Shown one piece after another: positions 1 through 64,000 of a stretch of DNA of 64,000 nt. The position numbers and the translations under genes were made by a program. The notes beneath the pieces were generated by a model. That model made no database searches. It was not told where the DNA came from and saw only the letters and a program-made list of their open reading frames with translations. The first letter of the stretch is position 1; every line of letters starts with the position of its first letter. This stretch comes from Octopus vulgaris (Eukaryota). Where the stretch lies: positions 103,850,001 to 103,914,000 of the forward strand of contig OX597814.1 in assembly GCA_951406725.2 (NCBI GenBank), given 5' to 3'.

Positions 1-802
1 AAGGCTCTCCACAAGGTCAACATAGTTTCTTTGTCTCTTGTCTTGAATGACCTCAGTATCCATCCTGCTAATTGTCTGCACTTTGCTGCCATCTTGCTAA
101 TGTGCATAGGAAATGATACGTCATTGCACATACTGATCCCCAAGTCTTTCACTGAATGTGACTCCGGGATTGTAGTGCCTTCAGGTCCTGTAAATGTAGA
201 TTGTACTGTATTTGTGAGTTGATAGTGCAGCGCTTAAAATTTTCCAGCATTAAACTGCATGTTCTTTATTTCGGTCCAGTTGTACATCGAATTCGGGTCC
301 TGCTGTAAGCTTGCGACCTCATCTTGGATTTTATTGCCCGTGATAATTTTGTATCATCGGCATAGCTAGTGACAGTGGCTGTCCGAGTGACTGCGGGTAC
401 GACTAAGAGGGCTGTTATGAACAGTAATGGCCCCAGAGCATTTCCCCGGAGAACACCACTTAAGATTTGAGTTTCCTCAGAAAGGGTGTCATTGGCTGCA
501 ACTACCTGACTTCTGTTTTTAAGGAAGTCATGCAGCCACTCTCCCAGTTTACCAGAAATGTCAAGGTCTCGTAGCTTATGACTTATCATGCCATGATCTA
601 CCTATCAAATGCCTTTGAGAAGTCAAAGTATATCACACTGACATCTGAATGGTCAAGCAGCTGTTTCAAAACCCAGTCATAGTGCTGTAGGAGCTGTGTG
701 AGGCAGCTTCTTCCTGTGAGGAAGCCATGTTGTATATTGCTCAGTTGGATATTTTCTTCTGGGAACATTATCAACTTCTTTCTGATGATTCACTCCATGA
801 CT
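1..802 (-). mobile_element. Decayed CR1/L2-like LINE reverse transcriptase fragment
   Basis: The minus strand reads VIYFDFSKAFDR, then ORF 266-589 WLHDFLKNRSQVV...SGVLRGNALGPLLF...YADDTKL, typical CR1-group RT motifs; stops and frameshifts are present. Confidence 0.85.
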
Positions 803-805
803 TGT

Positions 806-825
806 ACACACACACACACACACAC

Positions 826-900
<75 letters not shown>
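806..900. repeat. (CA)n-(TA)n compound microsatellite
   Basis: Seen directly. Confidence 0.97.
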
Positions 901-902
<2 letters not shown>

Positions 903-982
903 TTAATTAGGGTAGAAATTGATATTAGTCAATTAAAACCAGTGGTCTAGCATATTAAAAAGAATCCGAAGATTAAAATATT

Positions 983-1347
983 TATATATACCAATTAAGG
1001 ACTGAACACGAAAAGTGGACAGTCAACATGCTAGATATAGACGTCAAATCGCCATTCTCCACAAAGGTTATGTTCTCAAAAAATAAAATTCAGCACAAAC
1101 CAAAGCAATAAATAAGACAAATGAAAATATACGAAATGAAATAATCACCTGTGTACCGATCGGTTTCAGTACCGATCGGTACACAGGTGATTATTTCATT
1201 TCGTATATTTTCATTTGTCTTATTTATTGCTTTGGTTTGTGCTGAATTTTATTTTTTGAGAACATAACCTTTGTGGAGAATTTTGACGTCTATATCTAGC
1301 ATGTTGACTGTCCACTTTTCGTGTTCAGTCCTTAATTGGTATATATA
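983..1347. repeat. Near-perfect fold-back palindrome (~180 bp arms, 6-nt loop), probably PLE pLTR-derived
   Basis: Arm 983-1164 is the reverse complement of 1171-1347 apart from one 5-nt indel; loop TTCAGT. At the apex the minus strand reads GAAAC-CGATCG-GTA, the 3' half of an HHR. Confidence 0.9.
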
Positions 1348-1453
1348 TACATATATATATAACGGGAAGGTTTATGAAAAGAAACAAAAGACGAAGGCAG
1401 GTGGAGTACAAACAAACAAATGTATTAGTATAGCGCTCAGGAATAGAAAAAGT

Positions 1454-1489
1454 CTTTTACGTTTCGAGCCTACGCTCTTCGACAGAAAG
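1454..1489 (-). ncRNA. Minimal hammerhead-like motif with variant core CUGUCGA, inside a repeat at ~1361-1545
   Basis: Minus strand: cttt-CTGTCGA-A-gagc-gtag-gctc-GAAAC-GTA-aaag. Stem I 4 bp, stem II 4 bp, loopless palindromic stem III. A related copy lies at 20222-20257. Confidence 0.65.
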
Positions 1490-1627
1490 TTACACTGAAA
1501 AAAACAAGGAGAGAAAAAAATGCGTGTAGTGGCTAACGATCTATCATGGCGTCCTGACTTCGGACAGTGGTCAGACGCGAGAGGGACAGTAGGGGAGATA
1601 AAAGGGTCAAGTGACTTCCAATATATA

Positions 1628-1848
1628 TGTAAATATAATATGTGACAATTATTCGGTAGCCATGATAAAATTCCGAGTTTCGGATGTCGGGGCGGAAACC
1701 CACACCGCCATCTCTTCAGTTATCGGGCCATCGAAAAATGCTTAATGGCACGATAACTGAAGAGATGGTGGCGTGGGTTTCCGCCCCGAAATCCGAAACT
1801 CGGAGTTTTATTATGGCTACCGAATAATTGTCACATATTATATTTACA
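1628..1848. repeat. Fold-back inverted repeat (~104 bp arms) carrying an HHR-like motif in each arm
   Basis: Arms 1628-1731 and 1745-1848. Plus arm 1752-1812 reads gataa-CTGAAGA-(long stem II)-GAAAC-TCGGA-GTT-ttat; the mirror copy is 1664-1724 on the minus strand. Confidence 0.85.
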
Positions 1849-1925
1849 GATAAATTCCTCTATTTACATAAGGCCGAGGTCTCTTTCATTCTTTTGTTGT
1901 CTTACCATTTCTATCAATATCTATG

Positions 1926-1927
<2 letters not shown>

Positions 1928-2006
<79 letters not shown>

Positions 2007-2082
2007 CATACGTATATATATACATATACATGTATACATATTTATATATACATATGTATATATATATGCATACATATATATC

Positions 2083-2150
<68 letters not shown>

Positions 2151-2169
2151 TATAGATATACATATATAT

Positions 2170-2202
<33 letters not shown>
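1928..2202. repeat. (TC)n-(TA)n/(TACA)n compound microsatellite
   Basis: Seen directly. Confidence 0.95.
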
Positions 2203-2729
2203 CATTTGGAAACCGGCTCCCTCCTCGGTGGAAGATTTATCATAATTAAAATATAGAACACACACACACACATATATATAGGGCTTTATATATATAACGT
2301 TTTTAACTCATTAAACTCAATGACTGAATGTTCGAACAATAAAAAAATCCACTTCAAAAATATACAAAATAGAATTGATGGATACGAAATAAAGTTATTA
2401 GCATTTTTGTGGGTGTTGTAGGTAAATATTAGCCCCGGGGTAATTTAGCATTTACTGCTGCTATTCATTTTAGCATCAAGTGACTTATGCAGGAGATTGC
2501 CAACAAAAACACACACAAAAACAAAAACAAAAAAGACAAAAAGGCTATATTTTTCATTGAGATTAATTAGACAGAATTCAACAGAAGTTTGGCCCCGGGC
2601 AGGTTCTCATTATACACAAAACATCAAAGAAATAGTACAAAAATAGCAAAAATCACAATAGAAACAAAACAATTCCAAACAATAATGATTTTTAATGTCA
2701 TTAAGAATATAATAATAATAATGATAATA

Positions 2730-3190
2730 CTATAGGCACAAGGCCTGAAATTTTGGGGGAGGGGACTAGTCGATTACATTAACCCCAGTGTTTCATTAGC
2801 ATGCCGAGTGAAATGCTTAGCGGTATTTCGTCTGCCGTTACGTTCTGAGTTCAAATTTATTGACCCGGAAAGACAAAGTTGACCTTGGCAGAATTTGAAC
2901 TCAGAACGTAAAGACGGACAAAATGTCATTAAGCATTTTGCCCGGCATGCTAATGATTCTTATTTCTTTATTGCCCGCAAGGGGCTACACACAGGGGGGA
3001 CAAACAAGGACAGACAGACAGATTAAGCCGATTATATCGACCCCAGTGCGTAACTGGCACTTAATTTATCGACCCCGAAAGGATGAAAGGCAAAGTCGAC
3101 CTCGGCGGAATTTGAACTCAGAACGTAACGGCAGACGAAATACCGCTAAGCATTTCACCCGGCATGCTAATGATTCTGTCAGCTCACCAC
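2730..3190 (-). mobile_element. Cluster of SINE family A pieces (tRNA-like head, GTCGACTTTGCCTTTCATCCTTTCGGGGTCGATAAA core), with one small inverted piece at ~2797-2856
   Basis: Matches copies at 13357-13590, 17074-17307 and 18443-19222; followed by (TAA)n at 3198-3243. Confidence 0.85.
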
Positions 3191-3196
3191 CACCAC

Positions 3197-3247
<51 letters not shown>

Positions 3248-4064
3248 GGCCCCACAAATTCTCACTTTTTTTTCTGGTGACTTAAGTTTGAGACCTGTTT
3301 TGGGGTAATTTGGGGTCACTGAGTTTTAAAATGACAATAGAATTTTTTCTATCGCGTCTATTTCTTTTCCTATGGGCTGACCCATATTGGCCCCATCCGT
3401 AGCTCCATGTTGAAAAAGACACCAACGCTCAGCCTACAACACCAAGGGCGAGCCGATGTCCAACAACAAAGTGTTTGAAGATCTTCGCCAGGCACACTGT
3501 AAGAAACGCATGCGCCAGGTTCCGACGCCGTTTTGAGGTCATTGTGGAAGTTGGGGGCGGCTACTTTGAGTAAACTATCATCTCTCTTTGAGTAAACTGC
3601 AATCAAGTCGATTCTTTTTTGATTTGGGAAAATACTTTTATTCTGTGTTTTCTTTTCCTTTTGTGAAACTGTCAAATTTAACTCCGAATACCCTCTATCA
3701 AATGATTTGGGTTTTAACCTTGGTGTTTGCTATATTTAGCTTATTCACAGGACACGCAGTAAAATCATGGAAAATATAGAAAAAGTATTAAGTATGTCGG
3801 TGGATAATATTTCGCGACATCACTTGCCTCTTGTCTGAAACCATTATCCATCAAAAAAGCATTGAATTTATTTTATCAGTTGAAATAATATGAAGCTGAG
3901 GAAGTCAACCGTTTTTGCTTTCAGAGGATGATTTGAAACGCTCAAAGTGCGATCTTATCTTTACGGCATTCGAATAATCAGGCTATCAGCGTCTGTTGAC
4001 ATCTTAGAGAGCCAGTGTGTTTTTGTGGGTTATTATGTTTTATTTGTTGCATAAACTAAAGAAA

Positions 4065-4191
4065 GTCGCTGTGTAGTAAGACGTTCAGTCCCAGTGCATG
4101 GCACCTTGGGCAAGTCTCTTCTACTATAACCTCGGGTCGACTAACACCTTGTGAGTGGATATGACTGCTGGAAACTGAATGAAGCCCGTCG

Positions 4192-4225
<34 letters not shown>

Positions 4226-4310
4226 ACAGAATGTTCACCTAACTTGGGGCTGTGCGGACTATACCGAACTGGCAAGATGCCTCAATTTGAGTACCTAATT
4301 AAACTGAATC

Positions 4311-4389
<79 letters not shown>

Positions 4390-4527
4390 CGCAGGCGTGG
4401 CTGTTTAGTTAGAAGTTTGCTTCCCAACCAAATGCATGGCACCTTGGGCAAGTGTCATCTACTATAGCCTCGGGCCGACTAAAGCCTTGTAAGTGGATTT
4501 GGTAGACGGAAACTGAAAGAAGCCGTC

Positions 4528-4567
<40 letters not shown>

Positions 4568-4808
4568 GTGTGTATGTATGTATGTGTGTATATGTTTGTG
4601 TGCCTGCGTTTGTTCCCCACCACCACCATCGCTTGACAACCGATGTTTGGTATGTCTCCGTCCCCATAACTTAGCGGTTTGGCAAAAGTGACCGATAGAA
4701 TAAGTAGTAGGCTTACAAAGAATAAATCTTGGGGTCAAATTGTTCGAGTAAACGTAGTGCCCCAGCATGGCCGCAGTCAAATGACTGAAACAAATAAAAT
4801 AATAAAAG
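4065..4808 (+). mobile_element. Two SINE family B copies (4065-4192 partial; 4388-4808 near full length with internal (TG)n), separated by (TA)n and a unique insert
   Basis: tRNA-like head, CORE-like GCACCTTGGGCAAGTG motif, tail GCATGGCCGCAGTCAAATGACTGAAACAA; recurs many times in the window. Confidence 0.85.
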
Positions 4809-5216
4809 AATATATATATATATATATGAGAGAGATAGAAAATGAGATGTTTGAGCATAAAATATATGCATATACACTCATTCACACATTAACGCTTAAT
4901 CTTTAAAACCTAGTGCGGTAATATAATTAACTGTGTATAAAATGAAATAACTCCTTTAACTGCATGCTTGCCAAAAACACTGAAGAGCGTCGTGAAAATA
5001 TAAGAGTTACTCCCCTTGAAATTTTGCTTCATCTCTGTTTACTTTTTTCAAAGATGGCGTCCTACTAACAGCAAAAAATTTTCTCTAATTGTAAGTCGAC
5101 AATCGTTGATCGTGAAACCGGTACTTATTTAATTTGTAATGATGTAATATGTTCCTAATATCACCATAAATTTTATTATCCAGACCTTCTGTGACTCTTA
5201 CATTTCTTTTCTTTTA

Positions 5217-5852
5217 GCAATAATAAATCTCTGAGCGAGATATAACAGTAGCTGCACGACATCGTGAAGTATATTTGCCACTTAAATGTAGCTAACCCTT
5301 AAGGGTGGATGCTACTGTAGCTTGTAGCCCCAGGAAGACACCTCCTCCAGTTGGCTATTGACACACTTACTATACCCTATCAGTATTTGCAAAGAGAAGC
5401 CATCCTTCCCATCTCCAACCTGACGTGATACACACGGACCCGAGTTTCTGAGTATTGACCCTTCATCAGCGTGTGACAATCACCGGTTGTCGATGTGAAG
5501 TGGTTCCCAATGCAAATATACAGTATACAGTCGTGCAGCTACTGTTTATACCTCGTTCAGAGATTTATTATTGCTTGTTTACACTTTTTCGAGATCAGTG
5601 ACTTTTCGTCGCTGGGAAAAGGATATATGTATTTGAGAACCACTTCACATCGACAACCGGTGATTGTCACACGCTGACGACGGGTCAATACCCAGAAACT
5701 CGGGTCCGTGTGTATCACGTCAGGTTGGAGATGGGAAGGATGGCTTCCCTTTGCAAATACTAATAGGATATAGAAAGTGTGTCAATAGCCAGCTGGAGGA
5801 GGTGTCTTCCTGGGGCTACAAGCTACATTTAAGTGGCAAATATACTTCACGA
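5217..5852. repeat. Two interleaved inverted repeats (A-B-A'-B'); the B arms carry hammerhead motifs
   Basis: A 5217-5260 pairs with A' 5530-5574; B 5262-~5507 pairs with B' ~5636-5852 (B has a ~29-nt insertion). Confidence 0.88.
5668..5712 (+). ncRNA. Type I hammerhead ribozyme motif (mirror copy 5431-5475, minus strand)
   Basis: cacacg-CTGACGA-c-gggt-caat-accc-a-GAAAC-tcgg-GTC-cgtgtg: perfect 6-bp stem I, 4-bp stem II, canonical core, GUC cleavage triplet. The mirror copy has CTGATGA. Confidence 0.8.
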
Positions 5853-7369
5853 CAAGGTAGAAAATGCTAAAATAATTTTATCATGAAACACATTTTGTAC
5901 CGGTTTCAGTCTTTTCGACTTTTTCAGCTAAGAGTAAAACAAGAAAAACAATTAAGTTGAAGAAAAAATTAAATTATATGTTTTGTAAATATTTCCATAG
6001 TCTTCAAATAGGTAGGACATTTTCCTCATTTCTTTCTCTCTTTTGCTTTGTGAAGACTCGATAGGTGGCAGATCTGAAGAAACAATGTCTTTGAGTGCAA
6101 AGAAATGTTTTGTTCTGAAGTTTGATGGTTTGATGCCGACAAAAACGGACACAATTGCTATCATTAATGAAGAAATACTGAAAGAACTCAAGAAAATCAA
6201 CACAGACCTGTTAACGTTTTTTAAGAAATTGGACTCGACACGTGAACCCAATCGGGAGAGCAATGAGGAAATCGATACGAAAAATACAACCTCCGAAATC
6301 GGCGAAAAACTTGGAAACCTATGTGAAACAATTAAAACATTCTTCTCAAACAACGCAAACCAAGGACCACCGAACGAGGAAACTTTATGGGATTTATACA
6401 TTAACAGCATAGCAAATGAAAAACCACATAGTACCACAATGTAGCAAATCACTCGACGATAGAAAGTTCGCCTTTTGGAAGGTGATCCAAAACAACAACA
6501 AAGCGAATATATCAGAAAAATGGTTTAATCTGACTCTGTTAATGCCCCACCCCCCACCCCACCCCGCAAACTCCACATCAAAGCCATTATAGATGAAGTT
6601 GCGGCACAAAGGCGCCTTAGGGAAGAATGGTACTGGAAAAAAATGGAAATAGAACTTCTAAAATTGAGGGCTCCGACAAATGAAGATAAAGTAAAATCCA
6701 TTGATGAAGAGATCAACAAAATGACTCAAGGCCCCAACCTAGAGATCTCAAAACAATGGAAAATGATTGCGACAAAGAAGAACTGAAATCCCTCCCATAC
6801 TGGGGAAAAAACGCCACTTGGTTTTCAAACTATGAAACTGTCTTTCAAACAGAATACGCTTCCAACAACCCTTTCCCAAAAATAAGAAAATCAAAACAAA
6901 ACTCAAACACAATTTCACACCTATCTAAAAAAACAAAATCATCTCCCCTGCTGAAAAAAGAATACAAGACATAACCTTAGCTTCATAACCCACCCGCGAA
7001 ACAACAACGGGGGTACACCAACAACAAAGATATAAGAAATCTCTACCCACAGGATAGACATTAGAACCCCCCACCAAGGGGATGCCAGCGTAATTTTTAT
7101 TCCAACAATCTACTTAACAACCACGTACAACAAATCCATACCACACGAAATAATTACCAACGACGGCCCTCAAAAGTATCACATCCGAACATTGAATATA
7201 GAGACACTCTTTTCAATCGTCTTCCAAGAACCCGCACCATTAATCACGACAACAGGTCACTCCACCATAACAGGTGACAACTACATAACAGCAATCATTT
7301 TTTTAGACCCAGTACACAAACACGGAGATACGAGATAGCACCGAACATAAAAGAGAACCCAGAAGGGAT

Positions 7370-9560
7370 AAGTCATCTAACTCTCAAAGAACTAACACCA
7401 GACCAAATCAAAATACTCTGCAAAGGGCTCAAATTTACACCCACCCACCCCAGTGCCCCAACTACAACGAAATGAAATAAGACGTTGCGAAATTCTGTAG
7501 AAACTTACGACTCGCCGAAGAACTATATGACGTACAACGAGGACGAATCATTAGCCAGAAATAAAAGTAACTACACCCCATCAAAAGGTAAGAACAAAAT
7601 TATTGACCATTTCTGAGAACACATTACGAATTACACATATCAACCCATACACAAACAAAAATACAAACCAAACTTCAGCAAAAAAAGAATGTTTAGCTCA
7701 GCTAAACAGATTAAAGGATGATAAAGCAATAACAATAAAAGAGGCTGATAAAAGGAGTGCAGTAGTCTTAATGGACACGCGCTGTTATATAACCCTAGTA
7801 CTATCCATATTAGAAGATACAACATATTATGAAAAGGTCCAACACTACAGTCAGCAGAAAATAATGAGAAACCTAAAACCCATGTTAAACCTATACAGAG
7901 AAGGGCTCACCGACATGGAATACGACTATATGACAAACTCCAAAAGTAAATCCAGTCAATTTTACGGCATTCCCAAGATACATAAAAGGGAAAAAATAAG
8001 CAACGCATGCAGGGAAGCCACAACATAATAGTCAAGGTACCTACACCCGATGATCTCAAATTAAGACCCATAATAGTAGGCCCAACATGCGAAACTTACC
8101 ACCTCGGCAACTTTTGAGATACCCTCTTAAAACCATTCCTCAAGCATACCAAAAGCTATATAAGTGACGACCTAGATATACTCAACTACCTCCCTGAAAC
8201 AATCAATAAAAAACCCTACAAGTATCCTTTGATGTATTCAACCTCTATTCTAATATCCCCCACAGCCTAGGAATAGAGGCAATCCAATTCTGGTTAGAGA
8301 ATTACTCCAATGACCTCCCACACCGAATCAAAATGAATTCGTAATAGAAGGGCTAAAATTCATCTTGGAGCATAACTTCGTATTCAATGACAACTTCTAT
8401 CAACTGAAATCGAGGACTGTGACAGGTACGAGAATGGCCCCTCCCTTTGCTAACCTAATCATGGGGTACTTAGGAATCACTCTTTATTGTAAAGTACTAG
8501 CAAAATACGGAATCCCCTTCTCCCTTTACATAGCAAATAACTGGAAGAGATATTTAGATGACTGCCTCATTCTTTGGCATGAAAGTACAGAGGGACTTCA
8601 AGAATTTCAAGCACTTCTGAATGGACGTGACATAAACATTCAATTTATGATGGAATATAGCCATCAACAACTTCCATTCCTCGACATCGTCATTAAGAAA
8701 CAGACACATACTATAAGCCCACGAACTTCAAGTAATATCTACCGTTCAACTCATGCCACCCTAGACACACTAGAATGAATATCCCTTTCAGCCTGGCAAA
8801 AAGGATTTGCACGATAATGTCTAATACACGACTACATGAGCTAAAAGATACACTCGTCAGCAGGAATTACCCACCATCACTAACTGATATAGGTTTTTAA
8901 CGTGCCCTACAACTCGACATCTACGAACTCAGACATATCAAACTAAAGAATGAATTACAACCTATAGCCTTATAATACATGTCCACACACAAACCCCTAA
9001 ACAATTGGGCCTTCGACACCATCCTCCAGAACATTCATTTACTAAAAAGGGGCCATAGAATGAATCAAATCCTCCAAACGCACACCATCATAAAGAGCAA
9101 AAGACAGCCCAAGTCAATGAAAAGTTTTCTAACACAAGCCCAAGTACACTTGTCGACAATATCGAAACCGTCATTAAAAAAAAATGCGGAAGACCTAACT
9201 GTGGTATATGCGTCAACCTAATTGAGGGGTCGGAGCTCTTCAAACAGGGTCAACATTTTACAGTGAAAAACAACTTCACATGTGCTTCGGAAAACCTAAT
9301 ATATGTGTTAACTTGCTCAGGGTGTTGTGAGCAATACATTGGTTAGACTAAAAACAGTCTACGCCAGAGGATGACCGTACATAGATTCCAGATTAAAATA
9401 CGGGAATAAAGAAAAATAGCATTAAGTGAAAACATCGACATTTGCACCACTAATGAACAACCCAACTTTAGAATTTTTCCCTCCATAAATTTAGGGACAA
9501 GGCAACCTATAATCAGCGCATTAGCAAAGAAACATATTTTATCGAAATCTCTTTTGAACA
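7370..9560 (+). pseudogene. PLE reverse transcriptase - Cys linker - GIY-YIG endonuclease, frameshifted
   Basis: Motifs LCKGLKFTPT, ITIKEADKRSAVVLMD, FYGIPKIHK, LRPII, FDVFNLYSNIPH, GTRMAPPFANL, WKRYLDDC, LPFLDI, CHPRHTRMNIPFSLAKRI, CGRPNCGIC, NLIYVLTCSGCCEQYIG; many stops. Confidence 0.92.
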
Positions 9561-9574
9561 CTTCCACCACATAT

Positions 9575-10720
9575 GACACGACTACGAGGATCTTAGACTA
9601 ATACCAACACAAATATTAAAATCGATAGATATATACGTTGATTTTGCTAAAGCCTTCAACTCTGTGCCACACAAACGACTCATGGTAAAATCTCTGCTAT
9701 GGGTGTGAAGAATGATCTCTATAATTGGCTGAAGTCCTTCATTCTCGGTCGGAAAGAGATAGTTACGGTTCTAGGACATTATTCTTCACCCTACAAGATG
9801 ACTTCTGGTGCACCACAGGGATCCTTTCTTGGACTCCTACTGTTTGTTACATATATTAATGATATAGATGCCAACTTGATGAATGTTACAGTGCTGAAAT
9901 ATGCAGATGACATCAAGCTGTACCTCGAAATAAAAAGAACAGATCCTATTTGCTATAGATCTTTCCTGCAATCAGACCTGGATACAATGCAGCAATGGAT
10001 CTCTGACTGGCAACTCAACCTAGCTGTGGACAAGTGCAGCACCATGAATTTTGGGAGGGAAAATCCAGTCTTTACATACTCTCTCTCAGCAACACCAATC
10101 TCAAGAAGTCTTCTAGCGGACGTGAGAATGTAAACAACGATCTGCGTTGGACAAACCACATCTCTAAGATTGTCCAGAAGGCTGAGGGAGAAGTGGGGTG
10201 CTAGCATCACTCAGTGAAACTTTTGTCAGCCGCTCTCCACCTATCTATTTAATATTGAATACGACAATGGTACATCCGCACCTGGAATTTGCATCACCAG
10301 TCTGGAACCCCTATCTTGCTCAGCATATAAATCTCCTGGAAACTGTTCAGAAACGTGCAACAAAACGAATACCCGCCGTCAGACATTTACCATACTCTGA
10401 AAGTCTTGCTTCCCTGGGCATGGATACATTGAAGCTCAGATGTCTAGTAACCAACTTGGTTGACACCCACAAGACTATCCACCATCTTTCCAACAACAAC
10501 CTTGGGCACCTTTTTGAATTCCATGACAAACACTCGCGAACATGCTTATAAAATCAACAAAAGAAAAAAAACAACACAGCACCCATGACTTTCGGAAACA
10601 TTTTTTTCCTGCTCAGAATTGAAGCATGGAATAAACTGCCTGCATCAGTTGTTAGCTTTCGAGACACCACATCCTTCAAAACTTCCATCATTCCTGAAAT
10701 CCGCCAACAGTACACCTGAT
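9575..10720 (+). mobile_element. 5'-truncated CR1-like LINE (RT C-terminal half and 3' end) nested in the PLE
   Basis: YVDFAKAFNSVPH, SGAPQGSFLGLLLF, KYADDIKLY, HLEFASPVWNP, LETVQKRATK. Confidence 0.88.
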
Positions 10721-10934
10721 GGCCTTTCTTTTTCTTTTTTCTATTTTGGAGTACATCTGAGTACTGTATACAACAATTTCTTTCATTATATCATGAAGAA
10801 CAGTCACTACCCATGAATTTATTTAGACCAGTTCCTACCACAGCTGCTACAACAACAACAGGACACTTTTAGGTCACTTGGTCGTTAAAGTAGATTCTAC
10901 GGACAGCTCTACTACTGTGTCATACCACTCCTGT

Positions 10935-11013
10935 CTTCTTCTTCTTCTTCTTCTTCTTCTTCTTCTTCTTCTTCTTCTTCTTCTTCTTCTTCTTCTTCTT
11001 CTTCTTCTTCTTC
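10935..11013. repeat. (CTT)n microsatellite
   Basis: Seen directly; it explains the poly-Leu of ORF 10878-11516. Confidence 0.97.
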
Positions 11014-11326
11014 CTCAGCTGCTGCTTAAACCATCAAACTTCAGAACAATACATTTCTTTGCACCCATAACCATTATTTCTTCAGATCTGCCCCTAACTA
11101 CCGAGCCTTCACAAAAGAAAAGAGAGAAAGAAGGAAGGAAAATGTCCTACCTATTTGAAGACTATGGAAATATTTACAAAACATTTCATTTATTTGAGTT
11201 GAAGAAGTCAAAAAGACTGAAACCGGTACAAAATGCATTTCATGATAAAATTATTTTAGCATTTTCTACCTTGTCTTATTTTCCTTATACATATCAACTT
11301 GTGTGTCACTTTTCAACCTTACATAC

Positions 11327-11359
<33 letters not shown>

Positions 11360-11509
11360 TGTATGTATGTATGTATGTATGTATGTATGTATGTATCTAT
11401 GTATGTATGTATGTATGTATGTATGCATGTATAAATGCATATATGTATGTATAAATATATGTGTGAGTGTGTATATATATATGTGTGTGTATGTGTGTCT
11501 GTCTGTCTG

Positions 11510-11705
11510 TGTTTGACTCCTACCACCGCATGACAACCAGCGTTGGTGTGTTTACGTCCCCGTAACTCTACGGTTGGGCAAAAGGAACCGATAGTACCAG
11601 GCTTTAGAAAAAAGTTCTGAAGTCGATTCATTCGACTAAAAATTCCTCAACGTATAACTCCAGCATGGCCGCAGTCTTATGACTGAAACAAGTAAAAGAT
11701 AAAAG
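11510..11705 (+). mobile_element. SINE family B 3' portion
   Basis: Shares body and tail with 4600-4808; preceded by (TATG)n. Confidence 0.75.
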
Positions 11706-12343
11706 TGGGCATATTTTAAAAATTTACCTGCATAAAGTTGACACACAAAGGTGATTATTAATGTAGAATGTGGAAACAGATTGTTATGGCATTCTGTGTG
11801 AACAAAATGAGACGTCAGCCCCCATTAATATAATGTCAAATAGAAGCTGGACTCATAAAAAATTCTGTTTCTGAACGCTACAAACTGAGGACCCCCTTTT
11901 TTTTTATTTCTTTTCTCTTCCTCTGACTACTGGTTTTCCCCTGTTTTCGTTTGTATACATTTACATTTAGTCCGTACGATGTTAAATGTTCTTCATACGA
12001 CTGATAATTATCGCATTGTCCTACTGCACTCACTCCCAAAATTTCAAAGGCAACGGAGACAGCCATTATTAACTACCATTTCCTCCAGCACATTTACCCC
12101 TATTTCTTCTTCCCTTTCTCCCCCTCTCAATCTCTCCTTCTCTCTCCCTCTTTCTCTCGCTGTTTATTCTTAATGACCACCAGTAGAAATCCCTCGCGCA
12201 CTAATCCAATGGAGACCGCCTCCCCTATGTCGTACAGAAATTTAACGAAAGAAATACTGTTGCCATCGACTTCGGTAAAACTTTGCGTCGTGTCTAGCAT
12301 ACAGATCTGGGATCGAAACTGTCAGGCTATGGAGTCGATCTGC

Positions 12344-12425
<82 letters not shown>

Positions 12426-12426
12426 A

Positions 12427-12457
<31 letters not shown>

Positions 12458-12637
12458 AACAAACAAAAGGACGTTGAGAACGATCAAGTATCCTGAAACC
12501 AACTTTGTTGAGGGAAATCAGTAATAACATTAGGGAACGGTACCAACCACAGCCAAAAGAACAAGACTTTCACCATTTCGGTTAAGAATATTAAAAAAAA
12601 AATGCACGCTGTTATATTTACCAATTTTAACACGTTA

Positions 12638-13028
12638 CTAGCAATATCACCCGGCGTTGCTCGGGTTTGTTTCGACCCTTTAGAATTGGAATTTTTGAAA
12701 AGTAAAAATTTTGCATTGTGTAGCTTGTTATTCTCTTTAAGTGAACATTTTTCTGGCTGAAATACACCGAAAAATGGCGACACAGCAGACAAACAATAGT
12801 AAAAAAATAGGGATTTTCATTAAAAAAAAGTACCTTTTTGATGTAAATAATTTTTGGTCTTAACATGGTCCGATTTGAATTTTATCTTCTACGAAAGGAA
12901 GAGCAAACCTTCTTCTATCATACTCTCAATTTTGGTCATCTTGCGCCGCAGGGTCTCAGAGGAGATAGTGTTAGATGAAGGCTACCAAACCTGCCACACA
13001 CAGACAACTTCAGCTTTATATAGAGAGA
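12638..13028 (-). mobile_element. Non-autonomous Helitron
   Basis: The minus strand starts TCTCTCTATATAAAG and ends with hairpin CCCGAGCAACGCCGGG, then TGATATTG-CTAG|T; no TSD; it interrupts the PLE relic. Confidence 0.8.
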
Positions 13029-13356
13029 AATTATATGAAACACTGGATTTCACTAAAAATTTTAATACCATAAATGATAATGATATTGAAGCGATAATGA
13101 ATACCTGGAAGACTCTGCGTTTCGATAAGAAGTTTGCTTGGGTTCGAAGATTGTTCAGTTTCTTTTGTGGAAACATGAGGTCGTTCGGCGGCCCTGAAAT
13201 ATGTGATCTTACACGACACCTTTTCATATATAAGAACTTCACTTCAACATAGTTTGATCGTTACAGTGCTGACGGGTTACCGATCTCTATTTATGCAAAT
13301 AAGCACGCACCAGACACAAAGCAAAGATATCCAAGCATTCAATTCATTCAGCCATA

Positions 13357-13590
13357 TAAGGCGTTGAGCTGGCAGAAACGTTAGCACGCCGGGCGAAATG
13401 CGTAGCCGTATTTCGTCTGCCGTTACGTTCTGAGTTCAAATTCTGCCGAGGTCGACTTTGCCTTTCATCCTTTCGGGGTTGATAAATTAAGTACCAGTTA
13501 CGCACTAGAGTCGATGTAATCGACTTAATCCCTTTGTCTGTCCTTGTTTGTCCCTTCTATGTTTAACCCCTTGTGGGTAGTAAAGAAATA
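13357..13590 (+). mobile_element. Full-length SINE family A with 16-bp TSD
   Basis: AATTCATTCAGCCATA at 13341-13356 and 13591-13606; pol III B-box-like GAGTTCAAAT. Confidence 0.93.
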
Positions 13591-13892
13591 AATTCATTCA
13601 GCCATAGCCAGAAACGAACTCTTGTTGTTCCTAGATGCCACCCCAGAGTTAAACAATACATATAATACCAACCATTTAGAAAATTTAGTAAAAAACATTT
13701 CACATGAACACAGGATTATACCACCCAGATTTTAAAAAAAAACTTTATCAATAACAGAAGTAGAAGGATTTAAAATCTGTCCTCTTCTGAAATGATTCTT
13801 ATTATAGCATTATCTTTGAAGCGAGTGGATAACAAAGATTAGGTTAGGATCCCAACAAAAATTAAGAAGGAAATAAGAAAAGGCGACTTTGA

Positions 13893-14100
13893 AGGGTGGA
13901 AAGCTGGAAGAAACGTTAGAACGCCCGGGTGAAATGCTTAGCGAAATGCTTTACGTTCTGAGTTCAAATTCCGCCGAGGTCGAGTTTGCCTTTCATCCTT
14001 TCGGAGTCGATAAATTAAGTACCAGTTGCATACTGAGGTCGATCTAATCAATTGGGCCCTCCCCCAAAATGTCAGGCCTTGCGCCTAGAGTAAAAAAGAA
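13893..14100 (+). mobile_element. SINE family A, alternative-tail variant
   Basis: Same head and core; tail CCCTCCCCCAAAATGTCAGGCCTTGCGCCTAGAG. Confidence 0.85.
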
Positions 14101-14427
14101 AAGAATATTATCTGGCTTGCACTGTTCTGTTCACTAACATTTAAATCTAGGAGTTTAATCTAGGAGACCTTATATATGAAACTGTGCAACAAATACCACC
14201 TTCAAGTAAGTGTTATCTGTGCCACTCAGAGAAAGGAACTTATATCTCTTGTCTACCATATGCACTAGGACAGATTTCTCATGTAACAAGACCAGTGCAT
14301 GCCTTCTAAATCCGAACCTCAGCACTGTTCGAACATCACAGTAGTATAACAGAAGAAAATGATTTACATGTCATGTTTCTTCCTTCGGGGACCACATTGA
14401 TAAGCAAAATAGAACACGACTCGCGAG

Positions 14428-14487
<60 letters not shown>

Positions 14488-15419
14488 GAACAAGTTTTTA
14501 ACTATTGGAAAATCAAGGATTTATTGAGATGGCAGTAACAGATGTAACCTATGCATTGCTGAGAGAATACAGATATGACCAAAAATCACTACAATTAGGG
14601 ATACATATTAATGCTAAGTTTGAGACCTTTAGTAAATAATAAATTTATCTTACGTGACGAGGACACAGTCACCCAGGATATAATATTGTATTTATGCAAG
14701 TGTTAGAAAGCAAGAGCCCCAAAGTAGAGGGTCTGGATATGCGGATAACGTCTAGCGCTACATTTCCAACTTTACAAAACTTTACTTTGATTTTAGTGAC
14801 AACACAAAAAAAATTGTAAAATTGGCGAAAAGGAATGCTACAGGATGACCTGACGGATTTAAATTTATATTATAATTGTAATGATAGCATGTTCATCGGT
14901 ATTTTCCTTCTAAACTACTACAGAACATAATTTTGAAAGTGGAAAGATGTGTATACACACCTTTGGATATATGGATGTCAGAATGCATACATACATACAT
15001 ACATACATACATACATACATACATACATACATACATACACATACATACATACACGTATGCCTTGCATACGTTGCTGAGGTCTCCGGCATTCATTCATGGT
15101 CATTGGTGAAGGTCCTAGTTGGTCGCCCCACAGGAACAGAGTCACCTGCGGATGAACTTCCCGAAGCGCGAATGGCAATTGCTAACTGCTGTCCTCCTCC
15201 TGTTGCCGTTTGACTTGTAGCAATGGCTTACGACCGGGAAACGTCGCTCCCTGTGTTGCGTCGACGCAGAAGGCGAGGGCCAGATTGTTCTCTCCGTTTT
15301 GTTGTCCAGTTCTGTCTCTCCAGTCTACAGTGTTCAATAGAGTGCAAACGTGGACCGTATGATATGGAGGACAGGTCGTTGTCCATGCAACAGCAGCATG
15401 CGCGCCGCCCTAGGGTGAA

Positions 15420-15730
15420 GGTGCCTGGCTTAGTGGGTTGAGTATTCAGCTCACAATCGTAAGGTCATGAGTTCGATTTTCAGCAGCGCGTTGTATCCTT
15501 GAGCAAGACACTTTATTTCACTTTATTGCTCCAGTCCCTTCAGCTGGCAAAAACGAGTTGTAATCCAAAGGGACAGCCTCGTCACACTGTGTCACACTGA
15601 ATCTCTCTGAGAATTACGATTAGGGTACGCGTATCTGTGGAGTACTCAGCCACTTGCACGTTAATTTCACGAGTCGGCTGTTCTGTTGATCGGATCAAGT
15701 GGAACCCTCGTCGCCGTAACCGATGAAGAG
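15420..15730 (+). mobile_element. tRNA-derived SINE family C (related partial copy ~35200-35350)
   Basis: TGGCTTAGTGG A-box, GAGTTCGATT B-box, then CCTTGAGCAAGACACTTTATTTCAC. Confidence 0.75.
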
Positions 15731-16229
15731 ACAGGTTTTTTTTCTCTTTTTTTTAAGGTCTCCTCCCCTTTTTTTATGGCTCCAAAAGGACACCAGAAAC
15801 TTATACAATGTGACACCAGTGAGCATCGCAGGAGTTGCCTAAACACGGTTGTAGATGACATTGAACCGTTTCAGCGGCACCGACTCCCGATTTTTCCCAC
15901 AGGGTTTACTTCCGAAGCCTTTGCCATAGTTGGGTATGGCTGCAAGTCAGCGGAGGTTTGGAATCAGAGTTTTCCTTACTCTACACGGGCTACACTGCCC
16001 CCACTCACACGCGCACACATTCACCCCCGGCTAACGGGCTCCATTTTCTCGACTGACTTGATAATTAAGCCATAACAGGGGTCCTGATAAGGGATACGAT
16101 TCTGGATCAGAGAAGACCTGCGAACATTAGCGGTTAAGACGTGGTTTCACACTCCACTTCAAAACCCTGGAACTCCCGAACAAGGGCCTCAGTACCGGAT
16201 ACTATTTAAAGTCATACCCATACCTTGTT

Positions 16230-16640
16230 TCAGCCATTAAGACTGGGGCATCACCTTGAAGGGTTTTAATCGATTAAATCGACAACTAAGATTTGTTTTT
16301 TTTAAAGTCTGATACTTATTCTATCGGCTTTATTTACTGAACCGCTAAGTTACGGGGACGTAAAGAAACCAGCACCGGTCATCAGGTGGTGTAGGAGAAA
16401 CACACACACACACACACGCACGCACGCACACAACACACACACATATACACACACGCGCGCGCCCACGCGCACACACACACATATATATATATTTATTTAT
16501 ATACTATATATGCAACGGGCTTCTTTTAGTTTCCATCTTCCAAATCCACTCACAAGGCTTTGGTCGACCCGAGACTATAGTACAAGACACTTGCCCAAGG
16601 TGAACCCGGGACCATTTGGTTGGGAAGCAAGCTTCTTATA
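16230..16640 (-). mobile_element. SINE family B
   Basis: Reverse complement of the 4388-4808 type. Confidence 0.8.
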
Positions 16641-16699
16641 CACACATACATACATACATACATACATACATACATACACACATACATACATACATACAC

Positions 16700-16736
<37 letters not shown>

Positions 16737-17073
16737 TGTGTGTGTGCACGAATTTCTGTAGGTTTATAGATGAACACTTTATGATTGTTTGAGATGAATA
16801 AACGGAAACAGGAAAAATCAAGCATCCTTGCCCTGTGATCATTGGGAAACTGAGGGTTGTTAGTTTTAATTATACTTGATAAGGATTTTTAAAAATTACA
16901 TTTTGTCGCTGCATGTTTATATATTAATATTTATGTCCCTACAGACATAACACGTCAGGAACTTCTATATAGTCGTTCGACCTGCCAGTAATCACAACCA
17001 AATTCCTTTTAAAATCACACTGTAGTGTCTTGGAAAATGTTGTCCCAACTATACCTTTAATTACAAATCTGCT

Positions 17074-17307
17074 AAAGGCGGCGAGCTGCCAGAAACGTTA
17101 GCACGCTGGGCGAGATGCTTAGCGGTATTTCGTCTGCCGTTACGTTCTGAGTTCAAATTTCGCCAAGGTTGACTTTGCCTTTCATCCTGTCGGAATCGAT
17201 AAATTAAGTACCAGTTGCGTTCTAGGGTCGATGTAATCGGCTTAATCGCTTTGTCTTTCCTTCTTTGTCTTCTCTGTGTGTAGCCCCTTGTGGTTAGTAA
17301 AGATATC
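17074..17307 (+). mobile_element. Full-length SINE family A with 13-bp TSD
   Basis: AATTACAAATCTG at 17059-17071 and 17308-17320. Confidence 0.92.
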
Positions 17308-17390
17308 AATTACAAATCTGTTAAGTGAAGTATGGACTGGCACTAAATACGCGTGTGTTTATGGACACGAAGCTGGTGGGAAGACGATGC

Positions 17391-17467
17391 CAGTTGCCAG
17401 GTCTACCTCCATTCAGTTGCCAGGTCTACCTCCATTCAGTTGCCAGGTCTACGGCCACTCAGTTGCC
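17391..17467. repeat. 23-bp tandem repeat, ~3.3 copies
   Basis: Unit CAGTTGCCAGGTCTACCTCCATT. Confidence 0.9.
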
Positions 17468-17479
17468 TTCGTGCTGTAG

Positions 17480-18345
17480 CACAAAGCTGGGAGTTAAGAA
17501 TCGACCTGGAGAAGAGTTGATGGATGCCTGAAACTGTCGCCTCGACATTGCAACTGCTGGGCATGATGCTTATCTCAGAAGCACTCAAACAGGTGGTTCT
17601 GTTTGAATTTTCCATTTTCTGAGAAGACCTTATTGAAGAGGCAAACGAGAGGAGGAGAATGAAACATGTTGAGCTGGTGGAGTGAAGCTGAAACAATCGA
17701 TGGCAAAGTGAGATGTGACCCCATTGAGTTGCTTTACAGAAGGTTTGCAAACCAGTCCCCATTACAGAACTCACAGCATGCATGACATTACAGATGCCAA
17801 TGTAGTGGTTTCATGCAGGCATGGCGTAGATTCGATCCTCGATCGGCAAATTTCACTTATCAGTTCAGCAGAACTTTTCTCGTGGTAAAACAATAGTTCT
17901 TCTGTGAGTGACAGCAGTTACATTTGCCAGATGCCTTCGCTAAGCAGAATAATGTCTTTGCCACTTGGCCCTTCTAACCTCTTCTAGGTCACCAAAAGTT
18001 AGTGAGAATCGAGTCGGGTGTTACCTGTGTAATGGTCTGTATTATGATATATATTGGAGTCGGCAGATGTGCAAGATGAAAGAACAGTGGCATGGATTCG
18101 ATCATCGATTGCCATGCCTGCATGAAGCCACTACACCAGGAGGTAGAAGGCTATTAAGCTCCAACGGGAGTGTTGAAAGTAGTGCTACTTCGGGGTAGTG
18201 CTAATTAGACACAAATTGGGGCTTGATTATTAACCTTGAATGGGTCGCCTGAGTAAAGGCGCCAGATGTTGAAAGAAGGGAAAAACCGAATGAGCCTAGG
18301 AAACATCACTTATGATGTTTCCAGATGCTTCACAGGCTGACTTGT
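17480..18345 (+). mobile_element. Relic of an RLE-type non-LTR retrotransposon (HERO/NeSL-like) C-terminus (17480-17780) and probable 3' UTR (~18230-18345)
   Basis: WELRIDL..PETVASTL..MMLISEALKQVVLFEF..EDLIEEANERRRMKHVELVE resembles the HERO restriction-like endonuclease region. Confidence 0.6.
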
Positions 18346-18347
18346 GG

Positions 18348-18403
<56 letters not shown>

Positions 18404-18442
18404 AAATACACGCACACATATCAACAAGCACACTTATATACA

Positions 18443-19222
18443 GCTTTTCTGCTCTAGGCACAAGGGGCCCGAAATTTGGGGGGAGGGGGCAGTCGTTCAG
18501 ATCGATCCCAGTGCGTAACTGGTACTTATTTAATCGACCGCAAAAGGACGAAGAGCACAGTCGACCTCGGCGGAATTTGAACTCAGAGCATAAAGACAGA
18601 CGAATTGCCTATTTCTTTACTACCCACAAGGGGCTAAATACAGAGGGGACAAACAAGGACAGACAAACGGATTAAGTCGATTATATCGACCCTAGTGTGT
18701 AGCTGGTACTTATTTAATCAACAAAGTCGACCTCGGCGGAATTTGAACTCAGAACGTAGCGGCAGACGAAATACCTATTTCTTTACTACCCACAAAGGGC
18801 TAAACACAGAGAGAACAAACAAGGACAGACACACAGATTAAGTCGATTATATCGACTTCAGTGCGTAACTGGTACTTATTTAATCGACCCTGAAAGGATG
18901 AAAGGCAAAGTCGACCTCGGCGGAATTTGAACGTAACATCAGACCAGGCGAAATACCGCTAAGCATTTCGCCCGGCGTGGTAACGTTTCTTATTTCTTTA
19001 TTGCCCACAAGGGGCTAAACATATAGGGGACAAACAAGGACAGACAAAGGGATTAAGTCGATTAGATCGACCCCAGTGCGTAACTGGTACTTAATTTATC
19101 GACCCCGAAAGGATGAAAGGCAAAGTCGACCTCAGCGGAATTTGAACGTAATGTCAGACCAGGCGAAATAACCGCTAAGCATTTCGCCCGGCGTGGTAAC
19201 GTTTCTGCCAGCTCGCCATCTT
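18443..19222 (-). mobile_element. Head-to-tail tetramer of SINE family A with a single 11-bp TSD
   Basis: Units ~19222-18991, 18990-18776, 18775-18610 and 18609-18443; ACTTATATACA at 18432-18442 and 19223-19233. Confidence 0.85.
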
Positions 19223-19242
19223 ACTTATATACACTTATATGT

Positions 19243-19244
<2 letters not shown>

Positions 19245-19334
<90 letters not shown>
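19245..19334. repeat. (GT)n microsatellite
   Basis: Seen directly. Confidence 0.97.
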
Positions 19335-19335
<1 letters not shown>

Positions 19336-19854
19336 GATGGATGGATGGATGGAGTCGTCTAAGAATCTATAAGTTAGAAAAAACAGGCATTCGTGCATTT
19401 GTCAATAGAATGAATATATTAATCGTAATAGTATTAAAGATCCATTTCAGCCGAACGCACATAACTTATGTAATTGGGCGATATCTAAGCGCGCGTGTCA
19501 GAGTCGACGGTATGGAAGAAAAACAACGACGGTTCTCTGCTACTGGAGGTCAGCAATTGTCACATTCGGTTTGCGGGTGCTGTGGGAAAAAAAAATTAAG
19601 AAAAAAATTAAAACTGACCGAATCCGTAGGAGAAGATATGAGGCGGATTCTATCGAGAGTTTTGCCCCTTGTTCGGAGGAACTCTGAGTAAGTGATAAAT
19701 GCGAGTAAATAGGGGCTTGAGTATGTGTGTGTGTGTGTGTGTGTGGTGGGGGAGATGGGGAGAAGGAGTAAATGGGCGGGCGCCTAATCTTAAACTAAAG
19801 CGTTGATGCTTATGTGCATATGCATGTGTGTGTGCGTGTATATACATACATACA

Positions 19855-19934
<80 letters not shown>

Positions 19935-19937
<3 letters not shown>

Positions 19938-20122
19938 GATGAGAGATATTAGTGTCAAGAAGCTCCAGGTTCGATAATGATACGAATGAGGAGTCCAACG
20001 TGGGTCGTGTACTAGCAAGCATATATATAAAAATTAACAGAATGAGTTTTAAAAAAATCCAAGGCTGTGAATAGTTTTCAGAACATTTATAAAGATAAGG
20101 TCTTACAGCTGTTTCCGGGATA
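19935..20122 (-). mobile_element. Probable PLE 3'-end fragment between (TA)n tracts, beginning at an HHR 3' half
   Basis: The minus strand begins tatcccg-GAAAC-AGCT-GTA-agacc (palindromic stem III). Confidence 0.5.
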
Positions 20123-20167
20123 AATATATATAAATATAATAAGAATATATATATATATATATATATA

Positions 20168-20345
20168 TGTCGCTAGCCACTACACATTGTTTATTTTCTC
20201 TTCTTGTTTCTTTCTGTGTTCCTTTCTGTGGAGGAGCGTAAGCTCGAAATGTTAAAGACTTTTTCACTTCCCGAGCGTTATACTGATACATCTGTTTGTT
20301 GTCTACACCACCTGTCTTCGCCCTTTTTTTTTGTGAATTCTCCCT
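20168..20345 (+). mobile_element. Second copy of the 1361-1545 repeat, with HHR-like motif at 20222-20257
   Basis: cttt-CTGTGGA-G-gagc-gtaa-gctc-GAAAT-GTT-aaag; the flanks align with the reverse complement of 1361-1545. Confidence 0.75.
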
Positions 20346-20584
20346 ATGGCCCAGTGGTTAGGGCAGCGAACTTGCGGTCGGAGGATCGCGGTTTCGATTC
20401 CCAGACCGGGCGTTGTGTGTGTTTATTGAGCGAAAACACCTAAAAGCTCCACGAGGCTCCGGCAGGGGATGGTGGTGATCCCTGCTGTACTCTTTCACCA
20501 CTCTAAAAGGCGGTGCTCCAGCATGGCCGCAGTCAAATGACTGAAACAAGTACAAAAAAAAAAAAAATATATATATATATACAA

Positions 20585-20615
<31 letters not shown>

Positions 20616-21038
20616 TATATACATATATAACCTTTTACTAGTTTCAGTCATTTGACTATCTTCATACTAGAGCAACGCCTTTTAGTTGAGCAAATCAAAC
20701 CCAGGACTTATTCTTTGTAAGCCTAGTACTTATTCTATCGGATTACTTTTGCCGAACCGCTAAGTTACAAGGACGTAAACGAACGAACATTGGTTATCAA
20801 ATGATGTTGGAGACAAACACACACACACACACAAGCATATACAAACACATACAAACACGCGCGCACACACATATATATATGTATATGACGGGCTTCTTTC
20901 AGTTTCCGTCTTCCAAATTCATTCACAAGGCTTTGGTCGGCCCGAGGTTATAGTGGAAGACACTTATCCCAAGGTGTCACGCAGTGAAACTGCACCCGGA
21001 ACCATGTGGTTGGTAAACAAGCTACATACCACACACCC
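20346..21038. mobile_element. tRNA-headed SINE (20346-~20505) joined to a family B tail (to 20552), then an opposed family B copy (20632-21038, minus)
   Basis: TGGCCCAGTGG A-box and TTCGATTCC B-box; the family B tails face each other across (TA)n. Confidence 0.75.
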
Positions 21039-21105
21039 ACTATATATATATATATATATGTACTAATCGAAGTGTACAGTATTATATAGTCATTACGGCC
21101 AATCT

Positions 21106-21185
21106 TACCAGTTGGTTTCGCACTAGGGTTTCAACGGAGTGTCAAGTAACACTCCGACTTTGTAACCCTGCACTCTTCAGTGGTA
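21106..21185 (-). ncRNA. HHR-like motif with long stem II in a unique insert between microsatellites
   Basis: Minus strand: tacca-CTGAAGA-gtgca-gggtt..cggagtgt/acactccg..aaccc-tagtgc-GAAAC-caac-tggta; the cleavage triplet is degenerate. Confidence 0.45.
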
Positions 21186-21213
21186 TCCGTTATGTAAAAA
21201 AATATGGCGACTG

Positions 21214-21289
<76 letters not shown>

Positions 21290-22321
21290 TCACATACACA
21301 AACATGCATATATATGTGCATATATATATATTTATATATACATAATATATATATGTATATGTGTGTGTGTTATATACGTTCACACACAATCGTCTGTATG
21401 TATGTACGTATGTGTGCATGTATGTGTCTATGTGCCAATGTGTGTGTGTGTGTGTGTGTATTCGTTGCGCTCTCACAAATGGATAGAAGCCATGTGGGTT
21501 GATAGATTATAGTGATTTGGGAGTCGCTTTATTAAATAAGTGGTGTGTTTTACTTGTAGCAAAGGGGGCAGGTTACTAATTAAAGACGAATTTACACACA
21601 GGATATGGGGAGGGGGAATGGGGTGGGAAGAAGAAGGCAATAAATAAATAAATAAATAAGTGAATGAGAGCTAGAGGTAGGAAAGTGGGCTAATCGATGC
21701 TTATGTTGAATGGGAATAACCTGTTAACCCACCCTTATCCTCCCCATCACATAATGACGTATTGTGAATAAACGTTTAGTGGTGGTCGCCACCTCCGGTC
21801 TTTCGCCGCCACCATCTCTGCCGCCGCCACTACTGCCACCGCCGCCATCACTGCCATCTCCACCAACAGTAAGAATCAACGAAAGATCCTCTTCGTGATC
21901 GCTCGAACAGCTAGAAATAGCAGCTAAATTCCATCACGTACACATTGTTTTCTGAAGCACCGGAAGGGCGCTATTGCACACTGTAGCCCTGTACGGTGCA
22001 GAAAGGTGGAATGGTCACTAGTGGAGCGACTTTGATCGACGGCGCAATCGATCAGAGCAAGGCCCAGGATTAAACAACTACACCAAACAGTGGAAGACCC
22101 ACCAGCTATCATCGTAATAATCATCATCATCATCGACATAATCCCATCCACCTCCAGCATTTATACAAACGACGAAATAAAGAGAAAGCAGGTTGGTTAT
22201 TATTGTTATTGTTATTGTAGTTGGAGGAGGAAGAGGAGGAAGAGGAAAAGGTTGGTGGTGGTGGTGGAGGCAGGAACCAGTGGCGGCGGCGGTGGGGGAG
22301 GAATTCAGTCCACACTTAACC

Positions 22322-22437
22322 ATGGCGGCAGCCCTACCACAGAAGACCGTCCGCTTCAAAAACGAAGCCAAATTTACTGACAAAACCAAATCTACCCTGG
22401 CTTCACTCATACAAATGGGATTTTCCAAGCACAGAGC
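22322..22437 (+). CDS. UBASH3: First coding exon of a UBASH3/Sts-1-family protein (UBA-SH3-histidine phosphatase; ecdysteroid phosphate phosphatase-like)
   Basis: aacATGG start; MAAALPQKTVRFKNEAKFTDKTKSTLASLIQMGFSKHRA fits the UBASH3 N-terminal pattern as recalled (LP..., L..LLQMGF.+HRA before EKALA); it ends at consensus donor GC|GTAAGT (phase 2). No downstream exon was recognised in the window. Confidence 0.78.
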
Positions 22438-25400
22438 GTAAGTAGCCATTATCTTTCCGTTTGTTCTTCTTCTTCTTTGTGTTTTTATTCCGCCAATGTT
22501 TTTATTGACAGCCAAATATATTAGTGCGTATTTCCGTGTTTGCTATCAGTTGCCACAAATTGGGGGATCAATTTAAACATTAACTTAACGACCGATTGCA
22601 CCCCCATTTTGTGGCCCACCTTTACGGCCGGTTTCCCCAGCAGCCGCCGTATGACTCTATATGCTTCTTTATTCTATATTTCGCTCGTTTCTTTGCCATT
22701 CCAGTGTTGATACAAGCAAACAAACAGCAGAATTGTTGATTTATTTCTGCGAAAAATAAAAGCTAATCCCATGATTTCTACTTCAACGTTCTCGAAACTA
22801 CTTTTTTGCTTAAAGATAAACGACAAGTGGTCATAAAATGGAGGATTCGTGTGTCTTGAGGATGTTAGGGTGTATATATATATATATATATATACACATA
22901 TAAAGGATGTCACCGTGCGTGTGTGTGCATTATGTATATGCATGCATATATATGTGCATGTATATATCTGTTTATAGGATAAGACCGTGTGTCTTATATA
23001 TACATATGTATATGCATATAGTGCTTATTATATATGTATATATATATATATACATACAAGGAGATGCACGCACATATATATGTTTATACACATAGATGTC
23101 TGTATAAATATGCAGATAGAATTTATATACCCTGCACCATGCATACACATACATACCTATACAAATAATGCATAAATACATCAGATATATACATACATCT
23201 ATCTGTGCATGTGTATATAACTTTACACTTTATAAACATACTCTGAAGATCTTGTTACATTTTTTGTTGTATTTTATTTATCCCTGTTTTAATTTTTCGT
23301 TTGTAAATGAATTATAAATACTGGGTCTTGCTTCTATTAACCTCGAGGTTGTGTACAACCCACACTTGGGGCACCTTGTGCACCACTAAACATCCTGTAT
23401 ATATTGCTTACTCGTATACACACACATATATATCTACATACATATATACACTTATATAACACCCAACTGTTCACCCATCATTGGTTTAAAGTCTCTAGTA
23501 CCAGTCATTCTCTTTACCAATTAATTACGGTCTTCCTTCTATCAACTACCGGGATATCTTCGCACTTATTTCTTCCTCAAACCACTTGCAATAATAATAA
23601 TAATTTATTATTATTATTATGCCCGTTACATGTTCATTGTCGGGAATATTTCTGACAATGAAAGGTTGCCGTTTCTATTTTGTAGGAAATCGACGAAAAC
23701 GTTTCTACCCATGTTCGGAGTTGCTAACTATATTGGCCGGTTTGTTTATTTTTGTGTGTACATCTTAAGTGTTCTTCCATGTAGATTAAACACACCCAAC
23801 CACTAATTAGAGACACGTTTCGTCGTTTTTCCCACCTTTTTTCCCCCCACTTCAAATGACAACACTGTCCTAAAGAAGAAAAAAAAAAAAACAAGCTGTC
23901 ACATTTGCAACACTCGTGCTTGTCCCTAGTTGGGTCACTGCTAGTAGTAAACCCGTTGTCCCTCACTGCAAATAGCTGAGCTTTTAAACAATCTGTTATT
24001 GCTAGCACCGAACTCGAATATTCTCACGAATTCCTTGTCCTACTGTTGTTAAAATAGCAACGCATTCTTTCTGTTTGGTGTTTCCATTTATATAGATGTT
24101 GATGTCTTTTTAAAGAATTCGTAGAAAAATATACTACAGCAGGTACTCTTGTCGTGGACAGCAACTAGTAAATGAGATCAATATTATTGAAGTTATTCAT
24201 ATATATATAGATATAGATATATAAATGTGTGTGTGTATACAACGTGTCTTTGCGATATGAATGGATGCAAAATCAATGTTTTTATTCATTTAATGTCGCC
24301 TTAAAATTTATTTCAGATTGCAAATCTTAGAACCATGTTCCGGAATTCTTGAATTTCTTCTCCATTCTCTGCTCCGAGTAAAAGAAACAAGATTCTGAAC
24401 ACTGTACCCCTCACACTTTCTCATTTTGGGATGAGCTAGATAAAGGGAACACTATTTATTAAGGCCGTCGATGTTTTGGTTTAAGGAACTAAATTTGGAG
24501 ATCAGGGTGTTGTGTGAATGACGAAGAAACGGGAGTAGAAATAATCTCGATAGTTTTAGATGTTGTCTGGGACCTTCTTTCCCTGCCTCTGTTCTCTCCT
24601 CTAAAACTTTATAATTGTTTATGTTTAAGACTCTTCCCAGCTCCCTTGGACTTTAATATTCCTGTGATCTGGTAGTAATTAAAAAAGTATTTAAATTGTA
24701 ACATTCTCTAATTATTGCGTTTAACAATTAGATTTTCTTGAAAGATAATATCAACGACTACAACAATTTTCTGAAATGTAATTTTGTAATAATTTTTAAA
24801 ATGTGGAATTTTAACTTAATCCCTCTTGATTTTGATATTTCCCCGTGTTAATAATAATGTTCCACGTACACCTCCCTCAGTTTTATTTTTTGACAAACCA
24901 TACACACAATAAAATCTGGGTTTTAAAAGACGTATTAATTAGAATTAAACTGTTTTTATTAATTTTTAGACACTAATTGTTAAGACGGGATTAATTTGTG
25001 GTCCTAGTCCTTAAAATACTTCGGGCTTTGTGTTCGAGGATCAGTTTGGTGAGTTTGAATATCAACGGATGTTTTAAATTCTACCAGATAAAGCTTCTTT
25101 TTTTTTAAATAAAAATAAAAATAATTTTTCCGAAACAGTATATTTAAGGTGTTGAATATCCACCTATTGACTACAATAACCTCGCCATGTCGTGGTGGGA
25201 CCTGTTACTGAAGCACCTTTTGTTTAAAACCAGTTTGTAAGATAAACACATCGAGTGAGAATTTGTTCAACCACCGCACTGTGTACGTTGTCGCTACATA
25301 CAAATATTCTTTCGTTCATTAAACTCTATTTTCATGTTTTTCTTTGGAGAATTTTCCTTCTTAAACAGGGCTTTCCACTAGTGTTATGTCTTATGATGGA

Positions 25401-26295
25401 GCAGGGTGGGGCAGTATCGCCAGCAACATTACTGTCCTTCACCTCTCATCCTTGCACTTTTTACTTCTGGTTACCACTTCCTTCTCCAAGAATATTTAAC
25501 TAGGAGCTCTACATCTCTCCCCTCTTCTTTCCCCCTATAGTTTTCTTAAAGCCTTCTCGGACTATACAATAAACATATCGTTCTCCTTTCTTCAGTTTAA
25601 AGCGAGTTTGTTTACTTTCCTATGTCAACAGTCCTGTTTTTGCCCTTTCTTTCACAGCACCACCAACCCCACAGTTTTACCACTATAAATGGATGTGTGT
25701 GTGTGTGTAAGTAACCTTCCCCCCAAAACCACTTCAAGGCACGCATCCACCTTTTAAAAGCCCCATTTTTCCCCCCCTTTTCTCCGTCTCTTCTGTTAAT
25801 TCTTGTCTTCCCTCCTTTTCCTTCTAAACCGCCTGTCGTTGCTCAATTGTTGCTACGTAATTCATTCTTATCTAAACTTCATTACACCTTATTTCTCCAT
25901 ATTTTTACCACCCACCCCTTAATTAATTCACACTACCCCACTCATGTCGTTAAGAAGTTCATTAGGAGGCCACCCGCCCCAGCGGAATATCCCCCACGTC
26001 ACGTTATTCATTTAACCCGCTATTAACCCTTCTATCCCCCACCATTTACCCCACCCTCCAATTACTGTTCCTTGTATTTCTTTCTTCTTTCACTCATCAA
26101 TTAATATTTAATTATTTCGTGCCAGGATTAATTATTAATTATATGAGACACACTTATGTATATATATATATAAACCTATATATATATACACCTATATATA
26201 TAAACCTATATATAAAAAAAATATATACATATATAAACCTATAAATAAAAAAAACATGTATATATACCTATATATATAAACCTATATACATACAT

Positions 26296-26361
<66 letters not shown>

Positions 26362-27462
26362 AATTTAAAAATTGCTCAGAAATACGACGACAAAAGGAAC
26401 GCACGGAAAATTCACACCCAAGCCGTGGACCTGCTCTTTCCTCATCACTTATCCAAAAATCATAACAATTTCACGCCTTTAGCGATGTGTGTGTATGTGT
26501 GTGTAGTAATAATTTATCTTTTTTACTTTTTTTCCCCATCAGGTTTTCTGTCAATAGTAGTAGCCAGCAGCTTTAAATATTTACTTTCCCCTCTCTGCAA
26601 ATAATATAGTATTAGAAAGGGGGGAGGGTTATGTTGCAGTCTTATTAACAACTGCTCAGGCCGGGAGTTGCTTTTGGGAGGTCCTTCGTCCGCTCTCTCT
26701 CTCTCTCTCTCATTAATATCTACAGGACGTCGAATCACCATCATCATCATCACCATCATCATCATATGTACAGCCAATAGTAGTAGTAGTACTGACAGTA
26801 GTAATAGTAGTATCAGCGGCTTCTTCCCCGACAAACGGTCTGGACAGTTTTTACCTTATGGAGCACTTCTGCAGATTTAGCCCAGCATTCCGTTGAAAGA
26901 AAAGACCGAAATCTAACCAAGACCGGGCTTTCGAATGCTGAATGAAATCAAGAAAATAGGATGGACTACAAATAATTTATATTCTGGTTGATTCTTATTT
27001 TAGACATGACGCAGAATAGGAGAAACTTTCGTATGGTTTCGCTGAACAAGAAGAATTTCTTTTAAAATATTGTCGTCATTTAATTGATACAATCTGTCTG
27101 TAGATGCCATTCTTAGGAGTTGAAGAATATAATTCATAAAAAAGAAATATAATAATAACAATAATAATATTATCTTTGCTTTCTCAATGTTATTTTTTTT
27201 TTTCAATGAATGAACAGCAAGTGAAAGTAAATAGTGTTTAAGATCTTTATTGACTGTCGGATTTACGACTGAACCAGCTTTTATTATCTTCATAATCCAC
27301 AGTCAACCGTTTGAAACGATTGAATAGAAGGAAACTTATTTCTTGGACGATCAAGATCTGAAGAGCAGCTGCTTTGAAAAAAGAAACCTCAAGGGGTTCT
27401 TTATTTCGTTTAAGAAAGAAAGAAAAAAATTCTTATTACGTGTGTCGGACATACATACATAC

Positions 27463-27524
<62 letters not shown>

Positions 27525-28015
27525 CGAGCTATTTGACGATTATATAACCCAAGGAAGAAGTGAAAGAAAGGAAACGAGAGGACAGAGAAAGACAATTGGA
27601 TTTCTTTATATTTTCCTTCTTTAATCAGCTCAAGTCAGGTGTGGAGAAGAATTAACATGTGGATTTCGAGCGGATCTTAGTGAGGATCAATTTCTTATCA
27701 CCATCATCATCACCACCATCACATTATCCGTTTTTTTCCCCCTTTCTATATAAATATATGAATTATTAATAGAATTTTTTTTCTTCCTTTCTGTTCATTT
27801 TAATGCATTTAATTTTTAATTATTCTAATTTAATGTCTTGAAGATTTACCATTTTGTCTAAATTCCTACTATAATTAGTCACCCAGTAAAATACCTGTGA
27901 CGCAACAACAACAACAACAGCAACACTGCCTACCGCGACGTTTTACCAATTCTTTCATGCTGGTCTAATCGAGTCGGCCATTTCTAACTCTCTTTCGCTG
28001 TCTGTCTGTCTCTCT

Positions 28016-28052
<37 letters not shown>

Positions 28053-28255
28053 TTCGTCCCCAACCCACCCCTCTCAATCCATTCCATGACGGAAGCATGC
28101 AAAAATATGCTAATTTAATTTTCTCATGCAGCTCTTCGTTCTTTCCTTCGTTCTTTCCTTCCTTCCTTTCTTCCTTCCTTCCTTCCTTTCTGTCGTCTCT
28201 CCATTTACTTTCTTCTCTCCTTATGTTCCAGCCTCTGTACGTGTGTATGTAGAGA

Positions 28256-28291
<36 letters not shown>

Positions 28292-28729
28292 TAAGCACGC
28301 GCATCATTGCTGCTACCAACATCACCTAAGGCTGATTGTTACGTTATTATTATTATCATTATCATTATTGTTGTTGTTGTTGTCTCCCTCACCAGATGCC
28401 ATTCTGGCAAATAAAAGAAATCATCATCATTATTATTATTTCACCGTTATTTTTGTTACATCTAGTTTTAATTTTCAACCATCAGGTGCATATAACTTGT
28501 CTGTTATATAAAATATCTTATCTGCCTGAGGAGGTGGGTACCTCCCCCACCCACCCTGACATCCTCCTTCCCTTGAAATACCAATTTTAACCCTATTTTG
28601 GTCAAACCAACTGCTTGACATTGATTCAGTTTCTGATTAACCAATTTAATTAGCTAAATAAGAACATTATATATTTATCTATCTATCTACCTGTCTACTT
28701 ACCTGTCTGTAAGTGTGTGTATAAATATA

Positions 28730-28771
<42 letters not shown>

Positions 28772-28779
28772 CATACATA

Positions 28780-28811
<32 letters not shown>

Positions 28812-28835
28812 CCCATACATATGTGTGTGTGTGTG

Positions 28836-28888
<53 letters not shown>

Positions 28889-29983
28889 ATACCCACATGA
28901 AATGCATGTGTGTAAATATTTGTCTTTGTCAGAAAGGTCATTTATTTTTTGTATCAGAGTTCATGAATAAGAATCAGATCTCATGAGGAAAAGTTAGCTA
29001 CAATGGGGCTGACATCCTTTCCATGAGATCATTCATCTCTCTTTTGCAAAATGTAGCTTTTATTTAATGAACCCTGCAGGACATGATGACCTGCGCTTTA
29101 ACCCTTTCACTATAGAAGTTGTCCAAAACTGATTGTCCGTCTGTCATGATTTCTTTTTTCTAGAAAAGTATAAAAATTTCAGTTTTGAAATTTTAATTTT
29201 CACAATTTATGTGGCCTGGGCTACTGGTTGAAATTTTAATTAGGGTGCTCACAATTTTACAGTAGAAATCAAAGTAGAGGCTTACGGTGGGAATTATTTT
29301 CACTTTGTTTAGTTTAGAAACCGAATCTGTTGAGTTGGGTGGATGATTCTAGAAAGTCAGGTGTCAGTAATAATTGAAGCAGCAAGTTCTGTTTTTTAAT
29401 TTAATTTTTTTTTTAAACCCTTGAATGCTTTTTGTATTAACCAAGGTTAATTAACAGTCCTCATTAATAGAAAGGGTTTGAGTGACCTTCAGTAAGATAT
29501 TTGGTTTCTGGTTCATTATAAACCCAAATCAAATTTATTCAATATTAACATTGAAATATTTGAGAGGAAATTCATAAATTCCCATTATTAGGATTAATTT
29601 CTGAACCTGAGGAGAATAGTATTTCTCTTGGAACTATTGAACAAATAACATGCAAATATAATCAAGGACAAATCCCTTGAATGTCAGGTTAATGTGTATT
29701 ACACAAAAATAACTTCAAAACCAATATTGTTCTTGATGGTGGGAAAGGGAATGTATGATGGAAGGTTCAACGAAATTGGAGTGACCAAGGTGTTGCCAGA
29801 CTGGGCATTATCAAGGACAATGTTTTTTGGTTGCTTACTCTTGTGAATTTGAAACTTTCTAAAGTTAGACTCAGTTTTTCAGCTTCATTGAATCAATATA
29901 GTAAATAACCAGTAAGATTCTGGGATAAAATTGGCCACAGGTGAGGCTGATAATCTATTGGTGAAAATTAGCATTTTCTGCAG

Positions 29984-30255
29984 CAGTGGTTCTCAGCCAG
30001 GGTTTACATGACCCTTGGGGGTGGGGTGGGGTCATTTTCTTCTTAAAATGTATGTACAATAAATTGGTTAGACTTCTGCAATGCACAAAATATTTTAAGT
30101 AATTTTTTTTTATACAATTCCTGGTAATATTTAATTTTAAAAATAGAATAAGAATTTTTTAAGCATCAGATAGCTAGGAGGGTCCACTAGAGTAAAATAG
30201 AAATCAAAGGGATCCATAGGTAAAAAAAAAAAAGAAGGGGGATTCAGAACCTGTG
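29984..30255. mobile_element. hAT (Charlie-like) MITE
   Basis: Left end CAGTGGTTCTCAGCC, degenerate right end TCAGAACCTGTG, 8-bp TSD TTCTGCAG/TTCTACAG. A similar right end lies near 62556. Confidence 0.7.
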
Positions 30256-30289
30256 TTCTACAGCATCACTGCCACTGCCTTGTCTAATT

Positions 30290-30510
30290 GTCACCACATT
30301 TCTATTGGAATTCACTGCTTTTGCTGCAATTAATTTTGAAAAGAATGAAAAAAATTAGTAAAATAACTTTGTTGTTAATAAGCAGGTGTTTAGAATATAA
30401 ATTAAAATGACATTTTGACGCAAGGTTTTAAATTCAGATCATTTTAAAAGCAGAAAGTTTGTTTTGTAAAACTAAGGGTTATCTCAGGTGGGAATGGATG
30501 AAAAGGGTTA
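30290..30510. mobile_element. Old non-autonomous DNA element ending AAAGGGTTAA (piggyBac-like end); related reverse copy ~57920-58145
   Basis: The two loci are similar in reverse orientation; AGGG|TTAA terminus. Confidence 0.45.
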
Positions 30511-31162
30511 AAGACATTCAGGTGTCAAGGTGGTATATATGGGGTACTCTAATACTCTTATACAGGTGTCATTAACTTGCTGTTCTCAAGTGAAATCTGT
30601 TCCCAACCAAAGCTATGATGATGGGTTGATATTCTGTCTTGAAGATTAAAATATTCCTCAAACATTCAACATCTTGAAGTAAATTGTGACATCAAATGGT
30701 TTTGGCTGTTGAGACATATGTTGTCCTGTGTGCTCTGATTTTCTTCAGTGCTGACCAAAGATGATGATGGAATGTCAACGAAGAATTTTGTTTAGCTTTG
30801 CATCGTTACAGAACAAACTATTGGATGATTTGTAAGAAGTGAGTTGATTCTGAAATGAAATCTTTAATTTTGGCAAGTTTTCAAACAAGCACCAATTATC
30901 TCCTATATTCTAAAAATATGCCAATTTAAATGCCCTTGGCTCCCCTAAACAAAATAATTCATTTTACCAATTATATAAAATGTAATTTGTAAGGTAGGTT
31001 CATTTCCTGCTGAATAAACAAATATTTGAAATTTTAGTTCATCTCTTAACTATTATTGGTTATTGATCTGGGGGTTATTGGGTGTTTAAAATCTAAAAAC
31101 AAATTCTGAAAATGAATGTAAAACCTCTTGATTTCCTTAAATCCAGTGAAACATTTTAACCA

Positions 31163-31500
31163 ATTCTGTTGTGTCTGAGGAGAGTCATTTTCTTTTTGTG
31201 CCTTATAATTGAAAACACACCCACCGGTAAAATTTCCACTTTTTTCTTATTTTTATTTTCCTAAAATTTTCGTTGCGTCTTGCAACCTTTTCAATAGAGT
31301 CAAAACTATTGAAAAGGTTGCAAGACGCAACGAAAATTTTCAGAAAATAAAAATACAAAATAAGTGGAAATTTTACCGATGAGTGTGTTATATTATAAGG
31401 CACAAAAAGAAAATGACTCTCCCCAGACACAACAGAATATGCTTCAACACACAAACTCATATAAAGAATCTTGCAAACCAAACCCAAAAACGAAATATTT
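31163..31500 (+). mobile_element. Fold-back-plus-tail element, copy 1, with a U3-A8 hammerhead variant at the apex
   Basis: Arms 31163-31297 and 31306-31438, loop AGTCAAAA, ~60-nt tail; imperfect 17-bp flanking direct repeat at 31148-31164 and 31492-31508. Confidence 0.88.
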
Positions 31501-32089
31501 TATCCAATGTTTGTAAATTTTAGTTTTTTTATTTGTAAATTGAACCAAAATCAGGAATCAAAAGAAGGTTCTCATCTGTGATTTCAAAGAATTGTTAGCC
31601 AACCATAGACTTAGTTTAGATTCCAGTTGTAGAAGTCCAACAAATTGAGCAACTCAGTTATAAAATGTGAGAGCAGCCAGGTACAGGTGAACTCTTGTAA
31701 TCTGATATGAATTCCCCCACCTACCACCACCTATTGATGGTATTTAACAGAACAATGTGTAAAGGGGTTTGGCGTAGTGTAGCCACCAATTCTACATTCT
31801 CTGGACAACAAGAAACTCTGTTCCATAAAGTTAGTCATTTGTGAGTAAAACAAAACCTGGTAATTAACAACACACAGTATAATTAACAATAGAAAATATA
31901 ATTAACAAAAAAGAATTAGTAATTGTTTATCATTATGACATATTATAATTACCGAAATAGGTAATATTATTATTCTAGTTTTGGTGGAGGATTCTTTTAT
32001 GTAATTAGAGAAATTGATTGACTCATATTATCACATGCTTCCAAAATCATCATCATCATCATTATTATTGTTATTGTTGTTATTATTAA

Positions 32090-32500
32090 GGAAATGAACT
32101 GGCAGAATTGCTCACATATGTTAAGCAAGATACTCGATGGCATTTCTTCCTGTTCTTTACATTCTGAGTTCAAATTGTGCTAAAGTCAACTTTGCCTTTC
32201 AGGGTTAGTAAAAAAAGTGCTAGTCAAGTGCCAGGTTTGATGTAACCAACTAACCCCCACCCCACCCAAACAACCAACCACCCTCTAAAACTCATGACCA
32301 TCGATCAAAATTTTAAACCGGATGAAATGCTTGTTGGCATTTCATTCATCTTTACATTTTGCGTTGAAATTTTGCCAAGGTCGACTTTGCCTTTCATCCT
32401 TTTGAGGGTCTATAAAATAAGTACCAGTTGCGTACTGGGGCCAATATGATTGACTACCCCTTCCTCCAGACATTGTGCCTTTAGTAGAAAGAATTATTAT
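32090..32500 (+). mobile_element. Two diverged SINE family A copies (further copies ~36295-36505 plus, ~40330-40525 minus)
   Basis: GTC(G/A)ACTTTGCCTTTCA core and head or tail similarity. Confidence 0.7.
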
Positions 32501-32559
32501 TGTCCTTATAACTAGTAACTGAGACCTTTTGGCAATATGCCATGCTTGAGAAGAGCTGT

Positions 32560-33125
32560 CAAGCCAAGAGGAATCGCAGTCATGGCCAATGTAACTGGCA
32601 CTCGTGCCAGCCACATGTAAAAAGGCAACTTTTGAGCATTGGGCCTCACAGTGGCAAGGTGGCTGATGCTAGTGTCGCGTAACAAGTGTGCAGGTGGCAC
32701 ATAAAAAACATCTTTCAAGTGTTGGATCTCATGGAGGCAACATGACTGATGCTGGTGTCGCGTGACAAGCACCTGTGCTGGTGGCACATAAAAGGCACCT
32801 TTTGAGCGTTGGACCTCATGAAAACAATGGCAAATGACTAAGACCCTTAGCGATAAGCTGTGCTTGAGTAGAAGAGCCATCAAGCTGAGTGAAACTGTAG
32901 TTGTGACAAATATGGGTGTCATGCAAATGGCCCCCATGCTGGTGGCACATAAAAGTAGCCATTACACTCTCAGAGTGGTAAGCATTAGGAAGGGCATCGA
33001 ACTGGAGAAAACCATGCCAAATCAGACTGGAGTTTGGTGCAGTCCCTCGGCTTACCAACCCTGGTCAAACCATCCAACCCATGCCAGCATGGACAATGGA
33101 CATTAAATGATGATGATGATGATTG
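32560..33125 (+). mobile_element. RTE LINE 3'-end fragment with (GAT)n tail
   Basis: TTAGGAAGGGCATC...CCAACCCATGCCAGCATGG...(GAT)n, the same 3' end as the LINE at 40585-42750. Further copies: ~33795-33980, 34303-34475, 36978-37180, 37662-38100 (minus); 39938-40229, 50740-50990, 60772-61035, 63830-64000 (plus). Confidence 0.8.
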
Positions 33126-33985
33126 TTATTATGAGGAATTGTATTTGCTTAGATTGTCATGTTCTGAGGTTTGCTGTTTCCATTGTTTTGAGTCTTAGAG
33201 TCACCAACTCCAAAGAAACAATTGTTGAAATTGTCTTACCACTAGTGCTTTTTTTATGTGGCACCAGCATATAATTCTACGATTAATAATTAACAACATA
33301 AGACTTATAGAAATAGAGAAAACTATATTAATTAATGGACTTATACAAAACAAGGTTAATTACCAGACTTAATCGTGATTAATTGAGACCTCAGGTGATT
33401 TGAGTAAACACATTGCTAATAGGGATACCAGGGTTAAATCAGATTCTTTTCTGTCTGTGGTCAAAGAAATGATCTGCAGTGATGATGATGATGATAATGA
33501 AGCTGATCAAATCACTTTCCTTTTTTCTGGTCGCAGAAACATTTCAGGTTAAACTATAATTATTTAGTCGTTAGTGTTAGGTTAAGGGAATGTGTTTACT
33601 AAAACACGCTCCTGCATGGAAATCTGTCAACACCACATAAGCTGTGCAGTAGTTAAGCTTATACAGAATTCATTAACGTATCTTATAACATTATATAATG
33701 CTGTCATTTTTCTAAATATTAATTTCCAGATAATCAAATACAAAAAACAGAAACTGACCTAGAGTTTATTGTCGGTTGTCTATACATGTGTGTATCATCA
33801 TCATCATTTAATGTCCATTTTCCATGCTGGCATGAGTTGAATGGTTTGACAGGAGATGGCAAGGGTGGAGAGCTGTACCAGGCTTCAAGTGTCTGTTTTG
33901 CCATGGGTTTTTACAGTTGGATGCCCTTCCTAATGCCAAGCACTTCACAGTGTGTACTTTTTTCCTTTTTACATGGCACAAGCGT

Positions 33986-34015
<30 letters not shown>

Positions 34016-34020
<5 letters not shown>

Positions 34021-34302
34021 TGTATGTATATAAATATATATATATATATATTAGTATGTATGTATATAAATATATATATATATATATTAGTATGTATGTA
34101 TATAAATATATATATATATATATATTAGTATGTATGTATATAAATATATATATATATATATTAGTATGTATGTATATAAATATATATATATATATATATT
34201 AGTATGTATGTATATAAATATATATATATATATATATTAGTATGTATGTATATAAATATATATATATATATATTAGTATGTATGTATATAAATATATATA
34301 TA
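34016..34302. repeat. Minisatellite of TAGTATGTATGTATATAAA(TA)n units, ~8 copies
   Basis: Seen directly; unit length varies only with the TA count. Confidence 0.92.
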
Positions 34303-34699
34303 TCATCATTGTTTAACATCCGCTTTCCATGCTGGCATGGGTTGGACGGTTCAACCGGGGTCTGGGAAGCTAGGTGGCTGCACCAGGCTCCAGTCTGATC
34401 TGGCAATGTTTCTACAGCTGGATGCCCTTCCTAACGCCAACCACTCCGTGAGTGTGGTGGGCGCTTTGTACGTGCTGTGTGTGTATGTATTTTGGCTTTT
34501 AAAGTTTCTTCTCTTTTTCAGTCAGTCAGGTTTATGTTGAAGCATAAACCTGGCTTTTACACATGTCTCCACTCCACCCCAAAGTCCCTACACTATTGTT
34601 GAAAACACACACACCATCATCATCATCATTGCACCACGTCCTAATCCTTTCTGGGAATTCCATGTTGTTCGCCATTTTCATTATTGCATTTGAAGATGG

Positions 34700-35050
34700 A
34701 GTCATTTGATTGTGGCCATGCTGGGGCACTGCCTTCAGGAATTTTATCCTAATGAATCAACCCCAGTACCTTTTTTTTTTTTTTAATGCCTGATACATAT
34801 TCTGTCAATCTCTTTTGCTGAACTGCTAAGTTACAGGGATGTAAACACACCAACACCAGTTGTCAAACGGTGGTGGGGCACAAACACGCAACAGGCTTCT
34901 TACAGTTTCTGTCTACCAAATCCACTGACAAGGCTTTGGTCAGCCTAAATCTATAGTAGAAGAACTCGCCCAAGGTGTTGCACAGTGGGATCAAACCTCA
35001 AAGCATGAGGTTCGGGAGCAAACGTCTTACTGCACACCAATGCCTGCACC
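34700..35050 (-). mobile_element. SINE family B (others ~44520-44900 plus; B-head/RTE-tail forms ~37290-37660 plus and ~48470-48915 minus)
   Basis: Body and tail similarity to 4388-4808. Confidence 0.75.
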
Positions 35051-38000
35051 CGGAACCATCTTGTGTGGTTTTCCTGCTGTTTCCAAGGAGATTATCAATC
35101 TTTTTAGAAGTATGTGAACTGAAATATTGAATGGTCAGAATGTGTCTTGAGGTCAAGATTCATTGAAGCAAGGACATAGTTAGAGGTAGTTAGGGTGTGG
35201 AGGTGCATAGCTTAGTGGTTAGGGTGTCTGACCCATGATCATAAGTTTGTGGTTTTGATTCCTGGACTGGGTAGTGCATTGTGTTCTTGAGCAAAACCCT
35301 TCATTTCACTTTGCTCTAGTTCACTCAGCTGACAAAAATGAGGAACTGTGGCACCTGGGCCTTTGCATGTATATGACTCATAAAAAAGGATCTTTATCCT
35401 CTTCATATATAATTAGGGAGATTGGAATATAGATGTAGGGTCATGGTTAGTTTAACTGAAACATCATAAGTAACAAATTAATTTAGATTGATAGCCATTA
35501 TTCGTTTGGTGTGGTCATAATTCCAACTGTTTCCCAGAGTTCTGTACAATTCTGTCATATTATTTCTGCGATGGATTTTGGTCACGTTGTTGCAATAAGA
35601 AATGAATTCTCTGCAATCATTCATTGATTTAAACAATTCTCTTCTCAAACATTTGTCACCATTGTCCATTGAAAATCTTTTATCAACCATACCAGTTCTA
35701 ATTAAATTTTTCTAATTTGAAACTTTTTCTGCATAGCAAGCACCTGCTCCACTCTGATTACAAACACAATAAAATCAAAATTCTAAGATTATTCAGATAA
35801 GTAGTTCATGGCTACTGTTCTCTATTCTAAACTATGTGTAACCTGTAATTCCTTGACCAACATATTGAAATTCTTGCAAACACCACAGGTTTATTAATGG
35901 GGCACATCTGAACACCTCTTTAACACCTGAAATCCCTATACCCCATAATTTGGAATTAAAACCAGCAACCTTTACCATCTTAATGTCTCATTTTACCAAA
36001 AGTAACCCTAAATGGCAATTCTTATGCATGCCCTAAACATCACTGTGGAACCTACACCACTACCCTTTAATGTTCACCTTATTCTGTCAAACGCAATCCT
36101 TATTCCGATTGTCTTGAATTAATCCTGCATTATTTTGTAACTTCAAGATTTTAATGATGTAATTGTTTATTTCTAGATTGTCATTGTAGGGTAGGTGTGA
36201 GAAGCCAGGCCGGTCTGGTCAGAGCATAAAACAAGCAAAATATTTTGGCTAGATATGGCCAGTTTAAATGCAAGAATTACTATTTCAAATAAAACAGTGA
36301 GCTGGCAGATTCTTTTGCACGCCAGGTAAAATGCTTGGTGGTATTTTGTCAGTCTTTATGTTCTGAGTTCAAATTCCACCAAAGTCGACTTTGCCTTTCA
36401 TCCTTTCAGGGTTGATAAAATAAGTACCAGTTGAGTACTGGGGTCAATGCAACTGACTTAACCCCTCCTCCAAAATTGCTGGCCTTGGGCCAAAATTAGA
36501 AGCCAGTTATTATTCCAAATAATATTTTGATATAATGTGGTGTGTTCTAGACCCAGGGATCTTGTTCAATATTTGATCAGCACCCCTGCTGGCCCCGCTC
36601 CCCCAATCTCTTTAACTGTTAACTATGATTAAATAATATAACTTGACCTTTGACTCAGTTAAATTCTCAACTACCACCATACCTTGGCTGTTGCAATGAT
36701 AAACCAACTGGAATACCACCACCAACACCACCACTACTACTAATAATAATAATAATGATGATGATGATAATCTTTAGCTCTCAGATAGAGGTTGTTAGGT
36801 AAGAGGTGAGCTTAAATAAAATAGACATGTTGTCTAGTGACAGCTTATAAAACACTTGTTAGTAACCAAACTGTTTAATAAGGTCTGTCTATTTCCACCT
36901 GTGTTTATCACTCGTTAAAAAACAGGATACAATTCTGTATAAGATTACGTACACACATATATGTAACTATATAAATCATCATCATTGAATGTCTGTTTTT
37001 CTGTGCTGGTATGGGTTGAACTGTTTGGCAGCCAGATGGTTGCACCAGGTTCCATTTGTCTGCTCTGGCCTGGTTCCTACAGCCAGATGCCCTTCCTAAC
37101 GTCAACCACTTTACTATTTTCTTTTTTGATGTGGCACCAACACCAGTGCCTTTTGCATGGCACCAGCACTGACAGTGCCATGAAATATCTTGCAAGACCT
37201 TATTCTAAAATAATATAAAATTTGGTAGGAAAAAGTGTGTCTAATGGTTAGAGATCAATATTTGAACCTAATTTGATCGCATTCACTTCCAACCACAGGG
37301 TTTCGAGTTCAATCCCACTGCATTGCACCTTGGGCAAGAGTATTCTATTATAGCCTCAGACCAACCAAAGCCTTGAAAGTGGATTTGATAGATGGAAACT
37401 CAAAGAAGCCTTTACATGTATGTGTGTGTGAGTGAGTGTATGTTTCTGTTTCTTTGTCTTCATGCCATCTGATAATCGTAAATAGATGTCACTGTCGTAT
37501 AAACAGTGTCATATGTTTCCAATTCTAAGCAAAAGTGTGTCTGTATCCATATTATCTTGCTTGGAAACAGGTGTCTGTTGGCAATGAGAAAGATATCCAA
37601 CTGTAGAAAATCTATCCAATCAACACATTCAATCCATGCAAGCATGGAAAAGTGAATATATCATCATCACCATCATCATCATCGTTTAACGTCCGTTTTC
37701 CATGCTAGCATGGGTTGGATGGTTCAACTGGGGTCTGGGAAGCCAGAAGGCTGCGCCAGGCCCAGTCTGATCTGGCAGTGTTTCTACGGATGGATGCCCT
37801 TCCTAACGCCAACCACTCCGTGAGTGTAGTGTGTGCTTTTTACGTGCCACCTGCACAGGTACCAGGTGAGGCTGGCAACAGCCACAATCGGATGGTGCAT
37901 TTTACATGCCACCGGCACAGAGGCCAGTCGGGGCGGCGCTGGCAACGGCCACGTTCGGATGGTTCTCTTACGTGCCATCGGCACTGGTATCACAGCTACA

Positions 38001-39385
38001 ATTTCCATTGATGTTGATCTTCATTTTCATTTTTACTTGCCTCAACAGGTCTTCACAAGTAGGGCTTGTGTCACAAGAAGGAAAGGTATGCATAAGTGGG
38101 CCACAGTTGTCTAGTATGTAATAAAATGTGTAAAAGCTTGGCTGGGCTTAAAAGTCATATAAGAGCATCACATGGCAACAATCATGAATCATTTCAGTAA
38201 GTCTTCTTGGCAATGGCTTTTCTAGTTTAACGTGGATGCAGCTATCATATGATATATATATATATATATATTTTCTTCAGTATCATTATCATCATTTAAT
38301 GTCAGCCTTCCATGCTAGCATGGGTGGGATGGTTTCACAAGAACCAGCCAGGCAGAAGCCTGCACCAGACTTTTTATATATATTTAATACTTTAATAGAG
38401 ATTGAGTGTACAGAAATGTATGACTGCAGCCCTTATGTTTAGAGCTTGTCTTAGATTATCCTAATCCAGTCTGCTTCCTGTAGAGTTGTCAAATAACTTC
38501 TATCCTGAATGGTGTTACCAGTTATGAACTACAAAGTAAATGGAAGGAGAATAACGGTAAGCTCAAGTTTTATAATATAAACTTGTATTTATCCTTTTTT
38601 TCTTCTGATTAATACTTGAACAAAGTTTCATTAACTTCATAAATTTGGTCATAATGAAATTTGAAACCACCGTTTCATTAGTTGATTGTTGATATTCCAT
38701 TGCTGAGGTAAAATGGTTAGTTCATAGGTTTACAGTTCAAATCTCAATGAAGCAGTTAATTTTGTGTTTAGAGTTCCACATTTAATTGAACATTATTGTT
38801 GATAGGAACATACATTTTTTTTTTTTAGGATTTTACTTAATTGAGATCAGTGTCCCACACCAGGGAAAGGTTTTTTTTTTTGTTTGTCTCATGTGCTCAA
38901 TGCCATAAAACTAGAGCTAATGAGTCCCTTGTGGTGTCTGTGATAATGGTGTCTGTTAGCCTTGGTCAGTCACAGTCCAGTTGACCTTTTCAAAATGACT
39001 GTTTCATAAATCCAGTGTACTTCAGTTTCACTGAGTACCATATGACGGATCACTTTGTACTTTGATATAGAAAGGTACATCATAAAGAATAAAGTATGAT
39101 AGTGTGGACATGGTGTTATATTTTCTCCACTGTTCTGTCTATTCCTGGTTGGCTGTAGGTTCTAATAGTTGCCAATGTGGAGGAGAGAGAGAGAGCAAGT
39201 GAAGTGTGACCATTGTAATATCTTTCTACTGTTCTCTGTTGCTCTACAAGCCAGGTACCATGTTTGAAGTCATTAAAACTGCTGTTATTGTTTGATGGAC
39301 TCCTGTCCACAGAGGGCAGTCCGTTACAGCCAAGCATCTCTTGGCCAAATACCAAAATGTCTCTGGCAACACATCTGCTTCTCTT

Positions 39386-39441
<56 letters not shown>

Positions 39442-40584
39442 ACACACTGGTGTCTCTGTTAAAAATTCATGTCCTCTGTTGTTCCGTTACAAACAGTTAT
39501 TTTGATAACACTATTTCTTCTTAGCTGTCTCTTTGAGATAACAATAACAACAAACAATACTTAAAAATAACAACTGCAATGTTTAGTAAATGTTAAAGCT
39601 ACCATATTTAACTTCCATGTTGGCTTCATGCTATCTTTTTGTTGTTGTTGTAGCTAGAGATGCTATGACTCACACAACCACAATAATTGTCTTCTCTGCA
39701 AGTTTCACTCTATCTTTAGCCATCCTCTCAGTCAGCCTGACCTCTTTCAAACAACAACATTTTTCTACCCTTTTTGTTTTCTTTTGTTCTAATTTGCATA
39801 ATTTATGCAATGTATAGGATGTTGATGTAATCTACTCGCCCCCACCTATTCACTTAATCGTTTAAATACCTGCATAGATAATTAAAGATTTATCTACACT
39901 AACTCAAAAGAATATATATATATATGGGGGGGGGAGTACCATCCGAGCGTGGCCGTCAGCCAGCCTCGTCTGGCACCTGTGTCGGTGGCACATAAAAAAC
40001 ACCATCCGAGCGTGGCCGTCTGCCAGCCTCGTCTGGCACCTGTGTCGGTGGCACATAAAATCACCCACTACACTCTCGGAGTGGTTGGCGTTAGGAAGGG
40101 CATCCAGCTGTAGAAACACTGCCATATCTGACTGGCCTGGTGCAGCCTTCGGGCTTGCCAGACCCCAGTTGAACCGTCCAACCCATGCTAGCATGGAAAG
40201 CGGACGTTAAACGATGATGATGATGATGAACTCATCAAAAACATATTTTCCTCTCATTTCCTGAGTTTCTCTTTGACTTAGGTTCTTCTTCACAACCTTT
40301 TTTTATTATTGTCATTAATAATAATAATCCTTTCAACTCTAGGGATAAGGCCTGAAATTTTGGGGGAAGGGACTAGTCGATTATATTAGCCCCAGTACTC
40401 AACTGATGCATATTTTGTATACCCCTAAAGGATCAAAGGTAAAAACACCCTTGGCAGGAACACAAAACCTGAGGAAATGCCATTAAGCATTTTGTCTGGG
40501 AATGGTAAGGATTCTGCCACCTCACTGCCTCACTACTTCTACTACTACTACTACTACTACCACTACTACTACTACTACTACTAA

Positions 40585-42750
40585 TCATCATCATCATCAT
40601 CATCGTTTAATGTTCGCTTTCCATGCTAGCATGGGTTGGACGGTTCAACTGGGGTCTTGGAAGCCAGAAGGCTGCGCCAGGCCTAGTCTGATCTGGCAGT
40701 GTTTCTATGGCTGGATGCCCTTCCTAACTCCAACCACTCCGTGAGTGTAGTGTGTGCTTTTTACGTATCACCGGCACAGGTGCCAGATGAGGCTGGCAAA
40801 TGGCCACGATCGGATGATGCTTTTTACATGCCACTGGCACGGAGGCCAGTCGGGGCAGCGCTGGCAATGGCCATGTTCGGATGGTTCTCTTACGTGCCGC
40901 CAGCACAGTTATCACTGCTACAATTTCCATTGATGTTGATTGATTTCGATTTTCACTTGCCTCAACAGGTCTTCACAAGTAGAGTTTTGTGTCACAAGAA
41001 GGAAAGGTATGCATAAGTGGAGTGGCTACATCCCAGGTAGAGGCCACGGGTTATGGTCTCACTTGTCCTGCTGGGTCTTCCCATGCACAGCATACTTCCA
41101 AAGGTCTCGGTCTCTTGTCATTTCCTCGGTGAGACCTAAAGTTCAAAGGTCATGCTTCACCACCTTGTCCCAGGTTTTCCTGGGTCTACCTCTTCCACAG
41201 GTTCCCTCAACCACTAGGGTGTAGCACTTTTTCACGCAACTATCTTCATCCATTCTCACTACATGACCATACCAGCGCAAACGTCTCTCTTGCACACCAC
41301 AACTGATGCTTCTTAGGTCCAACTTTTCTCTCAAGGTACTTACACTCTGTCAAGTATGAATACTGACATTACACATCTATCAGAGCATACTGGCTTCATT
41401 TCTTGCGAGCTTACGCATATCCTCAGCAGTCACGGCCCATGTTTCACTGCCATGTAGCATGGCTATTCGTACACATGCATCATACAGTCTGCCTTTTATT
41501 CTGAGCGAGAGGCCTTTTGTCACCAGCAGAGGTAAGAGCCCTCTGAACTTTGCCCAGGCTATTCTTACTCTAGCAGTTATACTTTCAGCACACCCACTCC
41601 TGCTACTGACTTGGTCACCTAGGTAACGGAAACTATCAACAATTTCTAGTTTTTCTCCCTGGAATGTGGCAGAAGTTGGTCTCTGTGCATTTTCAGTGTT
41701 TATTGCTCCTGAGCATCTGCCACATACAAAAACTATCTTCCTAGTTACCCTTCCTTTGACATTGCTGCACCTCTTATGTGTCCATAGCTTACACTTGATG
41801 CACCTTATAGAGTTTCTACCTACGCCTTTTCTACAGATCAAGCAGGGCCATCTACCTGAAGGCGTTTGTGATTTGCCTGCCTTCCTACTTATTAGGACTT
41901 TGGTTTTAGCTAGGTTGATTTTAAGGCCCTTCGATTCTAATCCTTGTCTCTACACTTGAAACTTTTCCTCTAGTTCTGATAGTGATTCAGCAATTAGAGC
42001 AAGGTCATCAGCATATAGGAGCTCCCAGGGGCATCCTGTCTTGAATTCCTCCGTTATTGCCTGGATGACTATGATAAATAGGAGGGGGCTGAGGACTGAA
42101 CCTTGGTGGACCCCTACGTCTACCCTGAATTCTTCAGTGTACTCATTGCCAACCCTCACCTTACTTACAGCGCCTCTGTACATGGCTTGCACAGCTCTCA
42201 CTAACCATTCATCTATCCCTAGTTTCCTCATTGACCACCAGATAAGGGATCGGGGGACCCTATCAAAGGCTTTCTCCATGTCAACGAAAGCTAGGTACAG
42301 GGGCTTATCTTTGGCTAGGTATTTCTCCTGCAGCTGTCTTACCAGAAATATGGCATCAGTGGCACTTTGCATCCTCATTTAGCGCACATTTCTCTCCTAC
42401 CACATCACGATTCTCTCTCACACACTGTCTTGTCACACGAAATACCTCAAGTCTTTGGTCCTCACGGCGTAGAACATTGGCAAATTTTTTCTTATCTGCT
42501 TCCCCTCTGGCTAAATAAACCTGCCTCCTAGCTTCACTTTTGGCAGTCTGATACAGTTCCCTGCTACCACCATTCTTCCAGTCCTTCCTAGCCTGTCTCT
42601 TTTCTCTAATAGCCCTATCTACAACATTGTTCCACCACCACGTTATTTTGGGTCGAGAGGGGACTTTGCACCAACTACAGATCTGGTCAGTGGCTCTCAG
42701 CAGGTTGTCCCTTAGAAACCTCTAGTTGTCCGTTGTCCCTTAGAAACCTC
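40585..42750 (-). mobile_element. 5'-truncated RTE-clade LINE with a PHD-like finger after the RT core; internal deletion near 42368
   Basis: LYLAFVDMEKAFDRVPR, GVHQGSVLSPLLF, ELLYADDL, VDSFRYLGD, MLHGSETW, RRLRWYGHVVRM, RGRPRKTW; (GAT)n 3' tail; a few stops and frameshifts. Confidence 0.93.
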
Positions 42751-42769
42751 AATAATAATAATAACAACA

Positions 42770-42975
42770 TCTGCACTAGTGGGTCATGTGATGCGGATGG
42801 ATGAGGACAGTTTCATAAGGACTTGCTGATCACTAAAAGTGGAAGGAAGTCGTGGGAGAGGGAAACCCAGGAAGACAGGAGACAAAATCTTGAAGAGTAA
42901 CCTCAAAATGCTGAGCCTTACGAAGAAGTTGACTGAGGGCTAAGATATGTGGTGCATTGCTGTACTTGAGAAGCC
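42770..42975 (+). mobile_element. Older RTE C-terminal fragment in the opposite orientation
   Basis: WGHVMRMDEDS...VEGSRGRGKPRKT. Confidence 0.75.
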
Positions 42976-43378
42976 CTGTTGTGTCTGGGGAGAGTCATTT
43001 TCTTTTTGTGCTTTATAATTTAACACACTCTTCGGTAAAATTTCCACTTATTTCTTATTTTAATTTTCCTAAAATTTTCGTTGCGTCTTGCAACCTTTTC
43101 AATAGTCCTGACTCCATTCACTCAATCATTTAAATGTACGACTGTGGCTGTTAGCAACTCTGGTGTTGTTTTCTGTTTTCAAGACTATTGAAAAGGTTGC
43201 AAAATGCAATGAAAATTTTAGGAAAATAAAAATAAGAAATAAGTGGAAATTTTACCAATGAGTGTGTTAAATTATAAAGCCCAAAAAGAAAATGACTCTC
43301 CCCAGACACAACAGAATATGCTTCAACACACAAACTCATGTAAATTATCTTGCAAACCACATCCAAAAATGAAATTAT
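42976..43378 (+). mobile_element. Fold-back-plus-tail element, copy 2 (75-nt spacer)
   Basis: Arms 42976-43107 and 43183-43314; same arms and tail as copy 1. Confidence 0.88.
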
Positions 43379-45299
43379 TAAATTTAATAATCTTTATGAT
43401 TTTTATTTAAAAGAAAAAAAAATTAATTATCTATGTTAGCACTGATTAGCATTTGTGCAGACTTTGACATGACACTAATTAACAAAATATCACAGAACAG
43501 ATACAGTTTGCTTTCTAATACCATCCTGGCATTTAATTTATTAAACCTGCTGAGATAAAAGAAATGCAAAAGCCATGTGATCATATTTGTAATTATTCTG
43601 TTTTAATGTGAGGTTGATAATTGGTGATGGGGCTGTCCGTTGCACATACACAAAATAACCTTTGTCTCTGGGCAATTATTCTGTTTTTGGTTAAAACTTG
43701 ATATTCAGTTAGATTTATCATGAAAAGCATCCCTTTCCTCAGCTTAAAGCATGTGATCTGACACTTTATGAGGTAGACACTTAAATGTATCGGCCACTCC
43801 CTGACAGGTTCATGGTCAAGCCTGTGGTAGTGGAGGCCACCAGTGTTCGTGACCCCCTCCTCTCCAAACCACCTTCCTCTTCCCCGTTATCGAAGCAGAG
43901 ATGGCTATATGCAAGCGCAAGTCCCATGAAGAAGAAAAAAGATATGATTCAGGCAGAGCCCTTCATCAAATTTAGAATACTCTCTATGTATAAACAAAAT
44001 TAACTTTTGTAAAATGATAGTTGAATATGACATTGTTTATCAAGTGACTCACATTTGCAAGCTGTTCACTCGATCGTTTAAATGTACGACTAGGGCTGTT
44101 GGCAACTCTGCTCTTGTTTTCTGCTTTCAATTACGTTTATCTTCGAGTTAAATATTTAAGTGGTTTCAAATGCTTTCAGACGTTAGCTGTTTATGTAGAA
44201 ACTAATTTTATTAATAACATTGAGACAACACTTTCCTCATTAACCCTTCTCTAATTCTTAAACGATATCCATTTCTGTTACTCCTGCTGTCTATCTTTCA
44301 TATCATAATTTACATTGATGACTAATCATTGATGATCAATGACTGATCAGCTTGTTTAGCTTTTAATCCAGCTGAACATTAATGCTGCTCTAACTAAATA
44401 ATAGATTAACATTATTAATATTTACAGCCTTGTAACTAAACAGATATGTAAACTTGTTTTTTTTTACATCATACATATATATTTCAATGTGTGTGTGTGT
44501 TTGTGTAACTGTGTGTGTACAAGCACAGGTGTGGCTGTGTGATAAGATGCTTGCTTCCCAACCAAATGGCTCTGAGTTCAGTGGCACCTTGGGCAAGTGT
44601 CTTCTACTGTAGCCTGAAGCTGACCAAAGCCTTGTGAGTGGATTTGGTAGAAGGAAGCTGGAAGAAGTGTGTGTGTGTGTGTGTCTTTTGCACACACTCA
44701 CTCCCATCAGCTTGACAACTGCTATTGGTGTATTTGCATCCCCATAACTTTGCAGTTCAGCAAAAGAGATTGATAGAATAAGTACTAAGCTTAAATTTAA
44801 AAAAGTCCTGGGGTTGATTCATCTAACTACAAATTCTTGAAGGCATTGGTGCCCCAGCATGGCCACAGTCTAGTGGCTGAAACAAGTAAAAGATAAAAAA
44901 AACATATAACCCATGTAGTTTGTGTGGTTGTTTAAAGTGAAGAAGGGTTTTTCACCACCAACCCACTCTCTCGTCCCTGGCCCTTTTGAATTCAGTGGTA
45001 AGACTTGGTCCAGACAACTTGGGATCGAAATAGCTGCAGTGAATGGCCAAGATATCTTCCTTTGCTGCATATTGCTCTCTGCACTCTACAATGTGTTGCT
45101 ATGGCCACCTTCCTCTCCATTCTGTCATGAAGGTTTCTTCCTCTTAGTCTATCGAATCTACTCTTCATATGCATTGGTAGGCCAGCCTTGGACATAGTTT
45201 TATACCTATTGGTTACTTTGTCATGCAGAGTGAATTGAAAATACACCGGAGTGTTTAGTTATCTGTCAAGTCACAACAAGGACACAACAGACAGATAAT

Positions 45300-46403
45300 A
45301 CTTTCCTTAAAATGTGCCGACTGATATTCGCATGGTATTCCCCACTGCTTTAAGAAGCCTTGAAGAGTCAATGGGATTGCCCCTAAATGTCCTGAACACA
45401 ACTGGTATCACTTTAACATTCCCCTCTCACATTCCAGGAAAACTTGCTATCTCCACTTTCAATTAAGACTAATTCCTGATTTGTTCCAACCTCATTACTT
45501 ACAAAACTCGTGTCATTTCCTATGGCTACATTTAATAACCTAACAGTGTTTGTCTGTCTTCTTCCATACAACAATGTCCGATCGGGGATGCTTGATTGCT
45601 CTCAGTCAGAAAATAATAATCCCACATTTTCATTGCTTTCCCATTATTATTCTCTTTATCACAGGTTTTGTTGGAGCTCCTGGAGTCTTGCATGCGCAGC
45701 AGGCTTTCCACCTGCAGCCTACAGTACCATGCTATCTGTTCTTTTCAGCTATCTAATACTTTCTTGATTATTCTGGCTGTGCCAAGGAGGCAAACCTTTT
45801 GTAACAGTTCTACTAGGCACTCTATTCCAATTACCTTTATATTCCTCTTTGATGCCTTCTGATACTGTCTACAAGGACCCAAAAATAATTGGCACTATCT
45901 TCAGATTCTTCATTTTCCATAGTCAAGCTATTTCGTATTTAAGAGGGTTCTATCTATCTTCTCGCCTTCCTCCATGACTATTCATGGATCAAAGAGGTAT
46001 GCAACATCAACTATATAGCATATGTGGTGCATCTTGTCCACCACCACTAGGTCCGGTCTGTCATGCTCTTGCACCTGATCTGTTTGGATTGGGAAATCTC
46101 AGAGAACTTTGCTGGTCTCTGACCCTGCCACTCTCTGTGGTTTGTGCTCATACCACGTCTTGTTTCTCTCTAACCCCCTACTTTTCACACAGTTTCCAAT
46201 GTAACACTTTCGCTACCTCATCATGTCGCCACAACTTGTAGTGGTTTTGGGCTGTTATTATCATTATTATTATTATTGTTGTTGCACTTGTCAGAACACT
46301 TGGTCTTGTTTGCTCTGGTTGATTTTGTGTGAGCAGACAGCAGCCTATTGTCAGCAGTCTCACAGGGTCTCTTATTATATAATAACAATGATAATTATTG
46401 TTG

Positions 46404-46438
<35 letters not shown>

Positions 46439-47523
46439 GTATTAAAACTCACAGCTTATATTGCTGGGTATGATGGAAAGTTTCAGTTGTCCATAGCCAG
46501 CAGACTAAGGTGACACTTGTTTTACTGGTCATGCTTCAAGAACCCTGCGAAGAATTCTTGCAGTTCCAAGCCATTCTGATTTTTTTAATTCTCATTTCCT
46601 TATTGAATTGCATTTTATTTCCTCTTTCGACAGGGTCTCAACCAGAGACCTAAGGCATGTATCATTATTATCATTATTATTTGTTTGGCTTTTGCTTTCT
46701 ATTTGTACAAGTTGACTCCATGTCTCACCAAGAGGTGTCAAGAGACAAGTTAGAAGTTCAAGCTGGTATTAGGACTATGGTGGCATATTTTTGGTTTTGC
46801 ATGCGGTATTGCTCCAGAGAATGTCTGTCAAAACATTAGAAAATTAAGTTTGTTTTTAAAATAATTTGATAAGATAAATGTTAGTGTGATGTTAAGATGA
46901 CAGTAAAATGGTGTTTGCTATTATGAACTTGTAAAAGATTAAAATGTTTTTGGAATCACATGGACAATATTTTTCATAGGTTATTAGCAGTTCCCATAAG
47001 CACTATTTTAAAAGATTTCTTTCATTTTGGGATTTCCTGATGTCTGAGATAGGTAACAATCAGCCCCTTTTGCGATCATTCCTTTTATTATTGTTGTTAT
47101 TCACTTAACTTCCCCTGGTTTATCTCTGTCATGTCTGAGCTCCATCTTGCAGAGTCAGTCGCAACACTTTCTTCGACACATGACCTGTTCCAAGTATTGC
47201 CTCCACCTGAGTACTTCCTATGAAGTTTGGCATTTGCACCTTTTCAAGCCAGAATGTTACTCTCTTTGAGATGGTTCCAAGTGCACCAATCGCATTATGT
47301 ACTACACTCACTTTTGAGGCTCCATGGATTCTTTTCACTTCCAATCCTAGATCTTGGTACTCCCTGACTTTATTCTCTTCTATCTTCACAATATTCTGAT
47401 CTGCAAGTATAGCTATGATGATGATGAATGTCCATTCTTTGGATTCCTTCCTTATGACAATGATATCTGGTGTGTTATGTTGCAGCTTTTTGTCTGTGTA
47501 GATTGGCATATCCCATGACAGTT
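45300..47523 (-). mobile_element. Cluster of ~4 R4/Dong-like LINE 3' fragments next to (TAA)n tracts
   Basis: RHDEVAKVLHWKLCEK (46178-46250), LGTARILRRVL (~46530-46575), WDMPIYTDKKLQHNTPDIIVI...YQDL...IGALGTI (47129-47520); a further relic at 45300-45610. Confidence 0.8.
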
Positions 47524-48080
47524 TATTATTATTATTATTAAATTCATGTTGACTGAGATTTTAAGCTTCATTTGGTGTTTCTTTTACTGTTTTAAAGTTT
47601 TTCCTCTTTTGTTTTCTAGAGTGTCAGACCAATAATTTCTTATTTTTTTCCTTTCCTCCCCCCCCTCTCTCTCACTCACACACATACATCGGTTCTTTCC
47701 CTTCCTGCAGATCAAGTGAGAATGCTTCCTTTCCTGGAATTGAAACAACTCCTTCCTACACCTGACTGGAAATATATTCATTCGCTTCAGTCCCCTCCCA
47801 CCTTTGTATTGAGAATTCACTTCAACAGTGGTCTTCCCTTTTCCTCTAAAATATGGGACCTACTGATGCTGACCTCGCAAAATATGGGGCCTTGTCAATT
47901 TCATTCTGATCTCTAAAAATATGTGACCCTGGTTGGAATTAAACTGACAAGGTCACACATGTTGGAAGGTCAAAACTGAATTGACCATGGTACTTGATTG
48001 CTATCTATTAACCCTAGCACATGCTTGGTATTCAATATATTGGTCATGCAAAATTAAGTCAACTGCAGGGGGTGCCTCCT

Positions 48081-48370
48081 TCATCACTCTTGTCTGCCAC
48101 TCATCACTCTTGTCTGCCACTCATCACTCTTGTCTGTCACTCATCACTCTTGTCTGTCACTCATCACTCTTGTCTGCCACTCATCACTATTGTCTGTCGC
48201 TCATCACTATTGTCTGCCGCTCATCACTATTGTCTGTCGCTCATCACTATTGTCTGTCGCTCATCACTATTGTCTGTCGCTCATCACTATTGTCTGTCGC
48301 TCATCACTATTGTCTGTCACTCATCATTCTTTTCTGCCACTCATCACTCTTGTCTGCCACTCATCACTCT
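48081..48370. repeat. 20-bp minisatellite, ~14.5 copies
   Basis: Unit TCATCACT(C/A)TTGTCTG(C/T)C(A/G)C. Confidence 0.96.
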
Positions 48371-48716
48371 TTCTTTTATCTTTGTTAAGAAATACAGCAT
48401 TTTTTTCAGTTTATTAATGTTGATATTCAGTTTACGGAATTTGGTAAGCACTTGTAGAATACGTCCATCTTTATTCTTTTAATGTCCTCTTTTTCAAGCT
48501 TGCATGGCTTAGGTGGAACTTGTTGAGGCAGCTTTTCTACAATTGGATGTCCTTCCTGTTGCCAATGTTCACCTTTTACCAAACAAGGTAATAGTTTCCC
48601 ATGACCAGACGTATTTTTCATGGAGGACTTGAAATGAACAACACTGCTTGTATGATGGGGATGCTCATTTACAATTATTACATGGTATCAAGACGTGGGT
48701 ACATACTAACATGCAT

Positions 48717-48779
<63 letters not shown>

Positions 48780-50425
48780 GAACTTTCAGGTTCTGTTTGC
48801 CAAATCCACTGCTAAGACTTTGGTTGGCTTTGTAGAAGACATTTACGCCATGCAGTATGATTGAATCTGAAACCACATGGTTGAGATTCGAACTTCTTTA
48901 CCACACAGCTGCACCAACCAACAACTTGTAGAGTAAATCACCATTGGTAGAGCTGTTTCAATTGTGGCTGAGCTGAATCAGCAATATAGTGAACATATCT
49001 CCAGTTTTTTCATTTAGATTTTACAAGAAACTGACAAAAAAAATATTCTTTGGAATCAAAGATAAATTAAAACAAAGATCTTTTATATCTGTTTTTGTTT
49101 TATTCTTTTCATTCTGTTCTTTTTATACTTTTTTTTTTATTTCTCTTATTTTCTTTAATACCATTTCTTTAGATGCAAGAAATTGTAAGTTTTCTGTATT
49201 TTTTGTCATTTTACCAATTTAAGTTTTGATGGCAGTTTCACTTTACATTCATTCTTAGTTTCCTAACAAAATTATTTGAATCATAGATTTGTCTTATATT
49301 TCCATATATTTCTTATCAAAACCACAAAAACAAATACTGGCCTCAGCTTTCTTGTCTACATGAGGTTCGAGTTCTTTGGATTTTTTGTAGTGTGTGTATA
49401 TATGTGCACATATATACATATATGTACTTATGTACAAGTACATATGTATGTGCATGTTTACAAGAACATAAACATGACTGAAACTATTTTAAAACTTTTC
49501 TCTACTTAAATTACTTTGCTGTCGACATTGCTTTTAGATTAATTAGGTTTTAGTCATAAAAAATATTCAGAAAATTTGTCTTTGAGAAATTTTATTTAAC
49601 AAACAAAAATGATTTTAAGCACCACCATTCCAATACAAAGAGATAAATCAATGACTGACCTATGAAACAGTTCTACGTCTATCATTTCCGTTACTGGAAC
49701 CATTATCACAATCTCTGCTGCGCCTTGGCCATTCTCTCCACCACATCTTTCACAATTCTTCCTACCTTCACTTCATCCATACCATTATCTCTTCAGTCAC
49801 TTCCTCTCTCAACCATTTACACTGTTTCTTTTCTTCTCTCGCCTCTGCAGTTAATTACTTGAACATTCTCTGTGTAAACAAACTTGTATCCAAAATGTCT
49901 GTAAGTTTGCTCCAATCCTCACAGCAATTAAGACTGGTCTGAGACAGTTCATACAGGAAGGTTCTGCTCTCGTACACTGGGGCTTCTCTCATTTTGTTCC
50001 GGTCTCTACAATTTGATGCCCATCCTAACATCAACCACTTCAAACAGTGAATTCAATGTATTTAGCATGGCAGCAGCTCTGGAGAGGTTGCCAGGTCCTC
50101 AGCAAGATAAGATTAAAGGGACCTCTTGGTTCAACAGTTTTACCAAACCTCTTTCAGCGTGTTTCTTTGTGGCACAAGGAAGCAAGAAAGGTTTCCCTGT
50201 ACAATGTGGGAGCCAAAAATACTCAGTACTCTGAGATATGTATATATTCTCAAGACTGTGACAAAGGAAGTGATAGGAGAGAGAGAGACTGACAGACAGA
50301 CAGTGAGAGAGAGGAACAAGGCTATAATAACAGAAACAGCGTTTGGGGTGAGGGCAGATCGCATAGGATAAAACAGGTCCTGAACCATCTTGCATATATG
50401 TAGGGCTCGTAATCATGGTTGTTGA

Positions 50426-50820
50426 TGGCACCTGTGAATCGTCATGGTCAGTACCATGTTTATGGCACCTGTTCATCGTCATGGTCAGTACCATGTTTAT
50501 GGCACCTGTTCATCATCATGGTCAGTACCATGTTTATGGCACCTGTGCATCATCATGGTCAGTGCCATTTTTATGACACCTCTGCATTGTAGCCATGGTC
50601 ATCAATGGTGCCATGTAAATTGGTACCCGGGAATTGTGGTCATTGGCAGTGCCATGTAAATGCACCCATGAATCATAGTTACAGTTGATGCCGGTGTCAT
50701 GTAAATGCCCCCCACCACCACCATGAATCTTAGTCATGATCATTGTTGGCGCCATGTAAATAGCTCCCACCTGTGAATCATGGTTGTGGTTGCTGCTGGT
50801 CTCATGTAAATGGCACCCAT
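50426..50820. repeat. ~37-bp tandem repeat decaying into an RTE 3' end
   Basis: Unit TGGCACCTGTTCATCGTCATGGTCAGTACCATGTTTA, about 4 good copies followed by degenerate ones. Confidence 0.85.
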
Positions 50821-51817
50821 TACACTCCTGGAGTAGTTGGCATTAGGAAGGACTGTTTCCAGCTGTAGAAACTATGCCAAATCAAACTGGAATCTGGTGC
50901 AGATGCTCTCTGGCTCCTCAGCTCCCATCAAACCATCTAACCCATGCCAGCGTGGAGAGTGGACGTTAACTGATGACGATGATGATGGTTTTTTAGGTCC
51001 TAATTTGAGAGACAAAAATTTTTTGTTTTCTTGAGAAAATACAAAACAAATTATATAATTGTCACTTTTAAGACAATTCACACTTATAAATGATTCCATT
51101 TTATTATCAAATGAAGCAATAATGTTTGTGTGTGTGTCTGGGAGAGAGAAAGGATTCGATATATAATGTTTGTATATTTCAAATTTAAATCTTCGCTGTT
51201 TCTGCTCTATTACTCATGGTTGTTTGAGGTTATTTATCATCATTTAATGGATGTTTTGACAAGAACTGTCAAGCCAGAACACTACACCATGCACCACTAT
51301 CTATTTCTATGACTGGATGCCTTTCCTGATACCAACCACTTTACAAGTGTCTGTGTGTCAGTGTATAAATATAATGATGCTATTAATGTATATATACACA
51401 GAATGATACTGTCTGTATCTCTGTCTCCCAATGGATGTTGCTCTTTCAAAGAATCCAGGATTTTTCACCATTTTTATATCAAAATGCACCAAAACTTTTA
51501 CACTCTTCACATTCTAAATGAATTCCAACTATATCTCCTCCAAAAGTTGTCCGAAATAAATATAATGCAGGATTTCAATACTTTCTGCCAGTAATTAAAA
51601 ATTATCTCAATAAAAATTCTTCATAATTAAGATATGAAACTGACAAATTAACACAATGTCTCTCTTTGCAAATGGAATTGATTCTCCAAGAACCGAAGAT
51701 TATGGTTAACTATCATAAACTCATTCATTTATTCTTCAAAATGACAACTTGAAGCTACTTTCTGAATTACTAACACAAACGAGATTCTGTAACAATTTCC
51801 TCCTTGATTGTTAGCTG

Positions 51818-51850
<33 letters not shown>

Positions 51851-52642
51851 GATAATGTTTGTCAGAGGTAATTGTTAAATTAATTAATAATCAATAATTA
51901 TTGCCTTCATTAATTATTATTTTTGAATTGCTATTGGGGCATCATGTAATGGGATTGGGGTGGGGATTAAATAAGTTCTTGATCAAGTATATTCACAGCA
52001 ATTGTGCACCTACTTTACAGTTTATATAATAATGGTAATAATAATAATAATAATAATTTCTGTTGATAATACACTTGGAAAAGCCTGAGTGACCCAACTT
52101 TCCATTGCTTTCTTCAACATATCTCTTCCTGTGTGTAACTATTACAGCCGTGGGCAGTGATCCTATCTTTGTTGTGTTCTTACAGTCCTTAGTCCTGATA
52201 CAAGGGGTTACTATTTTAAACCTTGTCAGAAGACAACCCCTGTAAATCTTAATTACTTTGCAGCTTTTATCTCATACTCAAGGATTAAACGGGATTTAGA
52301 GATTTACTGTGTGGATATTGAAATAGTGAAGTAGAAGTTGTTAACAGTGTAACAAGGTGTGAGAGAATGAATTCAGATGGCTTCTACACCTGGAATTTCT
52401 TTTCTGTTACACATTCTATTATCAGAGTGAGATCATCAGCATAGAAGAGTTCCCAGGGCCAGCTTGTCTTAAATTCCTCTGCTGTGGCCTGGAGTATGAT
52501 GATGAAGAGGAGAGGACTGAGAACATCCTTGGTAAATGCCTAGATAGGCACAGATAATCAGACTGATATGTATATGTCACCATCATCATCATCATCATCA
52601 TCATCGTTTAGCGTCCGTTTTCCATGCTAGCATGGGTTGGAC

Positions 52643-55430
52643 CCATCATCATTTAATGTCCATTGTCCATGCTGGCATGGGTTGGACGGTTTGACCACAG
52701 CAGACAAGCTGCACCAGACTCCAGTTTGATTTGGCATAGTTTCTTTGGCTGGACGCCCTTCCTCATGCCAACCACTTTATAGAGTGTGGCTGGGTGCTTT
52801 TACATGGCACTGCACAAGTGTTTTTTGCTACCAGAGGGACCAGTCTTAACATTCCTGCTGTGTCATGTGGGTCTTCTTGAGTACAGCAAGGCACCTGGCA
52901 TCTCGGTCCTGTGTTATCTCACCTGAAAGGTTCAATGTACTGAGGTTGTTCTTCAGTATTTCATCCTATGTCTTCCTGGGTCTCCCCCTTTTCAGAGATC
53001 AGCACTTCTTTATGGAGCTGTCAGCATCCAACCACCGCACATGACCAAACCAGTGCAGTTTTCTCTCTTGCACATTGCATCTCATTCCTTTTAAGCTTAA
53101 TTTCTGTCTCAAAACACTAGCACTCTGGCGAACATGTACACATACATTACACATCCAGCAGAGCATACCAGCCTCATTCCCTTCTAACCCTCACATGTTC
53201 TGTGCATTCAGGGCCCACGTCTCACTACCATATAGAATTGCACTTTGTATACATGCATCATACAATCTTCCTTTCACTCGGAGAGTGTAGGGTAAGGTCC
53301 TGTCAGTTTTCTTGCTTACTAAAATATTAGTCTTTGCTAAATTAACCTTAAGGCCTTTCAATTCCAGGTTTTGCTTCCACATCTGGAATTCCTTATCTAG
53401 CTCTAATATGGAATCTGTTGAGAGCAAGATCATCAGCATATAGTAGTTCCCAGATGCTGTGGGTCTTGAATTCCTCTGTTATGGCCTAGAGGACAGAGAT
53501 GAAAAGGAGGGGGCTAGGGATGGAACCTTGATGAACCCCTACCTGTACACCAAATTCTTCACAGTACTTGTGGTTAACTCTCACCTTACTGACAGTGTCT
53601 TTGTACTAGGCCTGTACATTTTTCACCAGCCACTCATCTACCCCTATCCTCCTCAGAGCCAACCATATCACACAGTGGGGTACTCTATTGAAGGCTTTCT
53701 CCAGATCAACAAGCGATAAGTATAATGGTTTATTCTTAGCTAAGTACTTCTCTTGAAATTACTGACTATGAAAATAGCATCAGTAGTGCTCCTTGGTGCC
53801 AAGCGACAAACTGCATTTTATTTCGCTTAATTCGGCTCCTAATTAATTGGGCTTTAACTGTCTCTGTAATTTTCATCACCTGAGTTTGATGTCTCTATAA
53901 TTGCTTCTACCTAAAGCATCACCCTTACCCTTGTAGCAGCTCAATAACCTAATTAACTATGCAGGTGACTAGCCTGTATCCTACCTTACTGGTTATTTTG
54001 AGCATCTCAGCCGTGATTCCGGGTGGACCAGGGGCTTTCTTGGTTTTCATGTCTTTAATTGCCTTATCTACCATACTGCTGTCCACTAGTATAGCTGGTC
54101 CCTCTGTTGGGTTCACATGAGGGAGACTCCCTTTATCCCATTCATTCTCTACAATCAACAGTCTTGCATAGTAACTTTTCCATGCCTCTTTCTTGTCCAC
54201 GTGCCTAAGTGCAAACATACCATTATTCATCCGCACACACTTCTCTCTCCCACAATTTCTCAATTCTCACTGACATGCTGTCTAGCAATCCAGAGCACTT
54301 CAAGTCTCTGATCTTCATGTCGTAGGACATTGGCAAACCTCTTCCTTTCTGTTTCTGCCCTGGCTAGATAAACCTAATGTCTGGCCTCTCTTTTAGCTTT
54401 CTGATATAATTGTTTGCTACCCTATCTTTTCCATTCTTTCCAGACCTGTCTCTTTTCTTTTATGGCTTTGTCAACATTCAACTATTCAACTACCCCTTTG
54501 TCACCTTTGGTCTGGCAGAGGTTTTGGTCCAACCACAGACTTGGTCTTTTCCCCTATGTAGATTGTCCTGTAGGAACTTCTAGTTGTCCTTTATGTCATA
54601 TGTCTCCATCTCTACCTCCTTCTCATTAAAGAATCTCTAAATCTCTGCCTGTTTGAAGGATCCTAAAGCTTCCACAACCTCCTTTTTTCCATATTGGTTT
54701 GTCTCTGGATCTTTCTGGTCCTAAGTCTGAAGTCACTAATCATTAGCTTTCTTCACCTGAGAAAAATTTTGCATTTACAAGTATATATCTATACCTGTGT
54801 CTGGTGAGGATGAAGTCAATCTGGTTGGTGAGTCCCCCAGATTGATTAGTGATTAGATGGTTGGCAGGTGTTCTGAAGTTGATGTTGCAGACCAGTAAAC
54901 CATGAGCATCACAAAACTCCAGCAGCTTTGTCCCTTCCCCATTTCTGGAGCCAAAGCCATAGCCGCCACACACACCCTGAAATCCATTGGAGTGTTTTCC
55001 ATCATACCCATTGAAGTCTTCTGCCATGATGAGAATGTCGTCTTTTGTTGTTGAGGTAGTTCTAAGAAGAGATTTATAGAGGTGATCCTTCTGAGTATCT
55101 GCAAGTTTCGCATGCGTAGTATATGCAAAGATAACTGATATAGTTACATCAAATTATTTTGTCACATGCCCTGACTACTTCAATCACATTATCCACCCAT
55201 TTCTCTGCTTGTAGAATATGTACATCACTTAGGCCTTCGTTGTTGCCTACTCATAAAAATTTGTATCGATGCCCTTTGCCTGTAAGCAGTCTAGCTGAGG
55301 CTCCCCTCCATTGTACTTCTTGGACACAGCATACGTCTAAATGTCTTTGCTCAAGCATCTCATTTATCTTTCCAGACCTACCTTTCATAGTGCCAACATT
55401 AATTGTGCCAGCTCTGAGCTTGTAGAAGTA
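52643..55430 (-). mobile_element. Older near-full-length RTE LINE (APE endonuclease + RT), heavily decayed
   Basis: GTINVGTM..DVCCVQE (APE start), EDFNG, NQIDFIL, KAPGPPGITAEMLK, GVHQGS, LYGSETW. A separate RT scrap lies at 52420-52530 and a 3' stub at 52581-52642. Confidence 0.88.
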
Positions 55431-55813
55431 GGAAGAAGGTTGAAATACTTTCAGCTTCTCAAAAGGGAAAGATCTTTGGGGCCTACATGCCTGGAGGCCA
55501 CGGGTCCTTGTGCTTGCTTAGAGAAATAATGTTACAATTGTAGTTTCAAATTGCGGATCTTTTCTAAAAGATGGACAGAATTTTCTACTTAACTAAATAA
55601 TTTGAAACTTCGTATACTGGTAGAATGTGTCAATCCGATCTTTCAACTTAGTTGTGGGACATTTTGTCATACATCAATGGATTCCGTATGCTCCTCACAC
55701 CAAACTCTCACCATCACCTCAGCAAACTTTATACAGAAATTTGGGCATATACCTGTGCACATAGTTATAACATATGTACTTAACCATTAAGGCTCTGGGA
55801 CAGAAGCAATTTG

Positions 55814-56849
55814 GGATCTTTTCTAAAAGATGGACAGAATTTTCTACTTAACTAAATAATTTGAAACTTCGTATACTGGTAGAATGTGTCAAAAGAAAAC
55901 ATTAATTTGAATTAGTTTTTTTGAGAAAAATGTATTTTGTAACTTTTACGTAGTTTAATTCTTCGAATTTTAACCAATCGTATTCTCCGTTTTGACCTCA
56001 ATTCATTTGCTGCCGTGTTATTCGTCCTTATCCATGTCTTCTGTCTTCAAAGACATGTTTATTTCAATGTCATCCCTGACTTACGGACCGATTACCTGTG
56101 TGTGTGTGTTTTTGTTGTGTATGTGTGTGCGTGTGTGTGTGTGTGTTGTGTATGTGTGTGTGTTATTGTTGTGTGTGTGTGTGTGTGTTATTGTTGTGTA
56201 TGTGTGTGTGTGTTATTGTTGTGTATGTGTGTGTGTGTTATTGTTGTGTATGTGTGTGTGTGTTTTTGTTGTGTATGTGCGCGTGTGTGTACGTGTGTCT
56301 TTTTGTTGTGTATGTGTGCATGTGTTGTGTATCTCTTAAATCGATGAATTTCGTTGCCCAATAAAAATATCAACGATATTTTTTTAACTTTGATATCGTT
56401 AATATTTTTATTGGGCGACGAAATTCATCGATTTAAGAGATACACAACACACACACACACGCACACATACACAACAAAAACACACACACATACACAACAA
56501 TAACACACACACACACACAACAAACACACACACGCACACACATACACAACAAAAACACACACACACAGGTAATCGTTCCGTAAGTCAGAGATGACATTGA
56601 AATAAACATGCCTTTGAAGACAGAAGACATGGATAAGGACGAATAACATGGCAGAAATGAATTGAGGTCAAAACGGAGAATACGATTGGTTAAAATTCAA
56701 AGAATTAAACTATGTAAAAGTTACAAAATACATTTTTCTCAAAAAAACTAATTGAAATTAATGTTTTCTTTTGACACATTCTACCAGTATACGAAGTTTC
56801 AAATTATTTAGTTAAGTAGAAAATTCTGTCCATCTTTCAGAAAAGATCC
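55814..56849. mobile_element. ~1 kb palindromic fold-back element (MITE-like); extra 79-bp terminal copy at 55555-55633
   Basis: Arms 55814-56379 and 56393-56849, termini GGATCTTTTCT/AGAAAAGATCC, internal TG-rich arrays of unequal length; no TSD seen. Confidence 0.9.
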
Positions 56850-59459
56850 GAAAGATCTAAGCTGAAATTATTTGTTTAGCAACAGAGAAATATCTCTTAT
56901 CTGAAATATGAAATACCTATATACTACCAGAGGGAAAGAGAGAATTTAGGTTTGGCATTATTCACGTATTGATTAAAATAAAGAGGTAGATAGGTAGATA
57001 GATAGGTAGGTAGGTAGGTAGATAGATAGATAGATAGATAGATAGATTGATAGAAGGATGGATGGGTGGGTGGACGGGGTTTAGGAAGTGCACAAGTTGG
57101 CAATGAGGACTAAAGGGAAATTTTAGCAATGAAACAATCACATAATTAAGGACTGCAAAAGCAGAAGATAAAAAAAAAAGGGTATATATATATATATATA
57201 AATATATGTAATTTTGATATGACACCATGTCATTTAGTGTAATAATATCTGTTGTACTTGGATAAACCAACTCCTGTATTCGTCCAGCATTGACCAATTT
57301 TTTTGAATAATATATTCAGTAGACCTTTACCTTGTCACTTCATACATTTATTTAGATTGCCATTATCACACCGCCATTCCATGGATTATGTTTAATGTTT
57401 TTATCTTTAACCTATTGTTACATCCTCATTTCTCTTTACTCTGTCACATGCACACCACACACACACACACTCCTCTGTTTCTGCTGTGTGACTCTTCACC
57501 TTATCCAACCAGTTTGTATAACTGTGTACATACACGTTCTTGTACGGGTCATTATAAAAGGTTAATTGACTAAATTTGGGCATTAATTTGAATTTAACGA
57601 CTTCCAGAGATCTAAATCATTGTTTTATGCTTTAGTTGTTGTATATATTAGATGTGAACATCATCTAACCCAAGATGATGATGATGATAAACTTTTTTCT
57701 TTGTTACGATTGATATTCTTCTATGTATTATCTGCAGTGTCATTATAAATGTAGGATTGTTGTCTTCTCGTTAAGATATAATGCCAGTAATTTATTGAGA
57801 GAGATCATCAGAGTTTTCAAAGAATATATTTGCATGTATTAATTTAGAAATTGCTTTGAAAAACCTGTTGACGAAAATCATTTCAGCAAATTCATAACGA
57901 AGCTGAATAGCTTTCCTGCAAAGTTGAACCCTGTTGATGCCCATGTGCCTTAGGCCACTCCTTGTGATACGATCTCCCTCTTTAGAAGTGATTTAAATTA
58001 AAACCCTTCCATCAAAACCTCATGTTGATTTATATGCCAAATTCTAGCTTAATAATGTGGAAGTTTACTAAACGCTTCATTATTTTCAAAATTATTTGAA
58101 CGAAATAATGTGTGTTTCATCAGAAATGTGGTTAGGAAAGCATTATAAAGTAGAGCTTCCATTATAACTTGGTCCTAAAATTACAGATGACTAGAATGAC
58201 AAATAGACAGACTCTGATCGGAAACCAAATACGAAGTTGTCATTCAAATACTGATTTGAATGACTCTCCAGAACTATAGGACTTGAATGGAAACCTTGCT
58301 TGTTGGCAAAATATTCATAAAATAAATATAATTTACCTACGCAAGGTACCTGTTTACTGCTAGCAGCAACAATATCTTGTCCAGAGCAACTTTATTCATT
58401 GGATTCAAGATGTAATCTTTTGTCTCGCAGAATGTCTCACACCACACAGACGTGGCTGGATTTGCTTGCATTTATTCCAGGATAAACTTCCTCCTGAACT
58501 GTTATATCAAGCATGGCTGACTCTGAGTCACTCTGAGGTTGTGTTTTAAGGACAGAGGTACACAGACATTCCATTAAAAGCTGCTCAACTGTGCAGACAT
58601 TTTGCTTGTCGTGAGAATTCATTACACAACTCAAATTCCTGTTCTCTCTGTTGAAACCATTGCAATGACAGATTAAGCTTTATCGTTTTCTTCTTCTTTA
58701 TGTCTGGATTTAAGTGTATTATCAGTTATCAAATATTCCAGTTGTTTTGCTTCACACCTTGACTTACGTAGAAATACCTAAATCCTAAATGTCAAGACAT
58801 TATTATATTCAAGCATTAACATCTATCTCTATCTCTGTCTGTCCCCCCTCTCTCTCTCTCCCTCTCTCTCCCTATCTCACCCCTCTCTCTCTCATATTTT
58901 AAAAATTATTTCTGGGTTTAGCTCAGTTGTCTGCTGACCTAAGAACCTATATTACTGCATCTATTTTTATCTTGGGAAAATCTTTTGTACATTGTCACAC
59001 TTGTCTTTCACTTTTCCCATAGCCTTTGCTTGAAAGTCTGTCCTGTAGTGCAAGCAGGAAAAAGATTCATAGAGAATGCTTTATCTTAATCAGAATACTA
59101 ATGATGTTTGTGACACTACCACCATGACCACCACCACCACCACCACCAAAAGCAGCAACAACTAATGTCTGTTTATTACTGCATCAGTTTCTGTTCTTAG
59201 ATGAAGATTTTGATAAGAACTTTGCTATTTTGAACTGAATTCATCTTTGATCAAAAAGTTATAATTGATTACCAAATGTTCTGGGGGTAGACTGGAATGA
59301 TTAGGGTTCAAGTAGGGACTGTTGCAATCTCTGTTGGTTACAAGGGAATCATATTTTTAATTTTATGGTCAAGTCTTTTCTTTAATTTCCAGATATGATT
59401 AAATAGCTTGGTGACAATCTCCTTTTCAGTAAGCTACAACATAACAGTAGCACTTCTTG

Positions 59460-59908
59460 AATTTGCTTTCCATCATGCCTATGTACCTTTTTTTGTTGTT
59501 AAGTCCAGTGAGGTGACTTGCAATGTTTTTCTCAGTTCTGCTGGTTGCGGGTCTCCCAGAACATTCGTCACTATTGACATTTTTTCAACCATCTTAGAAA
59601 TGTCTGAACCACTCCTACACTTGTGTGCAGCTCATACACTCCTCTCCACGCACTTTCTGCAACTTTGCACAGGCCTCTGAGCAGGTGTCACCATGACAGC
59701 TTTCTCTGTCATGATCAATGCGATGATCACATGCTACACACCTTCCTTCCTACCACTGCTGTAAGCAGCACAAAGGAGCTAGAATGTTAAAACTTAGTGT
59801 ACAAGCACAGCAGGGTTCAAGGTCAATCTTTGCCAAGCGGCTTCACTCTACGTGCTTTTGCTTCGTTACTATGGTAACAGTCGGGATACTTATTGATCAC
59901 ACCTCATA
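59460..59908 (-). mobile_element. Mariner transposon 5' fragment
   Basis: TIR-like TATGAGGTGTGATCAATAAGTATCC; relic HTH peptide SCTQV*EWFRHF*DG*KNVNSDECSGRPATSRTEKNI. Confidence 0.8.
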
Positions 59909-62310
59909 TCTAATGGATGTTTGAGTTTCTGAAGTTTCATGGGGCCTAGGTATTACTCTTCTAGGTTTTTATGAACTTTTTCATATTGATAGTTAAGCTG
60001 TAACTATTTCTGAAGTTCTGTCTGTGGAGGTATGATTGTGTGGAGGTATAACTATGTTTCTAGTGTGTGGAGGGATGACTGTGTGGCCAAATGTCTGCTT
60101 CACTGTTATGAGGAGCAATTCCATTGCTTGGTACGTTGACCAAGTATTATTTCCAACATCTTCAGGTTTAACTAAACCTTCTTAGTAAAACTGGGTAGGT
60201 AGAAACTGTGAGAGCCTATTAGATGAACTGTAGCTGTAATTCTTGGGGGTTGATGCCTTACTCTAAGTCTGCCTGGAGCTTACATTAAGGGTGCAAGGGT
60301 TGAATGACTACACCCAAGTTTTTTTACCATGTCATTCTGTGTTTACACTTGAATTATATTCAGCTACTTGTCTTCATTACCAATAAATAGAGGATTCTAA
60401 CTATTGAACAAATGTATATATTATGCATGTATATGTATACATATAGGCTTAGTCATATTCAAATGTAAGAACTGAAAGCCGAATTATTTCTGTAAGGTCA
60501 CTTCAAGTGGGGGGGGGGTATCCCATTGTTGCACCACATTGCTGCAACAAGCATTTACCACTTGTTGGTTTATTCCCGGGACCTCCTGGGTGACTGGTAA
60601 AGCTGAGTACCAGTCAGTCCCCGTCTCCACGTGATACCTCATCATCTACTATAACCATATAACCCCTGGTTGACCACCACAAGCCATCAACCCAGCTGGA
60701 TCATCAGTGAAAAGAACACAGTAAGCTGGGTCTGACTCGAAAAATTGAACAACATGGCCAAACAGTTTGGGGTGTGGCCATTGCCAGCGCCGCCTTGACT
60801 GGCTTCCGTGCCGGTGGCACGTAAAAAACACCAACCGATCATGCTGTTGCCAACCTCGCCTGGCACCTGTGCCAGTGGCACATAAAAAGCACCCACTACA
60901 CTCACGGAGTGGTTGGCATTAGGAAGGGCATCCAGCTGTAGACACACTTCCAGATCAGACTGGAGCCTGGTGCAGCCTCCTGACCCCGGTTGAACTGTTC
61001 AACCCATGCTAGCATGGAAAACGGACGTTAAACAACGAACGATGGGATTTCTGTATGACTGAAATATAATTAAAAAACACGTTAAAGTCATTCAGGTATA
61101 TTTATTCTTGTTGGTTCATCAGTTTTAAATATTTTTCTTCAAGTTTTTGCCATTATCTAAATCTATCATTTGAGGATTCCTTTTGTTTTCCTTTTGTTAA
61201 GAAATAATTTTGTCATACCTAACAACTTTCTTGATTTATTCTTATACTTATCTCCTCTCTTTGTTGTAATTTGTTCCTTAATCACTGAGGATTCTCTAAA
61301 TAAGCATCACCTTTTTAGGACGAGGAACTTTTTCTCTTGGAGAACTGCTAAATTCATTTGGTTTGCAATCAATGCTTTCTTCTTTCATAGTTCTACATTA
61401 CAACAATAAATTCATATTTTTATAAAAACAACTTTTGCTGTTTTATTACTTTTACTAAGTTTTCGTGAGACACAATTATACTTTTCTCATTTTTCTTTCT
61501 ATGAATTATAAAACCAGTTTAAATTACCTAAATCACATAGTTTCAACTAACTCAAGATCTATTTTTAAAACCTTCTCAGTGTGTCAGTTGATGGTGGGTG
61601 GAGTATATAAAATGTTTTATGTGGTTATTGAAAAAAATAGATTTGATAACAGAACCGTATTTTAAATAATTTCAAAGTACAATTAAGCATTTTTAACCAT
61701 GTGATTCCTCACTGCATATTGATAATAGGTATTTCATATAATCACCTTAATGAATTAGTAACTGATGAGAGGTATTTTATGTAATCACCTTAATTAATAA
61801 TTGCAGTTGATGGTAAATTAAACAACAAAGAAATATACATCTCCATTTGTACCTTTTTTTTCCATGGGCTAAAGAAAGGCTAAAATTCTATAGAATTTGC
61901 TCAGTATTGCAAATGTTTTGTGTCTTGGAGTTCTTCAAGTGTTGTTACCAATCATCTCCTTATACAGATCTCTTTTGGTAATACTCATATTGTATGGCAA
62001 CAATAACTAAACTGTGGAAATTGTAGTAAAAATATCAGCAACATCATCATCATCATTTGATGATGATGATGATGATATTTTCACTATAATATATCAATAT
62101 TTTTTTAATAGCAATGAAATAATTATGTTTGCTAATTGTTTAAATAAGAAACTGTTTCACACCAGTTTTATTTCTCAACTATCTTTTTCCTTTTGGATCC
62201 CTTTCATTCCTATTTTACTCAACTGAACCATCATTACCATTCAATCTTTAAAAAATCCTATTTTTACTATCAAATATTAAGAATTGTATAAAAAATTAAC
62301 ATATTTTGTG

Positions 62311-62450
62311 TATTCTGTTGTGTCTAGGGAGAGTCATTTTCTTTTTGTGCTTTATTATATAACACACTCACTGGTAAAATTTCCACTTTTTTTCTTATTC
62401 TTATTTTCCTAATATAAAGAATCTTGCAAACAGAATCCAAAAATGAAATA
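62311..62450 (+). mobile_element. Fold-back-plus-tail element, copy 3 (hairpin centre deleted)
   Basis: Left arm 62311-62412 is joined directly to the tail; 14-bp direct repeat ATATTTTGTGTATT at 62301-62314 and 62448-62461. Confidence 0.85.
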
Positions 62451-62696
62451 TTTTGTGTATTGTTGACACATAATCAATTTATTGCAGATAAATGTTAATA
62501 ACAAAATCTCATATGGACCCCTATAAGGGCCATATGGACCCCGGTTGGGAACCAGTAGTTCACACCTAAATTTTGTTTTGGCAAATTCTGTTCCTAATTA
62601 GCAGATATATTAAATGGTATTGAGATTAATATTTGTGATGTGATGGTGTAGTATTTAATATTGTTGAACAATTATTGGCAATAGTTTAAAAGTACT

Positions 62697-62698
<2 letters not shown>

Positions 62699-62746
<48 letters not shown>

Positions 62747-62794
62747 GTTATTATTGTTATTGTTATTATTATTGTTATTATTATTATTGTTATT
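62699..62794. repeat. (TTA)n/(TTG) microsatellite
   Basis: Seen directly. Confidence 0.95.
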
Positions 62795-64000
62795 CATAAT
62801 ATATACATTGGGACATTGATATTAAATGTGATGTAATGAATGATTGTGTTTTAAGGCGGCTAGTGTGGGTGGAATCATATTATTGTGTTGAAATGTAGTT
62901 AATTATTCTGTTTGTTTTAGTCTGGGTTAATGAGGTCGTTTTTTCTTAGGATGAGAAAGAAAATCATTTGTATGACCTTGTAAATCTATTTCAACTATGT
63001 GCCAACATTCTCTCTGCCTCTTTCTCTCCCTCTCCTCTTTCTCTCCCTCTCCTCTTTCTCTTCCCTCTCTGTCATTTTAGCAATGTCGTTTATCATAGAC
63101 CAATTAGTGAAGTAATTAATATTTAGCTCTGTCATGGATGCAAGGACCAACCAGCTTGGCTGTTTATGTAAATGATATTTCTGTTACAACTGATCTTATG
63201 CTGAAAGTATTTAGTGTTTTTAAAAAATGACAACTTCAAAAGTTAAAGTTAAAAATTATAATTTTAATTTAAAAACTATAACTAAAAATTATAACTAGTT
63301 AGTTAAAAGTATAACTAATGATAAAGGAACAAAAAGTGATAGACAATATATAAAATATATAAAAAAAATATTAAAAAATAACAATAATAAGGATATAAAT
63401 TATATCATTTTCATGATTATATAAAATATGTGTATATGATGATGGTCATACAACTACCACCACCAACTCTATCATGACTTCTGCCGCCTCCCCTCTTTCT
63501 TTCCAATTTTCAATCTCTACTTTTGGAAAATAGTGACATTTTGTTACTCCATCATCTTGGACATGTTGCCTTGATCATTCCCTCTAGCTCCTCAACACCA
63601 TCACATCTCTCTCTCTCTCATATCATTCCATCCCTTATCACTCTCACTAACCCCTAACACTACTCTTTCTCTTTCCCTTTTATTGTTCTCTTCCTTAACT
63701 CTGAATTTTTCAATCAACACCCTCTAGCAACAACAACAACAACACCTTGCCTTACGGTCATCACCCTTTTTTCTTATTCTTTCTGTCCGAAATGAAAGTT
63801 CTTTAGTTTTGCAATTTATAAGGTGACATTACTAGTGCTGGTACCACAAAAAAGGTACTCTGAACACTTTTTGTAAAATGGTAAGCATTAGGAAGAATAT
63901 CCATCTGTAGAAACCATGCCAAAACAGATATCAGAGCTCAGTGCAGTCCTCTGTTTCATTGGATTTTGTCAAAGCATTTAGTCCCTGCCAGCATGCATGA

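What the first reader, a model, noticed from the sequence alone, without database searches (positions are those of the whole stretch)
983..5852. Fold-back apexes repeatedly coincide with hammerhead motifs across unrelated families
Seen: in 983-1347 the apex lies 3 nt before the HHR GAAA; in 1628-1848 it is ~7 nt before stem I; in 5262-5852 it is ~30 nt before stem I; in the 31163 and 42976 elements it is at stem I. The HHR always reads outward from the apex, and most copies have an unpaired tail beyond one arm. The non-inverted piece at 19935-20122 also starts just before GAAA. Established: PLE insertions often carry an inverted partial pLTR. Inference: the ribozyme fold or its palindromic stem III may set where reverse transcription stalls and snaps back, giving a general rule for making genomic palindromes.
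Basis: partly seen in the sequence, partly recalled or inferred. Interest (0 to 1): 0.75.

Follow-up and report, generated by a model that had tools for sequence, protein, structure and literature searches.

The report
Penelope retroelement hairpins mark RNA ends
These mirror-image DNA stretches are short insertions of a known type of jumping gene (Penelope-like elements); their turning points lie near a small self-cutting RNA motif, likely because that motif sits at the front end of the element's RNA, where copying would run out, and not because the motif makes the copying enzyme stall and fold back.

Summary
The fold-backs and outward-reading hammerheads are real, and one (5262-5852) heads a broken Penelope-like (PLE) RT/GIY-YIG gene. 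Inverted pLTR + one-sided tail + TSD, with hammerheads on opposite strands, is published. In public contigs one arm starts at the family's 5' edge (6 of 7 and 6 of 8 listed strand-switch joints in two families), 9-19 nt before the core. The other arm starts anywhere downstream, with no excess inside the ribozyme. That meets the finding's own refutation clause. Two apexes hold copies of neighbouring DNA. Best reading: two cDNAs primed from both sides of one break, at two RT start sites, joined head to head where they run off the RNA. A secondary hot spot at the predicted cut site in one family hints at cleavage in vivo. The scan noted the same pattern before, in other genomes and elsewhere in this one.

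The parts
983..1170 (-). Family A, left arm; starts 3 nt before GAAA, 3' half of a hammerhead (8-nt palindromic stem III, GUA cut triplet); 901-982 may be its tail (untested)
1171..1347 (+). Family A, right arm; starts at A15.1, upstream of the cut; identical to the left arm but for a 5-nt indel
1345..1615 (-). Family A', non-inverted copy with a minimal hammerhead (core 1485-1458); contig depth falls about 30-fold between 1544 and 1565, 60-80 nt before C3
1620..1738 (-). Family B, left arm without tail; starts 19 nt before C3 (1719); predicted cut between 1669 and 1668
1739..1744 (.). Junction filler of family B; 1735-1750 matches 40478-40493 exactly (16 nt; weak, may be chance)
1745..1915 (+). 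Family B, right arm (complete hammerhead 1757-1807) with a tail of about 60 nt; tail end approximate
   Evidence: (loose ends before 1620 match the tail)
5262..5519 (-). Family C, inverted pLTR; canonical type-I hammerhead 5469-5437; starts 50 nt before C3
5520..5622 (.). 103-nt apex filler; 5530-5575 is an inverted copy of the left flank 5216-5260 (43/46); the rest has no match in the window
5623..5852 (+). Family C, direct pLTR; hammerhead 5674-5706; starts 51 nt before C3
5853..9560 (+). Body of a near full-length, broken PLE: RT, CX4CxxC linker and C-terminal GIY-YIG-type endonuclease; 3' end interrupted by a LINE-type RT fragment (9651-10130, RVT_1)
19935..20122 (-). Family D, non-inverted piece starting in TA-rich sequence just before GAAA (20115); 3' half of a hammerhead
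20170..20330 (+). Second family A' copy (132/158 to the first), starts 54 nt before C3; head to head with family D across a (TA)n tract
31163..31501 (.). Family E copy 1: left arm 31163-31297 (no tail, starts 3 nt before U3), right arm from about 31296 with tail; 12-bp TSD with one mismatch (31153 / 31497)
42976..43375 (.). Family E copy 2: left arm 42976-43114, locus-specific filler 43115-43178, right arm from 43179 (U3 43188, predicted cut between 43218 and 43219), tail to about 43375
44065..44130 (+). Neighbouring DNA matching the filler of family E copy 2 (58/66, same orientation)
62301..62461 (.).

Best explanation
The palindromes are head-to-head insertions of the hammerhead-bearing end (pLTR) of Penelope-like retroelements, likely made by two cDNAs primed from the two sides of one DNA break and joined where each stopped, so that the apex would mark the 5' end of the RNA template. 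SHOWN: a PLE gene behind one palindrome; outward hammerheads; two fixed 3' ends about 60 nt apart in family E (arm without tail, arm with tail); one arm starting at the family's 5' edge and the other variably truncated; one TSD-flanked insertion whose two arms do not overlap; neighbour-derived filler at two apexes. FROM THE LITERATURE: a PLE protein nicks and extends both strands, starts RT at two internal sites that delimit the tail, and is modelled as a dimer; the transcription start lies in the pLTR. INFERRED: each strand is primed at one of the two start sites. Because those sites lie only 100-250 nt downstream of the RNA start, the cDNA runs off quickly, and the hammerhead is close to the apex because it occupies the first few dozen nucleotides of that RNA. 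A minority of templates were likely already cut by the ribozyme, giving arms that start at the cut site. The two cDNA ends would then be joined by short microhomology or with templated filler.
For: Family E: 7 of the 15 joints shown (70 in all) are strand switches, and 6 of the 7 have one arm at 43172-43185. Loose ends before 43179 agree only 0.43-0.45 (50-75 contigs in each of three runs), against 0.71-0.72 for the shared tail, so most copies have no common sequence further upstream. 3' ends pile at 43317-43319 (287, 264 and 229 contigs in three runs; 211 in the fourth, where only two of the three places are shown), and the tail ends near 43375. Family B: 8 of 15 rows shown (41 in all) are strand switches; 6 of 8 have one arm at 1735-1738 and the other spread over 1670-1703. 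No excess of short-arm starts inside the ribozyme. Locus 62301-62461 has non-overlapping arms inside a 14-bp repeat, the geometry of L1 twin priming (PMC2837659, passages). Cut-site hot spot: the two best-supported strand-switch rows in family E start 1 and 3 nt after the predicted cut (11 of 15 contigs in shown strand-switch rows in run X3, 4 of 8 in X2, 3 of 5 in X4, 2 of 2 in X5), and the 62412 arm starts within 1 nt of it. Biochemistry: PMC11167929 (parts 1-2 of 4 read). Start site in the pLTR: PMC2377424 and PMC8557442 (passages).
Against: No RNA 5' ends were measured, so 'family edge = RNA start' is inferred. The joints are the best-supported rows only (26 and 55 rows hidden), come from short-read contigs that cannot span near-symmetric palindromes, and may hide up to 40 letters between the arms, so the anchor in family B could be limited by my reference. 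Several contigs at one joint could be one propagated derivative. 983-1347 has both arm starts inside the ribozyme, upstream of the cut and downstream of the RNA start, and 19935-20122 also starts upstream of the cut; my model explains these only as ordinary truncation. PMC11167929 found uncut RNA to be the main substrate in vitro and no RNA-seq reads ending at the cut. Family E's ribozyme is weak (3-4 bp stem I, H17 = U) and untested. In family B the row near the cut (2 nt before it) is not clearly better supported than others. Central deletion after insertion could mimic locus 62301-62461.
Confidence: 0.65

Rival explanations
1. One reading: RT stalls at the ribozyme fold or its palindromic stem III, and the cDNA snaps back and copies itself.
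For: 983-1347 fits: apex at an 8-nt palindromic stem III, 6-nt loop, identical arms, longer arm on the side of the presumed tail. 31163-31438 is also compatible (the tail-bearing arm is the longer one). 7 of 8 short-arm starts in family B fall inside the ribozyme. 19935-20122 starts just before GAAA.
Against: The fixed arm start lies 9-19 nt (E, B) or about 50 nt (C) upstream of the core, after RT has passed the whole fold. 5.3 of 8 inside the ribozyme is expected from geometry alone in family B (P = 0.19), and family E has 2 of 7 against 1.85. Folds are not unusually stable. Locus 62301-62461 has non-overlapping arms. In 1620-1915 and 42976-43375 each arm holds bases that the other lacks, and two apexes hold neighbour-derived filler. 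Naiad and Chlamys PLEs are reported to make inverted copies without a canonical hammerhead (PMC8557442, passages), although unchecked scan notes propose a rewired one in Naiads.
Confidence: 0.12
2. The asymmetry is secondary: insertions began as near-perfect palindromes of a short non-autonomous master element, later central deletions trimmed one arm, and the 5' edge is only the edge of that master, not an RNA start.
For: Perfect palindromes are unstable (general knowledge, recalled). Contig data see only asymmetric apexes. Families B and E have no ORF in the window, so their edge could be that of a derivative.
Against: Deletions would have to spare one arm's start exactly (6 of 7 and 6 of 8 rows) and hit the predicted cut site repeatedly. 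They do not explain neighbour-derived filler or the two fixed 3' ends. In family C both arms start at the same point (50 and 51 nt before C3) in front of an ORF-bearing body.
Confidence: 0.15
3. Self-priming on an antisense template makes the inverted copy, as proposed for rotifer Penelope elements.
For: Proposed in PMC3846280 (passages) from palindromes at inverted junctions and bidirectional promoter motifs in pLTRs.
Against: It does not predict non-overlapping arms, filler from flanking DNA or arm starts at the sense-strand cut site. PMC11167929 shows RT starting in the sense RNA at the two tail boundaries.
Confidence: 0.08

Closest known systems
Insertions of endonuclease-positive Penelope-like elements with inverted 5'-truncated pLTR, one-sided tail and TSD (Pen2a_Av, PMC3846280; Fig. 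2 legend of PMC8557442)
   Same: Head-to-head pLTR copies, tail on one side only, TSDs of 12-14 bp where the target is not a microsatellite, (TA)n targets, RT with CX2-5CxxC linker and C-terminal endonuclease (Neptune/Nematis type).
   Different: Tails here are about 60 nt rather than 30-40. The passages read do not map junctions to the RNA start or to the ribozyme cut. PMC3846280 favours self-priming, and PMC8557442 ascribes the tail to endonuclease-mediated resolution.
Minimal type-I hammerheads of metazoan PLEs (PMC4209133, parts 1-2 of 4 read)
   Same: Palindromic or absent stem III, extra base 5' of stem II, U3-A8 core variant (family E), and pairs of motifs on opposite strands 100-700 bp apart, all described there.
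   Different: That paper does not relate the motifs to the inversion point. Family A' carries U at core position 6 in both window copies.
PAc (Poseidon) in vitro mechanism (PMC11167929, parts 1-2 of 4 read)
   Same: Two RT start sites downstream of the hammerhead delimit the tail; both strands are cut and extended; the protein is modelled as a dimer.
   Different: In the parts read it does not address the inverted junction, and it found no RNA ends at the cut; the genomic arms here hint at such ends in one family.
L1 twin priming and dual priming (PMC2837659, passages)
   Same: Two inverted fragments within one TSD, an internal gap, and filler DNA at the junction.
   Different: In L1 the second priming site is variable and the first is the poly(A) tail; here both sites are fixed and the arms usually overlap, giving palindromes.

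Membership tests
EN+ Penelope-like element (Neptune/Nematis type) | PLE-type RT followed by C-terminal GIY-YIG endonuclease | tested here: met
   Family C only. Broken ORF 6900-9550. Its RT piece is 45-55% identical to 5 proteins with RVT_1 + PF26215; GIY-YIG hits in the 3 of those 5 that were scanned (2 above the curated cut-off). The window's own fragments gave no significant Pfam hit.
EN+ Penelope-like element (Neptune/Nematis type) | CX2-5CxxC linker before the endonuclease | tested here: met
   CX4CxxC seen in the translation; motif definition from PMC8557442.
EN+ Penelope-like element (Neptune/Nematis type) | Clade placement by RT phylogeny | not tested
   No reference PLE set was at hand; no tree built.
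EN+ Penelope-like element (Neptune/Nematis type) | Direct pLTRs flanking the ORF | tested here: inconclusive
   5' pLTR present; the 3' end is interrupted by a LINE fragment and no 3' pLTR was found in the window.
PLE insertion unit | Inverted 5'-truncated copy, one-sided tail, TSD or microsatellite target | tested here: met
   Families B and E; family C inverted pLTR. No TSD found for 42976-43375.
PLE insertion unit | Link of families A, A', B, D, E to an autonomous PLE ORF | not testable with these tools
   No genome held; assigned by architecture only.
Type-I (minimal) hammerhead ribozyme | Core boxes in order with stems I, II and palindromic stem III | tested here: met
   9 descriptor hits against 0.5 +/- 0.7 in shuffles. 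Majority letters in contigs restore broken pairs (43210 T>C, G10.1-C11.1; 1671 T>C, C15.2-G16.2). Families A and D show only the 3' half.
Type-I (minimal) hammerhead ribozyme | Match to an Rfam hammerhead model | tested here: not met
   None among the 150 of 162 matches shown at E up to 10.
Type-I (minimal) hammerhead ribozyme | Self-cleavage | not testable with these tools
   Needs an in vitro assay; arm starts at the predicted cut are indirect.
Non-LTR retrozyme | Tandem units each with a hammerhead | tested here: not met
   No tandem arrays of these families in the window; not tested genome-wide.

The most novel reading that the evidence does not exclude
PLE fold-back apexes are a fossil map of RNA ends: the longer arm records the transcription start, and a subset of shorter arms records hammerhead cleavage in the germline. 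Head-to-head PLE insertions would arise by routine two-strand priming at two fixed RT start sites. Tens of thousands of stubs per genome would then give a direct readout of whether minimal PLE ribozymes cut in vivo.
Probability: 0.4. Interest if true: 0.65.

Novelty: new member of a known kind. Interest (0 to 1): 0.4.

Why it matters
How PLEs make their inverted copies and whether their weak minimal hammerheads cut in vivo are both open questions (PMC3846280, PMC8557442, PMC11167929). The structures themselves are ordinary. The useful point is that arm-start statistics make both questions testable from genome sequence, and that the first data favour two-sided priming and run-off at RNA ends over ribozyme-induced stalling. 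Six literature searches (open-licence papers and bioRxiv only) showed no paper mapping PLE apexes to the RNA start or cut site, and none holding both 'twin-priming' and 'penelope'.

Tried and rejected
No whole genome is held, so the genome-wide census could not be run directly. Rfam returned only microRNA-type and other weak hairpin matches among the rows shown. Exact-pattern scans found nothing in metagenome contigs or viral contigs. The 14 PLE-RT loci from metagenomes held no hammerhead-bearing fold-back: 3 descriptor hits in 2 of 14 loci, none at an inversion, so no cross-lineage test came of it. No RNA holder was listed; this says nothing about expression. Family A could not be mapped: its ribozyme half had very low contig depth at the edge of the stretch laid. 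Table 5c lists further joints to 43179-43206 from 43215, 43241, 43253, 43287 and 43328; their type is not stated, so I left them out of all counts. The 58931(+) descriptor hit was dropped as probably chance (1-bp stem III, no repeat context). Rejected: MITE or DNA-transposon origin for families B, C and E (one-sided tail, variable inner ends, ORF behind C); microRNA hairpins (scores far below the gathering thresholds). PMC9977147 (passages) added only that de novo Chlamys PLE insertions are short (median 128 bp). Supplements of the papers were not read and may hold junction alignments.
Full report
SETTING. The window is repeat-rich animal DNA with many (TA)n tracts and one abundant SINE. Earlier scan notes call the genome cephalopod; I did not test that. 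No whole genome is held. I therefore worked from the window and from public short-read contigs laid on two stretches (four runs, 17,801-29,877 and 10,951-19,591 contigs laid per run, from 80% likeness).

1. OBSERVATION. The five palindromes are real. A type-I hammerhead (HHR) descriptor that allowed one core change gave 9 hits against 0.5 +/- 0.7 in 20 block shuffles: 1757+, 5674+, 5469-, 20226+, 1485-, 43188+, 43102-, 31294-, and a doubtful 58931+ that I dropped. 3' halves (GAAA, palindrome, UH) lie at 1167- and 20115-. The descriptor missed the left arm of 1620-1856 and the right arm of 31163-31438, which carry pair-breaking changes. Rfam listed no hammerhead among 150 of 162 rows shown. All motifs in palindromes read outward. 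Arm starts relative to C3/U3 are: B, 19 and 12 nt before; C, 50 and 51; E copy 1, 3 and about 13; E copy 2, 12 and 9; A, inside the ribozyme, 3 nt before GAAA and at A15.1 (the 13 read from the sequence). So 'at the HHR' covers everything from inside the core to 50 nt before it. Two apexes are not sharp: C has 103 nt and E copy 2 about 64 nt of filler.

2. WHAT IT IS. The right arm of 5262-5852 runs into a broken ORF (about 6900-9550) with PLE RT motifs, a CX4CxxC linker and a C-terminal endonuclease. Its RT piece is 45-55% identical to five proteins carrying RVT_1 and PF26215; the three I scanned have GIY-YIG hits. This is an endonuclease-positive PLE with an inverted pLTR at its 5' end. The other families have no ORF here but share the architecture. 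The motifs match the minimal PLE HHRs of PMC4209133 (parts 1-2 of 4 read): palindromic stem III, extra base before stem II, the U3-A8 variant, and pairs on opposite strands 100-700 bp apart. Inverted pLTR + one-sided tail + TSD is described in PMC3846280 and PMC8557442 (passages).

3. TEST OF THE APEX CLAIM. Family E: the filler 43116-43165 is covered by one contig per run, so it is locus-specific; it matches 44065-44130 (58/66). Loose ends before 43179 share a few letters and then disagree (agreement 0.43-0.45, against 0.71-0.72 for the tail), which puts the family's 5' edge at about 43173-43179, 9-15 nt before U3. Of 70 joints 15 are shown; 7 are strand switches: 43172-43205, 43179-43220, 43179-43222, 43179-43260, 43184-43237, 43185-43236 and 43204-43237. 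Family B: of 41 joints 15 are shown; 8 are strand switches, 6 with one arm at 1735-1738 and the other at 1670, 1683, 1691, 1693, 1698 or 1703, plus 1663-1698 and 1674-1723. A uniform null is rejected for the longer arm (rough P 5e-4 and 6e-6). The shorter arm shows no excess inside the HHR: 2 of 7 against 1.85 expected, and 7 of 8 against 5.3 (P 0.19). In family A' depth drops about 30-fold 60-80 nt before C3 in run X2, with like drops in the other three (depth is a rough measure), and the second window copy starts 54 nt before C3. The recurring stop is therefore the family's 5' edge, whose distance to the ribozyme varies by family. RT meets the ribozyme from its 3' side, so a stop beyond the 5' strand of stem I cannot be a stall at the fold (inference). 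The five folded motifs are also no more stable than shuffles (z +0.23 to -1.42). Limits: the rows shown are the best supported, contigs cannot span near-symmetric palindromes, and hidden letters between arms may shift the anchors, especially in family B.

4. SNAP-BACK OR TWO PRIMERS. A cDNA that folds back can only recopy what it already holds. A third family E locus breaks this rule. At 62312-62412 an antisense arm covers the equivalent of 43218/43219-43317. It is joined to a sense piece, 62412-62454, that covers only the distal tail and begins about 20 nt beyond the first arm's 3' end. A 14-bp exact direct repeat flanks the pair (62301, 62448; part of it overlaps the element's own ends). That is the geometry of L1 twin priming (PMC2837659, passages). 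In 1620-1915 and 42976-43375 the arm without tail starts 7 and 3 nt further 5' than the arm with tail, so each holds bases the other lacks. C and E copy 2 hold copies of neighbouring DNA at the apex (43/46 and 58/66). So 4 of 6 head-to-head insertions (B, C, E2, E3) do not fit simple snap-back, and 2 (A, E1) fit either model. The arm without tail ends at a fixed place (43317-43319; 211-287 contigs per run) and the tail about 60 nt further. PMC11167929 (parts 1-2 of 4 read) shows that a PLE protein cuts and extends both strands and starts RT at two internal sites that delimit the tail. I infer one start site per strand. The argument from mutually unique bases was suggested by an earlier scan note (e1-9291984) and tested here.

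5. CUT-SITE SIGNAL. In family E the two best-supported strand-switch rows have the short arm 1 and 3 nt after the predicted cut (contigs 1/1/2/2 and 3/2/0/9 in runs X2/X4/X5/X3; every other strand-switch row has at most 2 in a run). The 62412 arm starts within 1 nt of the cut. E copy 1 shows a variant at 43220-43221 that would trim alignments to 43222. In family B one row lies 2 nt before the cut (2 contigs in each of two runs), no better supported than 1698-1738. Against this: many contigs at one joint may be one propagated derivative; A and D start upstream of their cuts, so their templates were uncut; and PMC11167929 found no RNA ends at the cut. I put cleavage in vivo as the cause of this peak at about 0.45.

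6. VERDICT. Observation partly confirmed; PLE context right; stall-and-snap-back rule not supported. The structures are known. The mapping of apexes to RNA ends and the two-primer reading were not found in six searches of open-licence papers, but the scan has noted them many times, in other genomes and in this one; those notes are unchecked and are not counted as support. My confidence: PLE origin 0.95, two-sided priming 0.7, apex = RNA start 0.7, whole model 0.65. Interest 0.4.

Noticed in passing
window 55810-56853 (and 55549-55633): Largest fold-back in the window: about 520-nt arms (94.5% over the outer 419 nt) with CA-rich inner repeats, a 13-nt spacer and no hammerhead hit; an 85-nt copy of its terminus lies 260 nt upstream. 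Unclassified (foldback DNA element or HHR-less PLE end).
   Followed up: partly
window 19935-20330: Two different hammerhead families (D, minus; A', plus) sit head to head across a (TA)n tract; could be independent insertions or dual priming with two different RNAs.
   Followed up: no
window 983-1915: Three unrelated hammerhead families are packed end to end between (TA)n tracts; contig joints 1528-1625 and 1540-1639 suggest the A'/B adjacency recurs at other loci.
   Followed up: partly
window 1485-1458 and 20226-20253: Family A' hammerheads carry U at core position 6, normally A, in both window copies; table 3 shows varied letters at the next core position (1481).
   Followed up: no
window 11028-11320: 5'-truncated relative of the family C body (225/245 to 5851-6131) between (CTT)n and (TATG)n tracts, with a different upstream sequence; ends about 280 nt past the pLTR, perhaps a distal RT start site.
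   Followed up: partly
window 5294-5315: The left arm of family C has 24 nt that the right arm lacks, bounded by a short direct repeat.
   Followed up: no
window 2793-3173, 17080-19217, 20503-20685: The abundant SINE also forms inverted pairs and fold-backs, without any hammerhead hit.
   Followed up: no
window 9560-10700; 41380-42720; 47129-47560; 54743-55153: Fragments of other LINE-type elements; the first interrupts the 3' end of the PLE.
   Followed up: no
L006:1993 and L001:1-1655/3700-5354: A PLE-RT locus from a metagenome has a clean minimal hammerhead about 1.1 kb downstream of the RT match; another shows a 1655-nt perfect terminal repeat (tandem array or assembly overlap).
   Followed up: no

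What the first reader, a model, noticed from the sequence alone, without database searches (positions are those of the whole stretch)
31163..31508. Repeated fold-back element whose arms begin exactly at a non-canonical (U3-A8) minimal hammerhead
Seen: each arm starts cta-TTGAAAA-G-gttgc-aagac-gcaac-GAAA-AT-TT-tag (intact on the minus strand, 31261-31297). This maps position-for-position onto a minimal type I HHR: core U3 U4 G5 A6 A7 A8 A9, an extra purine, a 5-bp stem II, a loopless palindromic stem III (AAUU), a UUU triplet and a 3-bp stem I. The core is identical in all four arms of copies 1 and 2 (31261, 31306, 43069, 43185). Established: positions 3 and 8 pair in active hammerheads, so C3U with G8A is a compensatory swap, and PLE pLTRs carry minimal HHRs that work as dimers. 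Inference: a mobile non-coding ribozyme-bearing family (flanking direct repeats in copies 1 and 3) that a CUGANGA motif search would miss. Stem I is short, so activity is uncertain.
Basis: partly seen in the sequence, partly recalled or inferred. Interest (0 to 1): 0.8.

Follow-up and report, generated by a model that had tools for sequence, protein, structure and literature searches.

The report
Head-to-head Penelope ends with known hammerhead
This hairpin-shaped repeat is likely two short end-pieces of a Penelope-type jumping gene pasted head to head, and the hammerhead-ribozyme-like motif it carries is real but is an already published variant that is predicted to be folded shut in this arrangement, so the find is mostly ordinary.

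Summary
Copy 1 has inverted arms 31163-31297(-) and 31306-31498(+). Two more copies lie at 42976-43408 and 62311-62454. Four arms carry a UUGAAAA...GAAA minimal type I hammerhead motif, and 3 of 4 are complete.

The novelty claim fails. U3-A8 cores, the extra base at 9/10.1, a palindromic loopless stem III, U17, 3-bp stems I and opposite-strand pairs are all published for Penelope-like element (PLE) pLTRs (PMC4209133).

Arms do not start exactly at the motif: family contigs share sequence further upstream. The family is very abundant (11,558 contigs in one run). It has two fixed 3' ends about 60 nt apart, AT-rich flanks and 12- and 14-bp target duplications, which is PLE insertion anatomy rather than MITE anatomy.

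The motif is no better conserved than the rest of the arm and shows no covariation. It is predicted to be sequestered in the fold-back. No autonomous partner was found.

One lead remains: copy 3's left arm begins at the predicted cleavage site (within 1 nt). Verdict: new member of a known kind, low interest.

The parts
31153..31164 (.). left target-site duplication of copy 1 (its last 2 nt overlap the arm end)
   Evidence: 11 of 12 identical to 31497-31508
31163..31297 (-). copy 1 inverted (short) arm, ending at the first family 3' end
31261..31297 (-). complete U3-A8 minimal type I hammerhead motif; predicted cleavage between 31264 (U17) and 31263
31298..31305 (+). 8-nt spacer, resembling the family's own upstream sequence
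   Evidence: alignment; loose ends
31306..31438 (+). copy 1 direct arm; core and stem II intact (31309-31339), stem I broken at 31341-31342; splice-donor-like site near 31377-31384 in the family majority
31439..31498 (+). about 60-nt tail present on one side only (second family 3' end)
   Evidence: loose ends behind 31438/31440 and 31496/31498
31497..31508 (.). right target-site duplication of copy 1
42976..43105 (-). copy 2 inverted arm with complete motif (43069-43105)
43106..43184 (.). copy 2 spacer; 43117-43182 is 88% like 44065-44130, possibly captured local DNA
43185..43378 (+). copy 2 direct arm plus tail; motif with 3 changes in stem II/loop; right end approximate
62301..62461 (.). copy 3: 14-bp duplications (62301-62314, 62448-62461), inverted arm whose inner end (62410 or 62411) matches the predicted cleavage site, joined to a tail fragment; no hammerhead core

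Best explanation
The element is a head-to-head pair of short arms of a very abundant repeat, likely the pseudo-LTR end of a Penelope-like retroelement, and its U3-A8 minimal hammerhead motif is likely an inherited passenger that is predicted to be folded shut in this arrangement. SHOWN: inverted arms, two discrete family 3' ends about 60 nt apart, a one-sided tail, variable inner junctions, AT-rich flanks, 12- and 14-bp duplications, and a motif matching published PLE minimal hammerheads feature by feature. INFERRED, by analogy with the anole Poseidon enzyme of PMC11167929: a PLE RT-endonuclease nicks both strands of an AT-rich target at staggered sites and primes two cDNAs at two internal start sites of the element RNA. 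The short one gives the inverted arm and the long one gives arm plus tail. Both usually stop a few bases upstream of the hammerhead core and are joined head to head, sometimes with captured DNA, and repair leaves the duplication. INFERRED: in the parent RNA the motif would cleave weakly, as a dimer or with help from the element's protein. In the inserted copies it decays neutrally.
For: Anatomy: 3' loose ends in run X1: 85, 98, 79 and 126 contigs at 31438, 31440, 31496, 31498, with AT-rich or (AT)n flanks; 7 of the 15 joints shown are strand inversions, with one side at 31298-31312 and the other at 31358-31454; duplications. The published PLE insertion scheme is an inverted 5'-truncated copy plus a one-sided tail (PMC8557442; PMC3846280), and both-strand nicking with two RT start sites defines the tail (PMC11167929). 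Motif: the PLE-linked S. mansoni(4) entry has the same UUGAAAA core, an extra purine, U17 and a 3-bp stem I; the PLE-linked Crassostrea entry has the same A-A-U-U stem III, UUU triplet and 3-bp stem I (PMC4209133 Fig. S3 text). Context: a decayed RT plus GIY-YIG PLE lies at 7368-9502 between inverted repeats, and other hammerhead-like fold-backs occur in the same window. Neutral decay: arms within a copy are no closer (93-95%) than arms of different copies (90-94%); the commonest motif changes are CpG transitions at C11.1 (6.2%) and G12 (4.4%). Sequestration: stem II pair probability is at least 0.994 in the arm alone and 0.0 in the fold-back.
Against: No RT or endonuclease ORF is linked to this family. 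There were 0 protein hits, 0 DNA hits in metagenome and viral contigs, and no similarity to the PLE in the window (best E 0.025 over 20 nt). No genome was held. The tail is about 60 nt, against a published 30-40 bp. The base between 9 and 10.1 is G, whereas the published >80% consensus has H (one listed exception). Copy 2 has no duplication. No Rfam hammerhead model matches.
Confidence: 0.72

Rival explanations
1. The arms are truncated 3' parts of a non-autonomous non-LTR retrozyme, a protein-free unit of a few hundred bases that self-cleaves, may circularise and borrows PLE enzymes for insertion. The motif would then be functional in the parent tandem.
For: The family continues upstream of the motif and no ORF was found. 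Retrozymes are argued to derive from PLE pLTRs (bioRxiv 10.64898/2026.07.22.740005). Unchecked scan notes report 358-364-nt U3-A8 units in the same genome; whether they are this family was not tested.
Against: No head-to-tail copy among the 3 copies in the window. No listed contig spans a second unit (only 16 pieces shown). Described retrozymes mostly carry canonical type I motifs, while minimal motifs are attributed to PLEs (PMC7229834). Stem I is only 3 bp, with pair probability at most 0.034.
Confidence: 0.17
2. A MITE or foldback DNA transposon with long terminal inverted repeats, moved by cut-and-paste, with a chance hammerhead-like inner end.
For: Long inverted arms, direct repeats on the flanks, no coding capacity shown.
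Against: The ends are asymmetric (one-sided 60-nt tail), the duplications differ in length (12, 14, none), the inner junctions vary, and a full hammerhead descriptor is met in 3 arms against 0 in 200 shuffles. Fixed-length duplications for DDE transposases are recalled knowledge.
Confidence: 0.05
3. A Helitron/Helentron-type non-autonomous element read on the other strand, in which stem II is the subterminal hairpin about 11 nt before the 3' end.
For: A small hairpin lies 11 nt from the inner arm end on the opposite strand.
Against: That end is not fixed (the family continues past it) and is not CTRR. Long target duplications are present. Helitron end rules are recalled, not looked up.
Confidence: 0.02
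4. The fold-back itself is the replicating unit, a selected hairpin RNA with an active ribozyme.
For: High copy number; 2 of 3 window copies keep the motif in both arms.
Against: Spacers differ between copies (8 nt, 79 nt, none). Arms of one copy differ from each other as much as from other copies. There is no covariation, and the motif is predicted to be sequestered.
Confidence: 0.04

Closest known systems
Minimal hammerheads (min-HHR) of metazoan PLE pLTRs, U3-A8 variant of S. mansoni Cercyon elements (Cervera & De la Pena 2014, PMC4209133)
   Same: Type I order, UUGAAAA core, extra base at 9/10.1, G10.1-C11.1, palindromic 15.2-16.2, U17, short stem I, mostly solo or opposite-strand pairs
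   Different: Different primary sequence and host; extra base is G; shorter stem II (5 bp); no ORF link shown here
Inverted pLTR plus tail insertions of EN+ PLEs (A. vaga Pen2/Pen2a, PMC3846280; general scheme PMC8557442; anole Poseidon mechanism PMC11167929)
   Same: Head-to-head copies, one-sided tail, target duplications, captured spacer DNA, AT-rich targets, hammerhead upstream of the two 3' ends
   Different: Tail about 60 nt rather than 30-40 bp; duplications 12-14 bp rather than 8-10 bp in A. vaga; no ORF between the repeats
Metazoan non-LTR retrozymes (PMC7229834; bioRxiv 10.64898/2026.07.22.740005)
   Same: Non-coding, abundant, carries a type I hammerhead motif, probably PLE-related
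   Different: Defined by head-to-tail monomers with at least two same-strand motifs and by circRNA expression; not seen in 3 of 3 window copies
Natural U3-A8 hammerheads (Perreault et al. 2011, PMC3088659)
   Same: Compensatory 3-8 swap, stated there to be active in vitro
   Different: The passage concerns hammerheads in general, not loopless minimal PLE motifs

Membership tests
PLE minimal type I hammerhead | Core boxes with a paired 3-8 and GAAA, in type I order | tested here: met
   U3-A8 and GAAA in 4 of 4 arms; variant published
PLE minimal type I hammerhead | Stem II with G10.1-C11.1 and an extra base at 9/10.1 | tested here: met
   5-bp stem, G-C in 3 of 4 arms and G-U in 1; extra base is G, outside the >80% H consensus
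PLE minimal type I hammerhead | Palindromic loopless stem III, NUH triplet, stem I of about 3 bp or more | tested here: met
   3 of 4 arms meet the full descriptor; 0 in 200 shuffles
PLE minimal type I hammerhead | Covariation or excess conservation within the family | tested here: inconclusive
   0 of 8 pairs with a two-sided change; 5 of 38 vs 15 of 95 variable columns, p=0.79; 0 of 11 core positions variable, expected probability 0.15; only 4 arms about 93% alike
PLE minimal type I hammerhead | Self-cleavage as a dimer or with protein | not testable with these tools
   needs a bench assay
EN+ Penelope-like element insertion | Inverted 5'-truncated copy adjacent head to head | tested here: met
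   3 of 3 window copies; inversion joints in runs X1 and X11
EN+ Penelope-like element insertion | Two 3' ends giving a one-sided tail | tested here: met
   ends at 31438-31440 and 31496-31498; length about 60 nt vs published 30-40
EN+ Penelope-like element insertion | Target-site duplication and AT-rich target | tested here: met
   2 of 3 copies, 12 and 14 bp; AT-rich flanks
EN+ Penelope-like element insertion | Same terminal repeat flanking an RT plus GIY-YIG ORF | tested here: inconclusive
   no link found, but no genome held and these collections are unlikely to contain the host
Non-LTR retrozyme | Head-to-tail monomers with two or more same-strand motifs | tested here: inconclusive
   0 of 3 window copies are tandem; the rest of the genome was not available
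Non-LTR retrozyme | Expressed circular RNA | not testable with these tools
   only assembled contigs of runs merely guessed to be RNA
MITE / foldback DNA transposon | Symmetric terminal inverted repeats and fixed-length duplication | tested here: not met
   one-sided tail; 12-bp, 14-bp and no duplication

The most novel reading that the evidence does not exclude
The U3-A8/UUU minimal hammerhead of this family cuts in vivo, and cut RNAs are reverse-transcribed. Copy 3's left arm starts at the predicted scissile bond (within 1 nt). If many of the family's thousands of copies start there, the genome itself records in vivo self-cleavage of a PLE minimal hammerhead, which RNA-seq failed to show for the anole element (PMC11167929).
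Probability: 0.12. Interest if true: 0.55.

Novelty: new member of a known kind. Interest (0 to 1): 0.14.

Why it matters
As it stands it adds one more family to a described class: PLE-type ends with a U3-A8 minimal hammerhead, in what other scan notes call an octopus-like genome (not established by my calls). It is a reminder that CUGANGA-only searches undercount these motifs, which the 2014 paper already addressed with a second descriptor. Its use would be as a large natural data set. Thousands of young copies with two fixed 3' ends allow a test of the two-start-site, both-strand model of PLE insertion, and a test of whether 5' ends pile up at the ribozyme cut, which is the open question of whether PLE minimal hammerheads cleave in vivo.

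Tried and rejected
No whole genome was held, so no genome-wide copy collection, covariance model or R-scape-type test was possible.

Rfam: 0 matches at gathering level in the window; the 59 matches at E up to 10 around copy 1 include no hammerhead family and are mostly generic hairpin miRNA models below threshold.

DNA pattern scans: 0 in metagenome contigs and 0 in viral contigs. Four 20-mer matches in bacterial MAG contigs (L001-L004) were treated as chance and not examined.

A reading frame through the motif and tail gave no protein relatives, which is weak evidence for such short queries. The upstream motif seen in loose ends is absent from the window.

Sequencing runs: no RNA holder listed on record. 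Run X23 laid 0 reads and X24 laid 69 reads of a diverged relative without the motif region, so neither tests this organism. A comparison across other organisms' runs, and a test of whether copy 2's spacer is single-copy, remain open.

RNAcofold of two motifs returned a strand-swapped duplex of stems I and II, not the AAUU-bridged dimer, so it gives no support either way. Single-arm folds have z of only -1.5 to -1.7. One search was mis-indexed by one column and is replaced.

Literature searches for G8A/C3U wording returned 0 papers.

Rejected: MITE, Helitron, miRNA precursor, a selected hairpin ribozyme unit, and the idea that self-cleavage defines the usual inner ends (4 of 5 inverted or full arms keep the whole core, upstream of the cut).

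Full report
OBSERVATION. The fold-back is present as described. BLASTN within the window gives copy 1 arms 31163-31297(-) and 31306-31438(+) at 91.9%, with the right arm running on to about 31498. Copy 2 has arms 42976-43105(-) and 43185 to about 43378(+). Copy 3 has an inverted arm at 62311-62408 joined directly to a tail fragment at 62409-62454. The 31-nt stretch from U3 to stem III occurs four times, three exact and one with three mismatches, against 0 in 100 shuffles. A full minimal-hammerhead descriptor (paired 3-8, stem II of at least 4 bp, palindromic stem III, UH, stem I of at least 3 bp) is met by 3 of these 4 arms and by 0 of 200 approximately dinucleotide-shuffled windows. The 31306 arm fails because two private changes break stem I. 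Direct repeats flank copy 1 (11 of 12 identical) and copy 3 (14 of 14); copy 2 has none.

WHAT THE FAMILY LOOKS LIKE. No genome was held. Twenty of 24 listed public runs, from 11 studies, hold the stretch or part of it. Laying four runs on 31298-31530 placed 11,558 contigs from X1 and 2,715 from X11; X23 gave 0 reads and X24 gave 69 reads of a diverged relative, so those two do not test this organism. The repeat is very abundant, though these depths are no copy number. Among the 16 loose-end rows shown (333 not shown), X1 has 3' ends at 31438, 31440, 31496 and 31498 (85, 98, 79, 126 contigs) followed by AT-rich or (AT)n sequence: two fixed ends about 60 nt apart. X1 also has 5' loose ends at 31304 and 31305 (48, 68 contigs; agreement 0.56, 0.53) that share a segment well upstream of stem I, so the family does not begin at the hammerhead. 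Seven of the 15 joints shown (12 not shown) are strand inversions with one side at 31298-31312 and the other at 31358-31454, so inversion is recurrent and its junction varies. In X1, 98% of depth reads G at 31379, which creates a splice-donor-like site at the end of a 27-codon open frame running through the motif. This resembles PLE ends where the ORF starts in the pLTR, but that frame found no relatives, so it is only suggestive.

IS THE MOTIF UNDER SELECTION? Not detectably. Among the four arms, 5 of 38 motif columns and 15 of 95 other columns vary (Fisher p=0.79). The 11 core positions are invariant, which has probability 0.15 at the background rate. In X1, 3 of 38 motif positions and 15 of 155 others carry a variant at 3% or more (p=1.0). 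For that count I used 18 of the 35 rows's table. I dropped 7 rows where the window copy differs from the majority (three of these, 31341, 31342 and 31453, still have 5-13% minority depth and could be counted without changing the result), 9 rows under 3% in X1, and 1 second allele. The commonest motif changes are CpG transitions at C11.1 (6.2%) and G12 (4.4%); G12 is a catalytic base (recalled). No pair shows a two-sided change (0 of 8). Power is low because the arms are 90-95% alike. Arms within one copy (93.2%, 94.6%) are no closer than arms of different copies.

COULD IT WORK HERE? A transcript through a fold-back carries one sense and one antisense motif, so the in-cis dimer that minimal hammerheads need cannot form. 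The plus strand of copy 1 folds as one long hairpin of -180 kcal/mol. On the minus strand, stem II has pair probability of at least 0.994 in the arm alone and 0.0 in the whole fold-back, and stem I is at most 0.034 even in the arm alone. These are predictions.

COMPARISON WITH PRINT. Cervera and De la Pena 2014 (PMC4209133; main text parts 1-2 of 4 and supplement parts 1-2 of 3 read) report a U3-A8 core in S. mansoni Cercyon PLEs with about 1,300 hits. They also report dual motifs 100-700 bp apart on opposite strands, the extra base at 9/10.1, the palindromic 15.2-16.2, no activity as monomers and low activity as dimers. Their Fig. S3 text lists a PLE-linked S. mansoni motif with the same UUGAAAA core, U17 and a 3-bp stem I, and a PLE-linked oyster motif with the same AAUU stem III and UUU triplet. 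Perreault et al. 2011 (PMC3088659, passages) report natural U3-A8 covariation. The inverted 5'-truncated copy and one-sided tail are standard for PLE insertions (PMC8557442, passages; PMC3846280, passages). Frangieh et al. 2024 (PMC11167929, parts 1-2 of 4; supplements listed but not read) show that a PLE protein nicks and extends both target strands, starts cDNA at two internal sites downstream of the hammerhead that define the tail, needs no ribozyme cleavage for insertion in vitro, and leaves no RNA-seq ends at the cut. Retrozyme papers: PMC7229834 (passages) and bioRxiv 10.64898/2026.07.22.740005 (part 1 of 5). PMC6962438 (passages) only counts hammerheads in giant squid. I found no paper describing this particular family, but the library is open-access only and Repbase/Dfam could not be searched.

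CONTEXT. The window holds a decayed PLE with RT and GIY-YIG similarity at 7368-9502. It lies between inverted repeats 5851-6131 and 11028-11275, each with a singly altered CUGAAGA-type motif. Two other fold-backs (1620-1856, 5316-5853) carry CUGANGA...GAAA motifs near their centres. None resembles the finding's family in sequence. The architecture is therefore common here and not tied to U3-A8. Earlier scan notes on the same genome and on other genomes read similar cases the same way; they are unchecked and not independent support. They did raise the retrozyme rival.

MECHANISM. Most likely a PLE RT-endonuclease nicked both strands of an AT-rich site and primed two cDNAs from two start sites on the element RNA. 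These ran back to just upstream of the hammerhead core and were joined head to head. The anatomy is shown; the enzyme and the steps are inferred from the anole system, and the autonomous partner is not identified. Four of five inverted or full arms keep the core upstream of the cut, so cleavage does not define the usual inner end. The exception is copy 3, whose left arm starts at 62410 or 62411, the predicted scissile bond within 1 nt of microhomology. By a rough post hoc estimate, a random break would land there about 2 times in 135. It is one case, and deletion of a palindrome's centre explains it as well.

VERDICT. Real, correctly recognised as a PLE-type minimal hammerhead, but a new member of a known kind. 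Interest 0.14. The most novel reading left open, a genomic footprint of in vivo cleavage, has probability about 0.12.

Noticed in passing
window 5851-11275: Decayed Penelope-like element: RT and GIY-YIG similarity at 7368-9502 with a CxxxxCxxC-type linker, interrupted or followed by LINE-like RT pieces near 9650-10550. It is flanked by inverted repeats 5851-6131(-) and 11028-11275(+), each with one change from a CUGAAGA minimal hammerhead core.
   Followed up: partly
window 5216-5853: Fold-back of another family (arms 5316-5510 and 5633-5827) with CUGAUGA/CUGACGA...GAAACUC hammerhead-like motifs with a non-standard stem III, plus extra inverted tail pieces.
   Followed up: partly
window 1620-1856: Fold-back with CUGAAGA...GAAACUC hammerhead-like motifs on both arms, inner ends about 12 nt upstream of the core, next to a (TC)n(TA)n run.
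   Followed up: partly
window 1382-1539 and 20170-20330: Two 81%-alike copies of a further family with a decayed minimal-hammerhead-like hairpin (near 1460-1485 on the minus strand, 20230-20258 on the plus strand).
   Followed up: no
window 43117-43182 vs 44065-44130: The spacer of copy 2 is 88% like a stretch about 950 nt downstream, possibly local DNA captured during insertion.
   Followed up: partly
window 62410-62411: Inner end of copy 3's inverted arm coincides with the predicted hammerhead cleavage site within 1 nt.
   Followed up: partly
window 55810-56853: Large near-perfect inverted repeat (about 97%) enclosing a CA/TG-rich minisatellite, with a third partial copy at 55549-55633; no hammerhead motif found by my scan.
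   Followed up: no
window 41380-42721: Minus-strand LINE-like RT fragments (Pfam RVT_1, E 8.9e-18 for 41950-42375) just left of copy 2.
   Followed up: no
window 48021-48431: 20-nt minisatellite, about 15-20 units.
   Followed up: no
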